A DNA stretch of 64,000 nucleotides from Candidatus Latescibacterota bacterium (GTDB lineage Bacteria > Latescibacterota > UBA2968 > UBA8231), in contig CBDCSU010000005.1 of NCBI GenBank assembly GCA_965221775.1, positions 544,001-608,000 on the forward strand. The letters run 5' to 3'. The position numbers and the translations under genes were made by a program. Every line of letters begins with the position of its first letter. The first letter of the stretch is position 1. Positions 1-64,000 of the stretch are shown here, piece by piece. The notes under the pieces were generated by a model, which was given only the letters and a program-made list of their open reading frames with translations, was not told the DNA's origin and did not search any database.

Positions 1-426
1 CGCGGCGCCGAGGCCTACCGCCGCGACAGCGGCCGGCCGGTGGGCCGCGACCTGACCGGACTGTCGTACGGAACGCCGCGCTACATGATGCTCGACTTCC
101 TGGTGACGCCGCGCTTCGCCGAGGAGGGAGACCTTGTCGAGGTAACCCGCGAGCCGGGCCTCGAGCCGGTCTTCATCCTCCAGCACGGGGACCACCGCTT
201 CCCGGGCACCCTGTCGGGCTGGCGCGTCGTCCTGATCGAGCCCAACATCGGAGTCGGCCTGTGGGACCGCGTGGCCCTGCGCGAGGAGGCCCACGAGCGC
301 GCCGCCAGCGAGGCGGACCAGCGGCCCTTCGACTGGGACCGGGTCGGCGAGAACGCCCGCGTCGTGCTGCGCGACCTCAGCCGCGCCGGCGAGGACTACC
401 TGAAAGCCCTCGAAGGGCAGCGGTGA
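1..426 (+). CDS. C-terminal part of ATP-grasp-like protein (runs off left edge)
   Basis: Frame open from base 1 (RGAEAYRRDSGRPVGRD...); LDFLV...VVLIEPN resembles the ATP-grasp D...ExN metal-binding motif; stop overlaps next GTG (GTGA). Confidence 0.55.
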   Translation, partial: RGAEAYRRDSGRPVGRDLTGLSYGTPRYMMLDFLVTPRFAEEGDLVEVTREPGLEPVFILQHGDHRFPGTLSGWRVVLIEPNIGVGLWDRVALREEAHERAASEADQRPFDWDRVGENARVVLRDLSRAGEDYLKALEGQR

Positions 427-1907
427 GCGGCGACGACCGGCACCTCGAGGTCGCCTGGACGCGGGCCTGCGACGGCCTCGGCATCGGCCGCGGGACCCCC
501 CTGGCGGCGAGCGAGGCCAGCGTCCTGCTCAAGTATCTCATCTCCGAACGCGCCTCGGTCCCGGATGGCCCGGACTGCTGTGCCCGCGACCGCTGCCGCC
601 GCGCCTGGGTGGAATGGATGGCCGCCGGCGCCGAGGACCTCGACCGGGCCCTGAGACCGGGGGCCGCGCCGGCCGTGCGCGGCGTGCTCGAAAAGGACGC
701 GGAGTACACCGGCCGCATCATCGACCTGGCCGTGGCCGACCTCGTGAGCGAGCCCATGGCTCCCGAGGTCTGCATCGAGACGGTGCCCTTGGGCGGTCTT
801 CCCCCCGGGGGGCGCTGGAACCACGCCGTGATCTTCGCCGCCGCCCCCCTGATCACCCACGAGATCTACCCCCTGGCCGCCGACGCCTGCGTCCATGACG
901 CCCGCGCCGGGGGGCCTTTCTACCGCGTCCTCGGCGTCCACGGGGACTGGCTGTCCAACGGCCGGGCCCGCCGCGTCCTGTGGTTGGATGCCGAGCGCGA
1001 CCGGTTCTGCGAGGCGCCCCTTTCCGAGCCGGTCCACCTGCACTCGGCGCAGCTCCTCGCCCTGGGTCCGCAACAGACACGGTGTCACCTGATCTGGGCC
1101 CGGCGCCTGACCTGCCCCCTGGTCAACCCGGGACCGCCTTCGGCCACGGCCGACGACAAGCACGGCCTCTCCCGGCGGTGGGCCGACGCCGGTCTCGAGG
1201 TGCCCGCGGGAGTCCTGGTGGCCCCGGGCCACCGCCTCGCCGCCCGCGACTTCCTGCACCGCACCGGGGAGATCGTGGTCAAGCCCAACGACGGCACCGA
1301 GGGGCAGAGGGTGCGCTACCTCTCCGCCTCCGCCCCGGAGGCCGAGGACCTCCTGGACGCGCAGCTCAGCGCCTGCTGGGAGTGGGGTCCGGCGCGCCTG
1401 GAAGAGCGCCGGGACGGAATCGTCTGGCGCGATCCGGAGACCGGCAGCTGCCACAGCCTCGCCATCCGCCTGCACGTGGCCGCCGGCGCCGCGGGGCTGC
1501 GGGCCGAGTCCGGATACGCCCTGGTGGGAGCCGGCGTCGACACCCCCGCCACCCGCGGGGCCGGGGGCCGCATGCGCCCCCTGCAGAGCGTCACTTCCTC
1601 GCTGGCCCTGCGCGCCAGCGGCGCTGGCGCCGCCTTCACCGGCGCCGACCTGGAGCGGACGAGACAGCTGGCGGAGGCGGCCGCCGGCATCGTCGGCGGC
1701 ATCGGCCTCAGCGGCGTCGACCTGGTCCTCGACGCCACCCCGGCGGGAGAGGTGGTGCCGGTGCTGCTCGAGCTCAACCCCCGCCCCGCCGGCCTGGCCC
1801 ACGCCCGCTTCCTCCCCGGCTCGGGCGAGGGACGGGTCGAAGCGGGTGTCTCCCTGGACGTGTGGGCCGGCCTGGCCGCGCTCTGCCGGAAGACCGCCGC
1901 CGAGTGA
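423..1907 (+). CDS. ATP-grasp domain protein
   Basis: DDK, VVKPNDGTEGQRV, GVDLVL and LELNPRPAG match the ATP-grasp fold; GTG at 423 overlaps upstream TGA. Confidence 0.7.
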   Translation: MSGDDRHLEVAWTRACDGLGIGRGTPLAASEASVLLKYLISERASVPDGPDCCARDRCRRAWVEWMAAGAEDLDRALRPGAAPAVRGVLEKDAEYTGRIIDLAVADLVSEPMAPEVCIETVPLGGLPPGGRWNHAVIFAAAPLITHEIYPLAADACVHDARAGGPFYRVLGVHGDWLSNGRARRVLWLDAERDRFCEAPLSEPVHLHSAQLLALGPQQTRCHLIWARRLTCPLVNPGPPSATADDKHGLSRRWADAGLEVPAGVLVAPGHRLAARDFLHRTGEIVVKPNDGTEGQRVRYLSASAPEAEDLLDAQLSACWEWGPARLEERRDGIVWRDPETGSCHSLAIRLHVAAGAAGLRAESGYALVGAGVDTPATRGAGGRMRPLQSVTSSLALRASGAGAAFTGADLERTRQLAEAAAGIVGGIGLSGVDLVLDATPAGEVVPVLLELNPRPAGLAHARFLPGSGEGRVEAGVSLDVWAGLAALCRKTAAE

Positions 1908-1909
1908 GC

Positions 1910-3763
1910 ATGGAGGCCCTGACCAGCCGGCTGGCGGAGGCCTCCCCCGACGAGGTCCGGGACCTCGTGGCGGCGGCGGTGGCCCGGGCCCGCGAAGGCC
2001 ATTCCTCCCGGTCCGAACGCCGCGCCTTCCTGCGCGGCCTGGTCCTCTCCCCCGGGCTGGCCCGTTCGCTGCAGACGGGTTCGGCCATCGATACCCTGCG
2101 CGGATCCCTGTCCTCCGGGGAGTGGGGGCAGCTGTTCGGCCCGGCCGTGGAGGAGGAGCTTCCCGGGCTTCTCGTGGCCGTGGTGGACGGCCGGATCGAC
2201 GTGGACCACGAGGACATCCTCTCCCTGGCCGCGGAGAACGGCGCGGCGCTGGCCGCCTCGGTCGGGGAGTTGTCGGCCTACGTCGGCGGTCTCGAGGGCA
2301 GCCGGCGCCGGTTGCGGGGCATGCGCGCGGCCGTCATCCTCGCCTCCCTCTTCCAGCGGCTGCGGGACGGCGCGGCCTGGGGGCGGCGGCCGATTCCCGC
2401 ATGCGCCATCGACGGCCCGCGGATCTCGGCGCTGAAGGAGAAGAAGGCGGTCGCCGACCTTCCGGCCGCCTACGAGGTCCGGGTGAACGAGCTGCAGCGG
2501 GAGGACATGCGCCGGGCCCTCGAGGCGGTGGCCGGCCATTCCCCCGGGGCCGTATCGATGGCCGCCGCCGATAGCGAGACGTCTTTCGAGGTGCGCGCCC
2601 CTCTCCGCCTCGGCCTGTCGAGTGCCAACGCCTCGGACAACCACATCCGCAGCAAGGAGCAGGGCGGCAAAACCCTCAACGCCGGCATCGCCCTGCAGGC
2701 CGGCGACTCCGGGGAGATCGCCCCGCCGCTCTGCGTGAGGGCCCGGCCGCTGCCCGAGCCGCGCCTCGTGCTGCGCTCCCGCTCCGCCGATTTCCAGGCC
2801 GACTTCGAGATCGACCGCCGCGGAGACGCCGGCACCCAGAGCGAGCTGTTCTTCGCCTACCGCCGCGGCGGCGACGAGGCCCTGCGCATGGTCAAGCAGG
2901 GCCTGGTGCACACCGGGATCGTCGGTCCCGACTCCGACGACGTGGTCGGCGACCTGGCGCGCTTCTGCGGCGGCGGCGGCCTCGAGATCACCACCTCCTG
3001 CACCGTGCAGCAGGGGTCGGGCCTCGGCACCAGCAGCATCCTGGCGGCAGCGGTCCTCAAGGTCCTCTACCGCCTCGTGGGCCACCCCGCCGGCGGTGAG
3101 GCCGAGTATCCCGGTCTCTACGATCAGAGCGTGCTCCTCGAGCAGTCCATCGGCCTGAACTCGGGATGGCAGGACGCGCGCGGGGCCCGGGGAGGACCGA
3201 GCGCGGTGAAGGACTTCTTCGCGCCTCCCACCGACGGCCTGCCGGCGCCCGAGCTGACCTACGTCGACGTCGACGCCGAGTCGTTCCACCGCCGCGTGGT
3301 GCTCTTCGACACCGGCATCGCCCGCGCCGCCACCCGCGGCCTGAACGTGGTCATGGACGCCTACCTGTCCCGCCGGCGCGGGCGCTACGGGGCGATCCGC
3401 GAGTCGCTGTCGATCCACGACGAGATGGTCGAGGCCCTGGGCGCCGGCGACTACCGCGCCCTCGGGAGGCTGGCCAGCCGCTACTGGCAGCTGCGCTGCA
3501 TCCTCGATCCGGAGGCCACCAGCCCCGCCCTTCAGCAGCTCTTCGAGCCGCCGGTCTCCGACCTCACCGAAGGGGGCACCCTCTCCGGCGCCGGGGGCGG
3601 CGGTTTCGGACTCCTCGTTGCCCGCGAGGGCGAAGAGGAGCGCCTCCACGCGTGTCTGAGAAAGCTGAAGGACCAGCGGGCCTATGCCCGGTCCGCCGTC
3701 GTCGCCTACCGCCTCGACGCCACCGGTCTGCAACTCACCGAAAGCCAACCACCGCCGCCGTAG
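1910..3763 (+). CDS. GHMP-family sugar kinase (fucokinase/HddA-like) with long N-terminal extension
   Basis: GSGLGTSS ATP loop, GWQD, SGAGGGGF C-terminal loop; ATG 1910 (or GTG 1904 overlapping upstream stop). Confidence 0.8.
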   Translation: MEALTSRLAEASPDEVRDLVAAAVARAREGHSSRSERRAFLRGLVLSPGLARSLQTGSAIDTLRGSLSSGEWGQLFGPAVEEELPGLLVAVVDGRIDVDHEDILSLAAENGAALAASVGELSAYVGGLEGSRRRLRGMRAAVILASLFQRLRDGAAWGRRPIPACAIDGPRISALKEKKAVADLPAAYEVRVNELQREDMRRALEAVAGHSPGAVSMAAADSETSFEVRAPLRLGLSSANASDNHIRSKEQGGKTLNAGIALQAGDSGEIAPPLCVRARPLPEPRLVLRSRSADFQADFEIDRRGDAGTQSELFFAYRRGGDEALRMVKQGLVHTGIVGPDSDDVVGDLARFCGGGGLEITTSCTVQQGSGLGTSSILAAAVLKVLYRLVGHPAGGEAEYPGLYDQSVLLEQSIGLNSGWQDARGARGGPSAVKDFFAPPTDGLPAPELTYVDVDAESFHRRVVLFDTGIARAATRGLNVVMDAYLSRRRGRYGAIRESLSIHDEMVEALGAGDYRALGRLASRYWQLRCILDPEATSPALQQLFEPPVSDLTEGGTLSGAGGGGFGLLVAREGEEERLHACLRKLKDQRAYARSAVVAYRLDATGLQLTESQPPPP

Positions 3764-3782
3764 CCAACACGGAGGAGACGGC

Positions 3783-4550
3783 ATGCTGATGCAGGACTGC
3801 GCCGGTTTCGTCACCGGTGTCGCCAATCACCGGAGCATCGCCTGGGCCACCGCCCGGGCTCTCGACCGCGAGGGCGCCCGGCTGGCCCTCGGATACCTGG
3901 GAGAGCGCGAGCTGGAGAGCATCGAGCGCATCACCGGCCAGTTGCGGCAGCCGCCCCTGCTGGTGCAGTGCGACGTCACCGACGACGAGTCGGTGGCCTC
4001 CGCCTTCGAGGTCGTGGGCCGGGAGATGGGGTCCATCGACTGCCTGGTCCACGCCATCGCCTTCGCCCGCCGGGAGGATCTGGACGGCCGCTTCGCCGAC
4101 ACCAGCCGCAGCGGCTACGACCTGGCCCTCGGCGTCAGCGCCTACTCGCTGAACGTCCTGGTGCGCGGCGCCGAGCCGCTCATGAAGCCGGGGGCCGGCG
4201 TCGTCGCCCTCACCTACCTGGGCAGCGAGCGCGCGATCCCCCGGTACAATGTCATGGGCGTGGCCAAGGCCGCCCTGGAGTCGGGCATCCGCTACCTGGC
4301 CAGCGAGTTGGGGGAGAAGGGCATCCGCGTCAACGGGCTCTCGGCCGGACCGATCCGCACCCTGGCGGCGCGCGGCATCCGCGACTTCAACGCCATGCTC
4401 CGCGTCCACGCCGAGCGCGCCGCCCTCAAGCGCAACAACGAGGTCGACGAGATCGGCGACGCCGCCCTGTTCCTGTGCAGCCGGCTGAGCCGCGGGATGA
4501 CCGGCGAGGTGATGTACGTCGACGCCGGCTACCGGATCATGGGCCTCTAG
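3783..4550 (+). CDS. fabI: Enoyl-[ACP] reductase (NADH)
   Basis: GVANHRSIAW, HAIAFA, LTYLG, YNVMGVAKAALE, AGPIRTLAA; GGAG SD before ATG 3783. Confidence 0.93.
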   Translation: MLMQDCAGFVTGVANHRSIAWATARALDREGARLALGYLGERELESIERITGQLRQPPLLVQCDVTDDESVASAFEVVGREMGSIDCLVHAIAFARREDLDGRFADTSRSGYDLALGVSAYSLNVLVRGAEPLMKPGAGVVALTYLGSERAIPRYNVMGVAKAALESGIRYLASELGEKGIRVNGLSAGPIRTLAARGIRDFNAMLRVHAERAALKRNNEVDEIGDAALFLCSRLSRGMTGEVMYVDAGYRIMGL

Positions 4551-5236
4551 CCCGGCGGCGGCAGGTCGAGGCCGCGCAGCGCCTCCCGGGAGTGGCGGGC
4601 CGTGGTATCGTCCCCGCTCCGCGCCAGCGCCTCCAGATGGACGCGCAGGAAGGCCGCCTCCCTCGGCACGTCGACATCGTACCCGGGGGGCATGAGCGAC
4701 AGCCGCAGCCCCCCGGGCAGGGCCGCCAGGGTCTGCTCCAGGACCCGGCCCGTCCCCCACTCGATCCCGTGGAAGACCGCCGGCGCCGCCGACGGCAGGG
4801 CATCGGCCCGCAGACCGATCAGGTAGTAGCCGCCGTCGACGCTGGGGCCGATCACCACGTCGGCCGTCCGCAGCCGGCGCAGGGCCTCGTCGATGGACGA
4901 GGGCGTCAGCGAGGGACTGTCCGAACCGAGGAGGACGACGCGCCCGCAGCCGGCGCCGACAGCCCGCCGGCAGAGGGTTTCCAGACGCTCTCCGAGGGAG
5001 CCTCCGGGCTGCCCCTCGAAGGTCAGTCCCTCGTACGCCCCAAGAAGTGCGCGCAGGGAAGACTCGCCCTCGGGCGGCTCCACGGCGACGATCTTGAGGC
5101 TCGCCGCGGAGGCCGCCAGGGCGGCGGCGCAGTCACGCAGGAATGCGGTGTAGAGCTCCGCCGCCTGGCCGGACGTCAGCGGCGGCTGCAGCCGGGTCTT
5201 CACCCTCCCGCCGCCGGGATCCCTGGCGAAGAGCAC
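4547..5236 (-). CDS. DUF2064/TIGR04282-type glycosyltransferase-like protein
   Basis: FAR.P..GRVKTRL, GSDSP, GPSVDGGYYLIG, DVD motifs; start may be a few codons further upstream. Confidence 0.8.
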   Translation of the reverse strand: MLFARDPGGGRVKTRLQPPLTSGQAAELYTAFLRDCAAALAASAASLKIVAVEPPEGESSLRALLGAYEGLTFEGQPGGSLGERLETLCRRAVGAGCGRVVLLGSDSPSLTPSSIDEALRRLRTADVVIGPSVDGGYYLIGLRADALPSAAPAVFHGIEWGTGRVLEQTLAALPGGLRLSLMPPGYDVDVPREAAFLRVHLEALARSGDDTTARHSREALRGLDLPPPG

Positions 5237-5263
5237 GGCACCGGTCAGGACGGCCCCTCCGGT

Positions 5264-5292
5264 TTGAAGAGCCGCGAGAGGGGCCGTATCTT
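5264..5292 (+). promoter_or_regulatory. Putative sigma70 promoter for the 5351-9637 operon
   Basis: TTGAAG-17 bp-TATCTT in divergent intergenic region. Confidence 0.45.
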
Positions 5293-5350
5293 CGATGGTT
5301 TGCGCACGCTACCCACCCCTTCAAAACTCAGAGGAAGCGGAAGAGATCCG

Positions 5351-6544
5351 ATGGCAGAGGTACACATCATCCGGCACCGCCCCGGCGCCGTGTTCTGCGG
5401 CACCTGCGAGGTCGTGCAGATCGACGACGACAGCAAGATCACCCGCCTCGTGGAGCCCAGCGGCAACGTGGGCACCCAGTACCCGAACGAGGTCGGCTCC
5501 GAGTGGTTCGGCACGATCGAGAATCTGAGCGCCGGTCTGGCCCTGGGCAAGGCGCACTGGTCCGACGTGTACAAGACCGACGTTCTGTGGACGACGCCTT
5601 CCGCCTCCCGCGATGAGTGCGACGCCCGCAAGAACGACTTCAACGCCGTGTACGGCGCCATGCTGCAGGCCGTCACCGGGGGGCCGCTGCGCTCCAACCG
5701 GATGGCCCGCTTCACGCACCCGGAGGGCTTCCCCGACCCGGCAGCCCTCTTCGAGGTGCAGATCAAGGCCGCCGCGGGCGACGTCGAGATCGGCGGCGGC
5801 CGCCTCGACTTCGGGTCGTGGATCGACCATCAGCCGAGCGGCGCCTCGGTGATGCACCGCAAGGACGGCGAGACGATCACCACCCTCGGACCGGACGTGG
5901 CCGAGGAGATGACCTTCGTCCTCGAAGAGCAGTACGCCCGCCCCTTCGCCGAGGCCGGCGTCGACTTCCGCACGCAGACGGTGTGGATGGAGATCCTCGT
6001 GGCCGTCGACGACGAACCGGACCAGGCCTGGAGCCGCATCGAGGTCGTGCGCCGGGTCTTCGAGGACTACTTCGGCGATCACCGGCCCGCCGGGCTGATC
6101 TACCCGGTGTCGCGGATCCCCAACCTCGACGGTGTCGTCGAGCCGCAGCCCCGCGTCGTCAGCGGCGACGGCGTCGAGATCATCCGCTCCGGCCGCCTGG
6201 AGCATGGCTTCAGCACCTGGACCGCCATCCGCCACGGCGGCATCACCGAGGTCATGGTGAGCGCCGTGGGTGGTGACGACGCCGGCGAGATCCTCGACGG
6301 TGTTGACGCCCGCGTGAAGGAGGCCGGTGGCGCTGGCCTCAAGGCCGACGGGGTGTTCAACAACGCCTACATCGGCGCCGGCGCCGACACCCAGGCCAAC
6401 CGGGACTCCCTGGCGGCCTTCAATCCTTCCTTCACCCGGTGGTACGAAGGCACGGTGCCCGCCGGGCGCACCGCCCAGTACGTCGGCGGCGTGCAGCAGT
6501 CCGGTTTCGCCTACGGCGTCTCCAACCGCTCGATCTTCGCCTGA
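5351..6544 (+). CDS. Protein with three tandem RidA/YjgF-like domains
   Basis: Three Rid-like segments: DFNAVYGAML...ARF...ALFEVQ; VFEDYFGDHRPAG...VSRIP...VE; FNPSFTRWYEGTVPAGRTAQYV. Confidence 0.55.
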   Translation: MAEVHIIRHRPGAVFCGTCEVVQIDDDSKITRLVEPSGNVGTQYPNEVGSEWFGTIENLSAGLALGKAHWSDVYKTDVLWTTPSASRDECDARKNDFNAVYGAMLQAVTGGPLRSNRMARFTHPEGFPDPAALFEVQIKAAAGDVEIGGGRLDFGSWIDHQPSGASVMHRKDGETITTLGPDVAEEMTFVLEEQYARPFAEAGVDFRTQTVWMEILVAVDDEPDQAWSRIEVVRRVFEDYFGDHRPAGLIYPVSRIPNLDGVVEPQPRVVSGDGVEIIRSGRLEHGFSTWTAIRHGGITEVMVSAVGGDDAGEILDGVDARVKEAGGAGLKADGVFNNAYIGAGADTQANRDSLAAFNPSFTRWYEGTVPAGRTAQYVGGVQQSGFAYGVSNRSIFA

Positions 6545-6557
6545 GGGCAGGCGCCCG

Positions 6558-7052
6558 TTGCAGTCCGCGCCGATCGTCGCCGAACTCAAGAGGCAGGGGG
6601 TCACCCACGTCGTCGGCCTTCCCGACAACGGCTCGAGGGCCCTCTTCGAGATGCTCTGGGCGGACGATGAGCTGGAGGTGATCGGCGTCACGCGGGAGGG
6701 AGAGGCCTTCGCCGTGGCCAGCGGCCTCTGCCTGGGCGGCGTCACCCCCGTGGTCATCATCCAGAACACGGGCTTCCTGGAGACGGGCGACGCCTTCCGC
6801 GGCACGGCCTACAACATGGGCCTGCCCCTGGTGATGCTCATGGGCTACCGGGGCTTCGAGTCGATGGCCCCGGGCGCCGAGCGCGTCGACACGGCGGCGA
6901 CCTTCTTCGAGCCGACCCTGAAGGCCTGGGATATCCCCTACTCGGTGCTCGACGACGACGGCGACGAGCGGGCCAAGGTGGCCTGGGCCTTCGATCTCGC
7001 CCGCGAGCGCTCGCTGCCGTCGGCGGTCCTTCTCGTGGGCACCACGGAATAG
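6558..7052 (+). CDS. Sulfopyruvate/phosphonopyruvate decarboxylase alpha subunit (ComD-like)
   Basis: VVGLPD, VTREGEAFAVASG, IQNTGF, MGYRG; TTG start. Confidence 0.75.
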   Translation: MQSAPIVAELKRQGVTHVVGLPDNGSRALFEMLWADDELEVIGVTREGEAFAVASGLCLGGVTPVVIIQNTGFLETGDAFRGTAYNMGLPLVMLMGYRGFESMAPGAERVDTAATFFEPTLKAWDIPYSVLDDDGDERAKVAWAFDLARERSLPSAVLLVGTTE

Positions 7053-7054
7053 CC

Positions 7055-7621
7055 GTGCTCGACAAGTACCGCTGCCTGAGCAGGCTCGCCGCGGCCCGGC
7101 GCGGCGGCGACGTGGTGGTCACCACCATGAGCGTCGCCATGCCGTGGGCCGAGCTGTCCGACACGGCCCTCGACTTCGCCTCCGTGGACAGCGCCATGGG
7201 ACACGCCGCCGACCTGGCCTACGGCCTCGCCCTGGCCCGGCCGGAGCGGCGCGTGCTCTGCCTCAACGGCGACGGCTCGACCCTGATGTGCCTGGGCACG
7301 CTGGTGACCATCGCCCAGGGAGGGGCCGCCAACTACAGTCTGATCATCACCGAGAACGGCACCTACGAGGTCACGGGAAACCAGCCCGTTCCGGGTGCCG
7401 GCGTCGTCGACTTCGAGGCCATGGCCCGCGCCGCCGGACTGCGCGAGGTGCATACCATCGAAGACCCCGATGACTTCGAGCGCATGCTGCCCCTCCACTT
7501 CGAGGTCGAAGGTCCGGCGGTCTTCATCTGGCGCATCGAGCAGGGCGGCGAGCCGGTGCCGCGGCCGGCCCGGCCGATCCGCGACCGCGCCCACGAGCTG
7601 CGCGCCGTCCTCGCCGGCTAG
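7055..7621 (+). CDS. TPP-binding decarboxylase beta subunit (ComE-like)
   Basis: SAMG, GDGSTLM...ENGTYEVTGNQP TPP-binding motif. Confidence 0.78.
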   Translation: MLDKYRCLSRLAAARRGGDVVVTTMSVAMPWAELSDTALDFASVDSAMGHAADLAYGLALARPERRVLCLNGDGSTLMCLGTLVTIAQGGAANYSLIITENGTYEVTGNQPVPGAGVVDFEAMARAAGLREVHTIEDPDDFERMLPLHFEVEGPAVFIWRIEQGGEPVPRPARPIRDRAHELRAVLAG

Positions 7622-7625
7622 CCTC

Positions 7626-8867
7626 ATGTCCTTCCCCCGGATGGCCCCCTTCCGGCAGCACTTCGCAGCCGAGAGCCTCGACGATGTGCCCGCCGCGGTC
7701 TCCGCCGAGCTGGAGGGCTGCGGTCTCTCCGGCCGCATCCGCCCCGGGCAGCGCATCGCCGTCACCGGCGGCAGCCGCGGCATCGCCAACATCGCCGAGA
7801 TCACCCGCACCGTCGTCGCGGCGGTAACCGCCGCCGGAGGCCGGCCTTTCGTCATGCCCGCCATGGGCAGCCACGGCGGCGCCACCGCCCGGGGCCAGAA
7901 GGAGGTCCTCGCCGGCTACGGCCTCCACCCGGCCGCGATGGGCTGCCCGGTTGAGGCCACCATGGAGGTGGCCGAGGTGGGCAGGCTCGACGACGGCACC
8001 CCCGTCCTCGTCAACCGGCTGGCGCTGGAGGCCGACGGAGTGATCGTCATCAACCGGGTCAAGCCCCACACCTCCTTCCGCGGCACCCACGAGAGCGGAC
8101 TCGCCAAGATGCTGGCCATCGGTCTCGGCTGCCACCGGGGCGCCACCATGGCTCATGCCCAGGGCGCCGAGGGCCTGGCCCGGCTGGTGCCGGCCCTCGG
8201 CGGCGCCCTCCTCGAGCGGCTGAACGTGGTCGCCGGCGTCGCCATCGTGGAGAACGCCCGCGACGAGACGGCCATGGTCACCGCCCTGGCGCCCCTCGAG
8301 GTCCTCTCCGGCGAGGCTCGTCTCCTCCCAGTGGCCCGCAACAACATGCCCCGCCTCCTGGTGCGGGAGATCGACCTGCTGATCGTCGACGAGATGGGCA
8401 AGAACATCTCCGGCACCGGTATGGACACCAACGTCATCGGCCGCATGTTGCTCCCCGGGGTGGCCGAGCCCGACGAGCCGGGTGTATCGCGCATCTTCGT
8501 GCGCCGGCTCTCCGAGAAGACCCACGGCAACGCCAACGGCGTGGGCCTGGCCGACGTGATCACCCGGCAGCTCTTCGACGCCATCGACTTCGAGGCGACG
8601 TACGCCAACGCCTTCACCTCGACCTTCCTCAACCGGGCCTACGTGCCCATCATCAAGAACGACGACCGCGAGGCGGTCGCCTCCATGCTCGAGGTCCTGC
8701 GCATCGACGACGGCGCCGCCCTGCGCGCAGCCCGCATCCGCAACACCCTGGAGGTGGAGCACATCCAGCTGAGCGAGGCCCTCGCCCGCGACAGCGGCCA
8801 CCCCGATCTGGAGCGCCTCGGCGACTTCGAGCCCATGCGATTCACCGACGGCGGAGCGCTGGTCTGA
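7626..8867 (+). CDS. LarA-like (lactate racemase N-terminal domain) protein
   Basis: GSRGI, PAMGSHGGAT, NRVKPHTSF, ESGLAKMLAIG, GKNISGTGMDTNVIGR. Confidence 0.75.
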   Translation: MSFPRMAPFRQHFAAESLDDVPAAVSAELEGCGLSGRIRPGQRIAVTGGSRGIANIAEITRTVVAAVTAAGGRPFVMPAMGSHGGATARGQKEVLAGYGLHPAAMGCPVEATMEVAEVGRLDDGTPVLVNRLALEADGVIVINRVKPHTSFRGTHESGLAKMLAIGLGCHRGATMAHAQGAEGLARLVPALGGALLERLNVVAGVAIVENARDETAMVTALAPLEVLSGEARLLPVARNNMPRLLVREIDLLIVDEMGKNISGTGMDTNVIGRMLLPGVAEPDEPGVSRIFVRRLSEKTHGNANGVGLADVITRQLFDAIDFEATYANAFTSTFLNRAYVPIIKNDDREAVASMLEVLRIDDGAALRAARIRNTLEVEHIQLSEALARDSGHPDLERLGDFEPMRFTDGGALV

Positions 8868-9637
8868 CCTCCCCGGAGAATCTCTTCGACCTCTCCGGCC
8901 GGGTGGCGCTGGTCACCGGCTGCCGGCGCGGGATCGGCAGGGCGATGGCCGCGGCCCTGGCGCGAGCCGGCGCCGACGTGATCGGCGTCTCGGCATCGCT
9001 GGAGAAAAGCGGCAGCGCCGTGGAGGGGGAAGTCGCGGCCCTTGGAAGGTCCTTCGCCTCCTACCGGTGCGACTTCGCCGACCGCGGTGCCCTGCGGGCC
9101 TTCATCGGCCGGGTGCTGTCGGACCACCCGCGCATCGACATCCTCGTCAACAACGCCGGCACGATCCTGCGGAAAGCGGCTGCCCAGCACCCCGACGAGT
9201 ACTGGGACCACACCCTGGAGATCAACCTGAGCGCCCAGTTCGTCCTCACCCGCGAGATCGGCGGCCGGATGGCCGACCGGGGTTGCGGAAAGGTGATCTT
9301 CATCGCCTCGGTCCTCAGCTTTCAGGGGGGCATCACCGTTCCCGGTTACAGCGCCAGCAAGGGCGGAATCCACACCCTGACCATGGCCTTCGCCAACGAA
9401 TGGGCCTCCCGGGGCGTGAACGTAAACGCCATCGCACCGGGCTACGTGACCACCGACAACACCGAGGCGCTGCGTCAGGACCCCGGCCGAAACGCCTCCA
9501 TCCTCGCCCGCATCCCCGCGGGGCGCTGGGGCGAGGGGGAGGACTTCGCCGGCCCCGTGGTCTTCCTCGCCTCGGAGGCCTCGCGCTACGTCCACGGCGC
9601 GACCCTGCTCGTGGACGGAGGCTGGATGGGCCGCTGA
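8864..9637 (+). CDS. kduD: 2-deoxy-D-gluconate 3-dehydrogenase-like SDR
   Basis: TGCRRGIG, NNAG, ASVLSFQGGITVPGYSASKGG, VDGGWMGR; frame extends to CTG 8864 (LFDLSGRVALVTG); alternative GTG at 8903. Confidence 0.75.
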   Translation: MTSPENLFDLSGRVALVTGCRRGIGRAMAAALARAGADVIGVSASLEKSGSAVEGEVAALGRSFASYRCDFADRGALRAFIGRVLSDHPRIDILVNNAGTILRKAAAQHPDEYWDHTLEINLSAQFVLTREIGGRMADRGCGKVIFIASVLSFQGGITVPGYSASKGGIHTLTMAFANEWASRGVNVNAIAPGYVTTDNTEALRQDPGRNASILARIPAGRWGEGEDFAGPVVFLASEASRYVHGATLLVDGGWMGR

Positions 9638-9791
9638 GACCGCCCGCCCGGGGTAGAATTAGCCCTTGACAAGCGCGAGATCTTTCTTCATTTATTCCGA
9701 TCTCACCAGCGGTTCTCCGTCCGTCAACTGTCCATTTGACCTGCCCATGCGGACAGTATGATTCGGGACCGCGAAAACCGAGGAAACAACA

Positions 9792-9878
9792 ATGCCTATC
9801 GGACCGAGAAAGGAGGAAGGAGCCGATCTTCAACGGATTGCACAGTCATCGTTTCCATCCAACCAAATTCCTCTTTGA
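9792..9878 (+). CDS. Possible 28-aa leader/small ORF (MPIGPRKEEGADLQRIAQSSFPSNQIPL)
   Basis: GAGGA SD at 9780-9784, 7-nt spacer, ATG 9792; TGA 9876-9878 just before the SD of the next gene. Confidence 0.3.
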   Translation: MPIGPRKEEGADLQRIAQSSFPSNQIPL

Positions 9879-9894
9879 CAAGGAGCCCTTCGCA

Positions 9895-10788
9895 ATGAGG
9901 AACTGCATTTCAGTGTTTGTCGCTCTCGGCCTGGTCTTCGGCTTGGTCGGGAGCGCCGACGCCCACATCGGCGAGAGGATCTTTCCCCTCTTTGAGCTCG
10001 GCGACGACGACATAGCCGACCTCGACTTCACGGACGACACGGTCGAGGACTGGGAGGATGTGGCCGGCGATGCCACGTACCTGCCCGTCGACTTCTTCGC
10101 CGACCCGACCGTGGGCGACGGCGCCCAGTACGATCCGGCCGACCTCGACTACCGCATCTGGTCGGCCTGGAACAGCTCCACTGGTACGATCTGGTTCGCC
10201 ATGGAGCGCATCGACAACGTCTACTTCGGCAGGGAGTACGACGGCAGCAGCCCGTGGAACTACGAGGCCATCGAGGTCATGCTCGACGGCGACCACACGG
10301 GCGGCGACTACACCGGTTCGGCGAACCCGGACTGGAACGACGAGGAGAAGAAGCTCAACAACAACCGTCACGCGCAGCAGTACATCGGCGTGGCCGACGA
10401 CCCCTCCGGCCGTCACGTCTTCTACCTCGGCGCCGGCGCCGAGTGGGTCAACGACCTGCCCTACGCCGACGGCGGCGGCTCCTCCGTGGGCGACGGCCCG
10501 ACGGTCAGCACCATCGAGCTCTTCGTCACCCCCTTCGACGACCTGATCTGGAACAGCCCTGATGACAGCCAGGCTTCCGACCTGTTCGACGGCAAGCTCA
10601 TCGGCTATCAGATCTCGCTGCCCGACACCGACAAGGACGTTGGCCAGGACCGGGCGTTCCACACCCTGTCCGGTCAGGCCGCGACCTGGCGTTTTGCCGA
10701 GCGCTTTGTCGACGCCCGCCTTATCGGTCTGGATGACACGGCGGTCGAGGGGAACTCCTGGGGCCGCATCAAGGCCGGGATGAAGTAG
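9895..10788 (+). CDS. Secreted acidic protein, CBM9/DOMON-like, with C-terminal TAVE..SWGRIK tail
   Basis: AAGGAG SD; signal peptide ending ADA; IEVMLDGDHTGG; terminal TAVEGNSWGRIKAGMK. Confidence 0.7.
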   Translation: MRNCISVFVALGLVFGLVGSADAHIGERIFPLFELGDDDIADLDFTDDTVEDWEDVAGDATYLPVDFFADPTVGDGAQYDPADLDYRIWSAWNSSTGTIWFAMERIDNVYFGREYDGSSPWNYEAIEVMLDGDHTGGDYTGSANPDWNDEEKKLNNNRHAQQYIGVADDPSGRHVFYLGAGAEWVNDLPYADGGGSSVGDGPTVSTIELFVTPFDDLIWNSPDDSQASDLFDGKLIGYQISLPDTDKDVGQDRAFHTLSGQAATWRFAERFVDARLIGLDDTAVEGNSWGRIKAGMK

Positions 10789-10821
10789 GGTAACCGGCTT
10801 ATACTTGTTGATTCCCATGTG

Positions 10822-10854
10822 AAGAGAGGGAGGAGCCCATTCCTCCCTCTCTTT
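10822..10854 (+). terminator. Stem-loop, probable terminator
   Basis: Perfect 13-bp stem AAGAGAGGGAGGA/TCCTCCCTCTCTT with 6-nt loop, downstream of the 10788 stop. Confidence 0.65.
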
Positions 10855-10871
10855 GCACTTGAGACGCGCTT

Positions 10872-10887
10872 CGGCACAACGAGTGCT
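10872..10887 (+). promoter_or_regulatory. Possible sigma54 -24/-12 promoter
   Basis: CGGCAC-AACGA-GTGCT; correct GG-N10-GC spacing but two departures from consensus; 110 bp upstream of 10998. Confidence 0.35.
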
Positions 10888-10997
10888 GAACGCGACCTCT
10901 GCAACTGCCGCGCAGTCCCGGATCCGGCTTCCCAGTCTTCGGGGCGTTCTCCGGGCTGCAGTCTTGCTTGTCTACCACAACGGGAGGGAGCAGGGGA

Positions 10998-13490
10998 ATG
11001 AGAATCGGGATCTTCGCCGCGTTGGTCTTTTTGGTGTGGGCGGTCGAGTCCGGCGCCGATTTGCGCCTGTTCTCCATTCCCGGCGACGGCGACACCTGGG
11101 CCGACATCCGGCAGGGGTCGGTCTCCGAGAACACCTACATCGAGCTGGTCGACCTTGAAGGCTACGAGAACGGCATCGGCCCCATCTTCCCGGCCAGATG
11201 GATCCCCGTCCCCGACATCCCCCTCGACCTGACCGCCGAAGAGGCGGGCGCGTCCCTCGACTCCCTGCTCCTCGCCTTCTCCTACCACGTGACCCGCACC
11301 GACGTGGTGGCACCGGAGGACGTGGAGCTGGAGGACGGCACCGTCCTGGCCGCCGGGTCCATCCTGATCCCCCGCTGGAGCCCCTTCCCCCGCAGCCTGG
11401 AAGGGTTGCAGTTGCTGCGCCGGGCCGGCGTCACCGAGATCCACGCCATGATCAACGTGGCCGAGTCCTTCCCCCGCCCCCCGGGCGCCGACAAGTACAA
11501 CAAGAGTCTGAACCTCACCTACCTCGCCATCTGGGAGCGAGCCCTCACCGGCATCCGCCGCCAGGAGGGCCTGGCCCGCGTCTTCGACGGCGACCCCACA
11601 AGCCACTTCGCGCGCATCGACCGGGTGGGACAGGACGTAACCCAGAAGTGGGGGCTCTACGTCGACCTGGGGCACTACTTCCCAGTCCGGCTCTTCCGCC
11701 TCTATCCCAGCCTCGAGGAGCCGGTGCGCGTCTCCGCCTACACCTTCTATCGCGGTCTGCCCGACACCGAGACGGAGATCGCCGGCCTCAGCCTGGAAGA
11801 TCCGAATACGGGGCCCCTGGGTTACCCCTTGTTCAGCAAGATCGGGGACACCTTTCCCACCTGGCTCCCCGAGGCGAGCGTGCCGGTCAACCGGCAGGAC
11901 ACGATCGCCGTGGTCTTCGACCCGCCCGTGCAGATGCGCTACTCGAGGATGGACTTCGAGACTCCGCTGGACTACGACCTCGCCGAGATGGAGTACTACG
12001 CCGACGGTTTCGTGCGCAGCGCGGTGTACACCTCCAACGCCCTGCCCCTGCCCCCGGCGACCCTGGGCCGAATCTCCTGGGACGAGGAGAAGATCGGCGA
12101 TCCCACCCGGTCGAGGATGATCGTCCGAGCGCGCACCGGCTTCACCACCGAGCCCGACGTGCTGTTCCAGATCAACTATCTCGACCGCGAGGTGGAGTGG
12201 CGCCGGGGCGAGGGGAACGCGCTCATCGTCGACAGGCGGCCCGGGTCCGCCACCTGGGGCCAGGAGGTGGACCTGGAATCCAAGGACTTCAACATCGAGG
12301 CGCGGGACATCTGGAGCGCCGCCCTGCCCGAGGACCGTGCCTCCGTCCGCCTGAGCCGCCAGGACTACATCGGGCTTCCGGTGAGCGTGCGCGGCCGCAT
12401 CGAGCCCGATCTCGAGTTCTGGAGCAGCAGGCAGGTGGCCACCAACGGCGACCTGATCCCGGCCCCGAGCGGGCGGCCCTATGTGCAGGTGGAGGTGGCC
12501 TTCACCAGCCAGTCACCGGAGTCGGCCACCATCCTGCGCAACCTCCGCATCGAGTACTCGTCCCCGCAGAGCACCGACGAGCTCTTCGGCGAGATCGCCC
12601 CGGCGGCCGAGGTCATCGCCGGCCGCGACACCTCTTTCGTGCTGGCCCTCCAGGCCTCCCTCGGCGCCGGCAACAGCGGCTTCAACCGGCTGCAGGTCTC
12701 TACCCCGGTGCGCACCGGCGGCATCGAGGAACTGGAGATGGACCTGGGCGACGGCCAGATGCTGCGGTTGGAGAACGAGGGCCGGGCGGAAGGAGAGATC
12801 GCCGCAGGGCGGTTCCGGGAACTGCACGTGGCCGACGATCAGTTCGTCCTCGGCTTCCCCCTCCTCGAGCCGGCGGGCGACGGAGAGGCGCTCGAGGTGC
12901 TCCTCAAGGCCCGATTCCGCTGCCGGGTCATCGACTTCCGCACCCCCTTCACCGCCAGCGTCTTCCTCGATACACTGGGTCTCGATCTGGAGCGCGACTA
13001 CAGCTCCAGGGGGATCCTTGCCCTCGCCGGCGGCGAGAGCGCCCTCGACACCCTGGCCTTCTTCCTGCCTCAGCAGGCGACCAGCCGCGACATCGTCGAC
13101 TTCGCGGCGACGGACAACCTCTCGGACCGCAACTCGCTGATAGTCACCGCCGATATCTCCGCCCAGAGCAGCCAACTGGTGAGCAACATCCGCATCGGGC
13201 CCAATCCCTTCACCCCCAACGGCGACGGCATCAACGACGAGATGACCGTCTCACTCGATGTGCAGCGACTGGTGACGCCGAAGCCCGTCCGTCTGGAGAT
13301 CTTCGATCTCGGCGGCCGGCGCCTGCATCTCATCGAGCGCGAGTTGGCTTCGGGCGGCTATTCCCAGCAGTGGGACGGCCGCGACGCCAACGGGCAGTTG
13401 GTCCCGCCCGGCATCTACATACTCAGCATCTCCACCGATGCCGATGACGCCGGCGATGCCAGGACGCGCACCGTCTCCGTAGCCTACTGA
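10998..13490 (+). CDS. Exported protein with C-terminal FlgD-Ig/gliding-motility-CTD-like domain (paralog 1)
   Basis: Signal peptide; NPFTPNGDGINDE...FDLGGR...WDGRD...VPPGIY...VSVAY. Confidence 0.8.
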   Translation: MRIGIFAALVFLVWAVESGADLRLFSIPGDGDTWADIRQGSVSENTYIELVDLEGYENGIGPIFPARWIPVPDIPLDLTAEEAGASLDSLLLAFSYHVTRTDVVAPEDVELEDGTVLAAGSILIPRWSPFPRSLEGLQLLRRAGVTEIHAMINVAESFPRPPGADKYNKSLNLTYLAIWERALTGIRRQEGLARVFDGDPTSHFARIDRVGQDVTQKWGLYVDLGHYFPVRLFRLYPSLEEPVRVSAYTFYRGLPDTETEIAGLSLEDPNTGPLGYPLFSKIGDTFPTWLPEASVPVNRQDTIAVVFDPPVQMRYSRMDFETPLDYDLAEMEYYADGFVRSAVYTSNALPLPPATLGRISWDEEKIGDPTRSRMIVRARTGFTTEPDVLFQINYLDREVEWRRGEGNALIVDRRPGSATWGQEVDLESKDFNIEARDIWSAALPEDRASVRLSRQDYIGLPVSVRGRIEPDLEFWSSRQVATNGDLIPAPSGRPYVQVEVAFTSQSPESATILRNLRIEYSSPQSTDELFGEIAPAAEVIAGRDTSFVLALQASLGAGNSGFNRLQVSTPVRTGGIEELEMDLGDGQMLRLENEGRAEGEIAAGRFRELHVADDQFVLGFPLLEPAGDGEALEVLLKARFRCRVIDFRTPFTASVFLDTLGLDLERDYSSRGILALAGGESALDTLAFFLPQQATSRDIVDFAATDNLSDRNSLIVTADISAQSSQLVSNIRIGPNPFTPNGDGINDEMTVSLDVQRLVTPKPVRLEIFDLGGRRLHLIERELASGGYSQQWDGRDANGQLVPPGIYILSISTDADDAGDARTRTVSVAY

Positions 13491-13524
13491 GGCGCCCGGA
13501 GAGTACGGAAAGAGAGGATTCGCC

Positions 13525-16500
13525 ATGAAACGGCTTCTGACGTTGGGGGCGTACATCGCCCTGATTTCCCTGCCGGAGGGCCTCATGGCCCAGGCCGGTC
13601 CCGCCTACCGACTGCAGGGCAACTCGATCCGGGTGGACCGGGTCTCCCACTGGAACAACTGGATCTACCAGAACGACCTGGTCACCAGTCTCAACGCGCC
13701 CGTCGGGGGTGTGAACATTCTCGAGGTCGGCGCCGGCGGCCTGCGGCCCGTGTACTTCCGCCGCAACGTCAACGTCGCTCCCACGGCCGCGGACTTCATC
13801 TACAAGGACCAGGTCCGCGCCCAGGGGGATTCGACCCGGGGCGGGACCTCCGCCAAGTCCAACGCGGGCCTGGCCGACAACGTCATCGACGGCGACCTGA
13901 CCACCTTCTGGGAGCCAGCCACGCCCGCCGACTACCCCAGCCGCCTGGACGCTCCCGGCCACTTCCATCTCGACGGCCTGCGCGAGTGGGAGGTGGAGAT
14001 CGACCTCGGCCGGCTGGTCTTCGCCGACAGCCTGACCTTCATCTTCCCCTCGGACCAGTTCGAGGGCGAGTTCCTCGGCCAGCCGGTCAAGGCCTTCGCG
14101 GTCTTCGCCTCCATGGGCGAACGCTTCCCCTTCCCCCTGGGCAACAATCTGCGCTTCACCCTCGTGGCCCAGGCGTCGACGGGCGTTGTCGGGGCGGACG
14201 GCGTGGAGCTGGTGCCCGTGCCCGGCACGGAGGGGAGGTACGCGCAGATGACCTTCGGCCTGGTGCCCCTGGACCGGGCCGACTGGGACCTTGACGGTAT
14301 CCCCGACATCAGCGGGACCTTTCTCCAGTACATCCGCTTCAAGTCCACGGCCTCCGACCTCTGGCGCGACGCCTTCCTCGGGCAGGGCGAGGAGGCCCGC
14401 CTCGCCTATGAAGCGCTGCCCGCCGAGCGGCGCGGCGCCGTCATCTATCAGCGCCTGACGGCCGGCGGCCTGCTCGTGGATCTCCGCGACGACGGCAACC
14501 AGACAGCCGGGGAGAAGCACCAGTCCCTGCCCGAGGCCAAGCGCGGGCCGATCCTGTACTACGTCAAGGAGGTCCCCCGCCTCGCCGAGGTCCAGGTCTG
14601 GACCCGGGGCGACAACTACGCCTACCAGCCCGAGAGCCGCGCCGGGGACTCCTTCGAGCACGGCGGCCTGGGCGCCCCCGAGCTGGCCACCGACGGCAAC
14701 TACGACACCGAGTGGGCGGCCAATACCTGGTCCCCCGTCTACGTCAAGGGCACCGCCTGGTACGACCTGGGCGCCGTGTTCTGGGTGGACAACCTCTCCG
14801 TGGTCAACAAGCGCATCAACCAGAGCAACCACGGCGCCTTTATCGGGCCGGGCATCCTGGTCTCCGACGGCACCCTGCTCAAGCCGGTGTCCATGGAGGA
14901 TCGCGGCGACTTCACCCAGCTCGAAGACGGGCTCCAGTGGCACAACATCATCGGCGAGGAGAAGCTCACCAACCGCACGTCCAAGGTCCGCATCTTCCAG
15001 GAAGATTTCCCCATGCGCAAGATCCGCTTCCTGCAGATCCGCGACCTCGACATCACCGGCGTCAGTTCCGGCCGGTACGGCGCGCTGGCGACCCTGGCCG
15101 AGTTCCAGCTCTTCGGCGAGGGCTACCCGGTCAGCGTCTGGGCCTACTCGCCCCCCATCGCCCTGACCGACTCGCGGGGCGAGTTCGTCCGCAAGACCCT
15201 GCCCCGCATCAGTTGGGAAGGCGACATCCTCGTCCGTGAGACCGACCCCCTCACCGGCGAATCCGTCGAGCGCTTCGAGCCGCTGCACAGCGATCCGGAC
15301 GTCCGCCTCCAGGTGCAGACCCGCACCTCCGACCAGACCGACAGCCTCTTCACCTACTTCGAGGTCGTCTCCGTCGCCGGCAGCGAGGAGCGCACGGAGG
15401 TCACCAAGGACCGCCACGACCAGATCGCCATGGAGTGGGCGGCCTGGGAGTACTGGCAGACCCTGCCCAGCGACCAGCGGCACGCCTCGCGTCACGACGA
15501 CGACGGCGACGGCCTGGAGGACGAGGACCACATCGACTTCCAGGACAACGACGGCGACGGCCTCGTCGACGAGGACGGCAAGAAGCTGCGCCGGGCGCCG
15601 CGCTCGACCTTCGCCAGGGACGGGGAGTTGGCCTTCGTCGGCTGGAGCCCCTGGAGCGAGAGCTACCTGCCGACCAACGGCCTCAGCGAGGCGACGATCA
15701 CCTCCCCCAATCCGCGAAAGTTCATCCAGGTCCGCGTCAACATCCTGTCGGAGAATCCCTTCAAGACGGCCCGCATCCGCAGCCTGCGCATCGACCTGGC
15801 ACCCCCCGTCGCCCTGGAGCTGGTGGGGGAGCTGGCCCTGCTCAGCGACGACGGTGCCGGGCGGGCGCTGACCGATCTCGACGTTCTGCCCACCGACTAC
15901 ACCCCCCCCACCGGCATCGATCCCCTCGAGACCCAGCGGTTCTCCTACTTCATCCGTGCCGCCGGGCCCGACCCGACCGTGCGCGGCGGCTTCGACGAGG
16001 TGCTGATCACCACGCCCCGCGCCGCCCGCCTCACCGGGGTCCGTCTCGGCCGTGTGGAGGTCGCCCGCAGGTCCTCCGCCCTCGACCCGGAGCAGGAGGA
16101 GACCGCGGCGGTGGCCACCCGTTTCGACAACGTCTTCGCCCCCGGCGGCGACGGGGTCTTCCGCAACGAGGCCGGTCAGGTCCTGGAGCAGGTGGCGGCC
16201 GGCGCCGACTCCGTCTGGGTCCGTTTTCCCTCCTCCGTCAACACCGGCCTGCCAGGGGGGGAGCACGCCCTCATCGAGGTGCAGTTCGAGTCGCAGAGCT
16301 TCCGGGAAGGCATCGAGTACACCTCCTTCGTGCGCTCCTCCGACTCGGAGGAGGTGGTCTTCCAGCGGGTGGACATCGACTCCCGGGACGCCACCGAACT
16401 GGTGGCCTCCTCCACGACGAGGGTGGGCCTGGCGGAGCTCGAGGGACCGCTGATCCAGGACGTGGCGCTGGCGCGGGTGTTCACACCCAACGGCGACGGC

Positions 16501-16770
16501 GTCAACGACGAGCTGCCGGTGAGCTTCGCCCTCCTGAAGGTGCTGCAGGAGCGGCCCCTGGAAGTGGAGTTCTTCGACCTGGGCGGCCGCCTCGTCGGCC
16601 GGGGACTGAATACGGCGGGAGCCCCCAAGGCCGGGTACAACACCTTCACCTGGGACGGCCGTGACCCGGGCGGCCGGCTGGTGCCGCCGGGGATCTACCT
16701 GTGCCGGATCAAGGTCGAGGCCGACGCCGAGGACAGCCAGTTCGTGCGGCTCGTCCACGTGGCATATTGA
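13525..16770 (+). CDS. Large exported protein with discoidin-like segments, two DxDGDG motifs and FlgD-Ig/CTD (paralog 2)
   Basis: Signal peptide; IDGDLTTFW and TDGNYDTEW; DDDGDGLEDED, DNDGDGLVDED; VFTPNGDGVNDE...VHVAY. Confidence 0.8.
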   Translation: MKRLLTLGAYIALISLPEGLMAQAGPAYRLQGNSIRVDRVSHWNNWIYQNDLVTSLNAPVGGVNILEVGAGGLRPVYFRRNVNVAPTAADFIYKDQVRAQGDSTRGGTSAKSNAGLADNVIDGDLTTFWEPATPADYPSRLDAPGHFHLDGLREWEVEIDLGRLVFADSLTFIFPSDQFEGEFLGQPVKAFAVFASMGERFPFPLGNNLRFTLVAQASTGVVGADGVELVPVPGTEGRYAQMTFGLVPLDRADWDLDGIPDISGTFLQYIRFKSTASDLWRDAFLGQGEEARLAYEALPAERRGAVIYQRLTAGGLLVDLRDDGNQTAGEKHQSLPEAKRGPILYYVKEVPRLAEVQVWTRGDNYAYQPESRAGDSFEHGGLGAPELATDGNYDTEWAANTWSPVYVKGTAWYDLGAVFWVDNLSVVNKRINQSNHGAFIGPGILVSDGTLLKPVSMEDRGDFTQLEDGLQWHNIIGEEKLTNRTSKVRIFQEDFPMRKIRFLQIRDLDITGVSSGRYGALATLAEFQLFGEGYPVSVWAYSPPIALTDSRGEFVRKTLPRISWEGDILVRETDPLTGESVERFEPLHSDPDVRLQVQTRTSDQTDSLFTYFEVVSVAGSEERTEVTKDRHDQIAMEWAAWEYWQTLPSDQRHASRHDDDGDGLEDEDHIDFQDNDGDGLVDEDGKKLRRAPRSTFARDGELAFVGWSPWSESYLPTNGLSEATITSPNPRKFIQVRVNILSENPFKTARIRSLRIDLAPPVALELVGELALLSDDGAGRALTDLDVLPTDYTPPTGIDPLETQRFSYFIRAAGPDPTVRGGFDEVLITTPRAARLTGVRLGRVEVARRSSALDPEQEETAAVATRFDNVFAPGGDGVFRNEAGQVLEQVAAGADSVWVRFPSSVNTGLPGGEHALIEVQFESQSFREGIEYTSFVRSSDSEEVVFQRVDIDSRDATELVASSTTRVGLAELEGPLIQDVALARVFTPNGDGVNDELPVSFALLKVLQERPLEVEFFDLGGRLVGRGLNTAGAPKAGYNTFTWDGRDPGGRLVPPGIYLCRIKVEADAEDSQFVRLVHVAY

Positions 16771-16796
16771 GAGAGAGCAAACAAAGGGAGGTATCT

Positions 16797-19547
16797 GTGG
16801 ACATAGCGAGGAGTTGGCGCCCCGGTGCGCTGGCGGTGCTGATGCTTGGAGTGACGGCTCAGGATCTGCCGGCGCAGGAGGACTTCGGAGCCCGGCTGGG
16901 TGTGCGCCGGGGCGGTGAAGTCCATTACGCGCCAACGGGCCCCGGCGTGCTCTTCGACGCCCTGGACCCGGCGGTCAAGAAGTGGTACGTGCCGCAGGAG
17001 TTGTTCAACGAGTACCAGTGGCGGCAACAGGAGTACACCAACTACGCCCGCCGGCACTATCAGCGATTCGTGAACACCAGCCTGGAGGGTGAGTACTTCT
17101 ACGACCTCTACGGCAACTACGTCACCCGGGGCCGTCTGGTCTACGACTGGAACGTGGCGGCGCCGCAGACGTCGGGCAGCAGCCTCTTCAAGACCAACTT
17201 CTACGGCTGGTTCTCCAACCTGATCGTCGCCTCGGACCAGAAGGGCCAGTACTCCTATGCCATGACCATCGGCGACCGCATCCGCACCACCCTGACGCCG
17301 ATGACCTTCTCCAAGCCGTCCTTCGCCGGCATCCAGCTGGACATGGCCACCGACAAGTACGAGGCCACCCTCCTCGTCTCCCGTCCCAGCGCCCCCGGGA
17401 ACATCGAGGGGCCGGAGGCGACCAGCACCGGCCGGTTCCGCTCCAACGACACCAACCTGCTCGGGGGCCGGGGCACCGTGCAGGTGGGCGACTTCGTCAA
17501 GCTGGGCGGGACCTACGTGAACGCCTTCAACTCCTCCACCAAGGGACAGGCCTTCCAGGGCAACCCCTTCAAGGGGACCCTGACGGAGGGCCAGAACGCC
17601 GCCGACATCACGCGCATCGAGGTGCGCCTGAGCGACGATTCGCCCGAGGACGACATCGCCGGAGCCGCCTACTACCAGGAGGAGATGATCATCACCACCA
17701 TCGACGGCGAGCGCATCAGCAACCGCCGCCGGATCGGCGACAGCAACATCCTCGACTTCCATCCCTCCGAGCAGGGAGGCTTCCTCAACCCCCAGGGCTT
17801 CCTCTCCGCCGACGGCCGGGAGATCATCGTCCTCATCTACGACCTCACGGGACCCCAGTACCAGGCTTCCTTCGGCCCCCAGCCCGAGCAGATCCGGAAC
17901 ATCGAGTTCCGCTTCCTCCTGGCCAACGACTACCGCATCGACCTCACCTCCGACCGCCAGCTCAACGACAACGACCAGCCGGTCCTGCTCTCCGAGGGCA
18001 TTCCGGAACGGACCCTGCGGGCGCCGGGCAACGTTCAGGACGGCTCGAACCAGGGCTTCGTGAGCGTCAAGTACGGCCTGCCCGTGGCCAACGAGATCTT
18101 CGGCGGCACCATCGACATCACCGACGTGGGCGGGTTCTTTCTCTCCGCCGAGTACGACCGCAACCGCCAGCACTTCCGCTATCCCCGGCGGACCGAGGTG
18201 GACGTGACCAATCACCACTCCCACAACACCTCGGCCGACGCCTGGTTCGTCAACCTCTACAAGCGGTCCTATCCCTACTTCGGTTTCGGCGAGGTCTACA
18301 GTGTCGACGCCGGCTACAGCACCAGCACCTACCTGGCGGGCACCCTGAACGACGCCGCCGACATCCACTACGACAACGAGCTCCGCTTCGTCTACGAGTT
18401 CGTCGACGACAACGACGACCAGGACCGCAATCCCGACTGGCGGCGGGCCAACTTCGGCCACGACCGGAGGGTTTTTCCGGGATACGACGAGAACAACGAC
18501 TTCATCAACGACTACAACCAGAACGACACGGAGTACCGCCGCAACCGGCAGCCCGACTACGAGGAGCCCTTCCTGCGCTACACCTCGGACCGGCCCGAGT
18601 TCCTCTTCGGCATCGACATGAACAACAACGGCGTCGTCGACCGCTTCGAGAACGACAACTTCCCCGACTACCTCTACAAGAGGGACCGGCGCGGCTACAA
18701 CATCTACGGCGGTGCCCACCTGGGGCCCGAGGCGCGCCTCACCGTGGGCCGCCTCGACGAGCGCCAGCTGGCCGACGACCGCCGCAACGCCACCAACTAC
18801 GTCCTGCTCACCTTCGACAAGGACTACGCCGGCCTGGGCCGCGTGCAGGTCTTCAACAACTACCGGCGGGCCCAGGACGACATCCGCGACCACGTGATCG
18901 AGTGGGTCGTCCTCGAGGGCTCGCGTGGAGAGCTCATCGATTACGACGATCCCCTGCCCCTGCGCGACGGTTGGGCCAACACCCTGTACCTGGGCTACCA
19001 GTACCGGGGGGACCGCCTGCAGGTGCGCAACCGGGTCAAGTGGGAGGTCATTGGCCAGTCCAACTACTCCGAGCGCCCCGTGGAGCAGCAGAACCTTCGA
19101 GAGACGGCCTCCTTCGTGGGCGTCCTCAACAAGATCGACTACACCCTCGATCTCGGCGTTTTCAAGATCCAGCCCCGGTGGAAGAGCGAGTTCCTGCGCC
19201 AGCGCCCCTCGCCCCGGGAGAACACCCTGGTGCGCGTGGCCACCACCGAGCTGCGCGAGCTCGGATCCCTGGTCCTGCGCCTGCCGATCCTGTCCCACAC
19301 GGAGTTGCAGACGGGTCTCGAGTACCTCCTCGTAAGGCAGTTCCGCGAGGAGTTGAAGACCCACCAGTTGCGCTCCGACCGCGACGAGATGGTGTATGCC
19401 CTTCAGTTCACCAACAACGCGGAGTACGGCGGTTACGACCTGTGGACTCAGACCGGCTTCCGGGTCTCCCGCATCGACCGTGCCTCGGCGGACAAGGCGC
19501 GGACGGAGACGACCATGTTCGTAACCATCTTCGCCGGCGTAGAGTAG
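16797..19547 (+). CDS. Large exported protein, putative outer-membrane beta-barrel
   Basis: GGGAGG SD with GTG; signal peptide; many alternating amphipathic strands, ends TMFVTIFAGVE; Asp/Asn-rich loops. Barrel assignment is inference. Confidence 0.6.
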   Translation: MDIARSWRPGALAVLMLGVTAQDLPAQEDFGARLGVRRGGEVHYAPTGPGVLFDALDPAVKKWYVPQELFNEYQWRQQEYTNYARRHYQRFVNTSLEGEYFYDLYGNYVTRGRLVYDWNVAAPQTSGSSLFKTNFYGWFSNLIVASDQKGQYSYAMTIGDRIRTTLTPMTFSKPSFAGIQLDMATDKYEATLLVSRPSAPGNIEGPEATSTGRFRSNDTNLLGGRGTVQVGDFVKLGGTYVNAFNSSTKGQAFQGNPFKGTLTEGQNAADITRIEVRLSDDSPEDDIAGAAYYQEEMIITTIDGERISNRRRIGDSNILDFHPSEQGGFLNPQGFLSADGREIIVLIYDLTGPQYQASFGPQPEQIRNIEFRFLLANDYRIDLTSDRQLNDNDQPVLLSEGIPERTLRAPGNVQDGSNQGFVSVKYGLPVANEIFGGTIDITDVGGFFLSAEYDRNRQHFRYPRRTEVDVTNHHSHNTSADAWFVNLYKRSYPYFGFGEVYSVDAGYSTSTYLAGTLNDAADIHYDNELRFVYEFVDDNDDQDRNPDWRRANFGHDRRVFPGYDENNDFINDYNQNDTEYRRNRQPDYEEPFLRYTSDRPEFLFGIDMNNNGVVDRFENDNFPDYLYKRDRRGYNIYGGAHLGPEARLTVGRLDERQLADDRRNATNYVLLTFDKDYAGLGRVQVFNNYRRAQDDIRDHVIEWVVLEGSRGELIDYDDPLPLRDGWANTLYLGYQYRGDRLQVRNRVKWEVIGQSNYSERPVEQQNLRETASFVGVLNKIDYTLDLGVFKIQPRWKSEFLRQRPSPRENTLVRVATTELRELGSLVLRLPILSHTELQTGLEYLLVRQFREELKTHQLRSDRDEMVYALQFTNNAEYGGYDLWTQTGFRVSRIDRASADKARTETTMFVTIFAGVE

Positions 19548-19556
19548 GAGGTGATC

Positions 19557-20315
19557 ATGACCAGGTGGCTCATTCCGCTCCTTCCGGCCCTGCTGCTGCT
19601 TGCGGGCTGTTCCTACCGCTACTACGCGGACCCCCTCACGCCCCTCAGCGAGGCCGAGCAGGGGGAGAACAAGAGCGTTGCCGACGACGGCACGGTCACC
19701 CACACGCAGGGCCGCCTGGAAGTCGGCCTGCGGCCCATGACCGACGAGGAGTTGAACCGGCAGTTCAGCTCCTTCTCCATGGACGGGGCCGACTCGCGCA
19801 ACCCCTACACCTTCGGCAACTCCACCTACTTCCGCACCGGCGAGACGCCCCAGCGTTTCACCGTCTTCCGCGCTACCATCTCCAACTACCAGTACCCGAA
19901 GGTCTACCTGGATCCCGAGAGGGTCTATATCACCACCGCCAACGGCCGCAAGTATTACGCCCTGACCCGCGAGCAGCTGTGGATCTACTACCACCGCTAC
20001 GTCGGCGGAGGCCACGGCGGCGGCGACCCCGGGATGAGCGGCAACGCACACCATGTGTGGAAGGAGAGGGACGGCATCCTGCGCAACACCATGTTCCCCG
20101 ACCTGCCGGTCTTCAGCGCCCAGGAGGCCGAGGGGTACCTGGTCTTCAGGCCCCTGGCTCCCGACGTGGAGGAGTTGACCGTCCACATCCCCGGCCTGGT
20201 GGTGCGCTACGACTTCAAGGGCGATCCGGCGGAGATGGTGGACATTGCCATGCGCTTCGAGCGGGAGATCGGCCGCGTCTACCCGGACGGCAGCAGGGTA
20301 GCCACAAGCGAATAG
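19557..20315 (+). CDS. Lipoprotein of unknown function (paralog of 28959-29708)
   Basis: Lipobox LAGC; AGGAGG SD; strong similarity to 28959-29708. Confidence 0.8.
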   Translation: MTRWLIPLLPALLLLAGCSYRYYADPLTPLSEAEQGENKSVADDGTVTHTQGRLEVGLRPMTDEELNRQFSSFSMDGADSRNPYTFGNSTYFRTGETPQRFTVFRATISNYQYPKVYLDPERVYITTANGRKYYALTREQLWIYYHRYVGGGHGGGDPGMSGNAHHVWKERDGILRNTMFPDLPVFSAQEAEGYLVFRPLAPDVEELTVHIPGLVVRYDFKGDPAEMVDIAMRFEREIGRVYPDGSRVATSE

Positions 20316-20340
20316 CAGGTTTCCTTCGGACCATCACCTG

Positions 20341-20382
20341 ACTGCGCGGTGCCGCCGCAAGGAGGCGCCGCGCAGTTTCTTT
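20341..20382 (+). terminator. Rho-independent terminator
   Basis: Stem ACTGCGCGGTGCC/GGCGCCGCGCAGT, GCAA apical loop, followed by TTCTTT. Confidence 0.7.
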
Positions 20383-20390
20383 GACAGGAC

Positions 20391-22085
20391 ATGCCATCGA
20401 TGAGGTGGAGATCTCTCAGCCTGGGTCTGTGCGCGGCCCTCCCGGCGTGCGGCCCCCAGGCCGGGCCCGGCGATCCCGCGGCGGTACTGGCCACCGTCTC
20501 CGGGCGGCCGATCACCGCCCTGGATCTGGAAGAGTACGAGCGGACCCTGCCCGCCTATCTGCGATCGAAGGAGGAGGGAGCGGCCGCCCATGGAGAGCAC
20601 CTCCGGAGCCTCGTCGACAGGGAGCTGGTCCTGGGCGAGGCCGGCCTTCGAGGGCTGGACCGGCACCCGGAGGTGGAGAGCGCCCTCTCGGCGATGGTCG
20701 ATGAACGCGCCGCAGAAGAGCTGGCCAGGAGGCTGGTCGACGCCCGCCTCTCGGTCACCGAAGAGGAACTGCGCACCTTCTACGAGGAGGAGTCGCTGGG
20801 CTGGCAGGTCTGGCCCGCCCACATCCTCTCCGCCACCGAGGAGGAGGCCCGCGAGGTCATCCGCCTGCTGTCGGAGGGAGCCGACTTCGGCGGGCTGGCA
20901 CGGGAGCGCTCCCTGGCCGGCGACGCGGACAAGGGGGGCGATCTGCAGGCCTTCTTCGGGGCCTCCGATGCCGTGCCCACCCTGAGGGAGGGCGCCTTCC
21001 ACCTCGATGAAGGGCAGGTGAGCGAGCCGATCCGCACCTTCGAGGGCTACGAGGTGGTCAAGGTGCTGCGGAAACGGCGGCTGCCTTACGGGCAGCTGCG
21101 GCAGGAGATCCATCAGCGCCTGATGACGCGCAAGGGCTGGGAGCGGCGGACCGCCATCATCGACTCGCTCAAGGAGGCTCGCGGCCTGCGCCTCCATCGC
21201 CAAGTGGTGCCGGCCGTTTTCGACGGGCTGCACGGACGGGAGGTCGACCCGGGCCAGGAGCAGGCCCCCCTGATCGAGTACGAGGGGGGCGCCGTCACCG
21301 TCCTCGACGCCACGGAGGGGCTGCGCGACCTGGACGAGGAGGCCCTGCCCCCCGACACCGCGGCCGTCGTCCGCGCTCTCGAGGAGAGGTTGATCCCCGA
21401 TTCCCTGCTGGTTCTAGAGGCCCGGGCCCGCGGGCTGACCGAAGGGCCGGGCATGGTGGAGTGGCGGGAGCAGGAGCGCCTGGGCCTGATGGCCGCACGC
21501 CTGCGCAGCGACGTGGTGAAGGGCCGGGCGGAGGTGACCGAAGAAGAGGTGAGGGATCACTACGAGCGGAACCTGGGGTCCTACACTTCCCTGCCCGGCT
21601 TCATCCGGATGACGGAGGTCCTCCTCGACACCCGCGCGCAGGCCGATTCGATCCTCGAACGGGCGCGGGCCGGCGAAGGGCTGGAGGTGCTCGCCGCCCG
21701 CCACTCCGTGCGTCCCGGCATGAAGCCGGTGGGGGGGCACACCTTCGGCGACAGCGGCAGAGTCACCATCCGCCCCCTCTACAAGTCGCCGTACCGCACC
21801 GCCTTCGGAGACCGCAACACCGAGGACGTGGGCGTGCTCCACGGTCCGCTGGAGGTGCAGGGGAGGTACAGCGTCTTCCGCCTGGATCAGCCTTTCGAGA
21901 AGGAGGCCGTGCCCTTCTGGCGGCTGCGCCGGCGCATCGCCGGGCAGATCCTCAGGCGGCGGGAGGCCGTCCTCTTCGAGAGCTTCCTCGATTCGCTGCG
22001 CCGCGTCCATGCCGCCGAGGTGGTGATCGACGAAGAAACCCTCTCCGGTTACGCGGCCGCCCGTCAGAGCCTCGATCCCCCGTAA
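20391..22085 (+). CDS. Parvulin/PpiC-type peptidyl-prolyl isomerase lipoprotein (PrsA/SurA-like, two rotamase domains)
   Basis: Lipobox-like LPAC; HIL...GADF..LARERS...GGDL...VSEPI; second more degenerate parvulin domain. Confidence 0.8.
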   Translation: MPSMRWRSLSLGLCAALPACGPQAGPGDPAAVLATVSGRPITALDLEEYERTLPAYLRSKEEGAAAHGEHLRSLVDRELVLGEAGLRGLDRHPEVESALSAMVDERAAEELARRLVDARLSVTEEELRTFYEEESLGWQVWPAHILSATEEEAREVIRLLSEGADFGGLARERSLAGDADKGGDLQAFFGASDAVPTLREGAFHLDEGQVSEPIRTFEGYEVVKVLRKRRLPYGQLRQEIHQRLMTRKGWERRTAIIDSLKEARGLRLHRQVVPAVFDGLHGREVDPGQEQAPLIEYEGGAVTVLDATEGLRDLDEEALPPDTAAVVRALEERLIPDSLLVLEARARGLTEGPGMVEWREQERLGLMAARLRSDVVKGRAEVTEEEVRDHYERNLGSYTSLPGFIRMTEVLLDTRAQADSILERARAGEGLEVLAARHSVRPGMKPVGGHTFGDSGRVTIRPLYKSPYRTAFGDRNTEDVGVLHGPLEVQGRYSVFRLDQPFEKEAVPFWRLRRRIAGQILRRREAVLFESFLDSLRRVHAAEVVIDEETLSGYAAARQSLDPP

Positions 22086-22098
22086 GCGAGGCTCATCC

Positions 22099-24120
22099 GT
22101 GCGCCTGAGGCTCGCGGCGCTGCTCGTCGGCCTGGGACTCGTGGTGCTCCTGGAGGGCGCACTCCGGCTGGTCCCGGCTCTCCGCCCTCCGGCCTTCACC
22201 CTCCGCCTCGCCACGGTGGAGGACCGAACCCTCAACGCCGTCAATCCGGACTACCCGCAACGCTTCTTCGCCGGCGTTGCGGGGGACCTTCCCGCGGGCG
22301 GCGTCCGCATGACCCCCCGGCCCTACGTCGAACCCGCACCGCCGGAGGCCCTGCGGGTGCTCTTCGCCGGCGGGTCGACGGTGCAGGGCTTCCCCCACCC
22401 CAAGCGCCTGTCGGCGCCCTCCTGCCTCCAGAAGATGCTCCGGGACCTGCACCCCGGACGCCACATCGAGGTCTACAACGCCGGCATCACGGCCGCCTCG
22501 AGCTTCGTCGTCGCCCGCGCCGTGGAGGACGGTGTCCGGGCCCTGGAGGCCGACCTCGTGGTGGTCTACACGGGCCACAACGAGCTCTACGGGGTGTACG
22601 GGGCCGCCTCCCTCGCCCAGGGCGGCCGCGCCTCGTGGAGCAAGAGGCTCCACTACGGGGTGATGCAATGGCGGATGACCCGCCTGGTGGTCGGGCTCGT
22701 GGGGGCCTTCGGCACCGACGAGCCTCAACCCGCGGACCTGCTGGAGACCATGTCGCGCACGGGCTCCGTCCCCGTGGACGATCCGAGACGGGAACGGGCC
22801 GCCGCCAACCTGGAGGGCAACCTGCGGGACGTGGCCGCCTTCTGCCGGGAGCGGGGCATCCCCCTGGTGCTCTGCACCCTCACCAGCAACGAGCGCGGCT
22901 TCGCGCCGGGAGGGGCCGCGCCCCCTCCCGGCGAGGACGGCGCGGCGTACCTGGACCTGCTGCAGGCCGGCAGCCGCGGCCAGGCCTCCGCCGCCGCCCT
23001 GGAGGCGCTGGAAGAGGCCCGCGAGCTGCGCGAGGACGACGCCTGCCTGCACTTCCTGCGCGGCCATCACCTGGAGCGCCTTGGGGACGGGTTCGCGGCG
23101 CGGCGGGCCTACCTGCAGGCCCGCGAGCTGGATACCCGGCCCTGGCGGGCGACGGCCCGGCTCAACGAGGTCGTGCGCCGGGTTGCGGCCGAGGAGGGGG
23201 CGCTCCTGGCCGAGGTGGAAGCGCGGTTCCTGGATCACAGCCCGGCCGCCGGTGTTGGCTGGGAGCTGATGGCCGACCACCTGCACCCCACCGCCGCCGG
23301 GCAGGCGCTGCTCGCCCGTGCCGTGGCAGCGGCCCTGCGGGAGGCGCCTCAGCCCTGGGGATTCCCGCGGGAGAGGCTCCAGCGGCTCCAGGCCGACGAC
23401 CGCTATCGCCAGCGCCTCGGAGACCTGCCCGTCGAGCAACTCGCCGTCATCCGGGCCATGGCCCGCCTCTTCGGATCGCCCCCCATGGACGAGGGCAACG
23501 AGAGCCGCGCCGAGGACCTCCGCCGGCAGGGCGACAGCCTCATGGCCGGGCTGAGCCCCGGCGAGCGGCGCGGGGTCGAGCGCTGGGTGCGGGGAGAAGG
23601 GCCGGACCTGCTGGCCCTGAACGTGGCCGAGGCCCTGTTCTCGGCGCGGGAATACCAGCGGGCCCGGGCCTACTACCAGGCCGCCCGCCTGGAGCAGCCT
23701 TTCACGATCTGGAGCGACTTGTGGGCCGCCCTGCGCTGGGTCCGCTGCGGTCGGCTGCTCGGCCGCCCTCCGGACGAAGCGGACAGGGCGGCCCTCGAGA
23801 CCGTGCTGGACCGCCAGCGTTTCCTGGCCCGGGCCCCCGGCTTCTCCCAGGGGCTGCGGGACTTCATCGAGGGCTACGCCCGCCACCTTCTGGGGCAAAG
23901 AGCCGGCGCCCTGGCCGCCCTCGAAGCGGCCATCCGGGATGAAGAGACACGGCGCAGGTTCTTCCCCGAGCTGCTGCAACTGCTCGTGATCGAGCTGATC
24001 GCCGCCGGCCGCCCCGGGGACGCCGAACGCTACGCGCTCCAGGTCTCCGCGGAGCTGGGCCAGGAGGCTTTCGGACGCGCCCTGGTGGAGCGCATCCGGG
24101 CAGGTGCGGCCCCGCGCTGA
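22099..24120 (+). CDS. SGNH/GDSL hydrolase with helical TPR-like regions
   Basis: GGST (block I), GHNE (block III), DHLHP (block V); N-terminal membrane anchor. Confidence 0.75.
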   Translation: MRLRLAALLVGLGLVVLLEGALRLVPALRPPAFTLRLATVEDRTLNAVNPDYPQRFFAGVAGDLPAGGVRMTPRPYVEPAPPEALRVLFAGGSTVQGFPHPKRLSAPSCLQKMLRDLHPGRHIEVYNAGITAASSFVVARAVEDGVRALEADLVVVYTGHNELYGVYGAASLAQGGRASWSKRLHYGVMQWRMTRLVVGLVGAFGTDEPQPADLLETMSRTGSVPVDDPRRERAAANLEGNLRDVAAFCRERGIPLVLCTLTSNERGFAPGGAAPPPGEDGAAYLDLLQAGSRGQASAAALEALEEARELREDDACLHFLRGHHLERLGDGFAARRAYLQARELDTRPWRATARLNEVVRRVAAEEGALLAEVEARFLDHSPAAGVGWELMADHLHPTAAGQALLARAVAAALREAPQPWGFPRERLQRLQADDRYRQRLGDLPVEQLAVIRAMARLFGSPPMDEGNESRAEDLRRQGDSLMAGLSPGERRGVERWVRGEGPDLLALNVAEALFSAREYQRARAYYQAARLEQPFTIWSDLWAALRWVRCGRLLGRPPDEADRAALETVLDRQRFLARAPGFSQGLRDFIEGYARHLLGQRAGALAALEAAIRDEETRRRFFPELLQLLVIELIAAGRPGDAERYALQVSAELGQEAFGRALVERIRAGAAPR

Positions 24121-24150
24121 CCGTACCGCCGGCAGCCACTCCAGGCCGCC

Positions 24151-26244
24151 TCAGTCCCGGCCGGTACCCATCCGTCGATAGACTTCCTCGAGCAGGGCCT
24201 GAGCCCGGGGTGAAGGGCCCCTGGCCAGCACCTGCCGCAACCGCTCCACGGCCGCGCCGTGGCGTCCCTCTTCCGTGTCCATGAGGGCCAGGTTGACGTG
24301 GGCCTCCGGGTTTTCCGGGTCCAACTCCAGGGCCTCCAGGAAACGGGTCCGAGCCCTCTGGGTGCGCCCGTCGAGCAGGTGCAGGGCGCCGATGGCGACC
24401 AGGGCCTCGGGACGCCTCTCCAGGGACAGGGCGCGGCCATAGGAGTCGAGGGCGGCCTCCCCTCGCCCGGACTGGTGCAGGGCGCGCCCCAACTGGTAGT
24501 GGATCCGGAAGTCCCGCGGTCGGGAAGCCAGGGCCCGCCGGAAGTGCTCGGCCGAGGCCGTGTAGCGCCCCTGGCCGTAGAGGAGGCGGGCGTACTCGTA
24601 GTTGGCCATGCCGGACCCCGGATCCAGCTCCAGGGCGCGCACCAGGGCGGCCCGGGCCTGCTGCGGCCGGCCCGCGTCCAGGTGGATCCGGGCGAGAAGC
24701 ACGTGGGTGTCCACCCGCCGGGGATTCTCCGCCAGGGTGGCCCGGGCCGTCCGGCCGCTCTCCCCCAGGCGTCCCTGGTGGTAGCAGGCCACGGCCAGAT
24801 TGTGGCGCGCGTAGTTGTATCCCGGGGCCAGCTCCAGGGCCCGCCGGGAGTGGGTCTCGGACAGTGCGTACTCCCCCTTGCGCAGGTAGACCTCGCCCAG
24901 GTCGAAGTGGAGCTGGGCGTCCGCGTCGGTGGGGGCCGCCCTCGCCAGGTTGCACAGGACCAGGAGAGCAGCCAGGGGCACCCCCAACCTCGCCGCCTCC
25001 GGCCAGGATCTCCGGCGCAGGCTGCGGAGCAGACGCCAGGCCGCCAGGGCGGCGAAGACGATCAGCACGGGCAGGACCGGCATGCGGTAACGGGCGGCGG
25101 GGAAGAACAGCACGACGGAAGCCGTATAGCCGAGAACGTAGAGCCGCAGCAGGGCCGTTGGATCTCCGCGGATGCGGAGGCTCAGCCCCAGGCCGAGCAG
25201 GCCCAGGGGTGCGACCACTCCGAAGGGCATGGAGAGGTGCCGGTCCCACAGCAGCAGACCGAGGATCCAGGAGTGCTGCCGGGCGTAGTAGATGTCCTGG
25301 TTGCGCTTGACCTCCGGGCCGCTCCAGAAGTCCCGGGTCTTCCTTGCGAGGAGACCGAGGTAGTCGAGGGGATGGGAGGCGATCCAGGCCAGGCCCTTGC
25401 GCAGGAACCAGGAGGACTTCGCCGCCGCGGTCACGTGGCCCGCCCGCGCCGGCTCGGAGACCATCTCCTCCCATTCCACCCCGGGCCGCAGGGCGACGGT
25501 GCGCTCGTAGTCGGCGTTGTTGCCGATGTAGAAGTTGACGCCGCCATTGGCCGAGACCAGGACCAGGCCCGGCTCGGCGGCCCAGTTGCGCACGGTGACG
25601 GGGAGGATCACCAGGAGGGCGCAGCCCGCGAAGGGCACCAGGGCCCCCGCGGAGCGCCGCCGCCACAGGTGCCAGGCGCAGAAGAGCGCCACGAAGAGGA
25701 GGATGTTGGGGCGGGCGAGGGCGGCCAGCCCGGCCGTCACGCCGGCCAGGCCCCAGTCCCGGCTGCGCTCCCGGTCCTGGGCCGCCAGGAGGAGCTGGAG
25801 AAGCAGGAGGTCCAGGAATACCTCCAGGGGCACGGCCAGCAGCTCTCCCTCGAAGTAGAGGAAGGTGCCGCACAGGGCGGCCGCCCAGCCGGCGATCCGC
25901 GCCGCCGGCTCGCCGAAGGCGCGGCGGGCGAGGCCGTACACCAGCAGACAGGAGAGGGCCCCCAGCAGGGCGTGGACGAGACGGATGCCGACGAAGTACG
26001 AGCCCGGCATGAGCCAGCAGACGAAGGCCAGCAGGTAGATGTAGAGGGGCGCCTGCCAGTAGGGCTCGGCACCGCCCCGGAGATTGCCGGCGGCGATGGC
26101 CAGGGCCTGGTCGAGGAAGGTCCGGGCGTCGACGACGGGCGCGTCGAAGAACGGGCTGGCGCCGTGCTGGTGGATGTAGCCCAGCCTCAGCGCCAGCGCC
26201 GCCAGCAGGAGGCAGCCGGCAAAGAGACGGGAGCCGCGGCTCAT
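24151..26244 (-). CDS. GT-C (PMT/ArnT-like) membrane glycosyltransferase with C-terminal TPR repeats
   Basis: Multiple TM helices, D in first loop, P.Y motif, LARPN, NFYIGNN, RYRMP; several TPRs (ALELDP). Confidence 0.8.
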   Translation of the reverse strand: MSRGSRLFAGCLLLAALALRLGYIHQHGASPFFDAPVVDARTFLDQALAIAAGNLRGGAEPYWQAPLYIYLLAFVCWLMPGSYFVGIRLVHALLGALSCLLVYGLARRAFGEPAARIAGWAAALCGTFLYFEGELLAVPLEVFLDLLLLQLLLAAQDRERSRDWGLAGVTAGLAALARPNILLFVALFCAWHLWRRRSAGALVPFAGCALLVILPVTVRNWAAEPGLVLVSANGGVNFYIGNNADYERTVALRPGVEWEEMVSEPARAGHVTAAAKSSWFLRKGLAWIASHPLDYLGLLARKTRDFWSGPEVKRNQDIYYARQHSWILGLLLWDRHLSMPFGVVAPLGLLGLGLSLRIRGDPTALLRLYVLGYTASVVLFFPAARYRMPVLPVLIVFAALAAWRLLRSLRRRSWPEAARLGVPLAALLVLCNLARAAPTDADAQLHFDLGEVYLRKGEYALSETHSRRALELAPGYNYARHNLAVACYHQGRLGESGRTARATLAENPRRVDTHVLLARIHLDAGRPQQARAALVRALELDPGSGMANYEYARLLYGQGRYTASAEHFRRALASRPRDFRIHYQLGRALHQSGRGEAALDSYGRALSLERRPEALVAIGALHLLDGRTQRARTRFLEALELDPENPEAHVNLALMDTEEGRHGAAVERLRQVLARGPSPRAQALLEEVYRRMGTGRD

Positions 26245-26290
26245 GGCCTCGGGCCCCTCTGCCGGCGCCTACGGACCCGGGATCAGCGGC

Positions 26291-28939
26291 TCAATAAGCG
26301 ACGGAGAGGACGCCGGAGTGCCGGGCGGAGGTGTCGTCGGAGTCGACGGCGAACCGGTAGAGATAGATGCCGGGGGGCACGAGCAGGCCGTTCTCGTCGC
26401 GGCCGTCCCAAGTGAACCGCAGGGCGCCCGCCGCCGAGTCCCCGGCCTCGATCCGGGCCAGACGGCGGCCGGACAGGTCGTGGATGTCGAGCTCCACCTC
26501 GACCTCCTCGGTGACGAGGAAGAGGTCGAAGGAGAACACGATCTCGTCGTTGATGCCGTCGCCGTTGGGGGTGAAGGGATTGGGGCTGACGAGGGGCGCC
26601 GGGACGACGCTGCCGATGTCCTGGACCACGACGAGGCGGGAGTTGGTGCCCACGTCGGGAGTGGCGTCCCCGTCCTCGGTGGGCTGGGGGATCGCGGTGT
26701 CTCCGAGCTCGTCGTTCCACAGGGAGCTGAGGAACTGCTGGGAGCCCCGGAAGAGCCGGGAGCGGAAGACGACCTCGATGTTCTCGCCGAACTGGAAGTG
26801 CCCGGCACCCATGGAAGGCAGCTTGATCGACAGCTTGTGAGCCCCGGTGACCGGGTCGGTGACGACGGACTGGGCGAACTGCCCCAGGCTGTCGGGGCGG
26901 CCCTCCGCCGGGGCGAGACGGGCGGGATGGACGCCGAGGAGAGGATCGTCGCCGCTGCCGGCGGCGATCTCGACCCAGGCCTGCCCGTCGATACGCAGGG
27001 TGTCGATGCGGCTGTCGATGCTGGGAACGTCGATCTCGATCCGGTTGAAGGCCATCGGGTCCGCCGGCCCGAAGAGCGGCCGGAGGTAGTAGCGGAAGAG
27101 GGCCTCCTCGCCCAGGGGGACGCCGGACGGGAAGATCTCGGCCACCACGCCCCCGGAGACGAGGGGCGTGTCGTAGTCGAACTCGATGAAGTCGAGGAGG
27201 GCGGCGCCGTGCTGGGGGCCGTCGAAGTAGACGCGGAACTGGATGTAGCGGGTGCCTCCGGGCAGGGGCAGCTGGACGCCGGCGTCGCCCCACTCGGACT
27301 CGGGCAGGCTCTCGTCGATGAGGCCGTCCGCCAGCTTGAAGGGCGCCGACCAGTAGCTCCAGCCCCGTCTCCCGTCGGCGCCCACGTCGACGCCCAGCTC
27401 GTTGTAGCGCAGCTCGCGCTGGGGGATGCGGCCGTCGGTGAGCTTGATCCAGGCGAACAGGTCGAGGGGATTGCCGTTATCGTCGCGGTCGTCCTCGAAG
27501 CCGGGGCCCAGCCGGCGGGCGTAGACATGGGTGTCGAGCGAGTTGCCGACCCGGAACTGGATGCGCACGTCGCCGCCGAGGCCGTCGCGGCGGCCCTTCC
27601 AGCGGACCTTGCCCCAGTTGACCTGCTCGCCGGGAAGATCCAGGTCGAACTGGCTCTCGTAGGCCTCGCGCTCGCCGCCGGAGAACTGCTCGATCTCGCG
27701 GTCGTAGCGTCGGGCGCGCGGCGTGGGGACCCCCACGTCGATGACCTCGGAGGTGTACTGGCCGTCGATGGCGAAACCGTCGCCGAAGTGGCCGAGCTCG
27801 GCGATCTGGCTGAGCTTGCCCTCGGGATCGATGGAGTAGATGTCGACGCGCCCGGCCACATAGTCGGGGAAGCGGAGGTTCTTGACCACCGGGGTGAGTT
27901 GGTCGCGGGTGGTGGAGACCAGGGTCCTGTTGGCCTGGATGGTCTCGGCATGGAGGTTGATCGAGGTCTGGTCGCCGTAGCGGATGTAGTAGTTGGCGAT
28001 GGTGCCCCCCGGAAGGGTGGGATGGGGCCGGAAGGTGATGCGGTTGAGGTAGTAGTAACCCATCAGGTTCATCGCGATTCCGCCGCGGCCGTACTTGGTG
28101 CTGTTGAACTCGGTGCGGAGGTTGCCGTCCACCGCCCTCTCGGCGTCCTCCCGGCGGATGACCCCCGCCGCCGCCCAGTAGTCGCCCGAGACGGGGTCGG
28201 AGACCTCGCGGCGGAAGCCGTACTCGCTCGGCACCACCATGTAGGGCCGCTGGGTGTCCTTGCCGGGAATGACCCCGCCGAACTCGCCGGCCTTGTAGCG
28301 CTGGTTGAGCATGTAGGCGAGGTTGCGCAGGCTGTCGAGGCGGATCGGCCGGATCCAGGTGGTCACGCCGCCGCCGTGCCCGGGCATATCGGGATCCTCG
28401 TCCACAAGCCCGTCACCGTCGTCGTCCACCCCGTTGACGGGATCCTCGTTGAGGCGGCCGTCCCAGTCGTCGTCATACTGGCTGTACAGGCCATCCTCGT
28501 TGAGCCGGCCGTCGCCGTCGTTGTCGATCTGCGGATCGGGACCGTCTTCGTTGATGAGCCCGTCGATGTCGTTGTCGATCAACTCGGGCGGATCCTCGTC
28601 GATGAGACCATCGCCGTCGTCGTCGAGGTTGTTGTCCACGTCCTCGTTGAGCAGGCCGTCACCGTCGTTGTCGACCTGCGGGTCCTCGGGGTCCTCGTTG
28701 ATCGTGCCGTCGTCGTCGTTGTCGATGAGGTCGACGGGGTCCTCGTCGATGAGGCCGTCGCCGTCGTCGTCGGCGAGGAGCTCCACGGCCCAGCTGCGTC
28801 CCAGGTCGAGGCGGCCGCTCACCGGCCTCAGGATCCATGGGTGGGTGCCGTCGCCGACGCGCCAAGTCTTGATCTCCGCCCAGCCGTCGCCGGCCAGGAG
28901 CAGGGCGCCCAGCAGCGCCAGGGTCGGTAGCCTGATCAT
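26291..28939 (-). CDS. Exported protein with 8 DxDxDGxxxED repeats and FlgD-Ig/CTD (paralog 3)
   Basis: Signal peptide; acidic repeats; NPFTPNGDGINDE...WDGRD...VPPGIY...LSVAY. Confidence 0.82.
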   Translation of the reverse strand: MIRLPTLALLGALLLAGDGWAEIKTWRVGDGTHPWILRPVSGRLDLGRSWAVELLADDDGDGLIDEDPVDLIDNDDDGTINEDPEDPQVDNDGDGLLNEDVDNNLDDDGDGLIDEDPPELIDNDIDGLINEDGPDPQIDNDGDGRLNEDGLYSQYDDDWDGRLNEDPVNGVDDDGDGLVDEDPDMPGHGGGVTTWIRPIRLDSLRNLAYMLNQRYKAGEFGGVIPGKDTQRPYMVVPSEYGFRREVSDPVSGDYWAAAGVIRREDAERAVDGNLRTEFNSTKYGRGGIAMNLMGYYYLNRITFRPHPTLPGGTIANYYIRYGDQTSINLHAETIQANRTLVSTTRDQLTPVVKNLRFPDYVAGRVDIYSIDPEGKLSQIAELGHFGDGFAIDGQYTSEVIDVGVPTPRARRYDREIEQFSGGEREAYESQFDLDLPGEQVNWGKVRWKGRRDGLGGDVRIQFRVGNSLDTHVYARRLGPGFEDDRDDNGNPLDLFAWIKLTDGRIPQRELRYNELGVDVGADGRRGWSYWSAPFKLADGLIDESLPESEWGDAGVQLPLPGGTRYIQFRVYFDGPQHGAALLDFIEFDYDTPLVSGGVVAEIFPSGVPLGEEALFRYYLRPLFGPADPMAFNRIEIDVPSIDSRIDTLRIDGQAWVEIAAGSGDDPLLGVHPARLAPAEGRPDSLGQFAQSVVTDPVTGAHKLSIKLPSMGAGHFQFGENIEVVFRSRLFRGSQQFLSSLWNDELGDTAIPQPTEDGDATPDVGTNSRLVVVQDIGSVVPAPLVSPNPFTPNGDGINDEIVFSFDLFLVTEEVEVELDIHDLSGRRLARIEAGDSAAGALRFTWDGRDENGLLVPPGIYLYRFAVDSDDTSARHSGVLSVAY
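28391..28771 (-). repeat. Coding tandem repeat, 8 x 16-17 aa DxDxDGxx(D/N)ED
   Basis: DDDGDGLIDED, DNDDDGTINED, DNDGDGLLNED, DDDGDGLIDED, DNDIDGLINED, DNDGDGRLNED, DDDWDGRLNED, DDDGDGLVDED. Confidence 0.9.
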
Positions 28940-28958
28940 CGCGCTCCTCCGTCGATTA

Positions 28959-29708
28959 TCAATTCGCCGAAAGCGTCCGCGTGCCGTCCGGGTAGAGGCG
29001 GCCCACTTCGCGCTCGAACCGGTAACGGATGTCCACCGTCTCCAACGGCTCGTTGCGGTGGTCGAAGCGGAGCACCGTGTCGTGGATGGTCACCTCGACC
29101 CGCGAGACATCGGGATGGAGCACCGGAAAGACGAGGTAGCCCTCGAGCTCCTGGCCGCTGAAGACGATCTCCTTCCGGAACATGTTGCGCCGGGCCAGGT
29201 CGATGCGCTCCTGGTAGCGGTTGTACTCGTTGCCCCGGTAACCGAGGACGTAGGCCCGGTAGTAGCTCTTCAACTGACTCACTTCGAGGGTCCAGTAGCG
29301 GCGGCCGTTGTCGGCCGTCAACTCCACCTGCGTCGGGTCGATCTGGACCCTCGGGAAGGCGTAGTTCTTGACGTTCAGGTGAAAGACCGTGAAACGGGGC
29401 TGGCCCTCCGCACCCTCCCCGAGCTCGGTGTCGCCGAAGGTGAAGGGGTTCGTCGACTCCGGTCCGGAGCGGGAGTGGGAGGCGAACTGGCGGTTGAGCT
29501 CGGCGTCGGTGAGCGGGCGGAGCCTCACCTCGAGGCGGCCCTGCGTGTACGTCACCGCCCCGTCGTCGGCCACGGCCACCGCTCTCTGCTGCCCGTCGGA
29601 AGGCCGCAGTGGGCTGGCGTAGTAGGTGTATCCACAGCCGCTGCCGAGGAGGATGATGAGGATGGCGGCGGCCGGCGGCAGGCTCTTATTCATTAGCATA
29701 GCTCCCAT
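28959..29708 (-). CDS. Lipoprotein of unknown function (paralog of 19557-20315)
   Basis: Lipobox-like GSGC; shared VADDG.VT.TQGRLEV.LRP.TD.ELNRQF, NP.TFG, FERE.GR.YPDG; start may be a later Met. Confidence 0.8.
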   Translation of the reverse strand: MGAMLMNKSLPPAAAILIILLGSGCGYTYYASPLRPSDGQQRAVAVADDGAVTYTQGRLEVRLRPLTDAELNRQFASHSRSGPESTNPFTFGDTELGEGAEGQPRFTVFHLNVKNYAFPRVQIDPTQVELTADNGRRYWTLEVSQLKSYYRAYVLGYRGNEYNRYQERIDLARRNMFRKEIVFSGQELEGYLVFPVLHPDVSRVEVTIHDTVLRFDHRNEPLETVDIRYRFEREVGRLYPDGTRTLSAN

Positions 29709-29721
29709 TCGCGCATCGCCT

Positions 29722-29751
29722 AGCCTACGGCGGCCCGGAGGGTGCTGTCAA
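29722..29751 (-). promoter_or_regulatory. Putative sigma70 promoter for 29708-24151 genes
   Basis: TTGACA-18 bp-TAGGCT on minus strand. Confidence 0.5.
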
Positions 29752-29768
29752 GGCCGGCGGCGGAAGGT

Positions 29769-31283
29769 TCAGAACACCTGCTTGCGGTAGCGCTGGGAGT
29801 TGATTCCGAGCTGCACGCGGTACTTGGCCACCGTGCGCCGCGCGATCCGGATACCCTCCTTGCCGAGCTCGTCGGCGATGGCCTGATCGCTGAGGGGCTC
29901 CTGCCTGTCCTCAGCGTCGATCAGGGCGGAGATGCTCTCCTTGACGCTGCGCGCCGACACCTCCTCGCCGTCGTCGCGCTGCACCTTGCTGTCGAAGAAG
30001 TGCTTGAGCTCGAAGACGCCGTGCGGGGTCTCCATGTACTTGCCGTTGCTTACCCTGCTGATGGTCGACACGTGCATGCCCACGGCGTCGGCCAGGTCCT
30101 GAAGTACCATGGGCCTGAGGTGGGCGGGGCCGTGCTCGAACCAGTCCATCTGCGCCCGTACGAGGTAGTTGGCCACTTTCAGCATCGTCGCCCGGCGCTG
30201 GTTGATGGCGTTGATCAGCCAACGGGCGTCGTTGAGCTTCTCCGACACGTAGGACCGGACCTCGTCCTTGCGCCGGCGGCCGTCCACCAGCTGCGCATAG
30301 GAGCGGTTGATGGTCAGGGACGGGAGGTTGCCGTCGGTGAGGCTGACGACCCAGTCCTCTCCGACCTTGTCGACCACCAGGTCGGGGGTGATGTAGTTGA
30401 CGCTGGTATCGAGGGTGAGCATGCCGGGGCTGCTGAACCCGGCCTCCACGGCGGCGCCGGCATTCGGGTGCAGCTGCTCGATCAGCTCCATGGCCCCCTT
30501 CAACTCGTCGTTCTCCACGCCGAGGGCGCGCGTGATCTGCGAGAACCGGCGCCGGGTGAGGTCCTCCATGTGATGGCGCACGATCTTCCGGGCCAGCTCC
30601 AGGTCGTGGTAGTTCTCCTGGCCCTCCTTCAACTCCAGCTGGATCAGCAGGCATTCGCCGAGGTCACGGGCGCCGATGCCGGGAGGCTCGAAGGTCTGTA
30701 TGACCGCCAGGACGCGCTCCACGTCCTCCACCGGGACGGAGATCGCCTCGGCGATCTCCGCGGCCGTGCACGTCAGGTAGCCGCGATCGTCGATGTTGCC
30801 GATGATGAACTCCGCCGTCTCCACGTCCGCCCCTTCCAAGTCGCTCACCAGCAGCTGCTCCTGGAGCAGCTCGATCAGGGGAGTGACGGTGGTGATGCGG
30901 TTCTCCCGGGGCTCCCGGTCCTGCTCCCAGTCCGGGTCGTACTCGGTGGTCTCCTCGTTGTAGGAGTTCTTGTCGAGCTGGTCGTCGAGCAGGGCGTCCC
31001 AGTCGATCTCGTCGAGATCCTCCGGAACCTCTTCCTCCTTCAGCTCCTGCTCCTCGAGGGCGGCTTCCTGCTCGGGCGTCTCCACCTCCTCCGGCTCGAC
31101 CTCGGGCTCCAGCTCCTCCTCCTGCTCCACCACCTCCTCGAGGAGCGGGTTGATCTCCATCTGCTGCTTGATCTCGAGCTCGAGCTCCAGAGTCGACATC
31201 TGCAGAAGCTGCAACGACTGGATCAGCTGCGGCGCCATGCGCTGCTGCAGGCTGAGGTTCTGGGACAGGCGGAGCATCGTCAA
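29769..31283 (-). CDS. rpoN: RNA polymerase sigma-54 factor
   Basis: Q/L-rich region I, NPLLE, PPGIGARDL.ECL, HVSTISR, RpoN box ARRTVAKYR. Confidence 0.97.
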   Translation of the reverse strand: MTMLRLSQNLSLQQRMAPQLIQSLQLLQMSTLELELEIKQQMEINPLLEEVVEQEEELEPEVEPEEVETPEQEAALEEQELKEEEVPEDLDEIDWDALLDDQLDKNSYNEETTEYDPDWEQDREPRENRITTVTPLIELLQEQLLVSDLEGADVETAEFIIGNIDDRGYLTCTAAEIAEAISVPVEDVERVLAVIQTFEPPGIGARDLGECLLIQLELKEGQENYHDLELARKIVRHHMEDLTRRRFSQITRALGVENDELKGAMELIEQLHPNAGAAVEAGFSSPGMLTLDTSVNYITPDLVVDKVGEDWVVSLTDGNLPSLTINRSYAQLVDGRRRKDEVRSYVSEKLNDARWLINAINQRRATMLKVANYLVRAQMDWFEHGPAHLRPMVLQDLADAVGMHVSTISRVSNGKYMETPHGVFELKHFFDSKVQRDDGEEVSARSVKESISALIDAEDRQEPLSDQAIADELGKEGIRIARRTVAKYRVQLGINSQRYRKQVF

Positions 31284-31346
31284 GGCAGTTGTAACTCACA
31301 CTCTGGTAATGATTTGAGACGTACAGGCGAAGGCCTGGCAGGGGCT

Positions 31347-31376
31347 AATCTACCCCGGTGGCCTCGAGCCTGTCAA
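31347..31376 (-). promoter_or_regulatory. Putative sigma70 promoter of rpoN
   Basis: TTGACA-18 bp-TAGATT on minus strand. Confidence 0.55.
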
Positions 31377-31382
31377 GGATCG

Positions 31383-31398
31383 AGGCACAGCATTTGCT
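31383..31398 (+). promoter_or_regulatory. Sigma54-binding site in reverse orientation to rpoN
   Basis: AGGCAC-AGCAT-TTGCT, GG-N10-GC. Confidence 0.55.
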
Positions 31399-31428
31399 GC
31401 AAGCGTTCGACAGCTGGCCGACAGCCTG

Positions 31429-32148
31429 TCACGTCAAACGGAAACGGTCGCCCAGGTAGAGCCTGCGCACGTCCCGGTCCCGGGCCAGGTCCGGAGCGGT
31501 GCCCGAGGTCAGGATCACGCCGTCCACCATGATGTACGCGCGGTCGGCGATCTCGAGGGTCTCGTGAGCGTTGTGGTCGGTGATGAGGATGCTGAGCCCC
31601 CGGGCGCGGAGCTCGCCGACGATCGACTGGATGTCCTCCACCGTGCGCGGGTCGATGCCGGTGAACGGTTCGTCCAGGAGCATGTAGCGGGGTTCCGTGG
31701 CCAGGGCCCGGGCGATCTCGACGCGGCGGGTCTCGCCCCCGGAGAGGCTGTCGGCGCGCTGTCCGGCCCGGGCCTCGAGGTCGAGCTCGGCGAGGAGGCC
31801 GGCGGCGCGCGCCTCCCGCTCCCGGCGGCCGACGCCGCGCGCCTCGAGGACGGCGGAGACGTTCTGCGCCACCGTGAGACCCCGGAAGATCGACGTCTCC
31901 TGCGGCAGATAGCCGATGCCCCGGCGGGCCCGCTGGTACATGGGCAGCCGGGTCAGGTCCTCGTCATCGAGCAGCACGCGGCCATCATCGGGGCGCACGA
32001 AGCCGGTGATGCTGTGGAAGGTGGTCGTCTTGCCGGCCCCGTTCGGCCCGAGGAGGCCGACGACCTCGCCGGGACCGACGTGGAGGGAGACGCCGTCCAC
32101 CACCCGCCTGCGGCCATACGTCTTGACGATCTCCTCGACGCGCAGCAT
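31429..32148 (-). CDS. lptB: LPS export ABC transporter ATP-binding protein
   Basis: GPNGAGKTT, GYLPQE, LSGGE.RRVEIAR, LDEPF.GIDP, ITDHN, YLGDRF; upstream of rpoN. Confidence 0.95.
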   Translation of the reverse strand: MLRVEEIVKTYGRRRVVDGVSLHVGPGEVVGLLGPNGAGKTTTFHSITGFVRPDDGRVLLDDEDLTRLPMYQRARRGIGYLPQETSIFRGLTVAQNVSAVLEARGVGRREREARAAGLLAELDLEARAGQRADSLSGGETRRVEIARALATEPRYMLLDEPFTGIDPRTVEDIQSIVGELRARGLSILITDHNAHETLEIADRAYIMVDGVILTSGTAPDLARDRDVRRLYLGDRFRLT

Positions 32149-32159
32149 CCGCGGTCCCG

Positions 32160-36782
<4,623 letters not shown>

Positions 36783-36807
36783 CGGTCCGGCAGGCCCGGC
36801 CTCTGCC

Positions 36808-36836
36808 TTGCCAGGGTACCCACATGATGGTATCGT
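36808..36836 (+). promoter_or_regulatory. Putative sigma70 promoter of smc
   Basis: TTGCCA-17 bp-TATCGT with extended TG. Confidence 0.5.
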
Positions 36837-36930
36837 TCCTGTCCTGCTCCCCAGCCGGTAGTGGTTCCCCCCCTCTCCCCCCTTCCGCCCCCGGCCCGCC
36901 GGCCGCGCCTCCGGCGAGGAGATTCCGGCC

Positions 36931-39900
36931 TTGCGCCTGACCCATCTCGACGTCTTCGGCTTCAAGTCCTTCCTCGACAAGACCGAGATCCCCTTCGGCC
37001 CCGGGATCTCGGGGATCGTGGGTCCCAACGGCTGCGGCAAGTCCAACATCGTCGAGGCGATCCGGTGGGTCCTCGGCGAGCAGCGCGCCGGCGCCGTCCG
37101 CGGCCACCGCATGGAGGACGTGATCTTCGCCGGCACCCGGGGCCGCAAGCCCCTGGGGATGTGCGAGGTATCGCTGACCATCGACAACGCCGAGCAGGGG
37201 TTGGCGATCGACTACTCGGAGGTGACGATCACCCGCCGCCTCTTCCGCTCGGGCGAGAGCGACTATCTGCTGAACAAGGTCCCCTGCCGGCTCCTCGACA
37301 TCCAGAACCTGCTGATGGACACCGGCCTGGGTCCGGGGGCCTACTCGGTCATGGAGCAGGGGATGGTCGACGAGATCGTCGACGACCGGACCGAGAACCG
37401 CCGCCGCATCCTCGAGGAGGCGGCGGGGATCACCAAGTACAAGGCCCGCCGGCGGTCGACCTGGAACAAGCTCGAGTCGACGCGGTCGGACCTGCAGCGC
37501 ATCGAGGACGTCGTCGGCGAGATCAAGCGCAACGTCGACCTCCTCGGCCGGCAGGTGGGCAGGGCCCGACGCTACCAGGAGCTCAAGGCCGAGCTCGACG
37601 ACCTCGACGTGCGCCACGGGCGGCACGAGTTCTACTCCCTTCAGGAGCGGCTGCAGCCCCTGCAGCGGGAGTTCGACGAGTTGTCGAGGACGGTGGAGGC
37701 GGGGCTGACGAGGTTCACCGGCCTCGAAGCGGAGTTGGAGACGGAGCGCCTCGCCCTCACCGAGTCCGAGGGGGCCCTGCAGGAGGCGGGCCGGCGCCTC
37801 TCGCAGTGCCAGGAGGAGATCCACGTTCTCGACACCCACCTCGTCTCGTCGCGGGAGCAGCGCAAGGCCCGGGACGAGTCGATGCAGCGCGCCGCCGGAC
37901 AGCGGGAGGAGTCGCGGCGCCAGCTTGGCGAGACCGCCGCCCGCCTCGACGAGACCCGATCGAGCCTGGGGCGGTCCGAGGCCGAGGCCGCGGGAATGGA
38001 GGACCGCCTGCGGTCCCAGGAGGAGAGGGCCGGTGCCGCCGACGAGGAGTACGAATCGGTCCGTACCGGCCTGGACAGCGAGAACCGCCGCCTGCGCGAG
38101 TTGCTGCGCGAGAAGAGCGAGGGCAGCGAGTCGATGGCCCGCCTCCGGAGCGAGCGCCAGGGGCTGGAACAGATGGCGGAGCACCTGCGCGCCGAGGCCG
38201 CCGAGGACGACGACGGCCTGAAGCAGGCGCGCCGGGCGGTGGCGGCGGCCGGGTCCTCGCTGGAGACGCGGCGGGAGCGGATCACGGCCACCTCCGCCGC
38301 CCTGGACTCGGCCGCGAACCGGCGGTCCGAGGCCGAGTCGGCCATCTCCGCCCGCACCGGCCCCCTGGCCGACCTGCGCCGCGAGATCGAGTCGGGGCAC
38401 GCCCGCCTGCAGGGCCTGGAGCGGCTGCGCGCCGGGTACGAGGGCTACGCCGGGGGAGTCCGCGAGTTGCTCGTCGATTCCCCCTGTTCCGGGCTGTTCG
38501 AGGGCGTCCTGGGAGACCTGATCGAGGTCGAGCCAGGTCTGGAACGCGCCGTGGAGACCGCCCTGGGCGATGCCGTGGAAGCCCTCGTGGCCCGCGGGGA
38601 CGAGGGCTTGCTGGAGGCCCTCGAGTACCTTCGCGGCCGCTCCGGCCGAGCCGGGATCTACCCCCTCTCCTGGCAGGACGGCCCCGGGGAACCGGGCGCG
38701 GACCTGAGCGGCGTCGACGGGGTCTCGGGTCCTCTGGTGAAGCGGGTCCGGGCGGGGGATCACCTGGCGCCGCTGCTGAACCGGCTGCTCCACAACGCCT
38801 TTGTCGTGGACGATCTGACCACGGCGGTCGCCCTCGCCCGCCGGCACCCTGGACTGCCCTTGCGTCTGGTCACCGCCGGTGGCGAGGGGATCGGCACCGA
38901 CGGCCGTCTGGCCGGAGGCGCAGAGGCTCCGGAGGAGGGCCTCCTCCACCGGCGGCGGGAGATCGCCGAACTGCGCTTCGCCCTGTCCCGCCGGCAGGCG
39001 CGTCTGGCCGTTGCCGAGGCGGTGGCCGCGGCGGAGGTCAGGCGCCGCGACATCCTCGCGGCCCTCGTCGAGAGCCTGACCCGGGGGCTGGAGGACGAAG
39101 GCCGGGCCGAGGCCGGGGAGCGCCTGCAGCTCCGCTCCGCCCGCGAGGAGCAGGACCGGCTCAGTTCCCGGCGGGAGCAGCAGCAGTCCCGCCTGGCCGC
39201 CACCGAGGAAAAGCTGCGGGCGCTGGCCGGCGACGCCCCCCGGGAGGAGGCCCGGCTGGCCGCGATCGAGGAGGAGATCTCCGGTCTCGAAGGCCGGATC
39301 CAGGCCGGGGAGAGACGGCTGGAGGCCGCCGAGGGGGCCCGCCGCCAGCAGCAGGAGGCCCTCAACGGGCTGCGCCTGGAGAGCGTTCGGATCGACGCCG
39401 TGGCCAAGGGCCTGCGGGACGAGTGCGAGCGCCTCGAGCGCCTCCGCAGGGGCCACGCGACCTCGATCGAGCGGCTGCAGGACGAGGTCGCACGGGCCGA
39501 CCAGGAGCGGGCCCGCCTGGGGGCCGAAGAGGAGGCGATCACCACCCAGCTGGCCGTCAGGCACGAGGAGCACGAGGGGCTGGAAGGCGAGCGTCAGGAG
39601 CGCCACCGCCAGTGGCAGGACCGCACCACCGGGGCCCGCGGGCTGGAGGAGGAGATCGGCCGCCTGCAGCGGGAGCTGGGCGCCGACCGGGAGCGCCGCC
39701 ATCGGCAGGAGCTGCAGCTGGCGGAGATGAAGGCCGAGTGCCGCCGGATCGAGGGGCGCCTGAGGGAGGAGTACGAGGTCGCCCTGGCCTCTCTCGGCCC
39801 TCTGGACGAGGCCGACTTCGACGCTTCGGCCGCCGCTGAGCGGCTGGAGCAGATCCGCCGATCCATCGCCCGGCTGGGACCGGTGAACGTGGGCGTGCTG

Positions 39901-40491
39901 GAGGACTACGAGGAGCAGAAGGAGCGCTACGACTTCCTCTGCCGGCAGCGCGACGACCTGGAGTCGGCCGCCGAGGACCTGCGCAAGGCCCTGCAGCGCA
40001 TCGACCGCGTCGCCCGGAGCAAGTTCCGTGAGACCTTCGCCGAGATCCGCGAGAAGTTCCGCGAGACCTTCGCCCGGTTCTTTCCCGGCGGCGAGGCCGA
40101 TCTCTCACTGGAGGCGGACGTGGACCCCCTGGAGTCGAACATCGAGATCACCGCCCGGCCGAGGGGCAAGCGCCTGCAGAGCATCGGCCTGCTCTCCGGC
40201 GGCGAGCGCGCCCTGACCGCGATCTCCCTGCTCTTCGCCATCTACCTGGTCAAGCCGAGTCCCTGGTGCATCCTCGACGAGGTCGACGCTCCCCTGGACG
40301 ACGCCAACACCGAGCGCTTCCTGCGGGTGCTGCGGGAGTTCGCGCGCACCACCCAGTTCATTCTGGTGACCCACAACAAGCTGTCCATGGCATCGGCCGA
40401 CTCCCTGCACGGAGTGACCATGCCGGAGGAAGGGGTGTCGCAGCTGGTCTCGGTGCAAGTCGTGGAGGAGATGCTCGAAGCGGCGGGCTGA
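36931..40491 (+). CDS. smc: Chromosome segregation protein SMC
   Basis: GFKSF, GPNGCGKSN, coiled coils, hinge, LSGGE, LDEVDAPLD. Confidence 0.96.
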   Translation: MRLTHLDVFGFKSFLDKTEIPFGPGISGIVGPNGCGKSNIVEAIRWVLGEQRAGAVRGHRMEDVIFAGTRGRKPLGMCEVSLTIDNAEQGLAIDYSEVTITRRLFRSGESDYLLNKVPCRLLDIQNLLMDTGLGPGAYSVMEQGMVDEIVDDRTENRRRILEEAAGITKYKARRRSTWNKLESTRSDLQRIEDVVGEIKRNVDLLGRQVGRARRYQELKAELDDLDVRHGRHEFYSLQERLQPLQREFDELSRTVEAGLTRFTGLEAELETERLALTESEGALQEAGRRLSQCQEEIHVLDTHLVSSREQRKARDESMQRAAGQREESRRQLGETAARLDETRSSLGRSEAEAAGMEDRLRSQEERAGAADEEYESVRTGLDSENRRLRELLREKSEGSESMARLRSERQGLEQMAEHLRAEAAEDDDGLKQARRAVAAAGSSLETRRERITATSAALDSAANRRSEAESAISARTGPLADLRREIESGHARLQGLERLRAGYEGYAGGVRELLVDSPCSGLFEGVLGDLIEVEPGLERAVETALGDAVEALVARGDEGLLEALEYLRGRSGRAGIYPLSWQDGPGEPGADLSGVDGVSGPLVKRVRAGDHLAPLLNRLLHNAFVVDDLTTAVALARRHPGLPLRLVTAGGEGIGTDGRLAGGAEAPEEGLLHRRREIAELRFALSRRQARLAVAEAVAAAEVRRRDILAALVESLTRGLEDEGRAEAGERLQLRSAREEQDRLSSRREQQQSRLAATEEKLRALAGDAPREEARLAAIEEEISGLEGRIQAGERRLEAAEGARRQQQEALNGLRLESVRIDAVAKGLRDECERLERLRRGHATSIERLQDEVARADQERARLGAEEEAITTQLAVRHEEHEGLEGERQERHRQWQDRTTGARGLEEEIGRLQRELGADRERRHRQELQLAEMKAECRRIEGRLREEYEVALASLGPLDEADFDASAAAERLEQIRRSIARLGPVNVGVLEDYEEQKERYDFLCRQRDDLESAAEDLRKALQRIDRVARSKFRETFAEIREKFRETFARFFPGGEADLSLEADVDPLESNIEITARPRGKRLQSIGLLSGGERALTAISLLFAIYLVKPSPWCILDEVDAPLDDANTERFLRVLREFARTTQFILVTHNKLSMASADSLHGVTMPEEGVSQLVSVQVVEEMLEAAG

Positions 40492-40498
40492 GGCGGCC

Positions 40499-41353
40499 TC
40501 AACCGGCCCGCAAGCCGTACGGGTCCTGCTCCATCAGCAGCCGCGCCCTCCCGGAGGTCCGCGCGTCTCCCGAGCCCAGGGCGTCCTGCAGGAAGGCCGG
40601 GTGCTCCACGAGGAAGCGGCGCATGGCCCCGGCGGGATCTCCGAGATAGTCCACGAGCACGGTGTGCTGGGCCTCGCTGATCCGGCCACGGCGGCGCAGC
40701 TCGGCGAACATCGCCCCGTCGACGCGCAGGCACGCCTCGGCGTCGACTCCGCGGGCGGCGATCACCTCCATCCCCCCTTGTCCGCGGTCGACGACGTTGG
40801 CGCTCACCGCCATGTCGCCGCCGCGCCCCCGCAGGGCCGGGATCCAGGCGCGCGTGTAGGAAGAGGCCTCGGTCACCAGGTCGGCCACGTGGGCGGTACG
40901 CCGGCCCTCCAGATCCTCCACCGGGGCCAGGAGGTCCCCCGCGGCGGTCAGGGCGCCCCCGTCCTTGTAGAGGTAGAGGTGCGGCAGCCCGGTCCTCAGG
41001 GCGGCGCCGGTGGAGAAGAACCAGTCGCGCCGCTCCCCTCCCGAGACCCAGTCGATCCCGCCCGCCGGCTCCCGCCTGCGGATCGAGGCGGCGAGAGCGT
41101 CGATCACCGCGGCGTAGGCCGGGTCCGAAGCCAGTTGCGCCGAGATCCGCTCCGTCAGGCGCGCGTGGAAATCGGCGGACCTCGACCCGGCATCGATGAA
41201 GGCGAGCAGCTCTTCGGCTCTCTCGGGGCCTCCGAAGAGGAAGTGGGTGTTGATGTAGTACGGTCCCACCGTGCCGGAGGTGTACCAGAACACCTGCCCC
41301 GGGGGCGCGATGCGCAGCGCCTCGGAGCCAAGGAGAGACTCGAGCAGGTCCAT
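40499..41353 (-). CDS. Orotate phosphoribosyltransferase-like PRTase
   Basis: YTSG..GPYY.N, PRPP loop VADLVTEASS, VVDR.QGG. Confidence 0.7.
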   Translation of the reverse strand: MDLLESLLGSEALRIAPPGQVFWYTSGTVGPYYINTHFLFGGPERAEELLAFIDAGSRSADFHARLTERISAQLASDPAYAAVIDALAASIRRREPAGGIDWVSGGERRDWFFSTGAALRTGLPHLYLYKDGGALTAAGDLLAPVEDLEGRRTAHVADLVTEASSYTRAWIPALRGRGGDMAVSANVVDRGQGGMEVIAARGVDAEACLRVDGAMFAELRRRGRISEAQHTVLVDYLGDPAGAMRRFLVEHPAFLQDALGSGDARTSGRARLLMEQDPYGLRAG

Positions 41354-41892
41354 CAGGGCAGGTCGGCCTCGTCGAGATCGCACAGCCGCGGATTGGCGGC
41401 GTCCCGGCGGGAGATCACCGGCAGCCTGCCGGCCTCGAGGCCCCAGTCGATACCGACGCCGGGATCGTCCCAGGCCAGGCCGTGCTCGTCGGCTCCCGTG
41501 TAGTACTGGTCGACGACGTAGAGGAAGGTCGCCTCGGTGAGGGCGTGGTAGCCGTGGGCCACGCCCGGCGGGATGAAGAGGGTGCGGAAGGACTCACCGT
41601 CGAGCTGCAGGGTCTCGCCCACCCCGCGCGTCGGAGAGCGCCGGCGCAGGTCGTACAGGCCGACGCGCAGGGAGCCGGCCACGCAGTGCCAGCAGTCGGC
41701 CTGGAGATGGTGGAAGTGCAGGCCGCGGAGGACCCCGGGACCCGAGTGCGAGCGGTTGACCTGGAGCCGGTCCCAGGCGCGCCCGGGGAACCACTCGCGG
41801 CGGAAGATCTCGGCGAACCGGCCGCGGTCGTCGCCGAAGACGTCCAGCTCGACGGTGAAGACGCCGGTGATCCGCCCCTCCGTCCGCTCCAC
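41353..41892 (-). CDS. rmlC: dTDP-4-dehydrorhamnose 3,5-epimerase
   Basis: DDRGRF.E, QVN.S.S..GVLRGLHFH, DLRR.SPT, IPPGVAHG. Confidence 0.9.
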   Translation of the reverse strand: MERTEGRITGVFTVELDVFGDDRGRFAEIFRREWFPGRAWDRLQVNRSHSGPGVLRGLHFHHLQADCWHCVAGSLRVGLYDLRRRSPTRGVGETLQLDGESFRTLFIPPGVAHGYHALTEATFLYVVDQYYTGADEHGLAWDDPGVGIDWGLEAGRLPVISRRDAANPRLCDLDEADLP

Positions 41893-41895
41893 GCC

Positions 41896-42534
41896 TCAGC
41901 CTCCTCGGCCGCAGCACTTCTTGTACTTGCGGCCGCTGCCGCAGGGACAGGGGTCGTTGCGCCCCACCTTGGGCTGCTCCCGCCGGAAGGTGACCACCCG
42001 CTGCGGCAGCAGCCGCTCTCCCTCCAGCATCTCGGCGGGGCGCCGGCCGTCGAGACCGTCCCGGGGCGTCTGCAGCCACTCGTCGTGGAGCCGCTGCAGC
42101 TCCTCCTCGCCAGGCGACTCGTGGCCGCGCTCCTGGCAGAACAGGCCGAAGTCGGCCATCAGCCGGCCCCGCGGCGAGTCGAGGACCTGCTGCAGCTGGG
42201 CGGCGTCGACCCCGGGGGGCAGGGCCTGTCCGAGGGCGGCCATCCGCGCCCCGATGTCGATGCCGGAATCGGCGGTCCCTTCCGCGGGATCCTGCGCCTC
42301 TTCCGCCGGGTCCGCCTCCTCCTCCTCCGAGGCCGGTCGAACCCGCGGCGCCAGTTGCGCGAGCAGGGCGGCGAGGGGCTCCGCCGAGGCGGGGCGGTCC
42401 GCCGCCGCCTGGGAGGAGATCCACCCGGGGTCCTCCCCGTCGGCCAGCAGCTCCAGGATCTCTTCGGCCTCGAGCCGCCGGATGGCGTGGGTCTCGCAGA
42501 ACTCCCGCAGGGTCCGTGTGGCGTCCGCGTCCAT
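41896..42534 (-). CDS. SEC-C metal-binding motif protein
   Basis: C-terminal [20 protein letters not shown]. Confidence 0.85.
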
Positions 42535-42602
42535 CTCTCTCCACTTCTGAATCGGGCGCCCGAATCTAGGCCGCGTCCGGGGCTGGGCAAAGCCGGCGGG
42601 CG

Positions 42603-42637
42603 CTCAGAACTCTGACGGAGATCCTCAGAATCCTGAG
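42603..42637. promoter_or_regulatory. Tandem palindromic sites, candidate enhancer (UAS) for a sigma54 activator
   Basis: CTCAGAACTCTGAC and CTCAGAATCCTGAG, starts 21 bp apart, ~95-125 bp upstream of the -24 box. Confidence 0.55.
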
Positions 42638-42729
42638 CCGAAAGACCTGTCCCCGGCCTTGGGACAGGATTCGCCCGGGTGTGCACAACTCCCTTGGAAA
42701 ACAGCTGGTTACGATAGTTCCCCGAGACC

Positions 42730-42744
42730 TGGCACGATGATTGC
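42730..42744 (+). promoter_or_regulatory. Sigma54 -24/-12 promoter
   Basis: TGGCAC-GATGA-TTGC, matches TGGCAC-N5-TTGC; 42 bp upstream of the ECF sigma ORF. Confidence 0.75.
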
Positions 42745-42786
42745 CATACGGGAGACCAGAACAATCACCATCAGCCGCGTCAACCG

Positions 42787-43413
42787 ATGGAGGCCGTCAT
42801 GGATGCCAAGCAAGCCCTCGCCGATCGCAACCTGCTGCGGCAGGCCGCCCACGACACGAACCATCTCGCGGCCCTCGTGCGGCGCTACCGCGCTCCCCTG
42901 TTCAGCTTCGTCTATCGCTTCGTGGGCGACCGCGAGACCGCCGAGGACATCGTGCAGGAGACCTTCCTGCGATGCCTGCGGCACAAGCACCAGTATCCCG
43001 CCATCGAGCAGGTCTCGACCTGGCTCTACACGATCGCCGGCAACCTGGCCAAGACCGAGCTGCGCCGGCGCAAGCGCTGGCACTGGGTCCCCATCGGCCC
43101 CATGCCCGAGGAGGAGGAGCGCGTCTCCTGCTACGAGCCGGTGGACTCGGACCCGCTTCCTGGCGAGTATACCGATGCGCGCAAGGTCCACTCCTCGGTG
43201 GCCCGAGCCATCGACGAGCTGCCCGCCGAGTTCCGGGAGGCGGTGGAGCTGCGCGACCTCAACGGCCTCTCCTACGAGGAGATCGCCAAGATCATCGACT
43301 GCCCGGTGGGCACGGTGAAGTCCCGCGTCAACCGGGGACGCCTGCGGCTGCAGAAGCGCCTGCGCTCCCTGGCCGACGAGTTCCTCGGAGAGCTCATGCC
43401 GGCCGCCGCCTGA
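42787..43413 (+). CDS. ECF-family sigma-70 factor
   Basis: AEDIVQETF, TWLY.IA.N, GLSYEEIA...GTVKSR.NR.R; start may be ATG 42799 (GGAGG upstream). Confidence 0.92.
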   Translation: MEAVMDAKQALADRNLLRQAAHDTNHLAALVRRYRAPLFSFVYRFVGDRETAEDIVQETFLRCLRHKHQYPAIEQVSTWLYTIAGNLAKTELRRRKRWHWVPIGPMPEEEERVSCYEPVDSDPLPGEYTDARKVHSSVARAIDELPAEFREAVELRDLNGLSYEEIAKIIDCPVGTVKSRVNRGRLRLQKRLRSLADEFLGELMPAAA

Positions 43414-43432
43414 ATCCGCGAGAGGATCCGCC

Positions 43433-44482
43433 GTGAACGTCGACCGCTCCCTCCTGCTCTCCGACCTCGAACGCCTGCTGGTGGCCCACGGACCTTCCGG
43501 GGTCGAGGGGGAGGTCGACGCTCTGCTGCGCGAGATGCTCCACTCCTGCGGCGAGATCCGTCAGGATGCCGCCGGCAGCCTGGTCCTCCACTTCCCGGGG
43601 GCCCGGAGCGGCGGCGCCGTCGCCGTCACCGCCCACAAGGACGAGATCTGCATGATCGTCAAGCGGGTCGAGGCGGAGGGACGCCTGCGCGTGCAGCCCG
43701 TGGGCGGGCTCCATCCCTGGGCCGTGGGCGAGACCCCGGTGGAGATTCTCGCCGAAGAACCGGTCCCCGGAGTGTTGTCCATCGGCTCCAAGCACGTCTC
43801 GGGCGAGAGCCCCGCCGGCGCCCTGAAGTCCGGCGCCGCCCTGACGTGGGAGAAGATGCACGTGGAGACGAAGCTCGACGCCGACGGCCTGGAGCGCCTC
43901 GGCGTGCGGCCCGGGCGGCGCGTCGTCCTGGCGCGGGGCCGCAAGGCCCCCATGTGGCTGGGAGAGGAGTTCCTGTGCGGCTACAACCTCGACTGCCGGG
44001 CCGGACTCGCCGTGCTCGTGGCCGCCGCGCGGCAGCTGCACCGGGAGCCGCCGGACCGGGACGTCTACCTCGTGGCCAGCGCCGAGGAGGAGATCGGCGG
44101 TCTCGGCGCCATCTGGTCGGTGGGACAGCTGCCGGCGGAAACCGTCATCGCCCTCGACTTGGCCCCCGTGGCCGACGAGTACCAGATCGTCAACAGCGCC
44201 GAACCGGTCCTGCCCTGCAAGGACGTCTCCGGGCTCTACAGCGAGCCCCTGGTCGACCACCTGACGGGGCTCGCCGCCGGTCTCGGCTTCGGCGTGCAGA
44301 CCGCCGTCCTCACCAGCTACGCCAGCGACGCCACCCTGGCCCGGGCCGCGGGCTCCGCCGGCCGCGCCGCGCTGATCGCCTATCCCGGCGACAACACCCA
44401 CGGTTACGAGATCTGCCACGCCGGTGGCATCGTCAACTGTGCGCGGCTGCTGCTGGCCTGGCTGTACGACCCGGAGGGCTGA
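43433..44482 (+). CDS. M42-family (TET-like) aminopeptidase
   Basis: GPSG.E, AH.DEI, LD.R, EEIG, terminal HG.E. Confidence 0.82.
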   Translation: MNVDRSLLLSDLERLLVAHGPSGVEGEVDALLREMLHSCGEIRQDAAGSLVLHFPGARSGGAVAVTAHKDEICMIVKRVEAEGRLRVQPVGGLHPWAVGETPVEILAEEPVPGVLSIGSKHVSGESPAGALKSGAALTWEKMHVETKLDADGLERLGVRPGRRVVLARGRKAPMWLGEEFLCGYNLDCRAGLAVLVAAARQLHREPPDRDVYLVASAEEEIGGLGAIWSVGQLPAETVIALDLAPVADEYQIVNSAEPVLPCKDVSGLYSEPLVDHLTGLAAGLGFGVQTAVLTSYASDATLARAAGSAGRAALIAYPGDNTHGYEICHAGGIVNCARLLLAWLYDPEG

Positions 44483-44513
44483 CCCGAAGGCGCGTCTCCC
44501 CCGGTGCGGGTCT

Positions 44514-45566
44514 TCAGTAGGCCCGGTGCACGAAGAACTCCAGCATCTCCCGCAGCAGCTCCCGCTCTTCCGTCGCCGGCAGCTCCTGAAGCAGTTGGTG
44601 GGCTTCCTGGCCGCGGCGGTCCGCCACTTCCGAGGCGTAGGCGATCGCACCGCGCTCCGAGGCCATGCCGATGACGGTCTCGATCTGCTCCGGCGTGGTC
44701 TCCTCTCGGGAGGTGTGCAGGATCTCGAGGACGCGGCGCCGGTCGTCGCCGCCGCACTTGCGCAGCAGGTCGATGATGATCAGGGTGCGCTTGCCCTCGG
44801 CGATGTCGCCGCCCCGCTCCTTGCCGTAGGCCCCCGCCGCCAGGCCCGGCGCCTGGGCCGCGTCGGCGGCGGTCGACATCAGGTTCAGCAGGTCGTCGCG
44901 GATCTGGAAGGCGATGGCCATGGCCTCTCCGAAGTCGCCGATGGCGCGCTGCTGCGCCTCCGGCGCCCCGGCGATGATCGCCCCCGCCGTGCACGGCCCC
45001 CTGCCGGTGTACCAGCCGGTCTTCTTCCGCAGCATGGTCATGAACTGCTCCTCGTCGGGGACCGTGCGGCTGCGGATCCAGCCGATGTCGTAGGCCTGCC
45101 CCTCGAAGGTCTCGCGGGAGCCGCGGAGCATCTCCTCGATCAGGGTCAGGGTCATCTCGCACCCGAGGAGCGGTCCGTTGGCGGCGAGCATCTCGAAGAC
45201 CTTGGCGTAGAGCGCATCGCCGACATTGATGCTCAGCGGCACCCCCTGGAGGCGGTGCATGCAGGGCTCGCCGCGGCGCATCTCGGAGTCGTCCTCGATG
45301 TCGTCGTGGAGCAGGGCGAAGGACTGGAACATCTCGAAGGCCGCGGCGGTGCGCATGGCGCGGCGCAGGTCGCCGCCGAGGGCCCCGCACGACAGCAGCA
45401 CCAGGGCCGGCCGGGAGCGCTTGCCGCCGCGCTCGGGGTAGACGCGCATCGGGCCGTACAGGTAGTCCTCGGGTTCCTGCACGGGGAGGAAGGAGAACAG
45501 CTCCTCCTCGATCAGGGGGATCTGGGTCTCGAGGAAGCCCCGCAGCCGGGGGGAGACGTCGGCCAT
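44514..45566 (-). CDS. Polyprenyl diphosphate synthase (GGPP synthase-like)
   Basis: GGKR.RP, FARM HDDIED..RRG, GQ..D, KT, FQIRDD, D..EGK.T. Confidence 0.9.
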   Translation of the reverse strand: MADVSPRLRGFLETQIPLIEEELFSFLPVQEPEDYLYGPMRVYPERGGKRSRPALVLLSCGALGGDLRRAMRTAAAFEMFQSFALLHDDIEDDSEMRRGEPCMHRLQGVPLSINVGDALYAKVFEMLAANGPLLGCEMTLTLIEEMLRGSRETFEGQAYDIGWIRSRTVPDEEQFMTMLRKKTGWYTGRGPCTAGAIIAGAPEAQQRAIGDFGEAMAIAFQIRDDLLNLMSTAADAAQAPGLAAGAYGKERGGDIAEGKRTLIIIDLLRKCGGDDRRRVLEILHTSREETTPEQIETVIGMASERGAIAYASEVADRRGQEAHQLLQELPATEERELLREMLEFFVHRAY

Positions 45567-45572
45567 GGTCCC

Positions 45573-45974
45573 CTAGCCGCCCGCTCCCGCGACCCTGAGA
45601 CGGGTCAGGGCCCGCAGCAGGGCCGCCCGGGCGCGGTCGAGGTCGATGTCGGCCTGGGCGCTCAGCCGTTGGCGCGCCCGGTCGCGGGCGGTCTCGGCCC
45701 GGGCCACGTCGATCTCGGCGTCGTACTCGGCGGTCTCGGCCAGCACCGTGACCCCCTCGCCGGAGACCTCGACGAAGCCGCCGCTCACCGCCAGGGACCG
45801 GCGCCCGCCCTCCTCCTGGAAAGAGAGGGGGCCTGTCTTCAGGGCCGCCACCATGGGGGCGTGTCGCGCCAGCACGCCGAAGGAGCCCTCGCTGCCGGGA
45901 GCCCGGAGGCTCGACACCGGCCCGGAGAACAGGACGCGCTCGGGGGTGACGACGCGCAGGGGATAGTCGGCCAT
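45573..45974 (-). CDS. atpC: ATP synthase epsilon subunit
   Basis: VVTPE, G.FGVL..H.P, VSGGF.EV. Confidence 0.95.
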   Translation of the reverse strand: MADYPLRVVTPERVLFSGPVSSLRAPGSEGSFGVLARHAPMVAALKTGPLSFQEEGGRRSLAVSGGFVEVSGEGVTVLAETAEYDAEIDVARAETARDRARQRLSAQADIDLDRARAALLRALTRLRVAGAGG

Positions 45975-45976
45975 GG

Positions 45977-49775
<3,799 letters not shown>

Positions 49776-49822
49776 TCGGCTCTCTCGTTCCTGAATTGGT
49801 TGCAGTTGGCTGCGGCCGGCCC

Positions 49823-50365
49823 TCAGGCGCTCACGAGGCGGTCCCGCAGGCGGCGCAGCTGGGTCTCGACGGAGGCGTCGAAGACGGTGTCGCCGATACG
49901 GGCGACGAGACCGCCGCGGAGCGACTCGTCCACCTCGGCCCGGACGCTCACCCTGCGGCCGGTGTAGTGCGACAGGCGGCTGCCCAGGGCCTCGACCTGC
50001 CCGGGCGTCAGGGCCGTTGCGCTGCGGACCTCGGCGGTATCGACCCCGGCGCGCGCGTCGAGCATGGCCAGGGCCGCGTCGACCATGTCGGCCAGAGCAT
50101 GGCTGCGGCCCCGTGAGGCCACCAGGAGCGTGAAGTGGAGGGTGAGAGGCTGCACCTTGCCGGCCAGGACGGCCTCCAGCGCCTTCGAGGCGGTGGCGCC
50201 GTCGACGAGGCGGTTGCCGAGGAACTCCCGCAGCTCCGCGGAAGCGCCCAAGGTGGCCGCCAGCCCCTCCAGGTCGCGGCGCACCTGCCCGGTGACGCCG
50301 GACTCCTCCGCCGCTTCGAGGAGGGTCACGGCGTAGCGCCGGACCAGCTCTGTTGCCTTCGCCAT
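49823..50365 (-). CDS. atpH: ATP synthase delta subunit
   Basis: RRYA..L, VD.SL.GG...IGD.V.D.S; operon position. Confidence 0.92.
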
Positions 50366-50383
50366 GTGGCGGTCCCGTCCCCC

Positions 50384-50887
50384 TCAGGCCGACGGCTGCG
50401 ACTGCGGCAGACGTCCGATGAAGTCGTCGGCGAGCTTGCGGTTGCGCTCGCCATCGAGCTCGGCGTCGAGGATGGCGCCGGCGGCCTGCACGGCCATGTC
50501 GGCCGCCGCCTCGCGCAACTCGATCAGGGCCGCTCGCTTCTCCGCCTCGATGCTCTCGGATGCCCGGTCGGCGGTGCGCTGCGCCTCCTGGCGGGCCTCC
50601 TCGACGATGCGCGCGCCCACCTGCTCGGCGGCCTCCCGCGCCTCGGACACGATGCGCCGCGCCTCGGACTCGGCCCCGGCCAGCCGCTCCTCGTGCTCGG
50701 CCAGCCGGGCCTCGGCCTCCTGGCGGGCCCGGTCGGCGCTCTCGAGAGACTCGCGGATGCGGTTCTCGCGCTCGTCCAGGGCCGCCAGCAGCGGACCCCA
50801 CACCTTGGCCCTGAGGATGAGGAGCACCACCAGGAAGGTGATGATCGTCCACAGGATGAGACCCGGATGTGGGCTGAGCAGATCCAT
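50384..50887 (-). CDS. atpF: ATP synthase subunit b
   Basis: N-terminal TM helix, W.P....DERE, coiled coil. Confidence 0.93.
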
Positions 50888-50888
50888 T

Positions 50889-51125
<237 letters not shown>

Positions 51126-51980
51126 TCAGTGTTCCGGGTGGGCTGCCATGTTCACGAACAGGGCCGTGAGCAGCGTGAAGATGAAGGCCTGGATGAAGGC
51201 GATGAAGATCTCCAGCAGGTAGAGGGCCGCCGCCAGGACGACCGAGGCCGGGGCCACCCAGTAGCTCTTGAGCATGATGATCATGCCGAGGAAGACGAGG
51301 ATGGCGACATGGCCGGCGATCATGTTGGCGAAGAGGCGGATGCACAGGGCGAAGGGCTTGGCCAGCATGCCGATGATCTCGATGGGGACGAGGATGATCA
51401 GCAGCGGCGCCGGCAGGCCCGACGGCACCAGGTTCTTCCAGTGGCCGAAGAAGCCGTTGTTGAGGATGCCCGCCCCCTGGGTGACGGCGAAGGAGATCAG
51501 GGCGAGGGCGGCGGTGACGCTGATGTTCCCGGTCGCCGTGGCGCTGTACGGCAGCAGGCCGAAGAGGTTGCAGTACAGGATGAAGAAGAAGACGGTGAGC
51601 AGGAACGGCAGGTAGGCGCGGCCCCCCTCGCCCATGACGGGCAGAACGACCTCGTCGCGCAGGAACAGGACGATCGTCTCGAGGAGGTTGGCCAGGCCCG
51701 ACGGCACCAGGGCGGGGCGCCGGAAGCAGGCCAGCATGGTGAGGACGAGGAGCCCGCTGGCCAGCCACATGACCACCACGTGGCGGGTGATGGACATGTC
51801 GACGCCGAAGATCGGCTCGGCCAGTCCGAGCGCCTCGGACAGGCCGCGCAGGTCGATGTGACCGTCGAAGATGTGGTGGGCGTTGACGAAGGGCACTTCC
51901 AGGGAATCGTGGTCCAGGATGTGCCCGATTACGTCTACTTGATTGTCCGCGCCATCGGCGGCGGACGCCTCTCCTGCCAT
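51126..51980 (-). CDS. atpB: ATP synthase subunit a
   Basis: N..GL.P, IRLFANM.AGH, LE....IQAFIF..L. Confidence 0.96.
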   Translation of the reverse strand: MAGEASAADGADNQVDVIGHILDHDSLEVPFVNAHHIFDGHIDLRGLSEALGLAEPIFGVDMSITRHVVVMWLASGLLVLTMLACFRRPALVPSGLANLLETIVLFLRDEVVLPVMGEGGRAYLPFLLTVFFFILYCNLFGLLPYSATATGNISVTAALALISFAVTQGAGILNNGFFGHWKNLVPSGLPAPLLIILVPIEIIGMLAKPFALCIRLFANMIAGHVAILVFLGMIIMLKSYWVAPASVVLAAALYLLEIFIAFIQAFIFTLLTALFVNMAAHPEH

Positions 51981-52104
51981 CGACTCCCCCCCGGAGGTGG
52001 CCAGGGGTGCTGGGAACAGACTGAAGGAATTGTAGGACTTGGCGGTTGGCCCTGTTGCGCGGCCGGAAGGAAAATGTGTGTGCCCCGAGGTCTTGTCAAC
52101 AGCC

Positions 52105-52407
52105 TCAGGGCCGCGGGCGGCGGCCGGCGCCGCGGGCCACGAGGACCACCTCCAGGCCGAGGAAGACCAGGTAGGCCACGATCAGGCCGGCGGCGTAGCC
52201 GGTCCTGTGCGTATCCGTGAACCACAGCAGGATGAGGGAGACGGCGGCCACGAGCATCAGCCTGGCCACGGTGCCTCCGAGGATGGCGACCACCAGGGCC
52301 CGGGGGTGCCTCGCGCCGAGGCGCAGACCGACCCAGGCGATGACGGCACTTGCGGCGGCCACCAGGACTCCTGCGGCGGCGGCGATCCATGGATCCTGCA
52401 TGATCAT
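52105..52407 (-). CDS. atpI: AtpI-like membrane protein
   Basis: Small hydrophobic ORF with G..ARL, upstream of atpB. Confidence 0.65.
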   Translation of the reverse strand: MIMQDPWIAAAAGVLVAAASAVIAWVGLRLGARHPRALVVAILGGTVARLMLVAAVSLILLWFTDTHRTGYAAGLIVAYLVFLGLEVVLVARGAGRRPRP

Positions 52408-52652
52408 TCCCCTTTCTCGAGATCCTTCGGCCAGCCGCCGGAGACCAGGGTCCGGCACACCTGGTAGAACGCTGCCGCGGCACCGATGAGGGCTCCCGCG
52501 ATCAGCAGCCACGGCGACGTTCCGAGCCCGCCGTCGGCCCACCACCCGGCGGCGGCGCACAAGGCCACGGTCACCGCGAACTGCACGCCGAGGCCGGCCA
52601 GGCGGCCCAGCTCACGAAGCGCCCCGCGCTGCCCGCCGTCGCCGCGACTCAT
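52404..52652 (-). CDS. AtpZ/AtpI-family small membrane protein
   Basis: GVQF......G.W.D..LGT.PW....G..IG; overlaps nuoN-like stop (ATGA). Confidence 0.75.
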   Translation of the reverse strand: MSRGDGGQRGALRELGRLAGLGVQFAVTVALCAAAGWWADGGLGTSPWLLIAGALIGAAAAFYQVCRTLVSGGWPKDLEKGE

Positions 52653-54055
52653 CGGAACCCCGCCGCCGCCCCGGCGACCTCCGCCGCGCGGGCGACGGGC
52701 GCCGGCCACAGGCCCAGCAGCAGCAGCAGCCCGGCGCTCAGGACCGCCGCCGAGAGACCCCCCGCATCCGGCGCCAATGCCTCCGGGGACTGCTCCCGCC
52801 CCCAGGCGACGCGGGCGGCGAAACGGAGGAATACCCAGGCGGTGAGCAGAGCGTTGGCCAGCAGCAGGACGAAGCCTGCCGACGAGGTCTCGGCCAGACC
52901 TGCGAGCAGGGCCGCACGGGAGGCGAAGGCGGCCGTGGGCGGCAGGCCGGCGAGGGCGATGAGGCAGACGCACAGGGCGGCGCCGGCCACCGGCTCCCGG
53001 CGGGCCAGTCCGGCCGCCGTCCCTGCCCGGCCGATGAGGCCGCTCACCGCCAGCCCTCCCCCGAGGGCGAGGACCGCCGCCGTGAGCTGCAGCCACAGGC
53101 CGGGAGACGGGCCGGGGCCCGCCGCGAGGGCCGCCAGGCCATACCCCGCCTGGATCACCACGCCGTACCCCAGCAGCCTGGTGAGCCTGCGCCGGGGCAG
53201 GGCCAGCAGGTTGCCGGCCGTCACCGTCACCAGCGAGGCGGCCAGCAGCAGCGACGGCAGGTCCGGACGGACCTCGGCCAGGACCTCCACCAGCCGGCCG
53301 CCGACCACCAGGGCCGGGACCACGGAGACAGCCACCGTCAGCATCACCGCCGAGGGTGCGCAGCCGGCGCCGATCTCGCCAACCCAGTAGTGGAAAGGCA
53401 CGGCCCCGGCGCGCACCGCGAGGCCCGTCAGCAGCAGACCACCCCCGACGACGGTCATCGCCGCGGATCCCGCGGCGGCGCCCCTCGCCAGGTGGTCCCA
53501 CTGGGAGGTACCGGCTCCCGCCCACAGGCAGGCGATGCCCAGGAGGGTCAACCCCGTGGCCGCGGCCATGGGACCGGCCTGGCGCAGGACGGCGCGGGCG
53601 GCGGCGGCGGGTCCGAGGGCGTTGCCGGCGATCAGACTCGCGGAGGCCAGCTCCAGACCGATGAACAGGACCACGAGATCCCGGGCCGAGACAGCCACCA
53701 TGGCGCCCAGGACGCCCAGGGCCGTCAGCACCCCGGCCGCCGCCCGGCTGCCGGCCGCGGCCGGTGAGCCCGCCATCAGCAGGCCGGCGAGCACGGCTCC
53801 CCCGAGGATCAGCAGGTCGGCGAAGGCAGCCACCGGGTCGGCGTACAGCAGTCCGTGCCGCCCCAGGGAGACGGGATCCCAGGCCTGCAGCGACAGGGAG
53901 AGGGCCACCAGAAGGCCCCCCAGGGTGAGAACGGCCGGCGCGCGGCCGGGGCGACGCGGCCAGAGCGCGGCGTCGAGCAGGGCCAGACCGATGGCCAGCA
54001 GTCCCAGGCTCGTCTCCGGCGCCAGGTCCGGGCCTGCCAGGTCCGTCCACCTCAC
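52649..54055 (-). CDS. nuoN: Degenerate NuoN-like antiporter subunit
   Basis: FIGLEL, VPFHYW, GNL.AL, RLL.Y....AGY, LAGLPP...F; TM7 Lys appears as Arg. Confidence 0.7.
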   Translation of the reverse strand: MRWTDLAGPDLAPETSLGLLAIGLALLDAALWPRRPGRAPAVLTLGGLLVALSLSLQAWDPVSLGRHGLLYADPVAAFADLLILGGAVLAGLLMAGSPAAAGSRAAAGVLTALGVLGAMVAVSARDLVVLFIGLELASASLIAGNALGPAAAARAVLRQAGPMAAATGLTLLGIACLWAGAGTSQWDHLARGAAAGSAAMTVVGGGLLLTGLAVRAGAVPFHYWVGEIGAGCAPSAVMLTVAVSVVPALVVGGRLVEVLAEVRPDLPSLLLAASLVTVTAGNLLALPRRRLTRLLGYGVVIQAGYGLAALAAGPGPSPGLWLQLTAAVLALGGGLAVSGLIGRAGTAAGLARREPVAGAALCVCLIALAGLPPTAAFASRAALLAGLAETSSAGFVLLLANALLTAWVFLRFAARVAWGREQSPEALAPDAGGLSAAVLSAGLLLLLGLWPAPVARAAEVAGAAAGFR

Positions 54056-55482
54056 GGCCGGAGGCCCTCGGCCGGCCCGGTGGATGTCGGGGAGCCCGCC
54101 ACCATGCGCTCGATGACCGGCCGGGCCCCGGATAACAGCGGCTCCGGGCGCAGACCGAATACCCCGGCGGTGGCGATGACCAGGGCCAGAACCCAGCCCA
54201 GGGCCCCGCGGCCGGACGCAGGCGGTCTCCTCGCCAGACCGACCACCGGATCGAGGAGCGCCAGCGCAAGGACTCCCGATGAGAGGATGAGGAGCCAGCC
54301 CAGGACCGGGTGGGCCGCCAGGACCCCCGCCATCAAGGTCAGCCAACCGGGCAGGGCCCCGCCCCCCGGGGCGGCGGCCACGGTCAGGCCGAGGGCCAGC
54401 CAGGCCCATGCGGTGCGCAGACCGCCGGCGCCCCGGTCCTCGATCCACAGGGCGAGAAGGAGCAGGGAGGCGCGCGGCAGGGCGATACCCGCGGCCAGGG
54501 CCGCGGCTCCGAGGGCCTGGAGGCTGCCGGGCGCGAAGACCCCGGCGGCCATCAGGGCTCCGGTGGAGGCCACGGCCAGGGCCGCCCGCCGGGACAGGCC
54601 GGGGCGCGGCTGGACAACCGCCAGCATCGCCGTCCACAGTGCGCTTGCGCCGGCCCACAGCCCCAGCCAGGGAGAGGCCGCCAGGGCTTCGGCCGGAAAC
54701 AGGGCCAGCCAGAATCGCAGCAGACCGAAAGCCCCCACCGCGCACCAGGCGCCGGAGATCAGGATCCTCCCGGAGAGGGCGCCGGAGGTGCACACCGGGA
54801 CCAGCCAGGTATGGAACGGCACGAGGGGGATCTGCATGGCCAGGGCCGCCGCCGCCAGGGCCGCCGCCGGGCCCCCGTGGGAGACGCCCGCGGCGGCGAG
54901 TTCGTCGACGAGGGTGCTGCCGCTCCCGGCGCCGCCCAGGGCCGCGGCGGCGGCCAGCATCAGGGAGCCGCTCGCCGCCCAGTGAGCGAAGCGGCGGCCG
55001 GCGCGCCCGCTGCCCGCTGCCCGGCCCAGGCCGAGGACCGCCGCCAGGGCCAGACCGGCGAGACCGTGGCCGGCGGCCGCCACCATCAGGTCCCGGGAGG
55101 TCAGCACCAGGGCCATCCCCCCGGCGCCGGTCAGGGCCAGGGCCAGCCGGGCCCGGCTGGGAGTGCCCCCGAAGCGGCCTTCCACGCACACCGCCAGCAG
55201 CAGCACCGCCGCCAGGGCCAGCAGGGCGTACCGGTTGAGGCCATCGACGGCCAGCGACAGCCCGGAGCCCGTGGTCGCCAGCCACGGGGCGGTAAACCCC
55301 CAGGAGAACTCCCGTCCGTGGGGGGCCGCCAGACATGCGAGGCCGGCGAGGAGCAGCAGACCCGCCGCGGCGGCGGTGGAGACCCTTCTTGCGGCGAGCC
55401 CCCGCAGCGGCGCCAGGGCGAGGCCCAGAGCCGCGCCCAGGGGCAGCAGGACGATGGACCAGGCCACGAAGGGGGCGGCCAC
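54052..55482 (-). CDS. nuoM: Degenerate NuoM-like antiporter subunit
   Basis: PW.......L.VDGL, PLVPFHTWL, G.FG.LRF...LFP, G..P; key Glu/Lys absent. Confidence 0.65.
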   Translation of the reverse strand: MAAPFVAWSIVLLPLGAALGLALAPLRGLAARRVSTAAAAGLLLLAGLACLAAPHGREFSWGFTAPWLATTGSGLSLAVDGLNRYALLALAAVLLLAVCVEGRFGGTPSRARLALALTGAGGMALVLTSRDLMVAAAGHGLAGLALAAVLGLGRAAGSGRAGRRFAHWAASGSLMLAAAAALGGAGSGSTLVDELAAAGVSHGGPAAALAAAALAMQIPLVPFHTWLVPVCTSGALSGRILISGAWCAVGAFGLLRFWLALFPAEALAASPWLGLWAGASALWTAMLAVVQPRPGLSRRAALAVASTGALMAAGVFAPGSLQALGAAALAAGIALPRASLLLLALWIEDRGAGGLRTAWAWLALGLTVAAAPGGGALPGWLTLMAGVLAAHPVLGWLLILSSGVLALALLDPVVGLARRPPASGRGALGWVLALVIATAGVFGLRPEPLLSGARPVIERMVAGSPTSTGPAEGLRP

Positions 55483-55483
55483 C

Positions 55484-57187
55484 TCAGCGGCCTCCCATGG
55501 ACCACAGGATCACCAGCACCACGCCCGCTGCCAGGGCCGCCGCCCAGAGCCGCCGACCGGCGTGCTCCACCCGCGCCAGGGTCCAGCCCGCTCCGCGGAG
55601 AACCAGGCCCAAGGCTCCCCAGGCGGCGCCGAGGACGGCGCCGTCGACGAAGGTCCACAGGCCCCGGCCCAGGGAGGTGGCCGCCACGGCCGCCCCCTGC
55701 TGCGCGGCGCCGGCGCCAAACCCGCCGGCGGCGAGCCGGCGCGGGGCCGAGGCAGGCCGGGAAGCCGGCTTCAGACCCCGGCGCCAGATCAGGGCCGCGA
55801 CTCCCAAGGCGCCGGCGTTGGCCGCGGCGGCCAATCCGACGCCGTCCATGGAGGGCGCTGGCAGGCGCAGCCAGGCGAGGGCCGGCAGAGCCGCCAAGAC
55901 CAGACCCGCCGAGACCGATCCGGCCGCGATCGGGAGAGCCGGCCGGACCACCTCCTTCGACTCGGCCGGTGGAGCCGCCCCTGGAAAGGGTGAGAGGGCG
56001 AGACGGCCCACGGAAAGGACCGCCAGGACAAATGGGCCCAGGGCGGCGGCCATCCCCGCGGGTCCGTAGCCGCCGTAGGCATGCTTCAGAAGGAGTGCCT
56101 GACCCCACAGCCCGGTGAGGGAGAGGCACGGGACCAGGACGGCGGCCAGGCACATCCACCGGGCCGCCGGCAGGGAGCGGCCCAGCCCGCCCAGATGGTC
56201 CAGGCGCTCCACCGCCGGAAGGGCGGCCCTGACGAGACCGGTACCCGCGGCCAGGCAGAGGCGGGCCCCAAGGGCCGCGCTCAGCACCAGCCATCCCGCG
56301 ATTGGATCGGCTGCGGCCGCCGCCGCCACCAACCCGGACTGGGCTACCGTAATCCAACCCTGGACCCGCTGCAGTCCGTAGCTTGCCAGTGCCGCCGCCG
56401 AGGCGGCGACGGCAGCCGCCAGGCCGACAACGAAGACCACCTCCTGCAGGGCACCGGCCAGAGGGCCGGCCCGGGTCAACAGGGATGCGCCGGCCACGGC
56501 CAGAACGCTCGCCTCGGGGGCGGAGGCCGGGCTCGCCGAGGCCTCCAGGATCCACTGGTGAAGAGGCCAGACGCCGAGGCCGATGACGGCCGCGAGGAGG
56601 AGCAGGCCGGCGGCCGGTTCCGGCCAGGGGTTGCCTTCGTGAAGGCCCCCTCCCGCCAGCGAGGCGGCGGCGGCGGCCATCAGGGCTACCGAACCGATGC
56701 GAGTCAGCAGCAGAAGGCGGCGGGCGCCGGCTTCGGAGACCTCCCCGGACCTGGCGGCCGTCACCAGGAGGGCGGCGACGGCGATCTCCCATCCCAGCAG
56801 CAGCGGCAGCCAGTCGGCGGCGCACGACAGCAGGGCCACTCCCACGGCGGCCACCGTGATCAGGGCCCGGTGGACCCCGTCGATGGCCGGCTGGGCCAGG
56901 GGATACAGCAGACCGACGACGGCGGCGCCCAGGGCAGCCGCCGCGGGCCCGTCGGCGCGCAGGTCGAACCCGAGGCTGGCGCCGCCCACTTCCATCCATG
57001 TACCGAAGACGAGACGGACGGGACCGGCGCTGACCGCTCCCCCTGCGAACCCGGCGGCGGCGAGGCATGCGAGGAGCCGGAGAGCGTGGGCCGGCCGCGG
57101 CCGTCCTGCAAGGTCGGCCGCGGCGGCTCCGGCGAAGGCCAGGAGGACGGCGGCGAGGGCCGCACCCAGAGTCGGCGCGTCGGTCAC
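55484..57187 (-). CDS. nuoL: Degenerate NuoL-like antiporter subunit
   Basis: W.......F....D, GWE, TRIG, PLH.W, Q.G, LGGL...LP, VDG...G. Confidence 0.65.
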   Translation of the reverse strand: MTDAPTLGAALAAVLLAFAGAAAADLAGRPRPAHALRLLACLAAAGFAGGAVSAGPVRLVFGTWMEVGGASLGFDLRADGPAAAALGAAVVGLLYPLAQPAIDGVHRALITVAAVGVALLSCAADWLPLLLGWEIAVAALLVTAARSGEVSEAGARRLLLLTRIGSVALMAAAAASLAGGGLHEGNPWPEPAAGLLLLAAVIGLGVWPLHQWILEASASPASAPEASVLAVAGASLLTRAGPLAGALQEVVFVVGLAAAVAASAAALASYGLQRVQGWITVAQSGLVAAAAAADPIAGWLVLSAALGARLCLAAGTGLVRAALPAVERLDHLGGLGRSLPAARWMCLAAVLVPCLSLTGLWGQALLLKHAYGGYGPAGMAAALGPFVLAVLSVGRLALSPFPGAAPPAESKEVVRPALPIAAGSVSAGLVLAALPALAWLRLPAPSMDGVGLAAAANAGALGVAALIWRRGLKPASRPASAPRRLAAGGFGAGAAQQGAAVAATSLGRGLWTFVDGAVLGAAWGALGLVLRGAGWTLARVEHAGRRLWAAALAAGVVLVILWSMGGR

Positions 57188-57456
57188 GGGTGGGGCGCCT
57201 CTCCTGACTTGTCGGCGGCCTCCCGGCGGACCAACGCCAGCACGAGGCCCGCCTGGACCCCCGCCGCGGCAACCGCGGCGACGGCCAGCACCCGCCCATC
57301 GGCGCCGAGGAGGGCCACCACGGCCATCACCCCGCCGAGGATCCCGACCTGCCCGGCCACCAGCGGCGCGAGGGCATGAGACCGGAGCAGGGCGGCCCCG
57401 ACGCCGGCGGCCAGGAGCAACGCGGCCAGCGCCAGGACCCATGCGGTCGCGGTCAC
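57184..57456 (-). CDS. Degenerate NuoK-like subunit
   Basis: 90 aa, three TM helices, position between J and L; both conserved Glu absent. Confidence 0.55.
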   Translation of the reverse strand: MTATAWVLALAALLLAAGVGAALLRSHALAPLVAGQVGILGGVMAVVALLGADGRVLAVAAVAAAGVQAGLVLALVRREAADKSGEAPHP

Positions 57457-57914
57457 GAGGCCTCCATGCCGGGATCCGGCCGCCGACAGAGGGCGCCGAT
57501 CCCGACCACCGCCGAGAGCAGCAACAGTGCTCCGAGGACGACGGCCGGAACGCCGCTGCGCGGCGGCTCCGCGGGCGGGGGCGGTCCTGCCGCCGAGGCG
57601 GCGGCCAGGGCCGTGGCCAGGACCGCCCCCAGCCCCAGGACCACGATCGCCGACAGGAGCCGGGGCGGAGGGCTGGCGCCGCTGGCGGTCAGCGCCGCCG
57701 GCGACGAGGCCGCCGCCAGCCCCACCGCCGCCTGCACCAGGAGCACGGCGGCGGCGGTGAAGGCGTCGTGCAGGGCGGCGATGGCGGCCACCCCGGCCCC
57801 GGCGAGACCCAGGCAGACGCAGGCGCCGTGGGGCGAGCGCCAGCAGGCGGCGGCGAGGGCGCCCCCACCGGCGGCGGCGGTGGCGGCGAGAAGGATCAGC
57901 TCCACGGCAGCCAC
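57453..57914 (-). CDS. Degenerate NuoJ-like subunit
   Basis: Hydrophobic ORF, RSP..A...L...G, A.F.A...., LLL.AVVG..AL; operon position. Confidence 0.5.
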   Translation of the reverse strand: MAAVELILLAATAAAGGGALAAACWRSPHGACVCLGLAGAGVAAIAALHDAFTAAAVLLVQAAVGLAAASSPAALTASGASPPPRLLSAIVVLGLGAVLATALAAASAAGPPPPAEPPRSGVPAVVLGALLLLSAVVGIGALCRRPDPGMEAS

Positions 57915-58828
57915 CCCGCGGAGCGGAGGACCGAGAGGGCGAGGTCGATCAGGGCGAGGGGGACGATGCGCGTCCAGGCCGCGCGCGCGAGCCCCGCGGG
58001 CGTGCCGTCCGACAGGCTGGACCCGAGGACCACGGCCGAGGCCAGCACCGCGGCGGCGGTCAGACCGGGCAGGATCTCCACCCAGCCGGCCGCCGCCGGC
58101 AGGCCGCCGCCGAAGAGGTGGTAGGCGAGGAGGGCGGCCGCCCCCATCTGCAGGTACCGCGACAGGGACAGCCACACCGGTGCCGTTCCGGAGGCCGGAC
58201 GCAGCCCCGCCCGGCGGCCGCCGAGCACCGATCCGGTGCAGCGGCAGAGGATGGCGAGGGCCCCGACCCAGGCCGCCGCCCCCGCCGGATGGGACCACAG
58301 GGGCCAGGCCCCCGGGGTGCGGGAGTACGCCGCCAGCACCGGACCGCCGTCGATGACCAGCGCCGCCGCCACCAGCAGAACCGCCAGGTGGCATCCGATG
58401 ATGGCCCCGGCGCCCGCCATCAGGGCCCGTTGCCCCTCGGCCCCGGCCAAGGCCGCCGGCAGCAGCCACGCCTGGACCGAGACCGCCAGCAGCGCCACCA
58501 GCAGCAGGGCCTGCACCGTTCCGCCCCCGGGGGCCACCCCCGGAAGAGACAGGCCTCCCACGCCAGCGCCGGGGGGCAGCAGAGCGACCAGGGCCAGAGC
58601 CGGCAGCAGGGCGGCGAAGGCGGCGGCCCCCGCTCCGGGGGCCGGCCTTCCCGATCGTGCCATCACCTTGGCGGCGTCGGCCACGGGACCGAGGAGGGGC
58701 GGACGGCGCAGACCGTTGACGCGGGCCAGCGCCGCACGCTCGACGATGGCGCTGACGAAGGCGAGACCGAGGGTACCGAGGAAGACGAGGAAGGCGTCGC
58801 CGGAGGAGATGTCGGCAGAGGAGGTCAC
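57896..58828 (-). CDS. nuoH: Degenerate NuoH-like subunit
   Basis: VER...AR.....G...ADAAK; C-terminal W....PLAL; acidic PFDL.EAE.EL loop absent. Confidence 0.6.
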   Translation of the reverse strand: MTSSADISSGDAFLVFLGTLGLAFVSAIVERAALARVNGLRRPPLLGPVADAAKVMARSGRPAPGAGAAAFAALLPALALVALLPPGAGVGGLSLPGVAPGGGTVQALLLVALLAVSVQAWLLPAALAGAEGQRALMAGAGAIIGCHLAVLLVAAALVIDGGPVLAAYSRTPGAWPLWSHPAGAAAWVGALAILCRCTGSVLGGRRAGLRPASGTAPVWLSLSRYLQMGAAALLAYHLFGGGLPAAAGWVEILPGLTAAAVLASAVVLGSSLSDGTPAGLARAAWTRIVPLALIDLALSVLRSAGWLPWS

Positions 58829-60435
58829 GGCCGGATTTCGGGATCGGCGGAGGGGACGAGGCCGCGGCGCTGCAGCCAGCTCGACCAGCCGCCGCCGAAG
58901 GCGGGCCCCGATGTCGGATGGTCATCGTCGTCGAGGGTTCGGTAGTCGAGGCCGGCGAAGGGTTTGCATCGAGTCCGGGCCAGCCGCGCGAAGACCTGGT
59001 CCGCCGAATCGCGGTTGGGACCGCCGTGCCAGAGGGCGCTGAGGATCCACAGGTCCGGTCTGGCGTCGCCGGGAGGCTCGACGGCGGAGCGGACCCGCCG
59101 CACCCGGCCGAGGCCATCGACGAAGGTGCCCTCCTTCTCGGTCCAGGCGCTCCCGCCCGCCAGGGCGATGGCGGCTCCGTCCACGAGCGGCGACGGGGTG
59201 AGGTCGTGGGCGATGAGCCGCGTCTCCGGACCCGGAAGCGGGCCCGGGCCCTCTCCGCACAGAGAGCCTCCCACGGCGTACACCACGTCGAGGCCTGCGG
59301 GCAGGTCGCCGGCCGGAAGCGGGGACGATCCCGACGCCCGGGCGACAGCCTGGACTCCGGCCGCGTTCGGACCCCTGGAGGCGCTGATCGTGAACCCTCC
59401 GGGAAAGAGGCGGTCTCCCTCGGGGTCCGCCGCCTCCCACGAGTAGACGGCCGCTCTCCACCGGTGGGCGAGCTGGATGAGCAGGAAGGCCTCCTCGTTG
59501 GTCAGGTAGGGGCTCAGGACCACCGCGGAGCGGCGCGCCTGCTCCATCTCTTCGGCAACGCCGGCCAGGGCCGTGTCCCAGGCCGTCTCCCCGCCCTCCC
59601 GGCGCGGAGCCAGCAGGCGTTCGACCTCCGGCTGCCAGCCGTAGCGGCCGTGATCGCACAGCCAGAAGCCGCCTTCGGGGTTCTCGGGCCGGGGCTTGAC
59701 CCTCCACACACGGCCGTCGTGCACGTCCACCCGGGTGGCGCAGCCGCTGGCGCAGCCGGCGCACACGCTCGACACCCCCGTCAGCCGCCACGGCGGCGGG
59801 GCCTCGCGTTCCCCGGGGTCGCTCAAGGCGCCTGCCGGGCACAGGTCGAGAAGGTTGCCCGCCATGGGCCCTGCGGCTTCCTCACCGGCACTGGCGGCGA
59901 TGCCGGCGCCCGCCCCGCTGCCTTCGACGGCCAGCACCGGCTCCCCGGAGACCTCCTCGCCGAAGCGGACACAGCGGGTGCACAGGATGCATCTGCGGCG
60001 GTCGAGGACGAGCCGCGGCCCGAGGACGAGACGCTCCGGCGCCTCCGGCGCCTCGGAAGGCGTTCGGCCGCCCCCGGCAACCCTCACCGCCTCCTGCAGC
60101 TCGCACTCGCCCGCCCGCTCGCAGACGGCGCAGTCCGCCGGATGGCGCAGCAGCAGGTCGTCGAGCACGCGCTCCCGGGCCTCCGCCGCTTCGGGCGCAT
60201 CGAGGGAGACCGACATCCCCCCGCCGACCCTGTGATTGCAGGTGGTGATCAGCTCCGGCCCCCCCGGCCCCTCCAGGGAGGCCAGGCACAGACGGCAGGA
60301 GGCCGGCGCCGAGAGGGCCGGATGGAAGCAGGGGTGCGGCAACGGGCGGCCAGCCGACAGCAGGGTCGTCAGGAGGTTCGCCCCCTCCCGAGCCTCCACG
60401 GCCTCCCCGTCCACGTGGATGGTGACGATGGCCAT
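58825..60435 (-). CDS. nuoG: NuoG-like Fe-S subunit (short, 536 aa)
   Basis: CFHP.L....CRLC...C; HPADCAVC...GEC.LQ; CILCTRC...CPAGAL; CAGCASGC...CDHGR. Confidence 0.82.
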   Translation of the reverse strand: MAIVTIHVDGEAVEAREGANLLTTLLSAGRPLPHPCFHPALSAPASCRLCLASLEGPGGPELITTCNHRVGGGMSVSLDAPEAAEARERVLDDLLLRHPADCAVCERAGECELQEAVRVAGGGRTPSEAPEAPERLVLGPRLVLDRRRCILCTRCVRFGEEVSGEPVLAVEGSGAGAGIAASAGEEAAGPMAGNLLDLCPAGALSDPGEREAPPPWRLTGVSSVCAGCASGCATRVDVHDGRVWRVKPRPENPEGGFWLCDHGRYGWQPEVERLLAPRREGGETAWDTALAGVAEEMEQARRSAVVLSPYLTNEEAFLLIQLAHRWRAAVYSWEAADPEGDRLFPGGFTISASRGPNAAGVQAVARASGSSPLPAGDLPAGLDVVYAVGGSLCGEGPGPLPGPETRLIAHDLTPSPLVDGAAIALAGGSAWTEKEGTFVDGLGRVRRVRSAVEPPGDARPDLWILSALWHGGPNRDSADQVFARLARTRCKPFAGLDYRTLDDDDHPTSGPAFGGGWSSWLQRRGLVPSADPEIRP

Positions 60436-61752
60436 TCAGAACCGCACGTGGATGCTCTCGGGGGACTTCATGGACAGATCCTTGGCCACCGGGCAGCCGC
60501 CGTCCAGATGGGCCTCGAACTCCTCGGCGAAGGCGGCGGCCAGGGCGCTGACCGCGGAACCGGCGAGGGGTCCGTGCCCGCACAGGGCCAGGGACGAGGT
60601 CAGGGACGCGGTCCTGGAGCGCAACTGCTCCAGCTCCCCCGCGCTCGAGGCGCCGGCCTCGAGCCGCTCGAGGGCGCCGGCAGCCCAGGCCAGACCCTCG
60701 CGGCATGGCGGGCACTGGGCGCAGGACGCGCCGGCCAGGGAGGACGCCACCAGCCGCGCCGTGTCCACGGCGCAGACCGTCTCGTCGGCGACGATGACGG
60801 CCCCCGAACCGAAGTCGCCGTCGAGGCCGCCGCCGCCGGGGCGGCTCCAGGCCCCGGGATCGACGGGCCGGTCGAGATCGGCCTCGCGCAGCACGGGCCG
60901 GGAACCGTACCCGGAGTGGAGGACGAACTTCAGGGGCCGGCCTTCCGGCGTCCCCCCCGCCAGCCCCTCCACCAGACCGCGGAAGGTGCCCGAACCGAGG
61001 GCCACCTCATACAGACCCGGGCGGCGCACGAGGCCGCTGATGCAGAAGACCTGGGTCCCCGGCGCCGAGGCGCTGCCCACGGCGCGGAAGGCGGCGCTCC
61101 CCCCCGCCATCACCCGCGGCAGGTAGCCGAGGGTGGAGGCGGTATGCACGGCGGCAGGCTCACCGAAGAGGGTGGCGGCCGGCCCCCGGGTGCCGTCCGC
61201 TGCCCTCGGCTCGGGGCGGCCGCCCTCGATCAGGTTGAGGGGCAGGCTGTCGCCCGCGGCGATCGGCAGCGGTCCGGGCACCGGGTGCAGGTGGATGGCC
61301 AGACCGTGGCCGCCGATCTCTCCCGCCTCGCCCAGTTCCGCAAGGGCCGCGGCCAGGGCCTTCCGCGCCCGCAGCGCGTCGGCGCGGATGCAGAGGAAGG
61401 CCGCCGAGGCGCCGGTGGCCAGGGCGGCGATACGCACGCCCTCCAGCAGCCGGTGGGGGTGGCGCTCCGCCAGCTTGCGGTCGCGGAAACGGCCCGGCTC
61501 CGGCTCCAGCAGGTCGGCCACCAGGTAGCGGGCGCCGCCGCGCTCCCTCAGGGCCTGCCAGCGCTCCCCCACCGGCCGCCAGGAGCCGCCGCGGCCTCTC
61601 AGGCCGGAGGCCGTCACCTCCTCCGCCACCCCCTCCGCTCCCAGGGCCCGGGCCCGGTCGATGCCCTCGCCGCCGCCGCCCCGGCAGTAGACCTGGTAGC
61701 GCTCGACGTCGGGCACGTCGATGCCCTCGAAGAGCAGGCGGTGCTCGTTCAC
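60436..61752 (-). CDS. nuoF: NuoF-like subunit with altered FMN/NADH site
   Basis: SGLRGRGG, EPEPG.F.DR, GSGA.IV, SCAQC.PCREG...CGHG. Confidence 0.8.
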   Translation of the reverse strand: MNEHRLLFEGIDVPDVERYQVYCRGGGGEGIDRARALGAEGVAEEVTASGLRGRGGSWRPVGERWQALRERGGARYLVADLLEPEPGRFRDRKLAERHPHRLLEGVRIAALATGASAAFLCIRADALRARKALAAALAELGEAGEIGGHGLAIHLHPVPGPLPIAAGDSLPLNLIEGGRPEPRAADGTRGPAATLFGEPAAVHTASTLGYLPRVMAGGSAAFRAVGSASAPGTQVFCISGLVRRPGLYEVALGSGTFRGLVEGLAGGTPEGRPLKFVLHSGYGSRPVLREADLDRPVDPGAWSRPGGGGLDGDFGSGAVIVADETVCAVDTARLVASSLAGASCAQCPPCREGLAWAAGALERLEAGASSAGELEQLRSRTASLTSSLALCGHGPLAGSAVSALAAAFAEEFEAHLDGGCPVAKDLSMKSPESIHVRF

Positions 61753-62168
61753 GCCGCCTCTCCCGAGACCAGGTCGTCGAGGCGCCCGGGGGTCAGCCCC
61801 TCGAAGAGGCGACCCCCGCGCTCGAAGGCGGGTGCCGCCGAGCAGACGCCGAGGCAAGGGACGGGGATCACGAGATCGCCGAGACGTTCTCGCATCCGGC
61901 GGACGACCTCGTCGCCCCCCATGAGCCGGCAGCTCAACCCCGCGCAGACGCGCACCCGGTCCCGGGACCGGCCGGCGCCGCGGCTGGAGGCGATCCCGGC
62001 GACGGCGGCGGCCGACAGTCCCGTGAGCCCGGCGATCCAGCGCGCCGCCTCGAGCTCGCAGGCGCCGCGGTCGGTCAGCACCAGGTCGATGAGGGGCATC
62101 AGGGCCCCGGAGGGCCTGGGGTAGCGGCTCAGCAGCTGCCGGGCGCGATGCTCCAGGGCCTCGTTCAC
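61749..62168 (-). CDS. nuoE: NuoE-like [2Fe-2S] subunit
   Basis: YP...ALMP; VCAGLSC...CLGVC..AP. Confidence 0.78.
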   Translation of the reverse strand: MNEALEHRARQLLSRYPRPSGALMPLIDLVLTDRGACELEAARWIAGLTGLSAAAVAGIASSRGAGRSRDRVRVCAGLSCRLMGGDEVVRRMRERLGDLVIPVPCLGVCSAAPAFERGGRLFEGLTPGRLDDLVSGEAA

Positions 62169-63685
62169 CGGTCCATCTCGGAGGCGATGACGTTGAGGCT
62201 GGCCACCACCTGCGGTGCCTGGGCGTAGCCGACGCCCGCCAGCAGCGCCGGGAGGACGCGGAAGTGGTACAGCGAGGGCGAGCGCAGGTGGACCCGGACC
62301 GGGCCGCCGGCGCCGTCGGAGACCAGGTAGAAGGCCAGCTCGCCGTCGGCGGACTCGATGGGGAGGTAGATGTCGGACCGCTCGGGACGATACCCGTGCC
62401 CGTCCATCCAGCGCTCGAAGTGGTCGATCAGCTCGGCGGGCTCCGTGGAGCGCACCGTCGGCCGGGGGGCCTCGTGGGCCAGGGTCGGTCCGCCGGGGGC
62501 GCCGGCCAGGCACTGGCGGGCGATGGAGAGGGACTCCCCCATCTCCTCGATGCGAACCCGCGTGCGCTCGACGACATCGCCGGAGTCGGCCGTGGGCACC
62601 CCGAACCGGACCTCCCCGTAGGCGAGGTAGGGCTCGGTGCGCCGCACGTCGAGGTCGATGCCCGCGGCGCGGGCGGCCGGCCCCGTAACCCCGGCGCCCA
62701 GGGCCTCGGCGGCGTCGAGAACCCCGGCGCCGGAGAAGCGGCGGCGCCAGTCCCGGTGGCCCACCGTGCCGCGCAGGGCATCGGCGCGCAGCCGGTCGAC
62801 GGCGCCCCCCAGGTCGGCCAGCAAGCGGCCGGCGCCGGCGGGCACGTCGGCGGCGATCCCGCCGATGCGCTGGGTGCCGGTGGCCCAGCGGCAGCCGCTG
62901 GCGGCGGCGAGAAAGCGCGCCGCCGCCTCCCGGGCGGTCAGGGCCTGGCCCCACAAGACCGAATCGGGCCCCGCCAGGTTGGCCAGCCAGGCGCAGTGGG
63001 CGGCGATGCGGCTGATCTCGGCCAGCAGCATGCGCACCCAGGTGCACCGGGGCGGCGGCTTGATCCCCAGCAGGGCCTCGGCGGCGAGGATCGCCGCCAG
63101 GCCGGGCACGAACGGCGCCTGCTCGTTGAGGCTCTCGGCCAGCACCGGCAGCTGGGCCCAGGTACGGCTCTCGGCGAGTCTCTCGAAGCCGCTGTGGAGC
63201 CGTCCCGGGCGGGCCGTGGCCGTTTCGATCCGGCCGCCGCGCAGGCGCGCCCCCAAGTCGAGCCGGAAAGGGGTGGCCTCGGAGGGGTCGGGGATCGGCA
63301 CCTCCCCCTCCGGCGGCGGCGGCATCTCTCCGGGGACCATGGCCGGCGGCGCGGGGAACAGCGGCCGCAGGTCCTCCCGCCCCTCGATCCGCATCCCGAA
63401 GCGGCCGGCCATCTCCCGCTCCGGCCAGTCGGCGGCGGGCCAGATGTGGGCCAGCCCCGGCAACTCGCCGGCCCCGGTGGCGGTCAGCCGGATCCGGTTC
63501 CCCGCGGCCGAGCGGAGCTGGTAGACCGCGCGGAGTGGAGAGTCGGTGCCGGCGCCGCCCACGGCGGTGAGGTCGACGAGATGCAGCGTCGGGTCCGCCG
63601 CCAGCAGCGCCTCCACCTGCGGCTCCAGCCGGCCGGCGGAGACCTCCATGGCCGCCGCGGCCTCCGGCGGGGCGGCGGCCGTCAC
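62165..63685 (-). CDS. nuoCD: Fused NuoC/D-like subunit with altered quinone site
   Basis: WPAADW.ERE...FG; G.LH.G.E.L.E; E..RI..H; GVTGP..R; GE..FY; RSPS; EMDR end. Confidence 0.8.
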   Translation of the reverse strand: MTAAAPPEAAAAMEVSAGRLEPQVEALLAADPTLHLVDLTAVGGAGTDSPLRAVYQLRSAAGNRIRLTATGAGELPGLAHIWPAADWPEREMAGRFGMRIEGREDLRPLFPAPPAMVPGEMPPPPEGEVPIPDPSEATPFRLDLGARLRGGRIETATARPGRLHSGFERLAESRTWAQLPVLAESLNEQAPFVPGLAAILAAEALLGIKPPPRCTWVRMLLAEISRIAAHCAWLANLAGPDSVLWGQALTAREAAARFLAAASGCRWATGTQRIGGIAADVPAGAGRLLADLGGAVDRLRADALRGTVGHRDWRRRFSGAGVLDAAEALGAGVTGPAARAAGIDLDVRRTEPYLAYGEVRFGVPTADSGDVVERTRVRIEEMGESLSIARQCLAGAPGGPTLAHEAPRPTVRSTEPAELIDHFERWMDGHGYRPERSDIYLPIESADGELAFYLVSDGAGGPVRVHLRSPSLYHFRVLPALLAGVGYAQAPQVVASLNVIASEMDR

Positions 63686-64000
63686 GGAGACTCCTGCCGG
63701 GCGGGCCGCCCCCCCCGGCGCCCGGCGTGGATCAGGGCGATGGCGATGACCAGGACGAGGAGCAGCATCGGAAGGAAGCCCCCGGCGCTTTCGGACTCGG
63801 CGGCCAGGAGCACGAGGAGCACGACGGCGCCGGAAAGGGCCGGGGCGAGCCAGGCGAGGGGCCGCCATGGGTCACCGGTCTCGACCTCGCCGGCGGCGGG
63901 CTCAGCGGACGACGGGGTCTCCCTGACGGGGCCGGCGAGGGCCCGCCGCAACAGGGCGGCCAGTACCCCCAGCAGCAGCCAGAGGCCGAAGTAGGTGAAG
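63682..64000 (-). CDS. Degenerate NuoA-like membrane protein (runs off right edge)
   Basis: Frame open to window edge (FTYFGLWLLLGVLAALL...); three hydrophobic segments; stop overlaps nuoCD GTG. Assignment is positional. Confidence 0.45.
   Translation of the reverse strand, partial: FTYFGLWLLLGVLAALLRRALAGPVRETPSSAEPAAGEVETGDPWRPLAWLAPALSGAVVLLVLLAAESESAGGFLPMLLLVLVIAIALIHAGRRGGRPARQESP

Follow-up and report, generated by a model that had tools for sequence, protein, structure and literature searches.

A split, fast-evolving complex I homologue with conserved Fe-S ligands that has probably lost proton pumping in a sponge-associated bacterial lineage

Gene content and layout of the locus

The window (the whole stretch of 64,000 nucleotides that was analysed) comes from an uncultured, sponge-associated lineage placed in Gemmatimonadota. 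On its minus strand, at positions 52649-64000, it carries a complex I-like operon in the order nuoA-CD-E-F-G-H-J-K-L-M-N, in which C and D are fused; nqrA-F lie directly upstream and an F1Fo atp operon downstream. The features are listed below (window positions):

63682-64020, minus strand: nuoA-like small membrane protein, 112 aa, whose TTG start at 64020 lies 20 nt outside the window; precedes CD and overlaps it by GTGA; hhalign to NuoA E 0.0075, no Pfam match; 77% identity in the relative G007
62165-63685, minus strand: fused nuoCD, 506 aa; PF00346 (201.6 bits) and PF00329 (45.8 bits)
61749-62168, minus strand: nuoE-like, 139 aa; PF01257 (47 bits), four Cys of the 2Fe-2S site kept
60436-61752, minus strand: nuoF-like, 438 aa; PF01512 and PF10589, all four N3 Cys retained, changes in the NADH/FMN motifs
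58825-60435, minus strand: nuoG-like, short, 536 aa; Pfam Fer2_4, NADH-G_4Fe-4S_3, Fer4_Nqo3 and Molybdop_Fe4S4
57896-58828, minus strand: nuoH-like, highly diverged, 310 aa; hhalign to canonical NuoH and AF2 model
57453-57914, minus strand: nuoJ-like, 153 or 150 aa; overlapping position between H and K, hhalign E 0.0077, orthologues in relatives
57184-57456, minus strand: nuoK-like, 90 aa; hhalign E 3.8e-4 and alignment
55484-57187, minus strand: nuoL-like, 567 aa; PF00361 (40.5 bits), motif alignment
54052-55482, minus strand: nuoM-like, 476 aa; PF00361 (26.7 bits), motif alignment
52649-54055, minus strand: nuoN-like, 468 aa; PF00361 (73 bits), motif alignment
52404-52652, minus strand: atpZ-like, 82 aa, opening the atp operon downstream; PF09527 (56.4 bits), ATGA junction
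45573-52407, minus strand: atpI-like, then atpB, atpE, atpF (PF00119, PF00137 and PF00430, respectively) and further atp genes, those beyond atpF being named by order and size alone

Seven junctions of the operon (A/CD, CD/E, E/F, G/H, J/K, K/L and M/N) are GTGA overlaps, F and G abut (TGAATG), L and M are separated by 1 nt, H and J overlap by 19 nt (10 nt if the other GTG is the start), and N overlaps atpZ by ATGA. As the original prediction had stated, this leaves no space for nuoB or nuoI, and neither gene was found by tblastn in the operon's counterparts of eight relatives when the canonical NuoB and NuoI of this genome served as queries. Since spurious long ORFs are frequent at 75-77% GC (63 ORFs of at least 80 aa within 14 kb), third-position GC was an important check: in frame it amounts to 0.8-1.0 along each gene of the operon, with an unbroken periodicity in all of them, confirming genuine coding sequence and uninterrupted frames.

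All eight relatives fetched, representing five genera, show the same arrangement, with a nuo operon devoid of B and I between nqr and atp; all genomes compared are MAGs, and the window's own genome (G000) has an estimated contamination of 7.75%. The atp genes have a normal composition and evolve slowly, with 96% identity of atpB in both G007 and G006. In one sponge metatranscriptome library, contigs fell on 30 of 30 bins of window positions 44500-64000, a signal to which DNA carry-over may contribute and whose depth cannot rank the genes.

Identity of the subunits

Pfam matches, most of them weak, were obtained for CD, E, F, G, L, M and N; there was no Pfam match for A, H, J and K, and for H no NCBIfam match either. 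NuoH aligned with canonical NuoH in a profile-profile comparison (hhalign, E 9.7e-5, 268 columns), and its AF2 model (pLDDT 79, pTM 0.84), whose input alignment held canonical NuoH rows, had only NuoH/ND1/NdhA chains among its top 50 PDB matches (TM 0.64-0.77). Its relatives among 5.8 billion proteins form 11 clusters, all unnamed. Profile match and position weakly suggest the identities of J and A, with E values below those of the mismatched hhalign controls (0.2-0.48). Curated family cut-offs are far from being reached: NuoD scores 254 bits under NCBIfam (cut-off 360), NuoF 235 bits against TIGR01959 (559), NuoL 34 bits under NCBIfam (556), NuoM 67 bits against TIGR01972 (264) and NuoN 123 bits against TIGR01770 (333). 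The sole exception is a NuoB encoded elsewhere in the genome.

The missing subunits are encoded in trans

The original prediction held that nuoB and nuoI, whose products carry N2 and N6a/b and so provide the link to quinone, are missing from the operon. A genome-wide search, which it had proposed, yielded a lone nuoB, a lone nuoI and a second, canonical nuo operon. The lone nuoB (PF01058 match at C4:1022647-1022961, 68.4 bits) encodes a protein of 131 aa that scores 125.5 bits against NCBIfam NF005012, above the cut-off of 116, and lies in the context dnaJ-mrp-nuoB-prmA, where mrp (PF10609) is an mrp/NUBPL-type gene for an Fe-S-delivery ATPase. The lone NuoI-like protein (146 aa; TIGR01971 73.9 bits, under the cut-off of 113) is encoded on the same contig between rny and dxr. 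The N2 ligands of NuoB and both CxxCxxCxxxCP motifs of NuoI are intact, so the chain is not broken by missing subunits, and the eleven genes of the operon together with the two lone genes make up all 14 core subunits. Each of the two contexts was found in 13 of 13 family loci examined, and in G006 and G017, both assembled as one contig, the operon, nuoB and nuoI are located on a single chromosome, which excludes a binning error.

Four lines of evidence assign the lone genes to the operon: co-occurrence, parallel divergence, common composition and joint absence. They were found only in relatives with the operon, and identities to G000 for CD, lone NuoB and lone NuoI, respectively, fall together: 88, 86 and 87% in G007; 76, 82 and 71% in G006; 53, 63 and 56% in G001; and 40, 39 and 52% in G017. 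In G017 there is one CD match and one PF01058 match, and no canonical NuoI was found. The residues Ala, Gly, Arg and Pro make up 43-54% of all 13 gene products, compared to 25-39% in neighbours and canonical nuo genes, and Lys only 0-1.1%. The seven genomes that gave no match to CD or to NuoB (G010, G011, G012, G016, G018, G019 and G024) contained no NuoI beyond two weak ferredoxin-like matches. In three of these (G011, G019 and G024) nqrF is directly followed by atpZ-atpI-atpB, and both lone genes were absent from all three. That three or more genera have lost the complex completely shows it to be dispensable, and would also fit slow decay.

When NuoD (residues 130-506) and the lone NuoB were modelled together, the ipSAE was 0.67, compared to 0.00 for the best of three controls; for the mark applied, the pass rate is 58 of 80 among solved complexes and 2 of 110 among mismatched pairs. 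At least 94% of the contacts agreed between runs and partner pLDDT was at least 77. This pass may reflect likeness to solved structures, because NuoB-NuoD is a textbook pair.

Fe-S ligands are kept and catalytic residues replaced

Across the operon, lone NuoB and lone NuoI, every one of the nine Fe-S clusters has its ligands conserved. The Cys/His ligands of N1a, N3, N1b, N4, N5 and N7 are all present, as predicted, and 35 of 36 ligand columns are invariant across 8-9 family genomes, compared to 9-19% of the other ungapped columns. NuoE (nine genomes) and the N3 site of NuoF retain four of four columns each, and NuoG (N1b, N5, N4 and N7; eight genomes) 15 of 16, the exception being a Cys to Arg change in G017.

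In canonical complex I, quinone binding in NuoD, the charge relay of NuoH and NuoK, proton movement through NuoL, NuoM and NuoN, and NADH/FMN binding in NuoF depend on well-known residues. Aligned with Thermus thermophilus Nqo4 (2fug_4), NuoD has Pro139 at the position of chain H38 and Glu188 at that of Y87, so that both the His and the Tyr of the quinone site are replaced; the Tyr is kept in G017. In NuoF the GAGAYICGEET region reads VPGPLPIAAGDSL and GRGGAGFPTGxKW reads GRGGSWRPVGERW; this replacement is a feature of the window's own genus, and GAGAYI.GEE is mostly kept in the less diverged family members G017, G022 and G023. NuoH has lost its conserved acidic and loop motifs, and both conserved Glu of NuoK are Gln. 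In the antiporter-like subunits the following sites are changed: (i) four of five in NuoL, with the TM5 Glu kept, the TM7 Lys, TM8 His and TM12 Lys lost and the TM11 Lys replaced by Arg; (ii) all four in NuoM, with the TM5 Glu replaced by His, the TM7 Lys by Gln, and the TM8 Lys and TM12 Glu lost; and (iii) three of four in NuoN, with the TM5 Glu kept, the TM7 and TM12 Lys replaced by Arg and the TM8 Lys lost. These calls come from alignments of very diverged proteins (34-40 bits for NuoL), in which a shifted functional residue could be missed, and the Lys to Arg changes may represent general compositional drift rather than targeted loss. A single missing motif is no proof of inactivity, as the TM7 Lys is likewise missing from the canonical, slow-evolving NuoM of this genome. 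Operons without B and I but with fully canonical L, M and N motifs occur in G030 and G040, two genomes that belong to other families.

The proposed stripping of coupling residues was thus confirmed in NuoD, NuoH, NuoK and NuoL/M/N. Cognate nuoB and nuoI do exist outside the window, yet the catalytic residues are not retained. The conclusion that this is not a working NADH:quinone proton pump is largely supported, though on another footing than the one first given: not the absence of B and I, but the loss of the NuoD His and Tyr, the NuoK Glu, most NuoL/M/N Lys and Glu, and the NuoH and NuoF motifs.

Selection on the diverged genes

In comparisons with G007 and G006, respectively, dN/dS was 0.34 and 0.26 for E, F and G (the lowest within the diverged set), 0.35 and 0.38 for CD with the lone NuoB and NuoI, and 0.42 and 0.40 for the membrane subunits. 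The corresponding ratios were 0.18 and 0.22 for the canonical 11-subunit operon (Nuo11), 0.13 and 0.23 for nqr, and 0.15 and 0.19 for atp; ordinary genes reach values similar to those of the diverged set (prmA 0.27-0.39, atpZ 0.46-0.55, canonical nuoC 0.24-0.34). The diverged genes show a dN three to five times that of canonical nuo, nqr and atp genes, and their dS also exceeds that of neighbouring genes. The pair G001-G009 gave a pooled operon dN/dS of 0.21, with dS near saturation. The original prediction had named neutral dN/dS and frameshifts in close relatives as signs of simple decay. The bootstrap upper bound of dN/dS is at most 0.49, and 38 of 41 between-species indels in three close pairs are multiples of three, where one third would be expected. 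The one apparent frameshift, in nuoG of G009, is due to a stretch of N in the assembled sequence. Constraint is relaxed yet far from neutral, with purifying selection on every module, and the 13 genes share one regime of high dN, drift to Ala, Gly, Arg and Pro, and almost no Lys.

Weighing the explanations

We consider it likely that these genes encode a complete but split, fast-evolving complex I homologue, its clusters still bound and its function as a proton-pumping NADH:quinone oxidoreductase lost. An enzyme that still works with unconventional residues, possibly pumping at altered stoichiometry, its divergence reflecting fast adaptive or compositional evolution, appears unlikely. The full set of subunits, the nearly invariant ligands, the selection on every module and the TM5 Glu kept in NuoL and NuoN agree with it, as do the NuoF motif of G017, G022 and G023, the NuoD Tyr of G017 and the fact that the operon's complex is the only complex I homologue found in G017 and G022. 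However, in the window's genus the NuoD, NuoK, NuoL/M/N, NuoH and NuoF sites have all changed at once, the HMM scores (lone NuoB excepted) lie far under the curated cut-offs, and a slow-evolving Na+-NQR is encoded next door. Simple decay, with a dead remnant redundant beside Na+-NQR whose frames are open only because stops are rare at 76% GC, is decidedly improbable. It would account for the raised dN and dS, the drift to GC-rich codons, the abundance of spurious ORFs and the clean absence of the region from G011, G019 and G024, but not for the dN/dS of 0.26-0.42 and its upper bound, the in-frame indels, the ligand columns, the periodicity unbroken in every gene or a state common to at least five genera at 36-53% protein identity, with the sole apparent frameshift being an assembly gap.

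The possibility that only NuoEFG matter, as NADH-input module of the canonical 11-subunit complex, the rest of the operon being a remnant, we regard as very improbable: the 11-subunit operon does lack E, F and G, and these three have the lowest dN/dS of the set, but it is the NADH/FMN motifs of NuoF that are altered in the window's genus, the membrane and Q-module genes are under purifying selection too, and the operon is retained in G017 and G022, both of which lack a canonical 11-subunit operon. Still harder to credit is a membrane-anchored Fe-S wire to another partner that genuinely dispenses with NuoB and NuoI; the absence of both genes from the operon, here and in all eight relatives checked, is set against lone copies with intact ligands, operon-like composition and rate, and joint presence and absence, and against the model that places the lone NuoB on NuoD. 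The initial alternatives of a repurposed complex or relaxed selection both hold in part: selection is relaxed (dN three to five times higher), yet dN/dS stays at 0.26-0.42 with frames and ligands kept, and a new partner, a scaffold or a sensor role was not borne out.

Comparison with known systems

The split homologue shares with canonical bacterial complex I (T. thermophilus, 4HEA; E. coli, 7NYR) the 14 core subunits, the operon gene order and the Fe-S ligand sets of E, F, G, I and B, and with that of E. coli the fusion of C and D; in PDB sequence comparisons, CD and F match best to chains of complex I or of related flavoproteins. It differs in having nuoB and nuoI at two other loci, in its much faster evolution and in the replaced key residues of NuoD, NuoF, NuoH, NuoK and most of NuoL/M/N. 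Nitrospina gracilis is described as possessing a second complex I, NUO-2, with scattered genes (nuoB2 and nuoF2 alone) and a NuoF with a non-canonical cofactor-binding pattern, apparently without the FMN site; a similar complex is mentioned for 'Ca. Kuenenia stuttgartiensis' (PMC3578206). The scattered nuoB and the departing NuoF pattern are features that our system has in common with this description. NUO-2 is further reported to carry extra Fe-S clusters in NuoG2 and NuoF2, with reverse operation towards ferredoxin proposed (PMC3578206), whereas Pfam detects no extra Fer4 domains in the window's NuoF (438 aa) and NuoG (536 aa), and a loss of membrane-arm pump residues such as seen here is not known to have been reported for NUO-2.

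The genome's second system is the canonical operon A-B-C-D-H-I-J-K-L-M-N (L026), without E, F and G, most subunits of which are 96-99% identical to those of G007. Two complex I-type systems therefore coexist in this genome, as has been described for some bacteria (PMC4453560). Compared to this 11-subunit NDH-1, the window operon has E, F and G, has no B or I in cis, and is the fast-evolving copy. Pseudoenzymes, homologues without catalytic activity that are retained in a structural or regulatory capacity, offer a further parallel: as in the split complex, selection preserves the fold and the sites of cofactor binding, whereas the catalytic residues are gone. Here, however, the pattern would span a whole 14-subunit membrane complex.

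Implications for energy metabolism

In the split complex the proteins would still be made, loaded with clusters and assembled into a complex I-shaped particle, whose peripheral arm may still carry electrons. This particle would be unable to couple NADH:quinone turnover to proton pumping, and is probably no longer an energy-conserving pump. NADH-linked energy conservation would have been taken over by the Na+-NQR encoded directly upstream, with the separate 11-subunit Nuo complex perhaps sharing this role in the window's genome. The split complex may survive in a non-pumping role, either structural or in low-flux Fe-S electron transfer, or else as a remnant that has long persisted under selection for something other than the textbook reaction.

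Operon layout and gene identity

The source assembly (G000) comprises 5.36 Mb in six contigs at ~70% GC; the window corresponds to G000:C5:544001-608000, and its 52–64 kb part has 75–77% GC. At such GC content long ORFs, many of them spurious, are present in all frames (63 ORFs of at least 80 aa overlap window 50000–64000), so coding frames were assigned by codon-position GC. Third-position GC was 0.8–1.0 in one minus-strand frame per operon gene, without a shift inside any gene. The genes are linked by seven GTGA overlaps, and the chain is delimited by:

63682–64020, minus strand: nuoA, first gene of the chain nuoA, nuoCD, nuoE, nuoF, nuoG, nuoH, nuoJ, nuoK, nuoL, nuoM, nuoN
chain end at 52649, minus strand: nuoN, its stop and the start of an atpZ-like gene overlapping as ATGA

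Frames, junctions and Pfam, NCBIfam and profile matches confirmed the gene order, which the original prediction had described correctly. The atpZ-like gene, directly after nuoN, is the first gene of the atp operon, and nqr lies upstream, past the window end; in the close relative G007 the nqrB, C, E and F orthologues are 94–100% identical, and nqrB, C, D, E and F score above NCBIfam equivalog cut-offs.

Pfam matches, mostly weak, were obtained for CD, E, F, G, L, M and N, and none for A, H, J and K. The recognised subunits each fall in their cognate Nuo family in NCBIfam, with scores far under the curated cut-offs (bits/cut-off: NuoD 254/360, NuoF 235/559, NuoG 252/470, NuoE 54/308, NuoN 123/333, NuoM 67/264, NuoL 34/556); NuoH had no NCBIfam match. 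Ten proteins were scanned, including a NuoB and a NuoI encoded by lone genes elsewhere in the genome, of which only the lone NuoB exceeded its cut-off (125.5 vs 116; lone NuoI 74/113). The identity of H and K was confirmed by profile-profile comparison, and the top 50 PDB matches of the NuoH structure model were exclusively NuoH/ND1/NdhA chains. A and J are tentatively assigned, mainly from their position and weak profile scores. Together, the 11 genes of the operon (CD being a fusion) and the lone nuoB and nuoI encode 14 of the 14 core subunits NuoA–N.

Promoter and terminator scans of window 45000–64000 and of the nqrF-nuoA spacer returned 0 sites, a result that carries no information at this GC content and in this phylum. 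The only spacer of notable length in the chain separates atpI from atpB (124 nt, window 51981–52104) and contains a TTGACA hexamer, where the promoter scan placed no site. In G007, an ORF of 86 aa (L018:14436-14696) lies in the nqrF-nuoA spacer; its third-position GC (0.94) is coding-like, and NCBIfam gave no match for it. The matching spacer of the source genome lies past the window end, at 64021–64366 in window coordinates. Plus-strand AT skew is +0.34 to +0.40 at window 52000–58000, compared with roughly 0 to ±0.15 in the rest of the window; a probable cause is the extreme amino-acid make-up of the proteins encoded on the minus strand, which are nearly devoid of Lys, Asn and Ile.

The lone nuoB and nuoI genes

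The original prediction described the operon as missing nuoB and nuoI. Their absence is confined to the operon: a search of the rest of the genome, which it had proposed as a check, identified both as lone genes, together with a second nuo operon without E, F and G. The lone nuoB (131 aa) is located on contig C4 in the order dnaJ-mrp/NUBPL-nuoB-prmA, and the lone nuoI (146 aa) lies between rny and dxr; both proteins carry all cluster ligands. Each of these contexts was found in 13 of 13 family loci, and in G006 and G017, a close and a more distant family member, the operon and both lone genes are on one chromosome.

Four independent lines of evidence tie the lone genes to the window operon and not to the second, canonical operon. 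In a survey of CD among 40 relatives, all genomes with the diverged fused CD also carried the lone genes. The G017 genome, a single contig, has one CD match and one NuoB-family match, and canonical NuoI was not found in it, so that the lone genes are the sole B and I on hand for its operon. In rate and composition, the identity of the lone genes to those of the source genome drops in step with CD identity, and all 13 genes share an extreme composition (Ala+Gly+Arg+Pro 43–54%, Lys 0–1.1%) from which their immediate neighbours differ. Finally, complex prediction placed the lone NuoB on the NuoD domain with a score of 0.67 (best of three controls 0.00), with a mark that was reached by 58 of 80 solved complexes and, among mismatched pairs, by 2 of 110; this prediction may partly reflect model memory of solved complex I.

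The second complex I-type operon and other Nuo-like genes

The canonical operon of the source genome, nuoA-B-C-D-H-I-J-K-L-M-N (G000:C5:1398448-1408095, fetched as L026:2448-12095), is slow-evolving, being 87–99% identical to that of G007. Among the matches listed, the solved structure closest to its NuoL is cyanobacterial NdhF (338 bits), and its NuoM (L026:9196-10671) scores 415.9 bits with TIGR01972. This NuoM has Leu in place of the TM7 Lys and retains the TM5 Glu, TM8 Lys and TM12 Glu; the NuoM of the relative G021 also lacks the TM7 Lys. Elsewhere in the source genome, a second NuoF-family match at C6:1748180 falls within C6:1747547-1752164, where a 580-aa NuoE/NuoF-like fusion (PF01512, 133 bits) is followed by a 947-aa NuoG/formate-dehydrogenase-like gene. 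This pair is probably an NAD-linked formate dehydrogenase or similar, unrelated to complex I.

Cluster ligands and catalytic residues

The predicted retention of N-module Fe-S ligands was borne out, and it extends to the lone NuoB and NuoI. Cys/His ligands are present at 36 of 36 positions in the source genome, and 35 of the 36 columns are invariant across 8–9 family genomes (E 4/4, F 4/4, G 15/16, lone NuoB 4/4, lone NuoI 8/8), vs 9–19% of other ungapped columns. The sole exception is one NuoG Cys replaced by Arg in G017. We take these ligand sets to belong to clusters N1a, N3, N1b, N4, N5, (N7), N6a, N6b and N2.

The stripping of coupling residues was likewise found in the alignments, in NuoD, NuoH, NuoK and most NuoL, NuoM and NuoN sites. 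The roles of the residues named here in NADH oxidation, quinone binding and proton pumping are described in the structural literature. NuoD has Pro139 and Glu188 at the positions aligned to His38 and Tyr87 of Thermus thermophilus Nqo4, which we take to be the quinone-headgroup ligands; the His is gone in eight of eight diverged copies, and the Tyr is left in G017 only. For NuoK, L, M and N, motif columns were taken from positions conserved among the canonical sequences of the same alignments, and the helix and residue labels of NuoL, NuoM and NuoN are those we presume to apply. Both NuoK Glu residues are Gln in the genus of the source genome and both are lost in all aligned nqr-linked copies. 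NuoL keeps one of five sites (TM5 Glu), with the TM7 Lys, TM8 His and TM12 Lys lost and the TM11 Lys replaced by Arg. NuoN keeps one of four (TM5 Glu), with the TM7 and TM12 Lys replaced by Arg and the TM8 Lys lost. NuoM keeps none of four, and such pump-residue loss is to be read with the caution that the slow-evolving canonical NuoM of the same genome likewise lacks the TM7 Lys. The GWxSNxKY, ISYE, AETNRxPFDxxExExEL and PRxRxDQ regions of NuoH are unrecognisable in the genus and partly kept in G017. In NuoF of the source genome, GRGGAGFPTGxKW is replaced by GRGGSWRPVGERW, NADExEPG by ADLLEPEPG and GAGAYICGEE by VPGPLPIAAGDSL; these motifs are altered in the genus and in G014, and partly to largely kept in G017, G022 and G023, which are less diverged family members.

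Selection and indels

The diverged genes are under selection, as found by the dN/dS comparison of relatives that had been proposed. Ratios were calculated by NG86 with 100 bootstraps between the source genome and G007 and G006, a method that may underestimate dS at 95% third-position GC, and they ranged from 0.26 to 0.42: E+F+G gave 0.34 (G007) and 0.26 (G006), CD together with the lone B and I gave 0.35 and 0.38, and the seven membrane genes gave 0.42 and 0.40, with bootstrap upper bounds of at most 0.49 for all three modules. Comparison genes gave 0.18 and 0.22 (the 11 canonical genes), 0.13 and 0.23 (nqr) and 0.15 and 0.19 (atp), and ordinary genes with ratios like those of the diverged genes also occur, e.g., prmA (0.27–0.39). 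In the diverged genes dN is 3–5 times higher than in the comparison genes and dS is higher too; the raised dS could reflect weaker codon-usage selection and low expression. The same-genus pair G001–G009 gave a pooled operon dN/dS of 0.21 with dS near saturation. Metatranscriptome contig depth over the operon can neither rank the genes nor prove transcription.

Of 41 between-species indels in three close pairs, 38 preserve the frame; those that do not are one 1-nt change at the nuoF/nuoG junction and a 27-nt gap split into 4+23. In the nucleotide alignment with the more divergent G001 (53–66% identity) 41 of 75 gap runs are multiples of three; because both ORF sets are intact, the off-frame gaps are read as alignment noise and were counted neither way. 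Within populations, the 12 indels listed of the 21 in window 44500–64000 include three 3-nt insertions in nuo genes, three sets of compensating changes within 11 nt, two rows at the F/G junction and one lone 1-nt deletion, at 57691, in a single contig from one DNA run (depth 13.9 of 40.1).

The nuoF stop/nuoG start junction (TGAATG, window 60433–60438) is variable: metagenome contigs have a 1-nt insertion or deletion at 60434/60435, and a 1-nt difference in G007 fuses the two genes into one 974-aa ORF (L018:9179-12103). We regard this change as variation at the junction rather than a gene break. An apparent nuoG frameshift in G009 (two tblastn frames) was rejected as a sign of decay; it comes from a run of 10 N with a flanking duplicated heptamer (L020:~10012-10024), a scaffolding artefact.

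Distribution among relatives

Among the 40 relatives, the diverged fused CD is present in eight of nine same-genus genomes and in five other genera. The ninth, G003 (76% complete), has no CD match and carries both lone genes, as does G020 (84% complete). Seven family genomes have neither a CD nor a NuoB match. In the three of these that were fetched (G019, G011 and G024), nqrF is directly followed by atpZ, the nuo-like operon is absent at this spot, and no nuoB, nuoI or nuoCD was found genome-wide. In these three, which belong to three other genera (L094, L095, L096), atpZ-atpI-atpB follow within about 400–600 nt after nqrF.

All eight fetched relatives (four of the same genus, four of other genera) have nqr, then nuo lacking B and I, then atp. 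A scan of species-representative genomes for the diverged-CD motif returned 16 loci, all in MAGs labelled Gemmatimonadaceae, Gemmatimonadetes, 'Ca. Latescibacterota' or bacterium, and sponge and marine metagenome runs of nine studies contain near-identical DNA. In G030 and G040, of other families, the operon also lacks B and I, with atpZ and atpB after it in G030 and no nqr match beside it in either genome, and its subunits are canonical at every motif examined; the split therefore predates the degeneration, which is seen in nqr-linked copies only. In two same-family genomes, G021 and G015, the operon does include B and I. In a NuoD tree with a midpoint root only, nqr-linked copies sit on terminal branches of 0.5–0.9 substitutions/site, plus long internal branches, and G030 and G040 on branches of 0.12–0.17. 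In G040, ~2.5 kb (L069:15849-18364) separates nuoM from nuoN. The relative G028 has two NuoB paralogues ~1.3 kb apart, one followed by a NuoI-like gene (L071:4814-7436), away from any nuoCD match and without an mrp neighbour, a B/I arrangement unlike that of the family studied here.

We propose, as the likely history, that an already split complex I first adjoined atp, and that the nqr operon then arrived upstream of it. Selection on energy coupling would thereupon have relaxed, with all three loci deleted in some lineages and the stripped complex presumably kept in others for a reason that the sequence does not reveal.

Comparison with known systems

The system shares its 14 core subunits and Fe-S ligand sets with respiratory complex I, but the catalytic residues of NuoF, NuoD, NuoK and most of those of NuoL, M and N are replaced. 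Eleven-subunit complex I-like enzymes lack E, F and G and have B and I in the operon, whereas the window operon is the opposite on both counts; the canonical operon of the same genome fits the 11-subunit type. Nitrospina NUO-2 is described as having scattered nuo genes, a non-canonical NuoF, and extra Fe-S cluster domains in its NuoF and its NuoG (PMC3578206). Scattered genes (here the lone nuoB and nuoI) and an altered NuoF flavin site are common to Nitrospina/Kuenenia NUO-2 and the present system, but Pfam identified no extra Fer4 domain in our NuoF (438 aa) or NuoG (536 aa). Coexisting complex I isozymes have been described, Gemmatimonas included, in PMC4453560.

In full-text literature searches, no family-wide, ligand-conserving, catalysis-stripped complex I was found, nor any split complex I or lone nuoB or nuoI in Gemmatimonadota. 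In the passages available from PMC11651109 and PMC9426454, nuo is scored as present or absent only; Table S11 and Data Set S4 may list per-genome nuo genes.

Interpretation and significance

The conservation pattern fits a complex that folds, binds nine clusters and assembles, and in which the canonical input site (in the genus of the source genome), the output site and the pump would be lost. The system is probably an assembled, cluster-bearing complex that does not act as an energy-conserving NADH:quinone oxidoreductase. Continued activity as such an enzyme is unlikely. All subunits and ligands are encoded, but the replaced residues span the quinone, NADH and pumping sites. Neutral decay, to which the raised dN might point, seems highly unlikely, and is taken to be excluded by the dN/dS bounds and the in-frame indels.

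More improbable again is that E, F and G serve the 11-subunit complex, whose operon lacks them. The B- and I-less wire of the original prediction agrees with the operon itself and is the least credible reading, a complex without these subunits being considered excluded by the four lines that link them to it.

As to function, we tentatively suggest, as one possible but doubtful reading, a 'pseudo-complex I': a full-size 14-subunit, cluster-loaded, catalytically dead particle, kept throughout a sponge-associated Gemmatimonadota family since before its genera split and recruited to a new role. It might, e.g., serve the flanking Na+-NQR and ATP synthase as a scaffold in the membrane or as a redox-sensing partner, or alternatively act as a non-pumping wire with a donor other than NADH.

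If the reading of an assembled but stripped complex is true, surveys based on operon completeness or HMM cut-offs would wrongly either overlook the system or score it as a functional complex I, and lone nuoB and nuoI may account for other 'incomplete' nuo operons. The family would represent a natural long mutagenesis experiment on complex I, in which folding, nine-cluster loading and, presumably, assembly were kept while nearly all residues for NADH oxidation, quinone reduction and pumping were free to change, so that structural and catalytic constraint could be separated subunit by subunit. From canonical (G030, G040) through intermediate (G017, G022, G023) to the most stripped copies in the genus of the source genome, the operons would also offer a graded series for tracing the sequence of functional losses that followed the arrival of the Na+-NQR operon alongside.
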